A stretch of DNA of 64,000 bases from Lytechinus pictus (taxonomy: Eukaryota), in NCBI RefSeq assembly GCF_037042905.1, contig NC_087245.1, positions 12,092,001-12,156,000 on the forward strand, given 5' to 3'. Every line of letters begins with the position of its first letter. Position 1 is the first letter of the stretch. Below the pieces are notes generated by a model, which saw only the letters and a program-made list of their open reading frames with translations, did not search any database and was not told the origin of the DNA. A program made the translations under genes and the position numbers. Positions 1-64,000 of the stretch are shown here, one piece after another.

Positions 1-1159
1 TGTGAACCCCATTCCTGCATGATTAGAATTTCCCTTTATTTTCTCATATATTTATCTATCAGCCTGAGCTGATTCAATCTTAAGATTCTAGCCTGATCAG
101 TCCACATTGATGTTAATCTTCATTTTTAAGAAAATTCAATCAATCCAAATTGAAAGCCTATAGTCTAGGCGGAGACTGCAGTAATTGTTTTTGCCTTTGC
201 CACAATTTGTATTCTTTGCCGCATCACACGTATTGCTTGCATTCAGCATAACAGTAAAGACAATAACTGCAGCCTTTGACTAGATTATTGGCCACCCAAG
301 TGGAGGAATTCTCACTTGTCGAATGCTCACTTACGGGCCCCATTTATGAAAAGCATGCGCTGGTATTAGGAATATAAAGTATTACCCCGTGTCAAAATCT
401 GAATGCATCTTCACTTCCTGATCAGCTGGAAAAGTCACAAAATAATGCACATTTTGGGGGAAAAATGCAACTCTGCAAGTTGGCTCAGGATTATAGTATT
501 GATATGATTCTCGTGGAATAGCCCTCTTATTGCAATCTCCAATAATCTTGTTTTTTCTGATGTGTTTAGTTGGCCACATTAGAAATGTTGGCTAATTTTG
601 AAATTCTGGCTGGTGTAAACATACCACATTTTGTCAACTTTGGCATAAAACCTTGGTAAACAATGAAGAGGTATTTAAACTAAAGTATGAACTTGGAAAG
701 TAATGAATTTTCTGTCACTATCAAAATCCATTATTTTTATTATTTTTATGTCATTATTAACCGTTGTCATTTTTATCATTATGATTCTCTTATTATTGCT
801 TCTACTATGAAAATGATTATTAGTTATTCCTATCACTATTATATTATTACTTTCAATATAAGCATTTAAATGAGTGGTTTCAATTTCTCCTGATCAGGTT
901 CTATATAACAATTATTGTCATTAATATTATGGAAATATGTTCGTATGCATTTGTATTTAAAAACAAAAGTATAAATCTCATGTATACAGTCTTGATTAAT
1001 TAAAATGTCAGTTTACTATGTCAAAAGGAATACAAAATTTCATGCATTTAATATATTTGTATTCGAAGATACATAAGAAGATACAAGATAGTAAGAGCTT
1101 GAGAGATTGTCACTTGCTTACGAAAGAGAGGTAATGCTGAAAAAGATTATAATGAAGTA

Positions 1160-1445
1160 GTGATGATGTTGTTGTATATGATGGTGATACCGGGGGGGGG
1201 GGTGATGCTTATGGTGGTGATGATAATGGCGATGATGGTGGTAGTGATGCTGATGATTGATGGTGGTGATGATGATGATATATGATGGTGGTGGTGGTGA
1301 TGATGATGATGGTGGTGGTCGTGGTGATGACGGTGATGCTGATGATAATGTGATGATGAAGATGATGACGATGGTAGTGTGATGACGGTAGTGGTGGTGA
1401 TGATGGTGGTGGTGCTGATGACAATGATGCTGATGATGATGCGGT
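1160..1445. repeat. (GAT/GGT)n degenerate microsatellite
   Basis: Read directly from the sequence. Confidence 0.9.
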
Positions 1446-1992
1446 TGTTACATCAGATTCCCTATCATCTAAATCATAATTAGCTTTGTCAAATCCCACC
1501 CTTATGATATGAAAACTCATGTTGCTTACAATCATCTAATAGCAAAGTTTGCAAGCGTGAGAGCAAGTTGCCCACCCCACCCCAAAATCTCAAACTGGCT
1601 GTCATGCGCTCATAGATGGCGCAAATTCAGAATGAGCTAATGGGTGAATTGATGATGGTGAGTAGTATATAGATGTATAATTTCGTTCTTTAGAAACATT
1701 TTGGGGCTGGCCAAAATAAACTGTGCAGGATGAGAACACGAAGGACAATGGAAAAAATAATAAAGAAAAAAAAAATCGTCATTTCATTTTCAAAATTGTT
1801 GAAAAAATAATGTCTCCTTAGCTATCAACTAAAGGCCTATAATTAGATTAATTTTATTTCGGTTCATAATTATAGGTAAGGTCCATCTTAGCAACAGTAT
1901 TCTTCCAACTAGTTAAGAATTTTTATAGAAAGAAGACGATTTGTAAAGCATGTTAATTTATAATCTTGTACTGTAGTCACGATCCCTAAATT

Positions 1993-2590
1993 TTAAGGTC
2001 AAGTGAACCCCATAAAAATTGCTGATTTGAATCAATAGAGAAAAATCAAATAAGCATAACGCTGAAAATTTCATCAAAAGCAGATGTAAAATAAGAAAGT
2101 TAAGACATTTTAAAGTTTTGCTTATAATTTTTCACAAAACAGTTACATACACAACTCAGTGACATGCAAATGAGAGGGTCAATGATGTCCCTCACTCACT
2201 ATTTCTTTTGTTTTGGTTTTCAATTTTTACAGATTTGACAATAATGACCAACATGACTGAACAAAAGTTAGAACAATGGCAATTCCACATGTTTGAGGAG
2301 GAATATAACTCTGTTTCACATGACATCGAGGAGAAAATTAGAATGTTTCACATTTTATGTAATAAAATAGGGTCATACAAAAGGAATAATGGGTGGGTGG
2401 GTTACGTCATTAGTCTCTCATTTGCATACCGACCAGGATCGATGTGCATATAATGTGAAACGGGGCGAAACTTAAAAACAACTTTCTTTAATAGTTTACA
2501 TAAGATTTTAATGACAATTTCAGTTTTATGCTTGTTGGATTTTTAAAAATCCAAGTCAGCTTTTTGTTGGGGGTAGACACGGTCCTTTAA
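1993..2590. mobile_element. TTAA-flanked non-autonomous element (Kolobok-like), family A
   Basis: TTAA..GGTCAAGTGAACCCC / GGGGTAGACACGGTCCT TTAA. Homologous to 20579-21192 and 37924-38544. Confidence 0.75.
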
Positions 2591-2860
2591 TAATTTTGCG
2601 TGAAACGGTGATTTCCATAGCCAGTGAGCATTCAAATCGGGAAAGTGATAATCAAAATTTCATCACATTTAATTTCATCATATTAAAAAAAAAGAAAGGG
2701 GGCGTCTTGGAATCTAACAACAAAGCCGTGGCAATAGTTATGAAATAAAGCAGAAAAAAGTTACCAATTGTCCTAACTTATTCACAATGAGTGCATGGTA
2801 AACAATTATGTGAAACAACGCGCGGTTGCAATTTGTAATTCACTTTGAAAGCATGCTAAC

Positions 2861-3191
2861 CTTTAGCGTACCTAAGGGGGGGGGGGGGCAGGGGGGCAGA
2901 CTGCCCCCCTGACGAGTCACAACCCATGCAGGGGACGTATCCCTGCCCCCCTGACGAGTCACAACTGATACAGGGGTACAGGGGACGTGCCCCCCCCCCC
3001 CCTTTGAGAAGCCAAATTAATAATTTGTAATGTGTTTTTTTTTGCTCGTCAATTTTGTTTTCTGGTAAGAAAGAAATCCTTTATTTGTGGTTGAAGACCT
3101 TTTTTTTTTTTTTGCTTGTCAAATTTTTTCGCGGACGAAATATCTTCCAAAAAATTTGCCCCCCTTCTGGAAAATCCTAGGTACGCCAGTG
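2861..3191. mobile_element. hAT-type MITE
   Basis: 8-bp TSD ATGCTAAC (2853-2860 and 3192-3199). Termini ..GCGTACCTA / TAGGTACGCCAGTG. Confidence 0.8.
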
Positions 3192-3559
3192 ATGCTAACT
3201 ATATCAAAATGAGAGAACATCTCTAGTTGGGTCATGGAACGGGCGTTTATAAACTGAAGGCCCGGAACAGCAAGTGTGCTAGTCTTTGCGTGATAGCACT
3301 CTTGTTGACCAAAGTTCCAATCAGGGTCTGTGCCTGCAAACTAATCAAAACCGTTCTGAGGCCCGGCCTCAGTTAGTCTGCAGGCACAGACCCTGATTGA
3401 AACAAGTGCGTCTCCACGCGGAGACTAGCACATATTTATTTAACTTCGGAAACGTTCATCAAAAGTCCATTTTATCATCTACATTTCTTATTTGCAAATC
3501 TGCGTTAAAACAAATGTCATACCCCCTTTTCCTTTCCCCCACAATGTTTCTCTTTTTCC

Positions 3560-3650
3560 CCTCCCCGCCCCCCTCCGTTTCTCTCCTACCACTGTTTGTT
3601 TGTTGATTTATACGGCGCATGCGCGCTAAACATCGGGGATTTCCCATTTC
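3560..3650 (+). promoter_or_regulatory. Putative promoter with GC-box, NRF1/P3A2 palindrome and NF-kB site
   Basis: CCCCGCCCCC at about 3563, GCGCATGCGC at 3615-3624 and GGGGATTTCCC at 3635-3645, all clustered about 150-240 bp before the donor at 3801. Confidence 0.55.
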
Positions 3651-3800
3651 GAAATCGGCCTCGTCAGTTTTTTTATTCGATATTCTGAAACGCGTCATTA
3701 ATCATAAACGGGTCATTACTCTGTACTATATCATTCACGAATTCGAGATTTCTGTAGACTCTTGCCAAAGAAGAATTTTAAATATCGGATCAAGGCCAAG
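3650..3800 (+). other. Probable non-coding first exon of the death-domain gene (start approximate)
   Basis: Strong donor AAG|GTAAGC at 3800/3801 downstream of a CpG-richer promoter-like segment. The matching acceptor (ttttttcatgcattcacAG) is at 7991-7992, upstream of ATG 8033. Confidence 0.55.
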
Positions 3801-5536
3801 GTAAGCAGTGATAAATTAATAAATCTGTTTTCCGGACAGTTTTTGTAAATATCCGAACAAGAAAGAGATCGAGAAGGAAGAAGAATCGCCGAAGACATGG
3901 AAGAAGAGTCTGAGTCTGACTTCAGCCTGAAGTTCAGGAATAGAACTAGTACTAGTAGTAGGATGGGGGGTCGGGTGTCCGGACACTTTATATTTTTGAA
4001 GCATTCTTTTTTGTCTTTGGATTACACTAAACATTTGACTTCAATAGTTGTAATCATCTTCTATTTTGTTCTCTATAATATTTCCTAACACTTTGTATGG
4101 TCAGTTCCCCCATGTCTGCGCGGTCTCCCAAGTCTGCGCACCCGCGTATCTGCGCGATTCTAGTAAAAGAAGATACGCAACGAGCACGAACTTTACACAT
4201 GCAATACATAGACAGGTATTCATAAAAAAATCTGACTCAAAATGGTGGAAAAATAATGAATTCAGGGCATTTCATGCGACGGCCTCAAAATGCAGCCTTT
4301 GTCATCAAAATCCCCGAATCGTGTGCAAAGTGAATGAGTGCGCAGACATGGGGTACCATTTTTTTTTTCAATCTGAAAATGACTGCCCGAGGTTTTTTCA
4401 AGAAAATCTTATGTTTTCTTTCATTTTTTAATGAGAAATTTGGTACACTTACTCTTAATAATATAAGAAACACTATTAACCAAAAGATTTTGTGAAATAA
4501 GAAGAAATTCATGTTAAATCTTAACTCAAATTGTTAGGTGCGCAGACTTGGGGCCCACCATCATACTAAAAATTGATGAAACTTCGCTTGTAAATTTTTC
4601 CAAATGACTTTCTAAAATTGATCGTCCGGACACACAACAAGTCGGTATACAACAAGGCCCTGACTCTGTCTCATTCTAGCTCGTGACTCGTGTTGAGCAA
4701 TCTTGACTTGAGACGGCTGGGTTCGGGGGTCACGGACCGAGTGAACATGACAACTCGAGGGAACTTGACGGGCCAATTTATTTAATGTTCACTTAGGCCC
4801 TAATATTAAGTTAAAATGTAACAGAAGTTTGCACCATCTACATCGATCCTTTTACTCGATCTCCATCATCATCATACTTCCGGAACCAGTAATTTAAAAC
4901 AATTTAAACTAAAGTAAAGACAAAGTCAAGACTTTCATTTTCAAATTCAAGCACAGATTTATCTTAGTTCTTACTCTAATACCTAACGACATAGATCTTG
5001 ATGAGTAGTGACTAGTGAACCACAAATATCCACCTAACAAATACTGAGTAATAAAAAAAAAATCATTTTTTGTGAGTATATGCCCTTTTGGCTTGGAACC
5101 ATCTCCCACCTCACTCAGGTAGTGAACAGCACATCACTAGAGTTGTCTAATCGAAGATTGAAAAGAGCCACGTACGATACGACTAGATATCATTGCATCC
5201 TCTCTTGAATTGAATAACTTTATAGTTTATAACTTTTTTGTCCGTATTAAACTTAAAGCCGGAAATTCTTTTTTCACTGGTTTACACACAGGTAGATACA
5301 AATTACAATGTATATACACAGATGACAGAACAAAACAAAAGATGATGAAAACATGTCAACATGAGGAAATAATTCCAACTCAGGTATACATGGTTCACTC
5401 AAAATTTACAACACACTAGTATTTGAAATACAAGTCTCTTATCTACTACATTTAAATGTATACCAACAACTGGTCCAGCAGTGTATACATCCAGGTGATT
5501 CCAAGTTAGCATGGATGTATCCTATGGTCACCCAAG

Positions 5537-6013
5537 GGTTCATTACATGCCGCCGCGCACAGAAAAATCAAGCCATAGAAGTTGTGTGTTGTGGACACCA
5601 GAAGTTGGATCCCAGCAATTGCGACCCGCTAGTTAGAAATCCACTGCCAAACGCGGTTCATGGTGCGAGGTTAGTATACTAATACTAACCTCGCAATACG
5701 TGTGAGTGTCCTATGGTATGGACCAGTGGGCCTGGACGGATTCTAAGCCTAACATGCCTAAGAGTAGACTAGAGTATTAAAGACTGCTAATTTTTTTGAT
5801 CTAGGTCTATCTAGTATCTTGCTTGAATTTATAAGACTAGTGTCTAGTTAATACTCAAGGTTTCATTACATGCCGCTGCACACAGAAAAATCAAGCCATA
5901 GAAGTCGTGTGTTGTGGACGCCAGAAGTGGTGTCGCAGCACACGCGACCCACTGCCAAAGGGTTTTTTTGGTGCAAGGTTAGTATCCTAATCCTAACCTC
6001 ACACTAGTGTGAG
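5537..6013. repeat. Diverged direct repeat of about 150-170 bp (about 5537-5708 and 5858-6013)
   Basis: Both copies contain TTCATTACATGCCGC.GC.CACAGAAAAATCAAGCCATAGAAGT.GTGTGTTGTGGAC.CCAGAAGT ... GGTTAGTAT.CTAAT.CTAACCTC. Confidence 0.8.
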
Positions 6014-6180
6014 TGGTTAATACTTTAATACAATGTATTCCCCACTTTTTCACTGCAACCACCCTGCCTATATGGAATCTACTTGTAGATCTATCTATGC
6101 AGTACACAAAACACACTTAATAAATACTTCAACATAATACTTTTGTAACCAAAAAATGAGGCAAAAATACTTATTTCCAT

Positions 6181-6728
6181 CCGGGGGGAGGGGGGGTACT
6201 CGAATTATACCATGATACCTATGTGCCGCGCCAAAGTGGGTTGGGGGCTCTGGAACTATATTTTGGTCTGAAAACGGGGGTCTTTGGAATGGCTCTTGGA
6301 TCAACGATTGCTAAAAATGCAATGCTTTGGAACTGACCACATCGGAATAGGGGGTCTCTGGAACTCATTATATCTTAGGCATAGCGTTGTAGCAACTACG
6401 TAAAAAAAACATGTGCATGTCTTGCTAGATTCATATCGGGCTAGCGCAAGCAAGCTGCGGGCATGGGAAGTTTCGGCGGCCCAGCGCTATGGCTCTGCGG
6501 CAATTGAGCTCGCTGCCCCGACCAGCTGAGTAGTTCATGGTGGGCGTGCACTAGAACGACAAATCACAAATTTGAGGGTCTCTTGAAAGGGAAAAAATAG
6601 GGATTTCTATGGCTTTCTGAATTGATGATGCTCTGGAAAGGAAATTTAGGCTGAAAATGGGGGTCTCAACCATGGCACATAATATGTATCATACATTTAT
6701 TGAAGTACCCCCCCCCCCACCCCCTGGG
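6181..6728. mobile_element. Non-autonomous DNA transposon with CC(C)GGG..GGG ends and 8-bp TSD
   Basis: TSD ATTTCCAT at 6173-6180 and 6729-6736, with poly-G/poly-C plus GTAC inverted termini. Confidence 0.75.
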
Positions 6729-8032
6729 ATTTCCATATTCTAGTTACAAGTGATTTATTTTTCACTATTATGGGGGATCATTTTTTTTCATTCACAAAGA
6801 GCACTAAAAAACTTTAGTTTTTTGCATTTTTTTGTGAAGGCCCTCTATTTGTGGAAAGTAAAATTGCTTCAGAATTGTCAAAAAACATTCTCTATTTGTA
6901 ATTTAGAAAAAATAATTAAAAGAAATTCAATTTACTTCAGAGCCAATTTATAATGATGAATAGTTGTACTGGAAACTGACAGTGTCAAAAAATCAAGCTT
7001 TTGTCCCAAAAATAAGAGAAAATAAGCTAAGCATTGCTCATTTGCACCCTTCTTTTGTGACAGACCACCCACTATACACTAATTTTACGGCCGATTCTTG
7101 AATTGATTCTTGATTCATTAAATGGAGCGATAGGCAGGATCAATGCTCTCTAAACTAATAAACCTTCATGTTAGTTTCTCTCTAATTTAGAATTATGTTG
7201 AAATGGGTGGTACTACATATGATACAAAATATAAATTGATTTCATTTATGACTTTATAAAAAGTAATTGTAATTGTAATTGGCAAAAGTAATTGGTACTT
7301 GTAATTGAAAAAATGTAATTTAATTGAAAAGTAATTGTAATTGAACATAATTTCTTCAATTACGTAATTGTAATTGAAGAAAGTAATTGAGCCCAACCCT
7401 GATTTTTGTCAATAAATAGTGATTAACTCTTCATAACCAACAATATTTTGGTCATAAAACCATTATCAATATTCAATATTTTTTCTTTATTGCATAATTT
7501 GGATAATATTAAAATATTGCCCATATAATATAATTGTTAGATGATAAGATTTTTAAACTTCATTTGCTAGTCTAATTAGGACCAAGAAGCCACTAAAAGT
7601 TGGAATGAATCTGATTTGATGGCTTGCATGTAGAGTTCCTGTTGTAGCATTAGATTGGGAATGAATCATTTGGGGTAAAAAAAAAATTCATGGAGATAAA
7701 GTACTCTGGTTGTAATAATCGACCTGGGGGGGGGGGGCTGTCTCATGGACGTTATTGCCTAAGGAGTAATGGCGCATCAAGGATGGTCAAAATAATAATC
7801 TGTAACAATATAAATTCAAAGGCACCATAAAACTTTCAATGTATTTAAATTTACAAGAACATGTCGATTTAAACTGTTGTTGCCTATTTGAACTGGGAGA
7901 TCACACTTTATAGAAACTCAAATAATAATTCAGTATTCAATGGGTTAAATAAGTCTTTCATTGCTTCTGCTCATTTTTTCATGCATTCACAGTTAGAAGA
8001 CTTCTACATACATCGAAACACATCCATAAATC

Positions 8033-11000
8033 ATGATAGATAAAGATGCTCTCTTCGATGAACTTTCAAAAAGATTCCCAGCTGGGAAGTATACAACTTT
8101 TTGCAATAAAATGGGTGTTGGCTACAATGAAGCAAAGAGCATGCTGACAAGATGTAAAGAGGACTACAACGTAGCATTGAGAGATCTATTAGGTCAATGG
8201 GATGACAGGATGAAGGGTGTTACCAGGAAGCAAATAGAAGATGCTCTCATCCAGGCAGAGGTTGGTGGACTCTGCTCCATTGTGAGAAAATACTACGAAG
8301 GTATGATACTCCATGGTCACATGTCAAATTTATCACTTTTAGTGATCTTATGACATAATCTTGGTACTCGTCCAGCATCACTTTGATGCACTTTTGTGAT
8401 TTAAGCATATAGGCAGGAAAATGCATTGGATATTTGTTTCACTGTTTAGGACAAGATTTCAGTCAAATTGTTATTATATCATATGATTTGGAGTTTTAAA
8501 ATGGTTATTGATATAAAAGGTTTCAGATGTTTTAGAAATTCAGTCTGTTGTGACTGGTTGCATTTGACAGCAAACTTCTCATTTGGTGACTATTTATCTT
8601 ATTTCACCACACAAACAACATGAATTACCTGAAACTGCAATGTGGAACAATATTTCTTGTGCTGCATCATCTTTTCATAAGACTTGTATGTTCCCTGTGA
8701 TAACGATCAAAACCAACAAGATGATTAAAGTAGAAAGTCATACGTGTATGTGATCTCTATTTCTTTTAACAGCTGACACTAGAGTTGAAGCTGCCTCAGA
8801 CTTCGGAGCTGGAGATGCTACTGTTCAGAGCACTAGCAGTCAGCGTATGAACCAATCGGAGAGAATGGTTCATATGAATCAAAGAGGTAATATAAGTCAA
8901 CTCTGCTTGTTCACAAAATGTGAAACAATATCTATAGTCTGGCACCGTATTTTTGAAGGGGTGTCATCTTGGTGGCACATCAATTTGTCTCTTAGATTTT
9001 GAGGTTTTCATGTAATTACTTAAATGCCTTGGAAAAAAATGTATTTTTTCTAAAACTTTTAATGTAACTTAATAGTTATATTATAGTTACTTGAACTAGT
9101 GCATAATATCATGAGGGTCTTAGGCATAACTGAAAGGTTAGCAATTAATCCTATGCTTGATTTTCACAATTAATTGTACATTGTAGTCAATCGTAAAAAA
9201 AAGACATTGTACGATGATTGCTAAGCTTTGTGTCACCGGCCCCAGATAATTATTCCTAAGACTGAGATCATATAATGTGAATAAAGCAGGTGAAAATGAT
9301 GAAATACTGAAAATGTAGAATTACAAGAACAGTTAAAATAAGGAAAACAAATACAGAATGACAAGGGTGACTAATCCACATCTAATTATGTTTCATCTTT
9401 CAGGTGTGCCAAATACATCTGCTGCTACAGGGGAGACTGAAGCCATTGCCAGTGTAGACATACGTAAACCTGCCAGACAGCAAATTGAAAAGGAGCAGGC
9501 AGAGAGGAAAAATGGTATAAAAATGATGTCGATTATTTTTGTATTCTTCAAGAGAATACTTTTTACAGCTAATTATTATTATTGAATTATCAAATGAATT
9601 TCTAAGGGTGGTTCATTTCAGGACCAACATTATACCCACAAAAGAATACATGGTGTACCGTGAAACTAATACACTCTGATCCTCAAACGTTTAAGTTTTA
9701 TTGGGACTCTTGGGCAGATGTGCATTGAAAATGTATATACTGGCATTTCCATAAAAGTGTAAATGTTAAACACCTTAATTAAACACCTAATATATTACAC
9801 CTTTCTGAAATGATTTTGCTCTAATTTTATATTTAGAGCATATGAAAGTTGTATGTTTTTCAAATTATGGCATGGTAGGTCATGGAGATGAATGGGGCTC
9901 TGGCATACAAATACATATAGTAGGATTATAGGATAGATAATATCATGGCATTGCCCTTTGATGTGTGGTGAGAATATGTATTTTCAGCTGTGGATCAAAG
10001 GAAATATAAGAACAAATTTAATTACATTTCGCCATTTGGCAAGTAAAAGGGTAATGTGACACTATCAATTGAAAAAAAAAAATGATACCAGTCTAAACTG
10101 CTGTTTCTACAGCTTATATCCCTGCAGTTTTCTTTGTAGAATAAGGGCATGCTTGATATTGCCCTTCATTTAGCCAAAATTGGAAATTCTTCATTTATTA
10201 TTGAATTTCTAGAAAAATATGTTGATTATGATCAATATAAAGACATTACCAGAAAGAGCTTTTAGTACTCTATTAGAAAAAAAAAATTTATGGAAAAACT
10301 AAATGTTTTTTACCCTTTTACTTGCTGAACAATGATTTGTACAGTGCGTCCCACAAAAAACGAAACCGAGATTTAGCGATGATTTATCATAACTTAATCA
10401 TAAATACAATAAACAAATGACCCACCAACGTAAAGCTTAGAATCTCCTCTTTCATCTGATACTACAAAGATTATTCCTCATTCACGCATGAGTGAGCAAA
10501 AACAATTCGAAGAAAGGATGCCAAAAACTCATTTGGCGGGGGGTATCTGAATTTCAAAAAGAAAGTCACATGACTAAAAAGTTCAATATCTGCTCTTTTA
10601 TTTGATACCTTAATCACAGAAAATGGTCAAGAAGTAAAAAAGGTATGATCCCTCGAAACAATGCTTGTATTTCCATAATTTCATTAAATAAACTTGTTTT
10701 CACCGGTTTCCCACAGAAAGCTATCGCACATGGCTGATCGTCAACAAAACGGAATGTTGAGTGAGTTTAAACGCTAGCTTGTAAACCTCTTCATTTCATG
10801 AAATTATTGAAAATCAAGCCTTGTTTCAAATAATCAGAACTTTCTTATTTCTTGACCATTTTCTTTAATTGAGGTATCAAATTAAAGAGCAGATATTGAA
10901 CTTTTTGAAAATGTGGTTTTCTTTTTGAAACCCAGATACAGCCCGCCAAGTGACTTTTTGGTATCCCCTTTTCAAATTGTTTTTGCTCACTCATGCGTGG

Positions 11001-14000
11001 ATGAGAAATAATTTCAGATGATAGAGGATATTCTAAGCTTTAAAATGGTAGGTCATTTGTCTATTGTATTTGTGATTAAGTTATGATAAATCATCGATAA
11101 ATCTCGGTTTCGTTTTTTGTGGGACGCACTGTATAGCGCCAAATCAATTCATGAAAATCTTCAAGATACTGATAAAAAAGAAGATACACAAGAGGAAGCA
11201 GTAGAAGACTCATTAAAATCTTTCTCTTTTTCTATGTTTCTTTAAGCATTATTGTAATTTTATTCATGTTTATTTTTTTGAGCCAGGTTGTTTGGTTCTG
11301 ACTTCTGACACTTTAATTTTCACCCAAATCAATATTCTATGATACTTTTACAAATTATACAGTCAAAAATGTTGCATCAGATGCTGCTGTAGATGCTGCT
11401 GTAGATGATGATGAAGATGATGATGATGTTATCAGAGGAGGAGGGGATGGTTCAAGTATGCAGACAGAGCAGGTGACAGTAGTCAGGCAAAGAATAAGAG
11501 GTAAACAGACATACCAACCGTTCTCTTTTTAAAGTATTTGTTCCTCTTTTTGGCTATGAGTAAACCAATACTTTTTTGTATTATTTGTTACTTTTTTTTT
11601 AAATTTCTGATCATGGATTATGTATTATACACTGCGCGTGACACTAGCGCCGGTCCAACAGTCCCTGACAAGTAAAGATCACTGTCGGGCCAGTAACTTG
11701 TTGCATGAAAAAACAAGTAAATTCTAGCCCAAGAGCACATGTTTAAAAGGGTGAATTATCAAGTTTTCAAGTAGAGTCATTTCACATGTTTTTTCCCCGA
11801 TCTCACTACAACAGGCTGGCGATTGTTATGTTGAGCCAAATTTAAAAAAATACTTTTTTTTTCTTCTAAGAATACTTTTTTTGGTTGTAGAAGGTTGGCA
11901 GGTCTGGGTAAATCATTTTTATCACTTGTTTTAACTGACTAATGATATGAATGGTTAATGATCAACACTTCAATACAATATGATGCACCCATGACCCATT
12001 GCTATGAGCTTTAACCATTTCAGCATTGTTGTTGATGTTGATGGGGGAGGGGTTAAAATAAATTTCAAACAATTAATGAAAGGCAAAATTTCCACAATTA
12101 TATGTTGAAGCTCACTTCCTTGTGGGCCTGAAATATAACGGTGATAGTATTCATAGATACATCATTATATTTCTTTTCTTGCAATAATCAAACAATGCAA
12201 TTTTGCTGGAATGACTTTGAACCAAGAGTACATATTGATTCAAGATGAAATGTATGTATTGAGTATGAATTACTTTATGGAATTGATATGCATTCATTCA
12301 ATACCTGGGTTCCGTTGCAGAAAGAGTTGCGTTTAAACGCAAGTCAAAAAATCAATCGCAAGTCCCAAATGTGCGCTGTTGATTGGTTGCAACTTTCTGC
12401 AACGAGCCCAAGAAGTCATTGCCTTGTCAGACTATTATTTCGAATTACAATGCTGCAATGTCTCAGTTCTCCCCCCCTAAAAAAAAAAAAACCAAACAAA
12501 CAAATATCAAGCAAACAAAAAGAAATATCCTTAAACCTCTAAAGCTACAAGTAATTCAGATGATTAAAGAGCCCTATGTTTGAGGAAAGATTTCTGTCAA
12601 TTTATTTGACTCAGTTGAATGATTTCAATGGTCTTACTACCAGGTGAGGAAGACAGAAAACAAGAAATACAGCCAGTCGAGGTGATGGACTCAAATCATG
12701 GAACAGTAAATATCACTGGAGATAGACAAAGAGGTAAAATAATACCATTTTAATACAAGAAGGGGAAGGAAAAGATGAGAATAAGTAGAGATAAAAAAAA
12801 AGAAGGGGGAGGTTGAGAAGTTGAATGAAAAACATAAGAGAACAGAAGTCATGCTTTAATAGACCATGTAAGGGAGTAATATTCTGCTAAAATTATTCTG
12901 GACTAATTCTATATAATACTGCAATAGGGACGACTTATTAAGGAATGAGTAAATGTTTGTATCTTGAATTAAAGAGGTACTCCAGGCTGAAAATTGTATG
13001 GCTTGAACAGATAAAGAATTTTTAGACAAAGAAAATACTGCAAATTTGATCAAAATCGGACAAAGAATGACAAAAATATGACAATTAAAATATTTGCATT
13101 ATTTCGGTGAAACTGTTCTATGCATGTCTCATGAATATTCAATGATCAAATTGTTTATGTCCTATCCCTACTTGGTATTTTATTGTTCAAAATTATGTTT
13201 ATTAAGATTTTGTCCAAGAATTAAAAATACATGTATTGGATTGATTTAGTGCATGAGATATTCATTGCTGCAATTTATGTCACTTTAATGAAGACATATC
13301 ATACACACATGTATGAACATATGAAATAATTATGATTTTATATAACATAAGAAAAAAGGAAAGTAGGGACAAGGTATCATCAGCCCACCTACATATAATG
13401 AATAGTTATTATGAGGTGCGTATAACTGTTTTCACAAATTATTGCTTAACTTAAAAATTTAATAGCTTTTTTATCTGTAATAAGTTTTTGTATTGCCTAC
13501 ATAGCAGAGCGAGACTAAAGGCGGCGGCAGCGTCAACATCAAATCTTAACCTAAGGTTAAGTTTTTGAAATGACATCATAACTTAGAAAGTATATGGACC
13601 TAGCTCATGAAACTTGGACATAAGGGTAATCATGTATTACTGAACATCCTGCCTTGTTTTCGGGTCACATGACCTAGGCCAAATGTCATTTAGGGTCAAT
13701 AAACTTAGACCATGTTGGGTTAATCAGTATCGAAATCTTAACCTAAGGTTAAGTTTTTAAAATGTCATCATAACTTAGAAAGTATATGAACCTAGTTCAT
13801 GAAACTTACTCATATGGGTAATGAAGTATTACTGAACATCCTGCCCGAGTTTCAGGTCACATGACCAAGGTCAAAGGTCATTTAGGGTCAATGAACTTTG
13901 GGCATGTTAGGGGTATTTGTTGAATTTCGATCGTAACTTTAAATTTTTATGGAGCTAGTTCATTAAACTTGGACATAAGAATAATCACGTATCACTATTA

Positions 14001-16695
14001 AACATCCTGTGTGAGTTTCAGGTCACATGACCAAGGTCAAAGGTCATTTATGGCAAATGAACTTTGGTCATGTTGGGAGTATTTGTCGAATTGGCGTGAT
14101 AACTTAGAAAGTTTCTGGATCTAGTTCACGAAACATAGACATAAGGGTAATCAAGTATAAATTATTGCTTTGCACACATTTTAGATCACATGATCATGGT
14201 CAAAGGTCATTTTTGGTGAATGGACATATTTTTTTAATTTATCATATGTTTTCTTTTGTGAATAATTATACAATAATATAGCTGTCTTCAAAGTCAGCAC
14301 TTCTGCTATATCGAATCAAGTAATGCAGGCGAGACTGCCAGAGGCGTTCCACTTGTTTATTACATTTTCAGCATTTTGCTCAGCGAATTTTACTCCTTTT
14401 ATTTAGATATTATTATTTTCAGCCCAGAGTACCCCTTTAATCCAGAAAAAGCAGTAAAAAAAAATATAGAAAAGAAAGAATAGGAAGGAGGGAGGTATTT
14501 GTTCGAGTGAATCCACTTTACTTTTCCAGTCATGTCAAATATGATGTGTATCAGTGTTTACTCACCGCAAGGATAACATAATTCATGTTGGCTTGATATC
14601 ACTTTATTGAAATCACAGTAAAGGAAATAAATTTACAAAGTCAATACAAAGCATAATAAAGATTAAGATAGGTCCAGGTCATGATCGATGCATTACTGTC
14701 TATGCAGGGCAGTACTATAAAACTTCATGTACAGTTTCGATGTAAGTAACAGGTGCATAACTTAATCATATAACATATCTTAAAAATGACTATGTGAAAT
14801 GATAAAGAACAGCCAAAAGTTAGGGTAAATATAAGAAAAGGGGAGAAAAAGAAATATACATACACATACAAACATATTTATACTAAGTTTACAAATATTA
14901 GGTTGGGGCCAATCTCCAAAGCGTAGGCAAATATCAGGAATAATTCCGACCATAATATTAAATCTGATAGGCCTACCATTAAAATAAAAATTATGGATAA
15001 TGAACAAACTGTATACCATGTCATCAATGTCAATATAATGTCTAAACTTCAACATGTACATTATAGACTTAGAAAGAAGAAAGGGAAAGCAATAGAAAAG
15101 AAAGAAGGAAAGAGAAAGGAATGGAGATGGAACAAATAGAGAAAAGAGGGGGAATAGAAAAAGGAAAGAAATTGGGAGAAGAGAGAGAGAGAGAGAGAGA
15201 AGGGGAGATAGGGAGAGGGGAGAAGGAGAGAGAGAGATCGAAAATAGTAAACAATATGAGTTATTGCTCCAAAAGATTGGAATACCCCAGATGGATTCAT
15301 CCTTTGCACAATATATTAAGAAAGATGAAACAACCGTAATTTTACTCAAATTATCTCCAATATTGAAGGTTAGTAAACTGTAGGAGGTAACTAAATTTTT
15401 GGTACTTTTGAAATATTTGTACCAAATTAATCAGCTATTTAAAAGTGGACAAAATTGGTCTTTACAGTTCCCAATTCATTAAAAAATGGGCAAAGTAACA
15501 CAGTTCTGGTTCACTTTTGGTCTGAAGTTGTCGAAAACAGAAATCGGATACCAAATTACATGAAGAAAACGGTAAATTCGGAAGTTATTGAACAGGTCAG
15601 TAAGGTGAAGCACAGAGGGATGATGAGCTCGTTGACTGTGTGACGTCATTACTCTCGACTGTTTTCTAGTGCGCGATTGTCGGTCTGGGGGCGGCTGGGG
15701 GCTGAGAAGGGTCTCTAATAATTTCATTTCTTGCATTTCAACGACATCTATAAGACTTTTTAGTGACATATTTGTGTATAAAAAGACAAGACCTTTCCAT
15801 CCATTTATAATTTGTCTATAATCATCACTTTCGTGAATTTTCTTCGTGTGTGTACTGTAAGTCAACCTCTAAGAGCTAAGTGAACATATATGCATGTTCT
15901 TTTTGTAATTTCAGTTTCTATCTTTTTTTATTTAAGACTTACAATTTATAATTATATACAAAATTTAATTGATATGAAATTATCATGGGATTTGTCTTAG
16001 TTACAACCTTTGTTAACTCTTGGTATTGTCAATATCCATATTTATATGACACCTAGATAGATCCTTGTGATTTGATTGGTTGTTTGATATCGTTCATTCA
16101 ACCCATTTTGTAATGACGTCATAAACCGTGCAATTTTGGATCCATTCATCGTGCAATTTTGGATCCATACGATTTTGTCCATTGCACGCGTGCACCGAGA
16201 CTGCAGCAGGCACCAGCAGTGCGCATGTTGTAATGACGTAACAATCAACAGACCGAACTCGCACTGCTTGAGCGTGTTTTGCATCGAAATTCATAAATTT
16301 CATTTAAAAAAAAAATCAATTTTTAGGTGTCATATAAACCAAATAATGAATGTTTCTTCATTCATGCAATGGACAGATTAATTAATTCGGTGAAAGATGA
16401 AATAATGATCCATTCAACTCGGCTACGCCTCGTTGAATGAATCATTTCATCTTTCACCTCATAAAGTATTCTGTCCATTGCACTCATAAACATTCATTAT
16501 TTGTATATTACCCACTTATAAGGAGGAGACCCAACATCAAATATCAAAGTGGAGAGAATCACAGAGACGAAGGATGGGGACAAATCAAGAACAACGGTTA
16601 TCTGGACAGATGTCAGCAAAGAACAGATGGCCTTTCTAGGAATAGTCTTGTGTGTCGGTATTGGATTATTCTTCTACAGCCGGCGCAAGCATTGA
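8033..16695 (+). CDS. Death-domain protein with C-terminal tail anchor (MAVS-like architecture), about 297 aa. Coding exons 8033-8300, 8773-8886, 9404-9514, 11363-11500, 12644-12733, 16523-16695; possible extra cassette exon 15468-15599
   Basis: ATG 8033 has an in-frame TAA just upstream and A at -3. The first coding exon translates as a death-domain pattern (LFDELSKRF..YTTFCNKMGV..ALRDLLGQW..TRKQIEDALIQAEVGGLCSIV). All junctions are GT-AG and phase 1, and the joined 894 nt read open to TGA. The last exon encodes ...KEQMAFLGIVLCVGIGLFFYSRRKH*. Confidence 0.8.
10342..11131. mobile_element. Tc1/mariner-type foldback element
   Basis: TA|CAGTGCGTCCCACAAAAAACGAAACCGAGATTT ... AAATCTCGGTTTCGTTTTTTGTGGGACGCACTG|TA, with inverted arms of roughly 300 bp. 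Confidence 0.85.
12969..14440. mobile_element. TTAA-flanked element (Kolobok-like, family B) interrupted by a Helentron-like insertion
   Basis: TTAA AGAGGTACTCCAGGCTGAAAA ... TTTTCAGCCCAGAGTACCCCT TTAA. A related copy lies at about 61741-62312. Confidence 0.75.
13485..14357 (+). mobile_element. Helentron-associated (HINE/DINE-1-like) element with about 120-bp internal tandem repeats
   Basis: T-rich start, repeated GGTCACATGACCAAGGTCAAAGGTCA units, and a 3' end GCAGGCGAGACTGCCAGAGGCGTTCCACTTGTT. No TSD; second copy in opposite orientation at 38641-39465. The superfamily assignment is inferred from structure. Confidence 0.65.
16040..16505. repeat. Double-hairpin (palindromic) interspersed element directly upstream of the tail-anchor exon
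   Basis: TTTATATGACACCTA / TAGGTGTCATATAAA inverted pair, then a roughly 160-bp hairpin AAATAATGAATGTTT..TGCAATGGACAG..GGTGAAAGATGAAAT / ATTTCATCTTTCACC..CTGTCCATTGCA..AAACATTCATTATTT. Confidence 0.7.
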
Positions 16696-17065
16696 TAAAG
16701 GATTTTACTTTGGGTAATTCATTTCATAATTTCTCAGTCCACTATTAAGGTTTTGTAATGTCAGCACTATACACTATCACTTTATTTCCTGTATTAACTT
16801 CTTATACTACAGTACTACTTCTACCAAAATGTTGTGAACTTGTATTATATGGTAATATAAGGTTTTTTTTTCGTATGATTCATAGTGCCAATGATTCTAT
16901 ATACATGCACATTCCATGCCTTTGTATTGTGACATCATGAAGATTATAGAGGTATGCAGTTCACCATGTGAATACTGGATAGCAGTGCCTTGAGCACGTA
17001 ATCCATACGGGTTTGCTGCTTTATTGGGATGGTAAAATGAAGAGATGTTGATTGGATGAATAGAG

Positions 17066-17805
17066 CATGGACCTATTAGAGATGGACATTCAATGCTATC
17101 ATTTTCTTTGATCGAACGAGATCCGCCGCCTAGTGATTATGTGCATCTTAATGAGAACATTCAGGTGTTTGACAATCTTATAGCGACATCAAGGCGTATC
17201 TGATTATTTACAAAGACACAGCTTTCCTAGTTTTGGCTTTGTTGGCTGATGCCCTGTGTTAGAAAATGTTTTTCAATCAACATGCTTTAGTTTTGAAGCA
17301 GCAAAATTGAGAAGCAGACGATTTTGTGACATAATGTGTAATTATTTGATCCATGCACTTCCACACTTACATAATGACCTCAATAACATTAAGAGATAAA
17401 TGTTCTCTACAAGATGTGAGCCATGTATCTCTAGAATATTACGAAGAAAATCAGAAAAATGGGATTATAAGTAATAGACATTTAATCACAATATGGCCTA
17501 TATCTTACAATATGCATACATTTTCCCAAATAAAACACATGGAACTAAGATTGCCAAAGGTAAACCAGAACTGCACATCAATTTTCCAGGATTTAAGTGA
17601 TTTATCATCTTCTGCGCATACAGTTTGGTCAATATCAATGTCTAATCACGAACTGCTTCTTTCAACTCACGACCTAATTGACGGCAGAACACGATAGGAT
17701 AAAAGTACAAAAATATGAAGATAATGTTATTCAGAGTACAATGACAGTCAGATGTTAGTGAATTCATTAACTATGCGATGAGTGTCCATCTCTAATAGGT
17801 CCATG
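17066..17805. mobile_element. TIR element with CATG termini (P-element-like, non-autonomous) downstream of the death-domain gene stop
   Basis: CATGGACCTATTAGAGATGGACA ... TGTCCATCTCTAATAGGTCCATG (23-bp perfect TIR). Flanks AATAGAG / ATTAGAG. Confidence 0.7.
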
Positions 17806-18934
17806 ATTAGAGAAACGGATCCTAAAATTCCTTTTAAAAAAGGAAATCAACTATTCATTTTGAAAGCTGTTTGTCTATTAAAATAACTGAATCATATTTT
17901 TGGGGGGATTGAATTTTAGCATGCAAGTTTGGTTTACTTTCTATTTAAAGGCATCTGTGTTCCTCATGCATAATTCTATTGTTAAACAGCTGATTGAGGG
18001 TGATATATCATATCTCTGAGGAGAAGGGCTCAGATGCTTCTTAAAATAATGTAGAACCTGTGGGATGACATAAGGTCTTTTCTTAATTAGGAATGACCAA
18101 TCACTTTACCACAAATGTCAATTATTTCTCACATTCAGAAAACAATCGCTGGTTGTATTTTGTCAAACATACTTCATTACAATTTTGTTGGTTTCAGTGG
18201 TTTTGATTTGTTATTATGCTCTTCATGTAGATATTTTATCCCGACATGAATATTTTTTTTTTCAAATCATATGCTTGGAATAGAATTATTTGTTCTCCAG
18301 CTAGCGAAAGAAGCGAGTGATGGTTCCTGAATTTAAACTTGGCTCATATGTGCTGTTATAATTTAGGGGCCACAATGTCATAGAGGTCATGGCTCATTGT
18401 CTTCTTAACTTAAACAATAATACATATATATATTAATCAGAGTTAAATTTGCTTTACAAATACATTTGGGAGTGATGATCTGACATCATTATTAAATTTT
18501 TTTAAACATGTAGTGTCAGATAAAGTTATAAAAGTGTTAACATTTCATATGTTAAGCATGCTACGTATTTCTTATGTTTCTCATTATGTTATCATTACTA
18601 TTTTTGCTATTGTCATCCTTATCATTATTGCTATTATCATCATTATAACCATCCATATCAATTTTGCAGTATAACCTTTTTCGGTATTTGGTGTTGAAAA
18701 ATCATTCCAATAACTTTTCTCTTGTGTAGTTCATGAAATACTATGATCTTAGTGAAATGATCATATGAATTATGCTTATGAAACACAACACATGGCTGAT
18801 ATAGGGGTGATTCAAAAGAGTTAAGGAGTGGCCGAGGCCCAAGATACACATGCGTCGGGTTTGAAGCTGCCTCTGACTCTGGCCTCAAGCTTGCCATTTG
18901 GTGCATATACACATACGTCTTTCTTATGTTGAAG

Positions 18935-19276
18935 AGCTGTGATGTAGTGGTTCTGACTCTCACCTTGTAATTGGAAGGTCATGTGGTCAAATCCCACCGT
19001 GGCCTAGCGTCTTTTGGCAAGGCGTTTATCCACACTTTTGCCTCACCCAGGTGCTAAATGGGTACCCGGTGGAATGCGAAAGTCATTTTAGCTTTCCCAG
19101 TATAGTGTGCACCTCAATGGCAACTGGCTGAAATACTTCCCAGTTATTGGAGGATGTGCATACATTGTGTGCAGGAATGACTGATTGAATCCGATGACAG
19201 GGGGTAATTTTATAAATCTGTACAATGTATCTCTTAAACACCTTATGAAAAGCCAGATTATTATTATTATTATCAT
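18935..19276 (+). mobile_element. tRNA-derived SINE
   Basis: Degenerate pol III A/B boxes (TGTAGTGG ... GGTCAAATCCC), central CACCCAGGTGCTAAATGGGTACC and an (ATT)n tail. Homologous to 40813-41152. Confidence 0.75.
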
Positions 19277-20578
19277 TTATAAAAATATAAAGTACACTAC
19301 TAAATAATTAATTCAAGATGATTTTATAATCATATATTTGTTTTCTTCTCACTTCATTGCAAGTTTTAGTTAATATGATACACCTGAATTTCGACACTTT
19401 CATACTTAAGATTTGAAAATTGATTTTGATAAAGCAAACTTTTTTAATCCCTGATGAAATTATTGTTAGATATGTACAGTTATTAATATATTTAATATCT
19501 TTCATATCTGTCATGGTGGTGTATTTTCTCAAATTGTACTTGTACTGATTTTGTATTTTGCTAAAGAAAATAAAATACCACAACTAATCCATGACAAAAA
19601 ATGGATGGCCAACAATCCTTTGGATTTTTATATTCTTATTCATCCAATTATGTAATGGGCAGAATAGGCGGGGGGGGGGGGGGCTGCAGAAGAAGTTTTA
19701 AAAAAATATGTGGGGATGGGAAGAATTTAATGAATTAAAATACTTACAAGGAATAGGAATAAAAATAACAACAACAAAAAACGAACATAGGTAACAGCAA
19801 AAAGAAAAGAGGTGGGAATGGAAAAACAAAGATGGGGGAAATTAAAGAAAATGAAAAAGGAGAAATAAAGTAAGAAAAAAAGGGAGGAAAGAAGAAGAGG
19901 GGTAATGATAAGAAGTATATATGGTGGAAGTGGAGCTAAAAATTTATACAAAGCAACTTCAACAATAGGAGAAGAGCACCAAAAAATTACTTGATTCCTC
20001 TGGGTTCGAGGCTATTATTTAAGGGCGTCTTATCCCTGTAAAAAAATGACACCTCGCAAATCCCCGATGTAAGAAAAAAAGTCATAAACAAATAATGATT
20101 ATATATGGCCTAAAAGAATATGTTCTCCCAAATAATTTGATATCATATTTATTTGGTATATGTTAGCGCTTGGATGATCTGGAGGTATTCTTTGCATTGA
20201 TGTAAATTTTAATTTGCGCCAAAGTAAGGCATGACTTCAATGAAAGAATGCAGATGTCATAATCCTACAAGGGTTTTCAATGATTTACATTATGATTGTT
20301 TAATAAACACTTTTAAGTATCAATTCTCCAGATAATTCAATTGAAAAGGAGATTTGCAAATAATTATGTTTACCAACTCATGTAGGATTATGACATCGTT
20401 GAATTATGTATTCATTCATGGCGCAAATCAAAATTTACATCACTGCAAAGAACACCTATACCGGTATTAGTTATCTAAGCGCGAAGACACACCTAATGAA
20501 TATGGGATCAAATTGTTTGGTAGAAGATGCTCTTTCCAGCCATATATACAAATTATGCGTTCACGACATATTTCTTCC

Positions 20579-21192
20579 TTAAAGGTCAAGTCCACCCCAG
20601 AAAAATGTTGATTTGAATAAATAGAGAAAAATCAAACTAGCAGAATGCTGAAAATTTCATCAAAATCGGCAGTAAAATAAGAAAGTTATGGTATTTTCAA
20701 GTTTCCCTTATTTTTCACAAAACTGTGATATCCACAACTCGGTGACATGCAGATCAGTCCGTCGATGATGTCCATCACTCACTATTTCTTTTGTTTTTTA
20801 TTGTTTGAATTATACAATATTTCATTTTTTACAGATTTGACAATAAGGACCAACTTGACTTAACCATATAGTATTAAACAATGCTGATTCCACATGTTCA
20901 GGGAGGAATTAATCGTTTCACTTGACAATGAGGGGAAAATTAAAATATTTCATATTTCATATAATAAAATACAAAATAAAAAGTGAGTGGATGACGTCAT
21001 CAGTCTCCTCATTTGCATACCGAACAGGGTGTACATAAAATTATAACTGATTTGTGAAATTAAGCGAAACTTTAAAATGTCATAACTTTCTTATTTTACA
21101 TTCGAATTTGATGAAATTTTCAGTGTTATGCTTGTTGGATTTTTCTCTTTTTATTCAAATCAACTTTTTGTTGGGGTGGACTTGTCCTTTAA
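20579..21192. mobile_element. TTAA-flanked non-autonomous element (Kolobok-like), family A
   Basis: TTAA AGGTCAAGTCCACCCC ... GGGGTGGACTTGTCCT TTAA, with long imperfect TIRs. Confidence 0.8.
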
Positions 21193-22132
21193 GGACGTTC
21201 CACAGTTATGTTTGTGCGCATTATGATCTGCGCATAGTTTACACTCTGCGCGCTGACGTCACAATGGATGAACAGGTGATTAATTAGCTGCGGGTAAGAG
21301 CTGATTTTTCTCATCTTCTGCACTTTAATTGCAGATCCGATGCGTTATTTCATGAAGCTAAAAAATTGAATTATTCCATGGACCATTCAAAAAAATATTC
21401 TCTACAATTTCAAAATACGTTACTCTGCAGTGCTGCCAAGAATCACGAATATTAGCCCGAGTTTGAATAAATGGTAGAGTGGTTTTGATTTTTTCTTCAC
21501 ATAGATACTAAGCATTCGGCCCATTTTTGGTGTTTTAAAAAGCACATTTGCTCTAATAAAAATGCTGATAGTTTAAAAACAAGCACATGAACCCCTATTT
21601 TTTTATGTTTGTACCTCTTAGGTATACCTTTCTCTACAACTCTGCAAATTTTGGTGAAGATGACATGGATTTTGAATAAAGTGCAGCATTTATTGTACGT
21701 TTGTAGTTTGTTACTGAAATTTTACATTTTTCAGATTGGGATTTTGTTATCTTTTACGCCATTTTTAAGAACTGACAGTGCTGTTAAACTTAAAATTGCA
21801 AACAAATAGCACTATTAATAGATTCTCCATTCTAACGATACAATTATTAACTCTCTTGCGAAGTTTGATGACTTTTTCATGTATTTTGAATGAGTAATGG
21901 AGGTTTAAACTCATTGTAGTAATCTTGGGCGGTCTAAAAATGCCAAATTCTTTTGAATGCGCAATTCTTAAGAACATCAATTTGGGTGAACTTTGAAGCT
22001 CTATAGCAAAAAATCAAGCACATGGACCTATGTTAATTTTTGCATATTTCGAATATTAAGGTTCTAAAGTATCTATGTGCAAAGTTTGGTGAAAATGACA
22101 TGGATTTTACTTTAACTGTGGAACGTCCTTAA
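21189..22132. mobile_element. TTAA-flanked element (Kolobok-like), different family
   Basis: TTAA GGACGTTCCACAGTTA ... TAACTGTGGAACGTCC TTAA. It shares its left TTAA with the preceding element. Confidence 0.8.
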
Positions 22133-22701
22133 GCATGTTAAGTTGGCGGTATGTCACGATAGGCATATGCGATTAAGGGCGCCTAAGCGACCGCGGTCCA
22201 TATTGGCACTTTAGCAGTGCACAGAAGGGAAATTAAACAGGGAGGGGGGGGGGGGAAATGGAAGGAGAAAAAAAAATAGATAATAGAGGTAAGAACAGTA
22301 AAAAGATCGGAAGGGGAATAATTAATAATTGGAAAAAGAAAAGCTTGCAGGTAATACAATAGAAATATCGCCCGCACTCGCATTGCCTATATACATAGTA
22401 CATATTTGATCAAGACGATAACGTATAAGGCTTAAGATATCCAAGTTTCAAATATGCACAAATTGTTTTGCTCGTCTTCATGGTGATCCGAAATTTCATT
22501 GTTTTATATTAGTGAGATATGCATCTCATCCATGATTAAAGTGAAAATTACATTTATATTTTAATGATTGCAATCACACTGAATATTTACTTAATGGCTC
22601 AAATAAAGTAAGAAATCGGCTGCAATATTAATGCATGTCTTGAATTTGGTTTCGTGAACAAATACAGCATGTACTCCATTTATTTTCTTGTATTTAGCTG
22701 A

Positions 22702-25700
22702 TCATGGCCCTTGAGTTATTTTAGGTGGTCTTCGGTAATGTTTATAAGCTGGAACAAGGGTTATAATGGAGAGAACAGACAGTCCACCTAAATACACGAA
22801 CATCATCTCATAACCAAGAACGGAAGCTATCCAACCTAAAAGAGGAGAACAAAAATGGAAACCTTAAAAGTTAAAGTTCAAATTAAACGTATAATTGTAA
22901 TGATTGCAAACACATTAAGATTCACTAATTGGCTCAAATAAAGTAATACAACGGCTGCAACATTTTATGGATTTTTTTTACGGTCTTCCAACAAAGTTTA
23001 TTATGTCATTGTAATAATATAATTATCATTAGCCATTGAACAAGACTACCTTGCATTAACAGTATCAAATAAATATCTAAATTGTACATTTTCAGCTATG
23101 CCTATACCAGTCGTGGATCCAGGCGCGAAGGGTAGGGGCGTGCCAATTCGTTTTCATTTAAATTGTTAATCATAGTTTTTGAGAAATGGTAACCGATTTT
23201 TTATGAAGACTTTGCAGGTATTTTTTTTTTGGGGGGAGGGGTGTTCGCTCCAGCGATTATCTCCTTTTTGGGCAAGACAACGAAAATCCCCTTTTTATAT
23301 ACTTGTCCAAATTATATATTTGCAAATAAAAATGGATTATTTTCATGCTCCCTTCCGGCCTCATCAAATCCTCGATTCACTCTTGTAAACTTTCTGAATT
23401 GTCTTTAAATAGCTGAATAGTAACATGTTAATACACATTGATACCTTAAATATTATTTTTTAAAGAAAAAAAAGAAACGGTAGACTTCTCTTGAGTCTCA
23501 GCTCCAAAGAGAGAAAAAAAATATTCTAGAGAGAGCTTGGCATGTTAAAAAATTAAACTGAATAAAAATGTTTTTGCATTAATTTTTTTTTTAATTAAGT
23601 AGGGCCTACTCACGCAAGTAGCGCCATCATTCGTCAGGTTCAGAAATAAAGTAGAATTGACGTTAACTTTCTTTTTTATTTACACAAAAAAAAATAAAGG
23701 TTGGAACACCGTATGGATTGGGGTTAAAAAGTTGATGATATATATATCACTTTTTTCTCCCTCTCGTCTATCATTTTAAGGTCTTCAAAATGCCCCCCCC
23801 CCTCCTCGCAACAGGTATATCAGTTATTGCATAACAAGTTATTTACCTGCTGCAAATCCACCAATGGGTTCGGAAAAGCCATAGGCTACACTGGACAAAC
23901 CATATGACGTCGAAAGTCTTGGAGATGGTGTATAATCCTATGATAATGAAAACAAACAAACATAAAACATATTGTTACAAACTATTCTTTACCATTATCC
24001 ATATATATTTCTAAACGTCAGTGTGTCAATACCTGTAATGTTTAAATTGAGCAAACAATTATACCAAGTAAATGATCAAACCAATTTTACCTGTACATTC
24101 TAAGAAAATCCTTAAAATCAACTTAAATCTTAGATTGTTTACTAAAGTGATAGGGGTCCCGATAAAGATTAACGCAATGAAATATAAGCATCTAACAAGA
24201 AAAAGCATCATACCCAAACATGTTGGCATTTATAAAAGGCGCAAAAAGTACGTTTAATTGCGGCAACTGCCGTCGCAGCATTACTGGTGTACCAGGACAT
24301 TACGGTCTTATTACAACACAAATCTAAAAAGCGATTTATCTTAGGTCTGCATTGATCATCGTATAAAAATAATTGTACTATCAATCGCTAAGCTTTGTGT
24401 AATACCAGACGTTAAGGATTAAAAGCGCAAACACTTCATCATACTTCCAGCATAATGTTCATATCAAACATTTTACAATCTAACATTGTACTATTTAGCA
24501 TCCGAATACCACTTAAGTGTTTATTATTTTTATGATATCGGATCCTTCGAGCATTGACCTTGTTTAATCCATGACAGGTTTTGTGATCTGTGTGTCCGTC
24601 AAGAATAACTTGTATATTATAAATTTTAAAGCGTAACGTTTTGAAACTGTATAAAGTATCATGGAATTGTCCTTTTCATTTAGCCCGGGAGGGGGGGGGG
24701 GGGGCAGTCAAATATATTGCTGTACACATGCGTGACCAAAAAAAAAAAAACGCGTTTAAAGGGGTGTTTTGTTTCAGTTTTGGAAGCGGGCCGCGCGTGA
24801 ACTCGTTAAGAGTATCAAAAACACCGATTTTCAAGAAAAAAAGGGTGGTTTTGAAAGACAGGTCAGGGTATTTTTTTTCCAAAGCTTTTTTTTTTAAAGA
24901 CGAGCCAAACGTGTTTAAGGTATTTTTTTCCCAAAGCTTTTCCCCGAGGTCATATTCTGGCGACAACTTGTTAAGGGGCCAAATTGTATAAATAAAGCCC
25001 GCGAAAAACTTGTTAAGGGGGTTCTTTTGCACACAGAGAAAAAAAACTCGTTTAGGGGGTGTTTGGAAATAATTTGGTCACGCATGTATACAGCAATACA
25101 TTTGACTCCCCCCGGGTCATTTAGAATCAGTTGATCGATATATTTCATTAATAATTAGTAATTTTCACAATATGCACAGAGACTGAATTGTGCGGGGCCG
25201 ACTTTTTCATTTTAGTATATGTCCTCGAACTTCCCATATTACCGACAGTGGGGAAATTTCACTGCGATTTACGGAAGGGGGGAATAACAAAGTAAATGTA
25301 TTAAAAATGCTCGTCAAATGACAAAAATAGCTGGGAGGACTTTGTCGAAATTGGTGATCCGGAACAGCAGTTTTGTCATAAGTTTCGGAGTTGACAAAAA
25401 TATGTCGTTTGTCCAGAAATGGACGAAACTGCTGTTTTGATGCACCAATTTTCGACAAAGACCTCGTTATTTTTTTGTCATTAGGGCATTTTGCAATACA
25501 TTTTATCTGTTCTTGAACCAACCATTATGTCCGTACGTCAATATCTGACATAAAGATCGCTTTACCTTGAGCATAATCGATAAAAGAGATGTCTGAGTGC
25601 CGAAAAAAATACCATTCAAGACAGTTCCGGTGGCTAACCAACCAAAGCCTTTCAGGAGAGGATCACAGAAGAAGAGTATACTGTTCAATCCGGCTGAGAA

Positions 25701-28700
25701 CATAAAGAGGCCAACAGAAGTCATCCAGCGATTATGAACAATAGGACCCTGTGAGAATCTCCCAAAGGCATCACCAACCCCAGAGACGAGAGACAGAAGA
25801 ACTGCTTGGGAGAGGGTGATGCCTTTAGCAACGGCATGGGAGATTAGGAAGATGTTCCAAGACGTCGTGATCATACCGAATATGAATGTAGCAAGATAGA
25901 TATAGATGAGGTAAGGCTCGTCCCGACATAGCGACCAGTCAAGAGCACTCCAGATCATTCGGAAAGGTGTCAGGCAAAAGTCTATCACATAGCACCCCTT
26001 TGCCATGTTTGGTTGTTGATCTTCCAGATGAACTCTAAGAGCTTCATCATGGAAGTCTTCTAGGCAATCTTTCAAAGGTGGACAAGCTACTTTGAATGCT
26101 CCCCTTGTGTTATCAACCTGATTACATCCAGATGACGTTGATAATTTCTGGAAGGAAGCATCATCACCATTTAGACGACGCTCATTTCTTGTGATACTGC
26201 GATCCAAGGGGAGGAGAGTGTCTTCGTTAAGCTCGACAAGTTCACGGTCACCCATCTCGTCTTCTCGCACGTTGGTATAGGACTCATCTTTGGCTCTTCG
26301 TTTCGGGAGTGTCCGAGGGTCTCTTAACAACGCAGTGAAGACGATCGTGTTAAAGGCAATCCCTCCAAGTATAAGAATTGTTCCTCGACATCCGTAATGT
26401 TCAAGAATCTTTTCTGTAAGTAACGGTAAGATCACACTAACTGCACAGCCCATGTCACCCATTCCAAAAGCAAGGGCAAAACGCCTGGTGAAGTAGAGAC
26501 TGAATACAATGAACGTCAAGAGAGAGATTATTGAAAATCCGACACCTAGAGCGACATTGAAAGGGACGAAAATATAGAGAAAACAGGGATTAAGCAGGTT
26601 TTTCTATTCTCCCTGGCAATATTGGTTTTTCTTTTAATAGTATTCAGATGAGTTAATTTTAAATCATCAAGAATCTAATAATTTAATTGAACAAATGAAC
26701 AGAGAAAAATGAAACAATTTAACTGAAATGTTAATAAAAGTACAAAGTTATGTAATTTCAAAACTTCCCTATTTGTTCACAAAACAGTCTCATCTTACGT
26801 ACTACACAACACAGTGAAATGCGAACGAGAAAGTCGATGATGCAATTCACTCGCAATTTCTTTTGTATTTTACTTACATTTTTGGGGGCAAATTTGAGAA
26901 TACAGAGATTCTTTAAAAAGTCACAATAGGTTACAACAATTGCAATTAAGATTAATACATGTCATATTTCTGAATAAAATACCCCCCCCCCAAAAAAAAA
27001 AAAAAAAAAAAAAAAAATAGCGATCGGTTTCCCACATTTGCATTGGATCTCTTGTGCAGCTAGACTAAAAATAACAGTGTCTTCGAGATTTAGTTGTATC
27101 ATGAACGTGTGTTTGGCGATTTTTTTTTTTTTTTTGGGGGGGTACGTGTTTAACGGAGTGAACAGACGACCTATTTTTTTTTCTTTTTAAGTTAAAGTCC
27201 AGGGGTAATTATGTAGAGTTAAACGACCCCAACCTGTTTTTATACTCTCTTTTTCTCTGTTCTTTTTTCCCTATTTTACTTCTTTTTCTCATATTTCCCC
27301 TTTTTTCTTTACCCCTTGAAAACTGATAGGGGACAGTCGCCCACCTGTAACATTGAAGTAACGCTGTGCTCACTTTTAAGCTAAAATCCCCTCCTCTGGC
27401 ACTGCCATTAAAGGAACATTCATTAGAGTGCACTGACAGAGCATTTATTTTAATCAAATCAGATTATCAACGCTACTATATGCTGCACTCCAATAATCCA
27501 ACAGATAATTAAAAAAATCAAATTTTGTGATCGATTTTGACATAATATTCAGAAAATAATATCATCTTTTCACCATTTTCTCTTACCTTTCCCTTTCTTT
27601 TTTTCTTGGTCGTAAATTTTTTTTTAGAGGGGGGGGGGGGGCAAGCCCCAACTGTACGCCTCTGATTATTAGCAAGTAACTATATGCTTTTTAACACTAA
27701 ATAATAATAATAATAAATGTGGGCTTATAGCCCCTTGCCCTCGTGGATTTTGCTATTATCGATGATGTATTCTATTGTATTTACCTGATGCGACCATTGC
27801 AACTGAGAACCAGGCGATGTTTGTTGAAAGTGATGAGAGAGATAGACTGAGGCCCATTATGAAGCTACCAAACACCATCAATGGTCTTATTAAAGTCTTA
27901 TTCTTGGTGAGAGGAGAGATGATAGGAGCTGACGAATCAAATAAGGGATCAAAATAATAGGATTAGTAATATATAATGCACAAAGAAATAAGTATTTCTG
28001 GTGACGCTACACGCAGGCCAAATACGCCAAATATGACTGCATGTTTATAGCGAGATTCGCTAAATGATATTCATAATTCGGAAAAGTGACATACGTAAAT
28101 AGAAGTGCATGTATGTAGAATTTATTTCCTGGCCGGGTATTTATATACGTCTTATAAGACATATCAATTTGTATAAAGTTTTTGAAAAATTTTCAGCAAA
28201 CATGTGAGTTTCCTCAATTTCGGGGGGGGGGGGGGGCTGCATACAGCCATGCAAATGTATCGTTTCCATGATTGTTGTAAATAGTGCTTTAAAATTCTCC
28301 GATCTTAGATAGATACTAGTATTTGCAAAAAAAATGGAATAACACGTTTCCTGTGCGATAATTTCTACCATCAAGACATTGTATGCCTTGAATTCATTTT
28401 TCAATTATAGGAGTTTTATTTGCTTTGAGTAATCTTTGCTCTTAAGCTAATAACTCACGAGCACCTAAGTTCATTGCCACCAATATGTTTCTAAATGGAT
28501 TGTTTGCGTATGAAATATTCAAATGCTTAATATAAATTTGTCATCGTATAAGCTATAAAATTCGAAGGAGGATCCCCCAGAAAAAAAACGAAGGGGGAAA
28601 TATTCACCGGAGATCACCGCCTATGCACATTCCCTATTCCCATGCCGAGGGCGGATGCAAGATTTTAGAGGACGGGGAGGGTGAAAACCGATGGTTTCAT

Positions 28701-29146
28701 ATTCAAAGTTATCTTTAAAAATTTGTCAGTTTGACAGACAAAAATAAAGGTTTTCACTTCAAAATTGACATATTTTGATTCTCAATCGAAGGAGATACCA
28801 TAAACCACGGGTATTCTCTGCGCTTAAATTTTGGTCAATGCCAAGGGGGGGGGGGGGTAGTCCCATATAAACATCGGTTCAAACAATTCTTTCAACTATT
28901 TAGTGACAGCAGTAAAGTAGTCTTACCGAAAGCATAAGAAGTTCCATGGTAGAGACCGATGATAAATCCAAGTGTTTCAGTGTTTGTATCGAACTGAATG
29001 ACAAGTTCATTGACGAGCACGCCGAAGCTTTTTAGGATGCCCATCTCGACAAAACTCAGCAAAAAGTACGCAGCGATGACGATCCAAGCCCTTGGTCCCG
29101 TTTCATAGGGGCCCAATGGTGGCCTTCTCTTAGGCTTTTGCTCCAT
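22702..29146 (-). CDS. SLC16 / monocarboxylate transporter-like MFS protein, 522 aa. Exons 29146-28927, 27928-27785, 26545-25566, 23937-23847, 22835-22702
   Basis: Five GT-AG exons join in frame (1569 nt). MCT-type segments: AWIVIAAYFLLSFVEMGILKSFGV, YFTRRFALAFGMG, YGCRGTILILGGIAFN, a large central loop, GVGDAFGRFSQG and PIGGFAAGWIASVLGY. Confidence 0.9.
24684..25116. mobile_element. Non-autonomous DNA transposon with CCCGGG ends and 8-bp TSD
   Basis: TSD TCATTTAG at 24676-24683 and 25117-25124. About 50-bp TIRs (AGTCAAATATATTGCTGTACACATGCGTGACCAAA and its near reverse complement). Confidence 0.8.
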
Positions 29147-30604
29147 GATAGAATCAAAGAGCTGTATTATCTTTTGTCAGGTTTTCTCCCCTGTTCCGTC
29201 AAAATGAAGGCATGCCTGGTGATATTAAACATGTATGTAACAGCATGATCCTTCTATGTTTAATATACGAATGTGAAGTTTTATAGCACAGAAAATTGAC
29301 ACACGTACATTGTCATTCACGTGAACACAATAAAGTTAAAAGGTCATTTTGTTTACTGATTAGACTATTATCAGTTGCACGTGTGGGTTTCGGGATTGCA
29401 ATCGGATGAAACTTGAAGCATTTTCGGGAATGATATAAGGAGACGGTTACTTGAATTAGGAAAGTCAACTTGTTTGGGACAAAAAGGCAAGATAACGAAT
29501 TGTATGAACTTGGAAATTTGACTTGTTTGGGACATAATGTCAAGATAATGAGTTGTCGGAAAATAGATTTATTTGGGACAAGATGACAAAAGTTGCATGC
29601 GAAACTTGGCAAATCGACCTATTTGGGACAAGATGATGAGACTGATGTTGAAACTCAGAAAGGTTTGTTTCGGACGAGAAGTAAAGATGACGAGTTGTTG
29701 AAACTCAGAAGAGTTTGTTTGGGACAAGGAGACAAGATGGAAAAAAGCCGAGACGCCGAGTTGTGAAACTTGGCAACTCATCTTGTTTGAGAAAAAAAGC
29801 TGATGAATCGACTTGGCGTGTTACAACAGTCATTTTGACGTCTTCTTGTCTCAAGAAAATATATTTTTTTAGTTCCAACAACTCGTCTTCTTGTCTTATT
29901 CTCTCGTCATTAGATTCCGGAGTAGTCACACAAAAAAAAGCCGACACTAAATCGACCAGTGAAACGTCATTCATACTAGTGTAATGATTTAGGGCCTTTT
30001 CACACGTGAATCTTGAATCATCATTGTAATGATGATTGCAATTGGTCTTTAGAATCATCGGACCTTTCACACGTTCACTCGAAAACTGCATGATTTGAAT
30101 TCGAATTCCCGAGCGAAGGCGGTATGTGTCCTTGGTGACTTGTCAATCAAAGCACTGCAAATACAAACTACGATGAGTGCATGACGTGCTTAAAAGGTCC
30201 CGTAAGCGCCTCCCCCAAAAAATATATTTTGGAGGTCAAGCCTTTCACACGCAAAATTTGTACCGTAATTTGAGTGAATTTTAACTGGAGTAGAACTTTA
30301 ATTCGTGATTGTGATTAGCGTTCGTGATTCTAATCATGTTCTAGTTTAGTTTCACACGTGCTAATTATTCGTCATTAGCCTTATTTTTCACTGGAATCAT
30401 CATTCAAATTACGATTTTGGTACCGTGTGAAAGGGTGGTTAGATCCGTTTGGGGTCGGTAGTTCACGCTAATACCGACTTCAAACCGACCAATATAATAT
30501 AATTCACTAGTATGGAGTCGGTAGCGTCGATGTGCCTGTCAGTAGCATATAATACGCGGAAAAAACTAACACATCATATTCTGGCTTCTCTTTTAACTAC
30601 TATA

Positions 30605-30645
30605 CTGTACTGCTGCTACTGCTACTACTACTACTACTGCTACTT

Positions 30646-30691
<46 letters not shown>

Positions 30692-30815
30692 AACTACTAC
30701 TACTGATAATAATAATGATGATGATGATGATGGTGATAACAATAGTAATGATAATAATAATAAGAAGAAGAAGAAGAAAGGAGGAAGAGAAGAATAATAA
30801 TACAAAATAATAATG
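30605..30815. repeat. Compound microsatellite (TAC)n(GAT)n(AAT)n(AAG)n
   Basis: Read directly from the sequence. Confidence 0.95.
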
Positions 30816-32103
30816 ACAGATATTGTCGATAATAAGGGATAATGACATTCATGAAAATGATGATAAATATTTCATCATCATCACGACAGGCATCTTATGG
30901 TAGGCCTAATGATTACTCATCAATAGCCCGGGTAACTCACTTCTGAATTGAAAAGTAACGAAACCGCAGCGTAATAAACTATCCTATAAATTTGCCATTC
31001 TTTCATCCGTTTAGTGGGACCCTCATATAAAATCGATGTCCTGCCAATGCTGAGAGCGAATAAACTCGGCTTCCAAGTAAATTATGTTTACCATCCTTCA
31101 CAAATCAACTCAAGAGGGAGCGAGAGAACGAACCTAATCAATCAATCTGTACAAATACGACTCTTCGATCCATTTCACTTTTTTCGACCCGGGAACGTTA
31201 AGTCGATGAAATACAATTTAATTTATATCAAAGGATGTGATGCGATTTGATGTGATAAATTCATTAAAAGTTAGAGGCAATGCTGATGCTTTGCGATATG
31301 TAAAATTCCTATATTTGATTCTGGTATTGGTAATGAATAATTCAGCCCCAAGTGCAAGCCGGGAAGCCGGCTTACTTTCGTAAACAATGAATCGCGTTCC
31401 AGTTCTCAAAAATAAATCTGACCGGAGGTTTAATAGAACAAACAACATTCGACCTCTAAAAATGTCGAATTACCATAATTCTGACCCTTAAACGTGTATT
31501 ATTTTAACGTTACACAGACGGATATTATAATCTGATTTGAGGGGCAGCCGAATGGGTGGCCCAACTGAAGGGAGAAATGATGGCGGAAGGGGAAAAAAAG
31601 AAAAATGAATTAAATGAACAGTTCTTGAAAAAGCCCGACCCCTGCTTGTCCCAAGCGCCGATTTATAGAAACTATAATATGTCAGGATTTCAGTAACTTA
31701 TAACAATTGTCAGTGAAACTCATTGACAATATTGGCTTAATGGGGATTTTTGTAAGACAAATATATTTTAGGGGGTATTTCATGTGATAAGAGTGATATT
31801 CGTGAAAATCCTTGTGTCTTAGTTTAAATTTGAAAATAATCACTTTTGAATCATTTTATGTATCACAATAAAAGTGGAATTTGATCACACCTGTTTCGAT
31901 CGTGGAATCCAAAATTTAAAATAATTAGTATCAGAATTGAAAAGTAATTGACTGGTGTATTTTGATTAAGGGTTCTCCTTCCCAAGCACGTATCGTTCCC
32001 ATGACAACCATGTCCCGTCATTTCTCTTCCCATAACGGAAAATGCTTCCGATCTAATCAGATGATCGTTTGGGAATCTCATCGCACCAAAGAATTGTCTA
32101 ACA

Positions 32104-35100
32104 ATGGAGGTGAGAATGTTTATCATTTTACTTTTATCTTGTTCTATTATAATATATACAAATATTTATGCCCATATTTGAAATTTTATTCTGCTTTATT
32201 TTATTTTAATCAACTTCATTTTGGTTCATCTGATTCTATTTGATCTAATTTTAACTGAATCAAGTCGAATCGATTATTTGTCTGTTTTCAATAAAAGTTC
32301 ATAAATACCTATCTACTTTTCAACAGTTGAAAATGGAATCTTTAATAGCATAATTTTCGAGATATTAAGTCAATCCTGCTCATTAATGCAGGGGCAGATT
32401 CAGCTTTCGTCAATAAGGGGGGGGGGCAATTTTTTTTCACCCATTTACCCCAATCGACAGCTCAAAGTTGGTATTTGTATGTTTCTTTGAAGGGATAGTC
32501 CTAACAGTCACTTCTTATATACATGTAGCTTTATTCTTAAGAAAACATAAATATGTATGTAATAATCTCATAAGCCCTTTTAAAAAGTGCGAGCACGAAG
32601 AGCGTGCTAAAATCACTGGAAATGTTTCATGTATTTTGTCCTGAAAATTGAACATTCATAAGCCCTTTTAAAAAGTGCGAGAACGAAGAGCGTGCTAAAA
32701 TCACTGGAAATTTTTCATGTATTTTGTCCTGAAAATTGAACATTCTGGGCAATGTTTGTGATCCTGAACAAGATGCGTATGTGAATAGATGATTACTGCG
32801 GCGAGAAGCCCGAGCAGAAATTTTTAATATTATTTTGACCTAGGACTGGGACATTCTAAGGACATTTTGTCATCATATGAAAATGAAGACTTTCTTCTTA
32901 TTCCTCTTTCGTCAGGCTTACAGTATGTGCTCGAAACGTCGAGAATAACTAGCTACTATCAGAAAGATAAACCAACAGTCCTTTTCAGGACTAACCTACA
33001 TGGTGTTTTCCCCAAAACGTTCCATGCAAACCTTCAAGGCTCATGAAGCCAATAGGTACTTGACAAATGAAAATAATGCGAGGGCGCAGCTCGAGCTGAA
33101 AATGTTGACATTCAGACCATAAAAAACGGACATTTTTTTCTGAGCAATAAAAAAAATTGTAAATCAAACAAAATAATGAAAGCTCGATGTCCGATCTAAA
33201 ATATGTTTTGTATATTGAATTAAAAACTTGATATTTTAAGCTCCATATCAGCCTATTGAGCAAGATATATATCACATCGAACAGGCAACGCGAGTGCAAA
33301 ACACGAGCAAAAATTTTATGTAGTGGCATGAAAGATTTTTTTCTAAGTCTTCCCCTCGCCTTATTTTATTCACTCGTCTTCCTCCTCTTATTTCATTCAC
33401 TATAGTCTTCCTCCTCTTATTTGCCCTTCTTTCCTTCTTTCTCTCTCTTTATTTCCTCCTTTTTCTCATTTTCCTCCGCCTATGGGGGTGGGGGTGGGGG
33501 GAGGGGCCTCGGCCCCCTGGATCCGCCTATGTTAATAAAGTGGATTTTGATCAAATTATTGAATACGAGCGTACATGTGCCCGGAATATTTTCAACAAGT
33601 GTTAGTCTACCAGTACTTCAACGATTGATAGGAAATCAAGATGTAGATGTGCTTTAAAGTGGGTATTTCTTACCCTATTCTGATGTGTATATACCAATTG
33701 TAATTTTTGAACTATTCATTCTTATAATATGGAATGAAAATGTTTTATCCATTTTCTCCTCTAAGGCTATGTTCTCATCGATCCTGCTATGGATGTCGAC
33801 GGCAATAGCTTCTGCACAAGGGGGGTGTGTAGGTATGTACTAGCTTCATCTTTCAGTTGATAATATCACATCGAGATAAACAATCGAATGACCTTCAGGA
33901 TGCGTGCCCACGGGCGTGAATTCCGGGGGGATGGGGGGATACATCCCCCACACTTTTCGGAGGGGGGTGGCATGTACAATCGACCCCCCCCCCCCACACA
34001 CACACACACACACACTTTTCCAGAAAGATTTGTTTTAATCATCAAATGGTTAATACTACTGTTATTGTGTGGATTCATCTTTATAAATGCAGTCAAAGTG
34101 CTTAAATGACCTAATTTTGCGTTCTTAAAATGCAAAATTTCTCGCGCGGTTACTCCGCTCCCACGCTCAACGTATTCTTACAAGAATTTGGCCGTGACAA
34201 TCCTTATACGTTTAGATTTTTGCAAAGGTTATATCCACTGCATCATGGGACATTAGTTATGATAAGTCCATTTATGAATATGTGATTCCAATGACTTTCT
34301 CGCATTTGGATACTAACTGTAATCCAGTAGTTTACGTCACAGCAAATTCATTACAATATAACCATCATTGTGATAACCTTCAAGTGAAAGATGGTAGTAT
34401 TATGCACGCAGTTAAATAGGCCTACATAATATACCCCTGTACATATAGCCCGTGATGTGATAATTACACACCATTTAAAAGAGGTTTTTGGGCAACATTC
34501 TTTCTTTAACCTACAGAAAATTGGCTCGCTCGCCATGCTCGTTCGCCACATTATCCAATAATCACACCTCATGAAAGAAGATTTTGGTCATCATGTCTTC
34601 CAGCTACTGAAAATTTGCTCGCTCGCATTTGGATATTAACTGTATTTAAGTAGTTTATAACACAGCAAGTTCATTAGTATTATAGCCAATCCTTAGAGGC
34701 CTTTAACTGAAAGATAAAAGGATTGTGTATGCGGTTATATACCCCGTATACATAGCCTTAGGTGTGGGAATGTCCCCCAATTCTTTTATTTTCAGGTCAA
34801 TGTATTGCTTTCTTACAACGAGAGGGCCTTCAGTACACAAGGCATGAGTAGGCTGCATATTCAGACTTAACTCGAGTGAAGGGTTTGCCCAGCAGACTAG
34901 TACGTGCCTAAGTTATTAATCTCACTGGTTACTTCACAACTGTAGACCTGTATATGTCACTGGCGTAAATCCGTGTTGATGGGTGGGGGGGGGGGGGGGG
35001 GGTTATTTAAATATTTTGGCATTTTTTTTGCAATCATGTTTTTAGATATGCAAGGAATTGTCATTGATATGTCCATATGGCAAATACCCCTCCAATATCA

Positions 35101-35717
35101 TTATCTTTTTTACCCCATAATGGTTTAATGGTTTTATTAGAGATTACATTCAAAATGAATTCATGAATAAATCAGCCACTTCAAGCTAACGGATATCCAC
35201 ACACCCTTCACGCATATTTCTCTCTCTCTCACACACACTCTCTCACTCACACACACACACTCTCTCTCTCTCTCTCTCACGCACATATGCACATGTCATC
35301 AACATTTACAAATCACTAAGTTTATTTTAATGATCGATAATTGATATGCTCGCTCGGGAAGTCGTGACAAAGGTCGTCCATGGGATACAGGAGGATGGTC
35401 CGTTTGCAGTAATGGTCGATTATTCAAAGGAGAGTCATGAACACGATATATAAAACAAAATATAACTTCCTACTTTCAGACAGCGGTGCTTTAATAATAG
35501 GTCTATCTGTACATTCTTTGGCAAAAAACAAAACACATCATGATAATCACCATGATAATACTGCTGGATAATCTCCTCGATAAAGTGTAACAATAGTAAA
35601 ATAACAACAGTGAAAGAACAAAAGGACAATAAACAAAACAAGGGGATAATACTATTCCCTATTCATAATAATTATAATAATAATGATAATAACAATAATA
35701 ATTATATAATGATGATA

Positions 35718-35763
<46 letters not shown>

Positions 35764-38700
35764 TAATAATAATAATAAGTAGGGCCTATGATAATAATAA
35801 CAAAAATATATCAATTATTTCTTCTTGAGCTTTAGGGGATGTGAAGTTTGTCTTGCGTCTCAGGTAACTGCTTAGACCATCGTCATCTACCCTTAGCAGT
35901 TCCATAAGGTGATGAAAATTCCCATCAACTTCCGTGTGTCCTCTGAAAGCAAGACCTTGGCGGAGGAGAAACCTAAGAGCGCTGACTATCCTCAGAAGTG
36001 AATGTCTCGCTTCCTCTTGTTGTCGCTGACATTCGACACTAAGATGAGCTCCAATGGATGGCTTGTTGGATGCTTGTAGCTGTGACATGGCAAACCGATG
36101 ACATTCAGAGGACTGGTGGCTCTCAAACCTTTGGGTGGCCTTTTTCCAATTACTGAAACCTGTGTCGATGAATGCAAACTCTTTCACTTTTACGAGATGA
36201 AGAAGGCAATTTCTTTCATCTTTGGAGCAGTCGAAGCATAAAACATCTGCCGTTCCTTCATCGTAATGCAGCCATGGATAAGTCTAAAACCATTTTGCTT
36301 GGAAATAGACTTTTTGGTTTTCCGTTCTTTTGGGATGTTGGTACATGCTGGATGATTTGGCTTGTCATGATGAAGATGCAAGACATTCACAATCACAGGT
36401 TTGTTGACACTTTGTTGGTCTTGCTGGTCATGTTGGTCGCTGCTAGGTTCGGAGGTTGAGGCTTCTTCTTTACTGGCAGTTGTAGACTCATTTGAGACAT
36501 TTTCTGTCACATCTTCCTGTGGATTCTCTTCATCTCTTCTCCTGAAGAAAGACGATATTTAGCTCAATTTACGTCGTTTTGAACCGGACTGGGACATGAT
36601 GCCAAAACTATATTCCCTATTACGAGTTGTCAAGTTTAATGAAATCAAACTAACATACATGCATTACATCAAACTCATTACAACAGCCTCGCGCGGTAAA
36701 ACTGAACATACACCACGTATGATCGGAATGCGAATACGCGTGTAAACTACATTTTTTTACATTTTGTTAAGCGGTATTTTAGGAAGAATTTTCACCAATA
36801 AAACAATTATCTCTTGTGATTTTTTTTTCATTTCTTTCGTAGTGGGGGGGGGGGGATGTTTGTACAGGCCATCCCCCCTCCTCGAAAAGTGGGGGGGGGG
36901 GGGATATATCCCCCCATCCCCCCATAGGCGGCGGAAGCGGGGGGGGCGTGTCCCCCCAAAAAAATTTTAGGTGGGGGGACGAACCCCCCCTTAATTTGTT
37001 GTTGATTACCTTTTTTTTTTTTTTTTTTTTTGCTTGTCAATTTTTTTTTCTGCGTCCCCCCTAAAATTTTTGGTTGATAACCTTTTTTTTTTTTTTTTTT
37101 TTGCTTGTCAACAAAAATTTGTGGTCCCCCCTAAAAAAAATTTTCCGCCACCAATGATCCCCCCGGGATTTACGCCAGTGGTATATGTCCCCCTGAAAAA
37201 TGCATTCTGCAGTTCTGGGGAGCGTTTCATGGAAGGACTTGTCGGACGTTTCATCCAACAAGTCCTGCTTAATCTGGCAGTTACAATAGGAACTATGCTT
37301 CTTAGCCAATCAAAATCAAAGAAAGTTGTGAGATCTGACAGCTTGTCAGACGAAAAGTGTTGATGAAATGCTCCTCTTGCGATCGCTTCCTCGGATTTCA
37401 GATCTACCCTAGATCACTAATCATTTTTTCAGTAACTATACAAAATAACAGAAACATGAAAATTACCATCAAATTGTGTTTTTCATACAATTTCACCCCC
37501 AAAATGAAAAAAAAAATGTCCTGCGACCCCTGCTTTAGAGATCCATAACGGTGCTTGTATATAGATACACCGTAGTGTGGGTCTTTTTTTTGGGGGGGGG
37601 GGATGGAGGTACTATAATCATGCCTCTGTGTGTATTTTATTTCTATAAAAAATCACTTTCTATTGAACGATTTCCGTTAATTGAATTTACGATATCTCTT
37701 CTAACAGATGCAGCTACTTCAGTCTGTGAAACGGTAAGCTATGCCTATGGCGAGTCTTGCTATTTCTTTATGAGCACATCTGCCAACTATAAAGAAGCAG
37801 CAGCGGAGTGTGAGAGCACTTGGAACGCACATCTTGTTTTTATAGAAAGTGAGGAGGAACAACAATTTCTGGTATCACAGATTCTTCTGTTAGACAACCA
37901 GGCTGACTTCTGGATAGGTATAGTTAAAGGCCAAGTCCACCACTGTCCACCCCAACAAAAAGTTGATTTGAATAAAACAAGAAAAATCCAACGATCATAA
38001 CACTGAAAATTTCATCAAAATCAGATGTGAAATAAGAAAGTTATGATATTTTGAAGTTTTGCTTAAATCTCACAAAACAGTTTTATGCACATCCTGGTTG
38101 GTATGCAGTTGAGATGATTGATGACGTCACCCACTCACTATTTCTTTTGTATTTTACTATATGGAATATGAACTATTCTATTTTTCTCCTCATTGTCCTG
38201 GGAAACAAGGTTTTGTCCCTCCCTGAACATGAATAAGTACCATCGTTTTAAATGTTATGGCTCCGCCAAGTTGGTCCTTATTGTCACATCACTAAAAATG
38301 AAATATTGTATAATTCAAGCAATAAAAAAAACAAAAGAAATAGTGAGTGACATCTTCGACTCTCATTTGCATATCACTGAGAGTTGCATATATAACTGTT
38401 TTGTGAAAAAATAAGCGAAACTTTAAAATGTCACCACTTCCTTATTTTGCGTCTGATTTTCATGAAATTTTCAGTGTTATGCTTGTTTCATTTTTCTCTA
38501 TTTATTCAAATTAACATTTTTTTTGTGGTGGACTTGACCTTTAAGAAGTATTTCGTTAATCAAATATCTACGATATTACTGATCTGCGGCTGATAATTTT
38601 CTGCCAAAGACATTTTGTTTCTTTTTATAATAAAATTATGAACAAGTGGAGTGCCTCTGGCAGTCTCACCTGCATCACGCGATTCAATATAGCAGCAGTG

Positions 38701-41700
38701 CTGACTTTGAAAACTACTATAAAACATTTATTCACAAAAAACACCATTCATATAATGATACAATACTATGTTCATTGACAATAAATGACATTTGACCTTG
38801 ATCATGCAACCTAAGACTTGTCATTGATACTTGATTACCCCTGTATCCACATTTTATAAACTAAATCTATAAACTTTGAAAGTTATGACAACAATCTAAT
38901 AATTACCTCCAAAATGGCCAAAGTTCAATGACCTTAGATGACCTTTGACTTTGGTCATGTGACCTGAAACTCACATGAGATGTTCAATGATACTTGATTA
39001 CTCTATGTCCAAGTTTTATGAACTAGATCCATACACTTTCAGAGTTATGATGGTTATTCAACAAATAACCCCAACATTGCCAAAGTCCATTGACCTTTGA
39101 CCTTGGTCATGTGACCTGAAACTCTCACAGGATGTTCAGTGATACGTGATTACTCTTATATCCAAGTTGTATGAACTAGACCAATAAACTTTCAAAGTTA
39201 TGATGGTAATTCTACAAATACCCCCAACTTGGCCAAATTTCATTGACCTTAAATGACCTTTGACCTTGATCATGTGACATGAAACTCGCACAGGATGTGT
39301 AGTGATACTTGATTAACCTTATGTCCAAGTTTCATGAACTAGGTCCATATGTTTTCTAAGTTATGCTGTCATTTCAAAAACTTAACCTTCGGTTAAGATT
39401 TGGTGTTGACGCCGCCGCCGCCGTCGGAAAAGCCGTCCCATTCTGCTTCGCAGGTGAGACAAAAATCATCAACCCCTCGAATGGCATTCGAGAGTTTACG
39501 ATATAATGACGGTACCTCCAGACGATAAACGGGGGTAATCAATGTAATTCAGTGGCAGATCGGGGGGGGGGGGATCCGGCCCGTGCCCCCTCCTTTGATA
39601 GACATAAAATATATTTGTAGTGGATATCGGGCATAGTTAAGACCCCTTTTAGGTCGTCAGCGCTTTCTGAACACCCCCTCCCTTTGGAAAATCTTGATTC
39701 TGCCCTTGAATGTTACTACAATCGGAAACTTATCCTGTGCATGAGGGAATTATGCCAACTGCCGTCTTTCTGCTTTTTTATGGCATTATTCAGGCAAAAT
39801 ACATGTATTGTTAATTCTGTGAATAAAACATAACGGTGCGCTATAGAAAATTACTATTGTATGTGTGAAAGATTGATAAAGGCGTTTTAACTTGGCATGC
39901 TCGTGTAAATCGTAAACTCACTGGCCCGTATTCTGAACTCGGGTTTAAATTAAACCTTGGTTTAAAGTTGTAGTTTAACTATGGAGAGCCAATTGGGGCA
40001 CAAATCTCTATTAGTACATGTTCAGTCTATTAACTCTTTTGACACTCAAATAATTTGTAACTGTCTCAGAATGATATCTGAAATATTTTCTTCATTATGA
40101 AAGCAAAGGGAAACAAAATAGTAAATATAAGAAATAAACAATATAAGCAGATTTGTTTTATTTTTTTCTCCCCATAATTTTAGCACCCCATAATTTTAGC
40201 ACAGAGTTGGACCATGGTCCAAGTTAAACCCGACTTCAGAATACGGGCCACTGTGGTGATCCATTATGTTGTCGTCTTGTGTGGAGCCCCGAGTCGGGGA
40301 AGAGATTAAAGATCACAGTACACACATTATCACACCTAGTCTGTATTAATCACTTCATTACTGCTAGGTTGATAATAATGTTTGCAAAGAGTGTACACAC
40401 TGAAGGGGGCATTGAACACGTTCGTGTATTGATCGTTTGACAACATGCAATAAAATTATGTTGGGCAATGACATGATGTAGGTTTTTTTAAAAAACAAAT
40501 ATGCAATATGAACACGTCAGCAATGTTGGCGACAGATACATTTGAAGAAGAAAAAACAGGACCATGTCGAAAAAGCAGTGTATAATAAATGAACTAGGTA
40601 TCCTGTATAGAGATGTTTAAATAAATTAAAAAAGGATAAATAAATAAATTGATTAATTAATTGCAAATTAGTGATTGATTGCTAATATGCTCCTTGAAAC
40701 AAGAAGTTTAATCTAATTTGCTACAGCTAACGTGGAATTATCAGTTGTAAAATTGCAACAGATTATTTGCAATTGATCGCAAATATTTTCTTGCAATACC
40801 CCCTTAGTGTAAGTGTCGTGGTGTAGCGATTCTGACTCTCGCCTTACAATTAGAGGGTCGTGTGTTCGAATCCCACCACGGCCTATTGTCCTTTGGCAAG
40901 GCGTCAATCCACACGTGCCACTCTCCACCCAGGTGTTAAATGGGTCCCCGGTAGGATGCGAAAGCCTATGTAGTATGCCTAGCATGAGTCTTTGAACTCT
41001 TGTTGGAATGCTCCCCAGGGAGTGGAGAAAGTGCATACATTGTGTGTGGGCATGTCAGGATCCGATGACCGGGGTAATAATAATTGCAATGTAAAGCGCT
41101 TAGAAACAAAGTGTAATAAGCGCTATATAAATGTATCTATTATTATTATCATTAAGTGTGTTGGTTCTTTCATTAATTCATCATTGTAATCATTTTACAT
41201 GTTAATATCCAATCATATTTATCGTGTATGTTTATGATATTTAATCCAATTATGCCAACTACATTGAATCCTTTTCACCATGTGGCATATACTACGTATT
41301 TCGTAGGATTAATCAAGTCCTCTCTTGGGTTGAAAACATGGAGCGATGGAAGAGAGCATCAATATATCAACTTCGAGTACAGCTCCTTCAACGAAGGGAC
41401 GCCATGTTTCCGGATGAAGAGTAACAGTAATTACGTCTGGCATGATCGTCAATGCAGCTTCACATTCTCTTACATCTGCGAACAAGAAAATGGTAATTAA
41501 AACCCGGTTTCATGAAACTTGTATCAATGAAAGATTGCTGTGATATATTTGAAATCAGCCAATCAAGTGCATATTTACCCTGATGGTTTATTTCTAATAC
41601 GTCTAATGGCGATTCGTCCAATTGCCAGCTCGTCTACTATCATTTGGTCTACTATCAGTTCGTCCACTATCCACATGGTCTAATTGTCAACTTTTCAACT

Positions 41701-44700
41701 CACCATTTCGTCTTCTAACCAATTGGTCCAATAGCTATTTAGTCCATGTACCATTTGGTCTAATTGGACTAATTGTTAATTGTGCAAAATGAATGAAAAT
41801 AAAATTGATATTAGGCCAACTGGGTATGGGACGAAATGGTGATTAGATGAATCGATGATTGGATTAAATGGTTATTGGACCAAATGGTTGTTAGACGAAA
41901 TGTTGATGGACGGAATGGCATTAGAATAAATAAAAGTAGACCATGTTGTGAGTGGACGAGTTGGCATTAGACGAAATGGCAATTTAGTCTGATGATGAGT
42001 AGGAGGATGGATGATAGAGGTTGTGGTGGTGCTGTGGGGACGGTGGGGGTGATAGAGGTTGTGGTGGTGCTTTGGGGAGGGTGGGGGTGATAGAGGTTGT
42101 GGTGGTGCTGTGAGGAGGGTGGGGGTGATAGAGGTTGTGGTGGTGCTGTGGGGAGGGTGGGGGTGATAGAGGTTGTGGTGGTGCTGTGGGGAGGGTGGGG
42201 TGATAGAGGTTGTGGTGGTGCTGTGGGGACGATGGGGGTGATAGAGGTTGTGGTGGTGCTGTGGGGACGATGGGGGTGATAAAGGTTGTGGTGGTGCTGT
42301 GGGGGTGATAGAGGTTGTGGTGGTGCCGTGGGGACGGTGGGGGTGATAGAGGTTGTGGTGGTGCTGTGGGGACGGTGGGGGTGATAGAGGTTGTGGTGGT
42401 GCTGTGGGGACAGTGGGGATGATAGAGGTGGTGGTAAGTTAATGGTGGCGCTGCTGCTACTGCTACTGATGATGATGAGGAGGGTGGTCAAGATGCTTGT
42501 TGTGGTGCCGTGGAGATGGTAAAGTTATGGTAAGGTGACTGATGGCACTGCTCTTATATTGCTGCTGACTATGTTGCAGGGGCGGCGGGGTCTTTCATTT
42601 TTTTTAAAGGGCACATTTCGTTTTGAAGAAAGGACATTTTTCCTACACTGTTAAAAAAACACCTTATTTTACAGGGGAAAAAAGAAGATTTTGCAGAAAG
42701 CAATAACAGAATCATTCTGTAAATTCATGAATTAGGAATTTTCTGCAATTTAACAGAACAGGTCTGTTTAAAAAGGATGTTTTATTTAAGGAAATTTATA
42801 AGGTTCCCAACAACCAAATACCAATTTCCTGTAATTTTACATGATATAATGTAAGATTACGCAATCTGGTAAGATTACATGTGTTCTCGAGACTCTGCTG
42901 CAGGAACTTTATTTTAAGGATACATTTTCTAACAGTGTACGGGGAATGGGGGGGGGGTGTCCCATTGCCACCCCCCCCCCTCCGTTCCGCCACTCCTGAT
43001 ATGGTGACGGTGGTGCTATTTGTGACTTTGTGGTGGTGGTGCTGTAGTGACGGTGAAGTTGATGGTGGTGACGTGGTGGTGTTGGGGGTAATTGTTTCGC
43101 TCTCTTGTGCTACCGCTAGTGGTGGTATTGGTGCGGACGATAATGATATAGTAATGGTGATGACAATAGAGGAGACTGATGTTGATCATGATAGTGGTGT
43201 GGTGGTGGTTGCGGAAGTAATGATTGTAATTCCGATGGTTATGGTAATGAAGATGGTTGTGTCCGTCATGGTACGATGCTGCAATTGCAGATGGTGGTGC
43301 ATTTAAAGACAAAGATAATTCATGCCGATTGTGATGACGGTGAAGACACTGAAAACTGTCACGATAATGTCGTTGGTGACGATGAAGGCATATGTTAGGC
43401 ATCATTGTGCCTTTTGTAAGGAAATAACCAGACAAAAATCAATTAAAAAATATCTAATACTATGTTTATATCGCCTCCTTCTCTCCCTAGCATGTTTAAC
43501 ACCAGTTGACAGTAGCTCAAATGATAGTCTCACGTCGACATTAACCAATGGTAAGTTGATCTTTTACAAGCTCAAATGCCAAATATACTAATCCTTAAAA
43601 AACGAAAGAAAACAGTTTGAAAATACACTTAAATACCATTACTAGACACCCTCATCAATTTATCTGTGATACCTCAGTAGGTTTATTCAAGATCCATTTC
43701 GTTTATTAATTTACTGATGCCATGATTTTCCACTGCCCGCTGATTTGATTTTCAAATGAAGATTACAAATGGTCTCTGTTTATATTATTCAGGGTAGGCC
43801 TCATGATCGGTTGGGGGCACACGTTAAGATAGGCATACATTTTAAGTTACATGTTAAAATAAAACAGATTGAAGACATCAAGAATGTTTGTATTATAATG
43901 TCCATAGTCAATTTTCCCCGATATCCTCCTCCGTTCACCCCACATGATTTACATTGTTTTGTTTGACAATGCTGCTAAATAGTAAAGTTTCATTTTTTCC
44001 CTTAAGTTTTGTAAATGAAAATTTTTATATACACAGAGAAGGAATCGTCCACGGAATCATCAACCGAGGACACAACTGAACCACCAATCGAAGAGGAAAG
44101 TCCAACCATAAAGAAACAAGGTCAGTGTTCAAATGTATATAATATTTATGTATCATAAAAAGCTCACTGAATGATTCACGCATTCATTATAAAGAGGGAT
44201 AAAACCCAAATGCTTGCGATGTGCGAGGCCCAACAAAAAGTGGTAAGGCGACATATAAAATGCCTTTCATATAAAAAATTCTGATAGTAGATCATTGGTA
44301 AAATGTTGATGACAATGACGAAAGTGATGGTGGTGTTGCTGATTAACGATGATGATGATGATGAATTTTCATGACAAAAGGTCTAAAATAACTTTTTTGT
44401 CAATATTATATCAATAACATTATTAATTTATCGATTCATTTATCTATAATCCAAATCACTACAGCTGGAGAGTCACGGTCTTCATACGTCAGATCAATGG
44501 CAGATAACTTATCCCTACCCGATGCAACAGTTCTTTCAAGATTTCAGGTCAACTCCATAATAAGATGTGCTGGATTATGTAACGAATTATTAGAATGCAC
44601 CCATTTTACACACATGATGGCATCATCCACCTGCCTACTCGGAGATGGTCGGGATCTTCAGTTGGAGGGATTAGTGCCAATGAAGGGCGCCCGTTCTTTT

Positions 44701-44721
44701 TCAGTGTCATCAGATTCTTAA
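32104..44721 (+). CDS. Secreted C-type lectin domain + Ser/Thr/Glu-rich linker + PAN/Apple domain protein, about 289 aa. Exons 32104-32109 (tentative), 33766-33832, 37708-37917, 41307-41492, 43491-43550, 44037-44120, 44465-44721
   Basis: Signal peptide (MEA)MFSSILLWMSTAIASAQG. CTLD motifs YGESCYFF, AAAECE, AHLVFIESEEEQQFL, FWIGL, WSDG, C..WHDRQC..SYICE. PAN-type SIIRCAGLC..CTHF..STCLL. Junctions are GT-AG and phase 1 after the signal-peptide exon. Confidence 0.82.
32389..33531. mobile_element. hAT-like non-autonomous element containing an 89-bp tandem duplication (about 32571-32745)
   Basis: CAGGGGCAGATTCAG ... CTGGATCCGCCTATG termini. No clear TSD. Confidence 0.55.
35664..35800. repeat. (AAT)n microsatellite
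   Basis: Read directly from the sequence; it sits at the truncation point of the transposase. Confidence 0.9.
35816..36597 (-). pseudogene. Truncated hAT transposase (ZMYM1-like, TTF-type zinc finger + DUF4371 region)
   Basis: MSQSGSKRRKLS*ISSFF, then AFIDTGFSNWKKATQRFESHQSSECH and LRFLLRQGLAFRGHTEVDGNFHHLMELL..FTSPKAQEEII. It has an early stop and frameshifts, and breaks off at an (AAT)n tract before the catalytic domain. Confidence 0.85.
36923..37156. mobile_element. MITE nested in the subterminal region of the hAT element
   Basis: TIRs CATAGGCGGCGGAA / TTCCGCCACCAATG, flanked by ATCCCCC(C) duplications. Confidence 0.7.
37216..37376. mobile_element. Short MITE (GGGGAGCGTTTCAT termini)
   Basis: GGGGAGCGTTTCAT ... 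ATGAAATGCTCCTC inverted ends. A homologous partial copy lies at about 46700-46800. Confidence 0.7.
37924..38544. mobile_element. TTAA-flanked non-autonomous element (Kolobok-like), family A
   Basis: TTAA AGGCCAAGTCCACC ... GGTGGACTTGACCT TTAA, starting 6 nt after the lectin exon ending at 37917. Confidence 0.8.
38641..39465 (-). mobile_element. Helentron-associated (HINE-like) element, second copy
   Basis: Subterminal inverted repeat GTCTCACCTGC / GCAGGTGAGAC, the same tandem units (TGACCTTTGACCTTGGTCATGTGACC) and the same terminus as 13485-14357. Confidence 0.7.
39924..40249. mobile_element. MITE
   Basis: TIRs GGCCCGTATTCTGAACTCGGGTTTAA / TTAAACCCGACTTCAGAATACGGGCC. Confidence 0.75.
40813..41152 (+). 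mobile_element. tRNA-derived SINE
   Basis: TGGTGTAGCGA A box, GTTCGAATCCC B box, CACCCAGGTGTTAAATGGGTCCC core and an (ATT)n tail. Confidence 0.8.
41599..41985. repeat. Palindromic element built of short TAGAC/GTCTA repeats
   Basis: Left-half CGTCTAAT/GGTCTA units mirror right-half ATTAGAC/TAGACC units. Confidence 0.6.
42010..42435. repeat. G-rich minisatellite with a unit of about 38 bp
   Basis: About 11 copies of GATAGAGGTTGTGGTGGTGCTGTGGGGA(C/G)GGTGGGGGT, with length variants. Confidence 0.9.
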
Positions 44722-46784
44722 TTATTCAATGACTGCTTATTGGTCTACCCTACTAGAGAGAAAATTATGATTTGACGATAAGAGAAAAAGTATTGATAGG
44801 GCTTATATTCCTGCAAGAATTATTGTTTTATTAGCATTGGTAGTGTTTTCCCTATCTTGCATTTGTTGTAAAATCTGATGATTGCCTGAAAGGAAAAAAA
44901 AAATACGTGGGGGGGGGGGGGGCTACGACCAAGAAAAGTCGGGTTGGGAACTACATAGACTCATTGCAATCAGTTCAAATAATGACCATTGTCCTGAAAG
45001 TCGATCACTTTAGTTCCGTAAGGACGTATTTGTACATTCACGTAATCTTAATGATCCGGATTGCTTTGTATGATTTTAAAATAATGTATATTGTTTGAAC
45101 TAGAATGGATCAAAATAAAGCAAATATTACGAAAAGATAATGATTGCCTCGTTAAAAATTAAATCCATCACGCCCCTAACGAGCTCATGCTGCACGACAT
45201 CCATATGAAATGAATACAGATCATACGCTTTTGTAATTTCTTTAAGAAATATAACCATTTATTATAATTCATTTTATTGTTCTACAAATATAAATACTTG
45301 TATGAAAACGTATGAAAAAACACACACTGTTGAAAATGAACTATATACAAATGGTCTTTTGAGTAATACCGTGATTAGGAAGCACCTTCAATATCAAACT
45401 GATTAGGCCTATATCAATATACAAATATTATACATAATACGTAAATATTGCTTGATAAACAAATTACTCACAGGCAGCACAAAAAATGTAATTGCACAGA
45501 TGTAAACATACTGTCTAGACTTCTACCCATTATCAATTTTTTTTTAGATTGTTCTTTGGGTCTGCAATGTTGCCATCATAAAAGGGCAGTCAACCAAAAC
45601 CAAATACAGCCAGGGGCCGAAGCTACTTGTTCCTGGGACTGAAACAGGGGTTCCCCTTCACAGCCCGTACAGATGCAAGCTAGGGTTGTCATTCCTTGCG
45701 TTTTCCCTATGGGCCACTAGACTAAACATTTTAATTTCTGCATTATGCTCAGAAAATATTTGATGATCATAATTGTGTCGTCATCATCATCAAATATGAA
45801 GATGATGATGTTGGTTAAGATTCTCGTGTCTGTAACATTAATTTTATCCATATAAAAAAAAAAGATATCCAACCAAGGAGTATAAAGAATGTCTTACACT
45901 ATTATGATAATCATTTTGTAGAATATCTTCTTTAGCTCAAGAAATCGTGAATAGATGAGTTTACATTCCCATTTTCAGGAAAATTATCTACAGTATAACG
46001 GGAGTTGCCTTTACCTAGTGTACTGCTTACATGATTTCCAAACTCCTTGTTAAGACTTGTAGGAATAAACTTTATATGCATCATTGTTCGATTAGAAATG
46101 GGGTTTGCAGTTTCCCGGATGTTTTGAAGAACAACTGGAATGACAACTGCATATTTCGAATGAAATGTTTATCTTTTTGTGTACAGAGTTTTAACTACTA
46201 CCGACTGATACAAATATCCTTGCGATTTGATGTCTCATGATGTCATTCATATCCGTGCAAGCCTTGCAGGTGATTGCCCGCAACTCACCCGCAACAAAGT
46301 TTTGATCATGTTCAAAACTTTCCTGCGTGCAAAGCAGACTTGCGTGCTCTTCTGCGGGCAACTGCGTGCGAGATACTATCAATGCGGGCGACCTGCGTTT
46401 AGCAAAAAGTCACCCGCAAGGCTTGCACGGAACGATGTGACAGGGCCTTGTTCCATTTGGAAACAAAAATGTTGTAATTGCTGAGTAATGAGCAGAATTA
46501 GCGAGGCATTTTGTAGGTGGAACTAGTCTTCTTCCTAGTAAAAAAAATGATGCGTGATAATTCGTGTACGTGATTTAAAAAAAACTCGGGATCCTGTCTG
46601 GATCTCATCCTTTCACACCGTTTGGTGTACGTAAACCATGCAGAAATGATACATCTTTATCTAAGATGGGACGAAGGCAGTAAACTTTGCTTTTAAAGTC
46701 CTTGCTAGATCTGACAACTTTCCTTGAATTTTATTGGCTGAAAAGCACTGATATGCTGTCGGATAAAACGTCCGACAAGTCCTT

Positions 46785-49700
46785 TCATGCAATGCTCCCC
46801 TGGAATGATGTTTCTTTGGATGGTTGTCCGGAAGTTGGTTGTTCTAGAGATGAGTAAATTGTCTTGCCCTTGGCCCATTCCTGCTCCAAGCCAGAACCGA
46901 ACAACTGGAAGAAGATGGCACCGAAAAGGCTAAGTCCTGCCGTTAGGTAAAAGACTGTCCTCCATCCTTCTGGATCACTCTGAAAAGAAAAATTACTCGT
47001 TTTCTAAGTTTCCATCCCTTCACAGATTTTTATCGAAATATTTCTTGTAAGGGTTTTTGTGCATTCCGCACCATGTAACCCGAGAACATCTCTTTCCTAC
47101 CGATTTTCTCTCCATGCAATCATGATTAAATACCCCCATCTACTTTATTTCCCCTCTCTTAATCCCCACTTGTTCTTATGTCTTCATTATCTCACGACCC
47201 CCCCCCCCCCCACCTCATTCTCTCCTCTTCATGCACATTATCCACCAATCTCTCTCTCTCTCCTTTTCTTCTTCTTACCATTAATCTAAAGATTAAAGCA
47301 TCCTGCTTTGATAAAAGATTGTTTGCGGTAGACAATCACTGTTTTATATATCTTCTGCTCAGTCTTTTGTTCATCTTCACTATACCATCTCATAAAACAG
47401 TAATTGTGTATCGCCAAAAAAAAAGTTTATCAAAGCAGAATGCTTTACATTTTAAATTAATGGTCTCACTGAAGTGCAAAGGGTTTTTCTGCCTAAAGAA
47501 TATAACAGCCCCCAATTTTTTCGGGGGAGGGGGGGGGGGGGGTTAGTTCCTAGTTGTAATCCTTTAAGTTTTACTTATACGCGGTCAGACCCGCCCCCAA
47601 AAGGGAGTTATGTTTTCTTTGAAAAAATGCAAAGCCTCCCCCCCAAAAAAAAAAAATTGGACGGGATGCTTATTTTAAGAGTGTTTAAGTTCCTACTGAT
47701 CATGGCCTTTAAACCTCTTAATTATTACGTTGTCAGTATTTAAAGACCTCCCTAGGCCCCAGCCTCGCCCCCCCCCCAAAAAAAACCCAACAACATAGAA
47801 ATATCACAGGAGGTGATTAATACCCCGCCTTATGGCGTTAACACCGTAATGCAGTTTTGAAGACATTTAGAAACGTCTTAGAAAAAAAATAAGGGGGAAG
47901 TAATGTGATCCACAAGGAGTGTTCCTGCATTTCTGGCTACAGTATGTGGTTACCATGGCAACATAATTTATGAAAAACACACAAAAAATGTCTTGCACAT
48001 TGTCACCTCAAGACCAATGTGAGTGCCAAATTTCTTGAGAATTGGTTAAAAACAGGGGGAGTAGTTCTAACTGCAAGATTTTTGCCTAATAATGTTACCA
48101 TGGTAACACAATTTCCAACACATGCGAAAATGTGTTTTGCACATCTTTACCCCAAGACCAATGTGTACACACACCCAAGACCCCCTCCTCCAGCCTGTTG
48201 AAGCATCTACATTCAGATATTTTGGTGCATTGGGATTTCAGGACAAACGGAATATCTGTTCAAAAGGATCTGGGTCTAAAGAGTAAGCAAATGTAAAATT
48301 ATGGAGTTTGGCACAGGCACTTGTCTAAAAAAATTATATCAGACCACTTTATATTCGTGAATTCTGGCATTTTTACCAATTTTTTCACTGTTCTTGCAGT
48401 CAGATTCTTTGGAGCATACCCCATTTCTAATTCTTATACATATTTAGACAAATGTCTGGAGAAAAAACTCAAGCTTTTGTCCATCGTGTCCACATCTGCA
48501 CTATTTTTTACGCTAACAGACCAGACTAAAAACACTTACCTGGTCCTCTGTCATCAGCCCAACAATGACGGGTCCGACGAAACCCGTGCTTACAGAGAAA
48601 GCATTCCCAATGCCAAACAGTGTGCCAGCGAACCTTGGCGCCAAGTCCTGGGCGTTGACGAAGATTCCGGCAAAGGAGATACCGACTCCACCCATCGCCG
48701 TGGTCATCAAAGCGACAGAACCGAAGTGGCTACATCCAATGTGTGATGCAGCTAGGAGGGATCCCGATGATATAACGGCACCTATGTAAAACAAACCAGA
48801 TTCAAGGGGAAATTTATAGGTGGATACGAGAGAGAGAAGATGGAAGGGGATGGTGTGAGAAGGTCCCCAGACCAATTTATATTTGGCAAATCAATGGATG
48901 ATTCTATTAATCGATTGTGACGTGACAAAGGGCCATTCAGCAGGCTATGTGGTAGTCTAGATCTGGACGTAAGTACCGTAGTTATTTGTATGGAAACCCT
49001 ACACTCACGCACACACCACTACATCAGTCCTCTCTCTTCCCATCTTCTACTACTTCTCCTAATAGTAGGAGAAGGTGAAAAGAGAGAGAGAGAGGACTGA
49101 TGTAGGGTTTTCTAAACAAATTAACTACTAACGTCCAGATATATACTAGCTTTATAGTGGGAGAGATGTAGCCTACATTATATTTCATTTGCTCGCATGC
49201 GCGAAGTGGTTCAACTATTAGGCCCCATTCATACTGGATGAAGTTCTCGCTACGCTGTTAAAGTCCAGCAAAAAAAAACCACACACACACACCCTCACAC
49301 AATCCGTAGGACGTTGCGTCAACTTCGCGGATAAAAAAAGTTAAATCGTGCATGCTTCGTGACTGTCCATGTCACGTCCTGCAAAGTTCAAGATGTTTTG
49401 GGTGTTGGCGCCCTTGCAGAGCCTGTCTCCAGAATGTTTCTTTATCCACTGGCCGGACTTTCATCGACACAACAGTATAAGTTTGGAATACCTAGCCAGA
49501 TAACGCACTCAGAGTCTTCTTCCATTGATATGCGAAAATACTCATTACAAACTGAATCACTCTGGTGCCATAATGAGCGCCGATCCCATGCTCAAGACCA
49601 ATGTTCCGTTGGATGTTTTTATTTTACGTCAAGTTATTGTTGTGTTAGAAAGGTGACACGCTAATAAGCCTGTGAAAAAAATTACCTATATTTACAACAA

Positions 49701-52700
49701 GTTTCCTGGTCTGGGTAACTCCAAGATATTTTCGTTTAACCAGCATATCGGATAAGGAAGAAAATACCATCATCATAACACAGTGTGCAACAAATGGAAT
49801 GGGTAGTAGAAATCCGATCTGGTATAAAGGAAAGAATATGACATGGTAAAAATATGACAATCATCACGCTAATGACATTCTGTTAAGATTTCAAAAGCGA
49901 ATTACCAGAGCAGCTCGTACTAGTATCTGGCTTTTTAATATCAAGATAAAGGGCATAGGTATCTTCTGTTAACTTTTTCTCATCAAAATTATGATTATAT
50001 GAGAGGAGAACATCAAATGTATCATTCATGACAAACGATGCCTAGTGTGCAATTAGCATCAATGGGAGTTTGGACTAAGTCAATTAGCTCGGGAGACAGC
50101 AGTCACTGCCCTCTTTTAGGAAATACACTGACATTCTCTAATAAATAATAAGATCCGACGGTCTCTGACAGTATAAAATCAGACGATTTGAAACTATCGG
50201 TTTCAGATCAATATTCCCTTCGCTACTTAAAGGGAAATTATCTTCAATATTTTACATTACCAAGGAGAAAGAAAACGAATCATGAAAGCAACGAATATTC
50301 TTTCTCTGCGTAAAAAGTAGTTAAGTAGGTAAATAAAAAAATCCTCGCAAAAATTGCCAGACAAATCACTCTGTAAAACATACACAAGTTGGTGTGTTTT
50401 TCAGCCTGAAAGCCGATTTTTTTTTTTAAATCTACACATATTTTCGACATTCATGAGCAGGGATATTGTTATCATTATGCTATATTAAATTGAAATTAGG
50501 CTCTTATGAAATAATGTTTCTGATGATAACAGTCAAACTGCCTGCATTATAAGAATCAACATCTATTTTCAAAGATGATTGCATTTTAGAAACCCTTGCA
50601 CACGTTGGAACAATTTGTTTGTAAAAAAATCCATATAACAAGAGAAATAGAAGTTTGATAACTACGAAGCTTTAAAGTGCCATTGACTTGAAAAGATTGC
50701 GAGATCTCTAAAAGTCGACATAATAGCGTTATTATGTCAACATGGCGAGATAACGTATCTAACAATGTTGATATAGAACATTTTGTGTCGACTGGCGAAA
50801 TAACGTATCTAGCCATGTTGACATAAAACTTTTTGTGTCGAGTGGCGAGGTAACGCATTTCGCCATACCGTTTCTCGCCATGTAGACATAATAGCGTTAT
50901 TATGTCGAACTGGCAAAATAATTCATCTCGCCATCTCTACAAGTCGACGTCACTTTCAAACTTCTGTAAAGAACCAGATGGGAGAAGGAATAAGAAAGTT
51001 ATTAAGTTATGACCATTTAAAAATGGAGAACGCTATGTCATGAGAGCATCGTATTGGGTTGCCAAGATGTGTGAAGCTACACATTGCAACAAAACTTCCC
51101 CATTATTTTTGTACATATAGATCGGCTATTCTTTTCATAGGAAAATATGTAATAACGGTTGCAGAAAAGATATCCTGGATGGGGGAGTTACTTATCACCA
51201 TCCTAGTCGCATTGTCATTGGAATGATCTCATGGCACATTAGTTTCTTAAATAAATAAATTTCTTAAACGTGTTTCCTTTAAGTATCAGACTTTTATTAA
51301 TCTTTTTATTGATTTCCCAAAGCTAATTTCCATCTACCTCTGCGACATCCAATCCTTGAACATGTTTCATATATAGTGGAAGATCAGTGAGTAGAATGAA
51401 GACAACAAATCCTGCTATGGTTACCATAGTAACAAACCAAGCAATCGCGGGCATCGACGTCATCATAGAACAAAATGGTGTGGCCTCCTTTACCTGAAAT
51501 TACGAGACAAAAAGAAAATTTATTGAAGATTAATTAATACAAATCATTAAAGAAAATCATTCGTGACTTCGTATTAGACATTATATTTGGTACCATTCGA
51601 AACCAAATGAGCAGGTACAATTATATTAACAATGTATATCCTGCTAATGTTCTCGACACGACCGTAGGATACACAATGGCTGCATCGCGTGTGTAGGCCT
51701 ATACAGTAGTACTCAAAAGTTAGTGAACACGACCAGAAAATGAAAAAATTCAAGTGTATAATTTCTGCCATGTTTAAGATATCCAATTGTGAAGTCACGT
51801 TATAAATTATTACATTCAATAATTATTTCTCTGGGCTCGCCGAACATTGTAGTGGTGTTGTCTATATTCGACACTCGGCATGAAGGAGTGCATTTTGTGG
51901 TGGGGTTCACTAACTTATGGGCGCAACCGTATTTACTATTTACAAAACCATAGATACAACAAACCCTTCTTTGCCTAACATGTCATGAAAAACAGTAACA
52001 ATGCGGTAGCGTTACAAACACAGATGGTGGTACAATAATGCGTTGGTTATCTTTTATGTCTCGAAGAAGTTGTCCAACACGATTGTGAAGTCCCAGTTAC
52101 ATAATTATATGTAGGCAAACCATACACGATTTGATTTTCAAAATTTACTAAGAATTAAGATTTATATGAAGAAAAAATAAACATACCTTGGAAACAGATC
52201 TACGAGACCGGTTATTCTCTATCTTTTTTCTTTCTTCGTCCGATATGAACGGATGGTCCCCGGGTTCTTCATATACCAACAATGCCCAGAGTAGTACCCA
52301 GACTAAACAAGAACAACCTGAGAAGATGGACATGGAAAATGATTAGTATCGAAGAACTGGTGGACATCCTGTACATTGCAGGCTTATATATGGTAAAATG
52401 CCACTGAATCCACGCATGCTTTGCCTACTCATTTCGTCTCATCCCACATCGGTCTAATCCTTGCTCGTGTAAAACTATAGCTAACCTACTATACCTATTC
52501 GGTCTGCCATTTAGCCCATTTATAAATTTTGTATAATTTCCAATTAAGTCACACCATTTCGCTTGATATCAAATAGGTCTAGCAGTCATGGCGGTCGCAG
52601 CAAAAAGAAAATGCTAGAAGTGAAGAAGTGAGCGAGCCTAAAACCAAATTTTTTAAATAACAAAGTCAAATCGGCCAAAATATGATCCCTAATAGAAATT

Positions 52701-54731
52701 ATATAAATTTATCATTGTATAGAAAATGTTGGGGCATTATGGTTTGATATAAAAGAGGTTCATGCACACGTGGTCCAAGTAGATGGTCTAATCTTTCTCA
52801 AATCGTTTTACCATGCACCTTATAAGCCAAATTGGTCTAATCACTATCACTTGGTCTAAATAATACTCACTCAATCTAATTGTCATTCATTTAAAATGCT
52901 CAGATGGCCTTATTTCCACTTTGCACTGAAATGAAATTTCGGTTCATAAAAAGTTCAGTTAATCATTTAGACTTAACTTTCAAGTGATAAAATGAAGAAA
53001 AAGAAGAGGAAGAAAAACATAAGCGCTGACAAGAGATGTATCATCGTGGGAATATATAATAGTCTTATATCATCTAAATGCCCTCTTGCCCTCCCTCCTA
53101 TCAAAATATTCTGTGGCCGCCCCTACCCTGAATGCATGTAACATTCTCTTCTTACCAAATATGTAGAAGGTAGCTTCCCAACCGACGAAGGAACAGACCA
53201 TTCCTGAGAAAAACTGACCAACAGCAGATCCAAAGGAAGATCCTTCATAAATAATGAAAAATAATAATCATTATTACCGCGAGGTAAAGTAAAGTAAAAC
53301 TTAACTATTTCCATTGATCAAATTCATTTCATTTCATAAGATCCATAAAAGCGACTGTATAAATTAATGAGAGCTAACAAGCCATTTTGAATGATAATAT
53401 CTAGGGAAACACGAAGCTATACCCTTTCAGTAGAAAATAAAATGATAACGGAGCGTACTTTTGATTGAAAAGGTGACAAGATTAATATGGAATATACGAT
53501 TGAATTATTGATAGCAAGTAATCAAAATATAATTAAATCCAAGCTGTCGTCATTCACAATTACTTGGAACATTACATTGATGACTTAAACCTGTAAGGAG
53601 CTTAATTTTCGGTTCAAAAGTGATATATATTGCACATTCAATGAGTTCAAGAAGTACTGACAAATTAATGTTTTAAGGTTTCAATGAATCCACGGTGGAA
53701 ATGTATAATTTCAAAATATGTAATATTAATATATATTTAAATAAAAATGATTTTTATACCTCCCACTATTAATGACGTCATCCTTGTTTTCTCCTTCTCA
53801 GGAGCCCATTTTGTTGTCAATGTGTTCGATGATGGAAAAGTGACGGCCTTGAGAGATTGAAGAAAATGAAACTTATCTTTAAACCCCCCATTATCAGTTA
53901 CATAACCTTTTCAAAACTATCTTCAAAAGAAACTCCACAGCACACGTCTCATCGAGTGCCGTTTCTGACCAATGAAGCATTTCCAACAAAGAATTATACA
54001 TGTAGGACTATGTTTATCAATGGCACATCTTGTGTTATAACACGTACACATTCATTATGTACTATGTGATAATAACTGACTCTGCCATGACGGAATATCA
54101 GGGGGAAAAACACAATGCGTAATGTTGTAACTACGCCGTGATTTGACCATAATACACAAACAACGTTATCACACTTTTTGCAAAGCTTCAGACAGGGTTT
54201 AACCATATCTTAACTAGATACTTTTATACTAAGTTTCACTTTTTTTTTTTTTTTTTTTTTTGGGGGGGGGGGGGTATTTATTGTTTTATAAGTTCCTTAT
54301 TTTATCAAGAAGTTTTTTTCTTCTTGTTATTCATGTAATGGATGTTATAACAGAATGTGTTCCAGAACTTGAATTCATCAAATGGCTCAGGATGCAAAGT
54401 TACTGCCATGTTACATAGAAATAACAGTATTTTTTTTTTGGGGGGGGGGGGCAGAAGTGATAAGAAAAGATACTGATTTGAATGGGTGATTCTTTACCTC
54501 AGCCATACCAGATACAACCCTGGTCACAAAGAAAAGCGGTAGACTGGTCCGTATGATTATTGGTGCAGCGATATTCATAATAGCAGAGATAGTCACACCG
54601 CCTGCAAAAAGCCATTTCCCGCCAAAACTGTCAGCGAGCCACCCAACCGGTCCATTCATGACAGCATAACCAATGTAGAAAGAGGCAAGAAGAAGGCCTT
54701 GTGTGTTACTGCTCCATTCAAATTCGGTTTG
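46785..54731 (-). CDS. SLC17 / sialin-like anion transporter (MFS). Exons 54731-54498, 53847-53760, 53242-53156, 52317-52187, 51493-51338, 49818-49686, 48781-48540, 46979-46785; N-terminal exon uncertain
   Basis: Eight GT-AG exons join in frame (1266 nt). SLC17 motifs: FEWSSNTQGLLLASFYIGY, GWLADSFGGK, RVVSGMAEAVTFP, KWAPEKEKTRM, GWEATFYIFG, PGDHPFISDEE, LLTDLPLYM, DLAPRFAGTLFGIGN, WRTVFY, FGSGLEQEWAK. Confidence 0.88.
50227..51282. mobile_element. Degenerate TTAA-flanked element with a nested internally repetitive insertion (about 50690-50950)
   Basis: TTAA AGGGAAA ... TTTCCT TTAA ends. Inner GTCGACATAATAGCGTTATTATGTC / GGCGAGATAACG repeats. Confidence 0.45.
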
Positions 54732-54990
54732 CTGCAGAGTATAATAGAGAAAGAGGGGAAGATGGAGAGAGAGGGGATAGAGAGAGAGATTGGTTATTTC
54801 TAAAATAGTCATTTTCAGGCGCCCGCCAATCAAAGGAGTTCGGACATGACTAGGAAGTGTTGGGGAAGCAATTGTGTAATTTCTGGGCACAATTGCATAA
54901 AAAAAATACTATCGTAATTAACTTTGCCATCCAAAGGTGTGTTTTGTGTTTCCGTTGGTACCATACTATGCCTTGAGGTTGGTACCTTAC

Positions 54991-55068
54991 CATGGTAACA
55001 ATGCTAAGCAGAATGAAGGATTTCAAGGTAGTTACCACTGAATGGCAAAGTTCATATACTAGTAACAT
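54991..55068 (-). CDS. Candidate first coding exon of the SLC17 gene (MLLVYELCHSVVTTLKSFILLSIVTM, or only the terminal ATG)
   Basis: Strong phase-0 donor accATG|GTAAGG at 54990, compatible with the acceptor at 54732. LKSFILLSIVTM loosely aligns with the end of sialin TM1 (LRVNLSVALVDM). Confidence 0.4.
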
Positions 55069-55271
55069 TCATTCATGCAACGGCATTCTCTCCGGAAATT
55101 CTTGGTTTCCCCCAGCATGCACACTCCATTCACGGTACACGAGTTATTCATGTGAATGAAAGGTCAATAGTACACTGGTTCCCGTCGGCCTTTGATGTGA
55201 TTTCACATCTGCCTATTGGTGAGGATTCGTTCTTGCCCAAGCTTCTGGAAACAAACCTTTTGCTTTAAATC

Positions 55272-55476
55272 ATGGAAAAGACAAAAATGAAGTATACTCT
55301 GAGTGATCCAGACTACTACACAGAGATGTACCAGGTCTATGCAAAGAAAAGCAACAAGTATTCACACTTGCTAGAATGGACAGAGAACATATTTCCCAAA
55401 ATGGTGTTGCAGAAATTGAGAGAGCGCTTCTCAGCAGAAACACATATTAATGTGCTTGGAATCGGGACCGGATCGG
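55272..55476 (+). CDS. Histamine N-methyltransferase-like (class I SAM methyltransferase), first coding exon only
   Basis: MKYTLSDPDYYTEMYQVYAKKS...HINVLGIGTGSG resembles the HNMT N-terminus up to SAM motif I (human IKILSIGGGAG). It ends at a G|GTAAGT donor. No downstream exon was recognised in the window. Confidence 0.75.
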
Positions 55477-55712
55477 GTAAGTATTATACCATTTGGAAGG
55501 GTCCATGGTATTAAGCTACTTGTAGTCTTGTCCCTTGTACCACTGTAATAGTGTACTGGATGTTCATGTACTCTACTATCAGCAGGAGCTACAATGGATC
55601 TACCATGTTAGCTCCTTCCTTTTGAGGGTGACCTCCATGTTTATTTGCTAAATATGACCTTTTGACGTATAAGGCCAAGATCGTTAGCTAATAAATTGAA
55701 AACTGTTTTCAA

Positions 55713-56310
55713 TTAAAGGAAAATCCAGCCTTGGCCATGTTGTGTTGGGAAGGAGAAAAATAAATTAAACGGAATGGTGAAAGTTTGAAAGAAATCGGAC
55801 AAGCAATAAGAAAGTTATAGCTGCTTTGAAATTGAGATCACTAATACTATGTAGATTTCAAATTGGCAACTGGGTAAGTAAATTATGACAAGGGGCAAGG
55901 ACAACTTTCTCATAGGCCATGTACTTTATTGTCAGGGATTTGTGGTTTTCTCCTAAGTACCCATTCCCCTGGGGCAGTAATCTAAAAATAATCCTGGTAG
56001 TATATTGTTTTATGTCCTCATTAGAGAAAAATATAATTTGAAATAAAACTTTGGGGAAAAATGACATTTTAGCCATAATATGTATTGGAGTACGTAGGAG
56101 AGTAGTCCTTGCCTTACATCACTATGACATCCCATATGGGGCAAATTTGAAGTCTCCATGGGTATAGTGATTACCAATATTTACAACTTTTAAAAATTAA
56201 TAACTTTCTTGTTGTTTGTCCAATATTGTTCAAAGTTTCACCTATCAACTTGTCTGATTTTTCTTTTCCTTATAAAAACAAGTTTTTATTTGGGTTGGAT
56301 TCCCCTTTAA
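55713..56310. mobile_element. TTAA-flanked element (Kolobok-like)
   Basis: TTAA AGGAAAATCCAGCC ... GGGTTGGATTCCCCT TTAA. Confidence 0.7.
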
Positions 56311-57603
56311 ACCCATTTTACACAGGTTTTCGTGCATGGTGCATGCAACTGATCTGATGAGATGGGGTCGCGGTGCGATTTTCTAAATCGAAGTCTGTGC
56401 ATGTGTGCAAGTGATTGTTTTTTTGTGTGTAAGCATGGACCTATAATACTACTACGGTGTAAGTGAATGAGAGAGAGAGAGAGAGGGGGAGAGAGGGGGC
56501 GAGAATGTTGCTGCGTTGCGTGCATGTGGAATATGAATCGCAATGCGGCTCTGGCGCCTCATCTAGTACATTATCTGTTTCAAAGAGGTTGTGCAAACCA
56601 AAGAAAGGAAAGTGTATTTCTCCAGGGCATCCAATACGGAATTCGGAGCCTCACCCTTGAAATGGGAGGGTTTTTTTAGTCTTTGTTCTGCGATGTTTCA
56701 TTTATTTTTTTTCTTGTATGTTTGATTTTGTATCGTGCAATAATTATTGTAAATATTAATTGTGATTTTCTTGATTTTTCAATAAAATAGAAATATACAA
56801 AAAGTATTACGCCGGGGTATTACGCTACTTTGATACTATACAGACCTGTGAAATGACCATATAGGTTATACAAGCATAACAGTAGAAAAGTATATAACAA
56901 TGATAATATAATATTCACAAGATAGCGGTATAATGATAACAAATTATTGGAACGAATAATTGCATGATAATACAATATAGGCTAGACAATTATTGTAACA
57001 CTCGCCATTTGTTATGTATTTTGCCATATAAGATTTCTAATGTTTTTATTTTCAGCTTACATCCTCAGTGCAATCTCAACAAATCTTACACACCTTCACA
57101 CACTAGGCCATATTCTCCACACCCTCTCATCCCACCTGACACATCCTCACACACGCACTCATACCCTCACACACTACATCTTCCCACGTTACACACCCTC
57201 ACACACTACCTCATCCCAAGGAGTTCATATACTCAACACCCTCTCATCCCACAGAACATACCCTCACACATATCCTGAACATTTCATCCTATCTCATCCA
57301 CCCTCAAACACGGATTCATAATACTCAACACACCCTCATCCCACATTACAAACCCTCACACGCAGATTCATATCCTCAACCCACTCCCAAGAAAGTGGTG
57401 TATTCAAAACCGCTGAAGCTAGACCAATGAAACTTTCACAGAAGTTATTAAATGAAATGAGCTTTCTATAGTTATGTACATTTAATTGAAAATAATACTA
57501 AGTTTTGGACTTTTGGACCTAATTCAGCCGTATGTCAGAGAGACATTTTTTTTTGGGGGGGACGCGCTGTGTGGCGAGTGTACTGTAGGACTCTGATTAG
57601 CTC

Positions 57604-57787
57604 TGGGGCCCGTTTCATAAAGCTGTTCGTAAGTTAAGAGCGACTTTAAGAACGACTGGTGATCCTTTCTTGTGGTAAATGACGTTCACCATTATTTGTT
57701 GGTGATTATTTAGCGCGTAAGAAAGGATCACCAGTCGTTCTTAAAGTCGCTCTTAACTTACGAACAGCTTTATGAAACACCCACCTG
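57604..57787. mobile_element. Palindromic MITE
   Basis: About 60-bp perfect inverted arms GTTTCATAAAGCTGTTCGTAAGTTAAGAGCGACTTTAAGAACGACTGGTGATCCTTTCTT. Confidence 0.8.
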
Positions 57788-58596
57788 GAGTATTTTAAAG
57801 AATGTTTGATTATTATTTAGTTACTTGATTTGACTTCTGAACGTAGTATGTGAATATTTCTTTGGATTATTATCATGCTTCAAGTATTTCTGCAGACTTG
57901 TTGTGACCTAGATATGTCGCTAACTTGTTTAACCCAGTAATGTTAGAACATTTAGGCTATATTGTTAGCATGGTTAAGGTATGCTGAAGATTAATGGCCC
58001 CTGTGATGATTTGCCTGCTTTTAATTTGGGATTTGGAAGTACATCATGCGCTGTGCAAATTATCGATCTAAATCGAGCACAAACTCATCATGGAAAAGGA
58101 AATGCATCATGATCACCGAAAGAATACTTGAGAACTCCAAACACATGTAACGTCATCTGGAAATTAAACAATTCTTCAGATATCATGGATTGAGCTAAAT
58201 CCTAGGCCAAATACTGATACAAATGACAAAAGAGTTCGGAAATGGCAAGTGAAGTGACACGGAATGAGTCAATTCCTACTCTACATTTCCCAAGCAAATC
58301 TAAGAAATTTTCACTTCAATAGACACAATCCTGGTGTGGTGAAAGTGGCGTAACCACACCCCCAATCGGCTGGCAAAAAAAAACCGAGGGAAAAGGAGAG
58401 AAAAAAAGATAAACGTAGGGGGAAGGGAGAAGAAATTATTATGTATTATATCATATATTATGTTATATTACATGTATTATATTATATATATTTATATTAT
58501 ATTATATTACATAAATATTTTTTCATAACTAGGCCCATATGAAACATAATTTCCCTAGGGTCTATGTGTTCATTACTCCTGGTGCTCGCATTGTCT

Positions 58597-61300
58597 ATTT
58601 TATTTATTCATTTATTTATTTACTTATTTTCTATATTTTTACTGCAGGAAAGACCTGTTCAGTTATGCAAAATGCTTTCCAAAAGCGCCCTGCAGTTTAA
58701 CAAATAACTCAACACCATAGCAATTCAATGCATGTAACATATAATAAAGTAAAAACAGAATACATTATGTACATACTACATAATACATATAGAGTGAATC
58801 AACAATTATCATGGAATCATTACATCTACATCAAGTTATTTTGTGTAATTACATGTATGACAGTCAGAACTTTAACGATTTGGTGTTTTTTTTAAATGCA
58901 TGGAGCGACGTGAATTTTTGTATACCACAAGGGAGCGAATTGAATAAGACGGCAGCAACATATTCAAAATATTTCCTTTTATAGTCCGTCCTTGGGCAGG
59001 GTATTGGAAGGGGACATTGTTCAGAATATCGTGTTTTATAAGTTACATAACGTTTGCAGTCAGATAAGTGGTCCCAGATAAGCTGGGGCTAAATCGTTTT
59101 GTATTTTGAAAGCAAGAACAAAAATATTGATCTTTGATATGTCCTCCACTGTTTGCCATTTGAGTTCAATTCATGTTTAATTAGATACATGTTCTCCCCA
59201 TTTCATGCCAGAGTAAAGTGTTACACCCACAAGTATTTGATCATATTTACATTTTTATGGGTTCATTTATCTATTTGTATATGGGTTATTTTCTATAGTA
59301 TATTTTATCATTAAAGCATAATTTTTCAATCTTTTCCTATGACCAAAAGCCATAATTTTTTTTCTTTTTATGCAAATGCATGCCGTTAAGATTGAGCCAG
59401 TTACAGATAACATCAAAATCACTTTCTAGATTTGTTTAACTTCCTTATATAATACATCATGACAGAATAGAGCAGTATCATCACATAAAGACACATTTCG
59501 GAATTAAAATTCAAATTCAAGTTACATGTATCATTGATAAAAATACAAAATATTAATGGACCCATTATGGATCCCTGTGGGACGCCTGATCTAATTTTTA
59601 CACTTTCACTGACACCATTATTTACTACGACAAACTGTCTCCTGTCTGTTAAATATGCTTTCATCCAATCATATTCGTTACCCTTAATTCCGTAATACTT
59701 CAGTTTTCCAAGAATGGAATTGTCTGGTATAACATCAAATGCTTAATGTAAATCGGGGAAAGTACCTCCGATCATTCGCCCCTGATCCAATTTTTAGTCT
59801 GTAATTTCAGTTATTTATTTATTTATTATTTATTTATTTTGTTTTATTTATTTTATACTGCAGGGTAGGCCTGTTCAGTTCTTAAAACTGCTTTACAAAG
59901 GCGCCCTGCAGTTTAAAATACATGTCAAGATAACTATGAACAACAACAACAAACAACATCAAAAATACAAAATACAAAATATCTAACATCAGAAACAATT
60001 AACACCAAAATATAGAGTGGGAAGTGACAGTTTAAACATACATAGCATTGTAAATCAAAGGAATATCATTTCGCTCTTTATCAATTCGTATGAAAGGCTT
60101 TGCATAATTTTTTAAAAACTAACAAGGAGGTACAAACTTGTAAATTTGAAGGAAGTGCATTAAATAATTTGGGTCCGACATATGCGAAAGATTTTCTTTT
60201 ATGTTCAATTCTAGCTTTGGGAAGCTGAAGGGGGCATCGTAAAGAATACCGTGTCCTGTATTTCACGGGCCGTTTACATACTAAAGGTTTTAAATAATTT
60301 GGAACTAAATCATTCATTATTTTATATACAAGAACACAATACTGATATTTTATACGCTGATCTACTGATTGCCACTTCAGTGACTGCAACAAAGAAATTT
60401 GTGATGTATTATAATCTTTTTTCAAAAGCATTCTGGCATATTTATTTTGAAGTTTTTGTATCTTATCTAAATGTATTTTTGCACTGCTTCCCCAAGATGT
60501 AATACAGTAATCAATGTAAGGTAAAACCATAGAAAAGTACAGCTTCTTCATAATATCAAAGGACAGTAAGTGCTTAATCCGCCTTACACAACCTATTGCC
60601 CGAGATATTTTACAAACGATATTAGTAATATGTTCGCACCAAGTCAAGCCCGGATCGAGCATGACACCTAAGTATTTAATCTTTTTTACATTTTCTAATT
60701 GTATGTTCCTGAATTTCACTGACAAATGAGCACCCCTCAACTTTTTCTTTTGACCAAATTCCATGGCTTTTGTTTTTTGCGGGTGTAAATGCATATTATT
60801 TAAGTCTAGCCATTTACTTATTGAATCAAAATCATCTTGCAAATACTTTTGTACCTCCTTAATTGATTCACCGTGATTAAAAATGGCGGTATCATCAGCA
60901 TAAAGAGACATTTTAGAATGTACATGCAATTTCAAATTACACATGTCATTAATAAAAATACAAAATATCAATGGACATTAGACATGTAGTAGTAGAATGC
61001 AAAGGTCTAAAACCTGTCTGGGAATTCGTTAGCAGTTTGTTTTCATTCAAGTATTCATATAGTTAATTGTGGATTGCTCTTTCTAGTATTTGAGACAAGG
61101 GACGTAGAACAGATATCGGTCTAAAATTATCGACATCATTATGACCCTCCTTTATGCATTGGAATAATTCTTGCCGTCTTTAAATCTCTTGGAATAGTAC
61201 ACGTTCGCAATGTCATATTGTATTCATAGATGAATCAGATGAATAATCCTGTTAAAGGGAATTAAATGGGTATTAAAACATCCCGTTTTCAAGTCAGTAT
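58597..61300 (-). mobile_element. Older degenerate CR1/L2-type LINE split by the younger LINE (parts about 60985-61300 and 58597-59805)
   Basis: Minus strand reads KTARIIPMHKGG..NFRPISVL..QTGFRPLHSTTT on the far side, and continues LDQGRMIGG..AFDV..GVPQGSIMGPLIFCIFIND on the near side, with stops and frameshifts. It has its own (AAAT)n tail. Confidence 0.8.
59810..60980 (-). mobile_element. 5'-truncated CR1/L2-type LINE with an uninterrupted 296-codon RT C-terminal ORF (60081-60971)
   Basis: IFCIFINDM..SLYADDTA..KTKAM..KYLGVMLD..LTWCEHI. The 3' UTR ends in an (AAAT)n tail. Confidence 0.9.
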
Positions 61301-61740
61301 ACATCAAATATATTTCCTCGCACTTCGAGTTTTATTATTTTTATGTATAGTCTCAGTAGTGACATATGCTTCTTTCGCATGACTACTTAATGGGATTGCC
61401 CCATGCTTAAGGTCTGAATATAAAACATTTTCAGTCCTTGCTTACGTTCGTATTAGTGGATTGGTGAGACATGCCTGCTTTTCATGAATTCCTAAAAACA
61501 GTCCTTAAAATGTCCCTATTTCTGGTCTAAATATATATTTAAAAAATCAGCTCGCGCTTCGCGCTCGCATCATTTGGTTAATAAAGTAAGTACGGTCTTA
61601 GTGAATTCCTACAAACAAGCCTTAGAATACCCCTCTCCAGTTTTGAAATTCAAAAATTTTCAAATTGCGCTTTGCGCTCGCAATGTTTGATTAGTGAGAT
61701 ACGTATAATGTTCATGATTACAATGACTAGACAAAGTGCT

Positions 61741-62312
61741 TCAAGGGATGGTCCAGGCTGGATATATTTATATCTCAATAAATTGAGTAAAATTCACAAA
61801 GCAAAATGTTGAAAATTTGATCGAAATCAGATAACAAATAAGAAGTTATTGAATTCTTAAGATTTGCATAATTCCGGTGAAACAGCTCTAGACATGTCTT
61901 TATGAATATTCATTTGATTGGCTGATGATGTCATATCCCCACTTGTTCTTTTGTATTTTATTATATGAAATTAGGTTTATTCAAAATATTTCTACCAAGA
62001 ACTAAAACAATTGGATTGACAACTGATTAAGTGCATTAGTTATATATTGCTGCAACTTATTTCATCATAATGGAGACACATCATTTACACATGTATGAAA
62101 TAATGAAACATTTATGAGTTTATGTAATAACATAAGAAAAATGAAAGTGGGGATGTGACATCATGAGCCCACCTAATGAATATTCATGACGATGTGCATA
62201 TAACTGTTTTCACAAAATATTGAAAGTTTAAAGTTCGATAACTTGTGAACCCAGTGAACCCTTTGAATTTTACTCTATTTATTTAGATATAAATATTTTC
62301 AGCCCAGACCAT
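61741..62312. mobile_element. Kolobok-like family B copy
   Basis: Colinear similarity with 12969-13480 plus 14360-14440 (e.g. GGTGAAACAG, GAATATTCA, CCCACCTA, TAACTGTTTTCACAAA). Confidence 0.65.
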
Positions 62313-63309
62313 TTTCAGCCCGGACTCGCACTTCGCGCTCGCATTGTTTCTTCTGTGAGACGGGTACGTATCATGATGACAAAGATTTGCTTACAATGTC
62401 CTTTTTTTAGGTCTGATACCGTCTGAATATCAAACATTTTTCAGCTCGCGCTTCGCGCTCGCGTTATGTGATCAGTGAGATACATATCCGTTTAATGGCA
62501 CAATCCTGAAAATTTCTCTATTAGGTCATTAGCCCTATACCTGGCTATTTTTTTTGCTGGTGCTCCCACCCCCATGCCGTGACTCACGGTACGCCACTGC
62601 ATGATGATAAATAGAATACAACAGCTTGCACTGAGCTTACATTACTAAGGAAATATAGTGCGTCAGTACAAAAGACACTCACCATGGATGAACGTACAAA
62701 CTAAAAAGTCAAACTATGATAAACATTGGCAAACCTTTAGAAGTATGCCAAATTTGGTAAACCAGTTCCAATATCAATTCAATCCATAAACTACACAACA
62801 TTTACAAAGAGTCAAATTCAGTAAAAACACTTGACTAAGTATGAAAGGAAAAAAAGCCCCTCTGATAAGGAAGGAAAAGGGACACAACTAGCTCGTATTT
62901 GTTGATAATGAATACTAAGAAAAATGAAATGACGTTCAACAGGGTGGTGAAATAAGCGGGGCACATCCTATGCGCTTGGTTGCAGGGTAGATTTTAAAAA
63001 GAATATGTCATGTATGAAAACATATACATGAACATGTATTATTTTATCATATCCTAGTATTTTTTTCTTTCTCCATCCATCTGTTTCTTACAATTTCTGT
63101 AAGGAATGATTTCATTCAATAGCAACAAATCAAGAAAATTCTGGTGAGAAAAGTGATGGTCATCAATCAAGCGTGTATACGACATGCAATACTACCACGG
63201 TTCACGATCATGATCATACTTGTCATTTGATCAGGGGCTGCGATCCTGGGGGGAGGCACAGTGCCCCCCACACTTTTTGAAGCACTGAAAACACTACGCA
63301 AGAAAAATT

Positions 63310-63830
63310 CCCCCTCACGAACGTGTACTGTGCCCCTTTTATCGGAAGAGGACCCGTTTTAGGTGTTACCAAGTGCCCTTTCTCGTATAAGTGCCGATTA
63401 ACACCCCCCCCCCAAAAAAATGCTCCCTCACGAACGTGTTCTGTGCCCCTTTCACCTGAGAAGGACCCATTTTATGTCTGAGCAAGTGCTCCCTTGCCTT
63501 CTTGTAAGTGCCCTTTCTCGAATCAGTGCCCCTTTTTACCCAAGAAAAGTGCCCCTTACGAACGCCCTTTCTCGTATCAGTGCCCCTTTTTACCCAAGAG
63601 AAGTGACACTCAGGAACATGTCCTGTGCCCCTTTCACCTGAGAAGGACCCGTCTTATGCCGTTAGCAAGAGCCCCTCTTCATTCTTATAGGTGCCCTTTC
63701 TCGTATCAGTGCCCCTTTTCACCTAAGAAAAGTACGTGCCCCCCGAACGTGTTCTGTGCCCCTTTCACATAAGAAGGACCTGTTTTTATGTGTTAACAAG
63801 TGCCCTTTGCCTTACTCGTAGGTGCCTGGC
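63310..63830. repeat. Complex tandem repeat built on GTGCCC(C)TTT units
   Basis: Recurrent ACGAACGTGTTCTGTGCCCCTTT..GAAGGACCC and GTGCCCTTTCTCGTATCAGTGCCCCTTTT blocks. Confidence 0.8.
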
Positions 63831-64000
63831 CTTCATATCAGATAAGTTGCTATGAAAAACAACTTTATTTAGTGATGTTCTGCTTCCTTCTGCAAGTGCA
63901 TAATGAATGAAAAAAATTGTAAAAATAATCCTACGTGCCTTTAGTTTATGAGTCATGTGAGTCGGGTAGATAAGTCTTTTTTTTATACTTTGTTTCAAGA

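Follow-up and report, generated by a model that had tools for sequence, protein, structure and literature searches.

A spliced, expressed gene of six coding exons

The window analysed here is a stretch of 64,000 nucleotides of the Lytechinus pictus genome (contig NC_087245.1, positions 12,092,001 to 12,156,000), and between window positions 8033 and 16695 its plus strand carries LOC129257497, a gene whose splice sites and translation give six coding exons, with GT-AG borders throughout and phase 1 at every junction (Table 1). The joined coding sequence (894 nt) encodes 297 aa and matches exactly, over its full length, the RefSeq protein XP_054751809.2, which is labelled 'uncharacterized protein LOC129257497 isoform X2 [Lytechinus pictus]'. 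This match, together with the transcript contig described below, bears out the phase-compatible, six-exon model of about 297 aa that was proposed in a first-pass annotation of the same DNA. The 'uncharacterised' label predicted there is indeed the one in use, but the gene is not hidden from annotation, contrary to what was stated there. The protein has no N-terminal extension because an in-frame TAA (8027-8029) sits immediately before the ATG, and a further upstream, non-coding exon is implied by the acceptor that precedes the 5' UTR together with 33 unaligned leading letters of the transcript contig. Isoform X1 (291 aa), shorter by six residues, would result from an alternative acceptor located 18 nt into exon 4 (~11381).

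Table 1. Features of LOC129257497 in window coordinates
Feature	Position	Strand	Evidence or remark
5' UTR of first coding exon	7993..8032	+	cag acceptor 7990-7992; transcript contig begins at 7991
Coding exon 1: ATG and entire death domain, residues 1-89	8033..8300	+	GT donor at 8301, phase 1
Exon 2: linker residues 90-127	8773..8886	+	Spliced CDS, transcript contig
Exon 3: linker residues 128-164	9404..9514	+	Spliced CDS, contig pieces
Exon 4: acidic linker with Asp/Glu run	11363..11500	+	Spliced CDS, transcript contig
Exon 5: linker residues 211-240, PVEVMD motif	12644..12733	+	Spliced CDS, raw junction reads
Exon 6: juxtamembrane segment, hydrophobic helix, basic tail RRKH	16523..16695	+	Spliced CDS, raw junction reads
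TGA stop in exon 6	16693-16695	+	CDS translation
3' UTR, minimum extent (reach of transcript contig)	16696..17148	+	Contig of run X1

All six exons are covered by a 1422-nt transcript contig (run X1), the pieces of which align at 7991-8298, 8771-8884, 9402-9513, 11362-11498 and 16521-17148; the 90-nt stretch between the last two has no listed alignment piece and equals exon 5 in length. A second contig (run X3) shows the same joints, including 8298>8771, so that this first junction is seen in two contigs, and no raw read crosses it among those listed for runs X21 and X22. Raw depth over the exons was low in these two runs (~0.6-7x), and raw reads span the joints 11498>12642 (three in X21, six in X22) and 12731>16521 (seven and one, respectively). 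The first mate of the junction-crossing reads always lies on the minus strand, which corresponds to plus-strand RNA in most stranded libraries. That is, the RNA joins the death-domain exon to the segment 16523-16695, and LOC129257497 is confirmed as a real, spliced and expressed gene.

Death domain, linker and C-terminal helix

The protein consists of a death domain (DD; residues 1-89), a linker (90-274), and a hydrophobic window followed by a short tail. Death domains are six-helix antiparallel bundles of ~80-90 residues, and the AF2 model of the N-terminal segment, built on a 29-sequence alignment (pLDDT 94.1), has six helices (4-14, 17-26, 31-40, 45-59, 65-74 and 78-88). In a VIA-align comparison of this model with 48,161 chains, ranks 1-7 were all DDs (Z 12.7-9.9) and the best other death folds scored 9.7 (CARD), 9.2 (DED) and 8.2 (PYD), on a scale where helical bundles give a high background Z. 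The top Foldseek ranks were DDs throughout (TM 0.62-0.80), with the DDs of FADD, ankyrin, PIDD and RIPK1 as the best fold matches. Searched against the sequences of solved structures in the PDB, the family profile matched DDs only, FADD first (E 9e-4) and then PIDD, THO1 and TNFR1, and matched no CARD. Pfam PF00531 (Death) was matched by 19 of the 29 aligned relatives (best 3.3e-8), the 89-residue domain on its own having no Pfam match at E<=10. Predicted fold and profile together identify the N-terminal segment as a genuine DD, not a CARD, DED or PYD, in agreement with the death domain of roughly 89 aa that the first-pass annotation had read from the letters.

The linker is polar and acidic over ~185 aa, also as first described, and its sequence is poorly conserved; it holds 37 acidic, 25 basic and four proline residues, and proline makes up 1.7% of the whole protein. 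The motif in exon 5 has the form PxExxD, which we take to be a TRAF6-binding-type consensus; it is present in three of seven family members, missing in S. purpuratus LOC100893710 and altered in LOC105439378. Besides the DD, no effector domain is recognisable in the protein.

A tail anchor is defined by one transmembrane helix within ~30 residues of the C-terminus and by the absence of any other hydrophobic segment or signal peptide. Across the 297 aa, the Kyte-Doolittle 19-residue mean exceeds 1.6 only for windows starting at 273-276, which leaves a single hydrophobic window (residues 273-294, mean 1.93); the helix within it (276-292/293, 17-18 residues) lies 4-5 residues from the stop codon, with the tail SRRKH after it. 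A signal peptide is absent, the N-terminus being the DD. The C-terminus therefore fits the definition at the level of sequence, and the predicted combination of one hydrophobic helix and a basic tail is kept in L. variegatus and S. purpuratus. With only five residues between the helix and the stop codon, and no signal peptide, insertion would be post-translational, with the DD and linker in the cytosol, an orientation also suggested by the cytosolic nature of DDs. The helix carries a conserved G-xxx-C-xxx-G spacing and follows a conserved juxtamembrane segment (residues 241-273), encoded in exon 6; a hairpin ahead of the helix in the full-length structure model is only a hint, the model being unreliable (pLDDT 36.8).

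Relatives in echinoids and among known adaptors

A family search of 1.84 billion representatives gave 36 matches with E<=1e-3, and the tail-anchored family was found, in the searches run, only in Lytechinus and Strongylocentrotus; so far, this type of tail-anchored DD protein is restricted to echinoids. It is single-copy in the L. pictus genome, where the next DD is 36% identical to its own. Comparison with S. purpuratus LOC100893710 gave 70/89 identical residues in the DD (78%), 22/29 in the juxtamembrane segment (76%) and 12/19 in the helix, with RRK retained, vs. 15/38, 13/36 and 20/37 (36-54%) in the linker exons; the much higher conservation of the DD and the juxtamembrane segment suggests that both ends are under purifying selection. 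Residues S246, R252, T254-T256, G259, T264, T265 and W268, among others, are invariant in seven family members. The S. purpuratus paralogues differ by loss of whole exons, one of them ending before the helix, and exon-loss and fusion variants are many in that species, including a DD joined to transposon-like sequence. The same DD subfamily also occurs in adaptor-type layouts (DD+CARD, ZU5+DD, COR+DD and tandem DD).

NLRs that begin with a death domain number in the hundreds in sea urchins, and in four NACHT (NLR) proteins of S. purpuratus the DD is 75-81% identical to that of LOC129257497; in two of these NLR models (P0009 and P0010), exon 2 is also fused between the DD and the NACHT. Death-NACHT-LRR is a described layout of urchin NLRs (PMC2858798), from which LOC129257497 differs in being without a NACHT and in ending in a membrane helix. 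In L. pictus, 13 loci are 69-72% identical to that S. purpuratus NACHT exon, and a different DD exon precedes them in two of the three upstream regions examined; a receptor with a matching DD was not found in its genome. Since no other L. pictus DD exceeds 36% identity and the NLR counterparts use another DD, the proposed sensor partner would be absent or different in this species. Hence, the earlier suggestion of nucleation by DD-bearing receptors retains its link to matching DD-NACHT proteins in S. purpuratus and loses it in L. pictus.

Among known systems, the best fold and profile matches are the bipartite DD adaptors FADD, RAIDD/CRADD and PIDD, which are soluble and have a second death-fold domain where LOC129257497 has a membrane anchor; the S. 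purpuratus protein LOC100892318 (DD+CARD) has a same-subfamily DD that is 31% identical. CARD19 (BinCARD) is similarly a small protein with a cytosol-facing N-terminal death-fold domain and a membrane helix. It sits in the mitochondrial outer membrane, and according to PMC8997538 no CARD proteins other than MAVS and CARD19 are known to be integral to mitochondrial membranes. However, its domain is a CARD (Z 8.4 against the DD model, vs. 12.7 for DDs), its helix is more central, and its distal C-terminus (aa 147-183) is needed for targeting, so that it is not a classical tail anchor.

Possible functions of a tail-anchored death domain

Our leading reading, which we hold tentatively and at a little less than an even chance, is that LOC129257497 serves as a membrane-tethered DD scaffold of echinoids. 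Under this hypothesis, the protein would be inserted post-translationally into an organelle membrane (mitochondrial outer membrane or peroxisome, or ER) and its DD would assemble homotypically with same-subfamily DDs of cytosolic sensors or adaptors, e.g., the DD-NACHT proteins of S. purpuratus. Its role in signalling would be an activating one, the assembly concentrating a signalling complex on the membrane by the logic that leads from RLRs to MAVS, with a DD in place of the CARD; lateral clustering may be aided by the small-residue spacing of the helix and by the conserved segment next to the membrane. As a conserved protein with a predicted membrane anchor and a DD shared with a subset of the urchin NLRs, LOC129257497 is a concrete, testable candidate for the missing next step after them. 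If the scaffold hypothesis is true, death folds tethered to an organelle by a tail anchor would have evolved repeatedly, using a CARD in MAVS and a DD in LOC129257497. No published description of a tail-anchored DD layout was found in our literature searches. A more elaborate version, which we regard as speculative and improbable, is an echinoid MAVS/ASC-like relay built independently from DDs, in which oligomerised DD-NACHT sensors would template the polymerisation of the near-identical (75-81% in S. purpuratus), organelle-anchored DD, and the juxtamembrane strand-turn-strand and the G-xxx-C-xxx-G helix would cluster as a signalling hub or a membrane-perturbing death effector. Matched NLR/effector pairs in fungi offer a parallel to such sensor-adaptor matching through one shared exon.

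Alternatively, LOC129257497 might be a membrane-tethered decoy, i.e., a regulator with a DD alone that would hold DD-bearing sensors or adaptors on a membrane and dampen signalling, which we consider unlikely. The model is that of primate CARD-only and PYD-only proteins, which arose recently as copies of a domain from a sensor or caspase, and the close identity between its DD and those at the N-termini of S. purpuratus NLRs is the pattern expected of a recently shared exon; the lack of a recognisable effector domain, and paralogues that shed whole exons or stop before the helix, are consistent with it as well. A simple decoy, however, would not need the C-terminal module and RRK tail that are conserved across two genera, L. 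pictus has no close parent DD to be mimicked, and in the DD tree the tail-anchored DDs are not nested within the NLR DDs, on a weakly supported split (71/92) that does not fix the branch order.

It is also possible, with a similarly low likelihood in our view, that the protein resides in the ER or nuclear envelope, is inserted by GET/TRC40 and acts in the control of ER stress or cell death rather than as a mitochondrial platform. The four orthologues have a helix GRAVY of 2.2-2.6 and a tail with three basic and no acidic residues. For mammalian tail-anchored proteins, Costello et al. (PMC5450235) call a GRAVY of 2.4 'highly hydrophobic' and show that a strongly hydrophobic helix can outweigh a charged tail and direct the protein to the ER. 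Against an ER address are the conservation of the three basic residues right after the helix, the tail charge near +2.9 that directed an ACBD5 construct to mitochondria (PMC5450235), and the three basic tail residues of MAVS, described as needed for mitochondrial and peroxisomal targeting, which is abolished when the three Arg are changed to alanine (PMC13032619). The values for LOC129257497 appear to lie between the ER and the mitochondrial/peroxisomal regimes and would fit the ER equally; that is, the sequence does not decide for the 'mitochondrial-type' anchor of the first-pass annotation. Even if it acts as a decoy or resides in the ER, it would be the sole tail-anchored DD layout found in the searches made.

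Much less probable is that the gene is a chimera, young and specific to its lineage, put together by exon shuffling and with no selected function: phase 1 at all junctions would permit free exon shuffling, S. purpuratus has the exon-loss and transposon-like fusion variants mentioned above, and the family is narrow, but the gene is spliced, expressed and single-copy in L. pictus, and its two ends have been conserved between genera far better than its linker.

Finally, MAVS has an N-terminal CARD (of the CARD_2 type), nucleated by the CARDs of RLRs, and a proline-rich linker with TRAF-binding motifs. LOC129257497 has the same order of parts (N-terminal death-fold domain, long disordered linker, C-terminal helix, three basic residues), and the evidence supports an analogy that is confined to layout; the part of the earlier reading that made it a possible divergent relative is not supported. 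Orthology or divergent kinship with MAVS is very hard to sustain, since no sequence relationship was detected, MAVS-CARD entries reach only Z 7.2-7.8 against the DD model (vs. 12.7 for DDs), the linker is acidic and proline-poor, L. pictus has a separate CARD_2 and Pro-rich protein (LOC129272581, 8.6% Pro) ~39 kb from an RLR exon, and MAVS was identified in S. purpuratus by Hibino et al. 2006, according to Mukherjee et al. (PMC3879448). MAVS homology is contradicted at the domain level, the domain being a DD rather than a CARD. The CARD_2 exons of the L. pictus genome lie elsewhere, on two other contigs (C12 and C1).

Gene model and death domain of LOC129257497

The window covers C1:12092001-12156000 of Lytechinus pictus. 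The six coding exons of LOC129257497, with GT-AG introns throughout and phase 1 at every junction, join into an 894-nt coding sequence whose 297-residue translation matches exactly XP_054751809.2 (labeled "uncharacterized protein LOC129257497 isoform X2"). Hence, the splice model of the first-pass annotation holds, as does its expectation that automated annotation would leave the product uncharacterized; that is, the gene is annotated but without a name. The reading frame is shut upstream by an in-frame TAA 3 bases 5' of the ATG. RefSeq isoform X1 (291 aa) is six residues shorter where exon 4 begins and, by our reading of the sequence, would arise from an alternative acceptor 18 nt into this exon (skipped: window positions 11363-11380).

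Features of the window, with the evidence for each
Feature	Window positions	Strand	Evidence
Simple repeat, TGA/TGG-type	1118-1535		Period 3, ~80 copies
Coding exon 1	8033-8300	+	GT-AG introns, phase 1 junctions
Coding exon 2	8773-8886	+	GT-AG introns, phase 1 junctions
Coding exon 3	9404-9514	+	GT-AG introns, phase 1 junctions
Coding exon 4	11363-11500	+	GT-AG introns, phase 1 junctions
Coding exon 5	12644-12733	+	GT-AG introns, phase 1 junctions
Tandem repeat, intron 5	13519-14520		Period 166-192
Coding exon 6	16523-16695	+	Acceptor AG, phase 1 junction; stop codon
366-aa open frame	25506-26603	-	No Pfam match
C-type lectin exons	37539-37997 and 41177-41497	+	Pfam
PAN domain exon	44392-44718	+	Pfam
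MFS transporter exon	54414-54908	-	MFS_1, 2e-15
Reverse-transcriptase fragment	60084-60977	-	Pfam

For RNA evidence, four public runs were aligned to the window, and raw reads were taken from two L. pictus RNA-seq runs. A 1422-nt transcript contig of run X1 covers 7991-8298, 8771-8884, 9402-9513, 11362-11498, then 90 nt (the length of exon 5), and 16521-17148, joining the death-domain (DD) exon to the terminal exon as had been proposed. A second contig, from run X3, has identical joints. Raw reads in the two RNA-seq runs span 11498>12642 (3 and 6) and 12731>16521 (7 and 1), all with the first mate on the minus strand, which in most stranded libraries denotes a plus-strand mRNA. Exon depth is low (~1-7x), and among the raw reads listed none crosses the first junction. 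Since 33 letters of the X1 contig precede position 7991 and a cag acceptor lies at 7990-7992, there is probably one additional non-coding exon 5' of coding exon 1.

The 89-residue DD exon alone gave no Pfam match, and 19 of 29 aligned family members match PF00531 (Death; best 3.3e-8). The profile of this 29-member alignment, searched against all PDB sequences, returned the FADD DD first (E 9e-4), followed by the DDs of PIDD, THO1, TNFR1 and ankyrin, and no CARD, PYD or DED region. AlphaFold2 modeled a six-helix bundle from the family alignment (pLDDT 94.1), for which the top Foldseek ranks were all DDs (TM 0.62-0.80, with E-values of ~0.15 because the domain is so short). An exhaustive VIA-align search over 48,161 chains placed DDs at ranks 1-7 (Z 12.7-9.9), with best non-DD scores of 9.7 (CARD), 9.2 (DED) and 8.2 (PYD), and with Z of 7.8 and 7.2 for two entries containing the MAVS CARD. 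Taken together, profile, model and fold searches show the N-terminus to be a death domain proper, which answers the earlier question of DD vs. CARD vs. DED.

Tail anchor and membrane destination

The translation has the proposed layout of DD, polar/acidic linker, one hydrophobic helix and basic tail: the linker (residues 90-274) contains 37 Asp/Glu, 25 Lys/Arg and just 4 Pro, and RRKH and the stop codon come after the single hydrophobic segment (276-292/293). Having no signal peptide and a helix at its very C-terminus, the product fits the definition of a tail-anchored protein, presumably with its DD facing the cytosol; the absent signal peptide and the basic tail would also rule out a GPI signal at the hydrophobic end. 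Over seven family members, the juxtamembrane segment has nine invariant residues, and a G-xxx-C-xxx-G spacing kept in the helix is read directly from their alignment. A word-based search with residues 225-297 matched two Lytechinus proteins only. Exon 5 carries, in three of the seven members, a PxExxD motif, a weak candidate for a TRAF6 site.

The only Pfam match of the C-terminal exon, to PrgI, was sub-threshold (E 0.042) and dismissed as chance; a full-length AlphaFold2 model with seven relatives reached a pLDDT of 36.8, making its strand-turn-strand at 246-271 untrustworthy; and ESM Atlas look-alikes of residues 200-297 provided no usable feature match, all structural rows being below TM 0.5.

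As for the destination, the first-pass annotation called the anchor mitochondrial-type. The three basic residues of the tail do resemble those of MAVS, where changing three Arg to alanine abolishes both mitochondrial and peroxisomal targeting (PMC13032619). However, the helix GRAVY of the tail-anchored orthologues is 2.2-2.6, a range that equally allows the ER, and a value of 2.4 is termed highly hydrophobic in a passage of Costello et al. on mammalian tail-anchored proteins (PMC5450235), where strong hydrophobicity is shown to be able to outweigh a charged tail and direct the protein to the ER. With a MAVS-like tail but a high GRAVY, mitochondria/peroxisome and ER appear, by sequence, about equally probable.

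Possible role, relatives and the MAVS question

We tentatively favor, with somewhat less than even confidence, a membrane-tethered scaffold whose DD would assemble, at the surface of an organelle, with the DDs that cytosolic sensors or adaptors carry, working like MAVS without belonging to the MAVS family. The suggested link to DD-bearing NLRs was found in S. purpuratus, where four NACHT proteins (P0008, P0009, P0010, P0012) have a first-exon DD 75-81% identical to that of LOC129257497 and two of the four also contain its type of exon 2, but not in L. pictus. In the latter, contig C6 has 13 loci with 69-72% identity to the NACHT exon of these S. purpuratus NLRs; the LOC129257497-type DD exon was absent from the 1.5 kb upstream of six NLR loci, and the 10 kb upstream of three contained a different, canonical DD exon in two cases and nothing in the third. 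Either the DD was captured by exon shuffling in the Strongylocentrotus lineage, which the uniform phase 1 would make frame-compatible, or neighboring genes were merged in the S. purpuratus models. A tree of the DDs, built from 89 columns and 21 rows with P0016 excluded as too partial, left 10 of 18 inner branches open, split tail-anchored from NLR copies weakly (71/92), and does not give the order of the copies.

More broadly, the DD family is narrow (36 proteins at E<=1e-3 among 1.84 billion representatives, the named ones all Lytechinus or Strongylocentrotus), and the C-terminal part is matched by tail-anchored members only. LOC129257497 is single-copy in L. pictus, and the next DD in the genome (36% identical) stands at the C-terminus of a ZU5-like protein. 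Subfamily layouts include DD+CARD, ZU5+DD, COR-A/COR-B+DD and tandem DD; for instance, S. purpuratus LOC100892318 (P0019, 332 aa) has a DD of the subfamily (31% identity) and, C-terminal to it, a CARD (PF00619, 1e-14), the parts of RAIDD-type adaptors in reverse order.

The same layout read as a tethered decoy, in the style of CARD-only or PYD-only proteins, is unlikely. An ER-resident role is improbable to a similar degree, although location is partly independent of the scaffold and decoy readings. Between L. pictus and the S. purpuratus orthologue LOC100893710 (tail NRRKN, RRK kept), identical residues number 70/89 in the DD, 15/38, 13/36 and 20/37 in exons 2, 3 and 4, 22/29 in the juxtamembrane segment and 12/19 in the helix. 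These regional identities suggest that selection acts on both ends of the protein and not on the linker. The L. variegatus orthologue (292 aa) has an identical tail; S. purpuratus paralogues have single exons missing, an altered tail, or end before the helix. Next to this pattern, a chimera selected for nothing has only a slight chance.

LOC129257497 is not MAVS and resembles it by layout alone. Because its domain is a DD and not a CARD, its linker is acidic and not proline-rich, no profile or fold evidence (PDB profile search; VIA-align, 48,161 chains) connects the domain with the MAVS CARD, and L. pictus has CARD_2 genes of its own, the proposed divergent relative of MAVS gives way to an analogue in layout, and true MAVS homology is the faintest of the readings considered. 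On contig C1, a CARD_2 exon and, 11 kb downstream of it on the same strand, a RIG-I C-terminal-domain exon mark one of these genes as an RLR. The other CARD_2 exon (C12:23086931-23087083, minus strand) is part of LOC129272581, whose 522-aa product starts with the CARD_2 and has a long disordered region rich in Pro/Ser. This locus is ~39 kb from another RLR exon (RIG-I C-terminal domain), which is on the opposite strand. No hydrophobic helix is present in the retrieved isoforms of LOC129272581 or of the 556-aa orthologue from L. variegatus (best 19-residue means 1.04 and 0.88). LOC129272581 is a candidate for a MAVS-like adaptor of the CARD type, apparently with no tail anchor. In S. purpuratus, MAVS was identified by Hibino et al. 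2006, according to a passage of Mukherjee et al. (PMC3879448).

Full-text literature searches found no description of the locus names or of tail-anchored death-domain proteins. The death-fold proteins named as integral to the mitochondrial membrane in a passage of PMC8997538, MAVS and CARD19, are both of the CARD type; next to these, a classically tail-anchored protein with a DD is a new version, so far restricted to echinoids.

Other features of the window

The 64-kb window contains no further death-fold or NLR gene. On the minus strand, the long TGA/TGG-type repeat reads as open frames rich in His and in Ser/Pro; it is low-complexity sequence, with no gene by any evidence seen. Finally, no other part of the window comes close in RNA depth to the intron 5 tandem repeat (124-139x, first mate on the minus strand, vs. 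~1-7x on the LOC129257497 exons), where 61 and 86 reads jump back from 13908 to 13541; either a strand-specific and abundant transcript of the repeat or longer arrays at other genomic sites would account for this signal.
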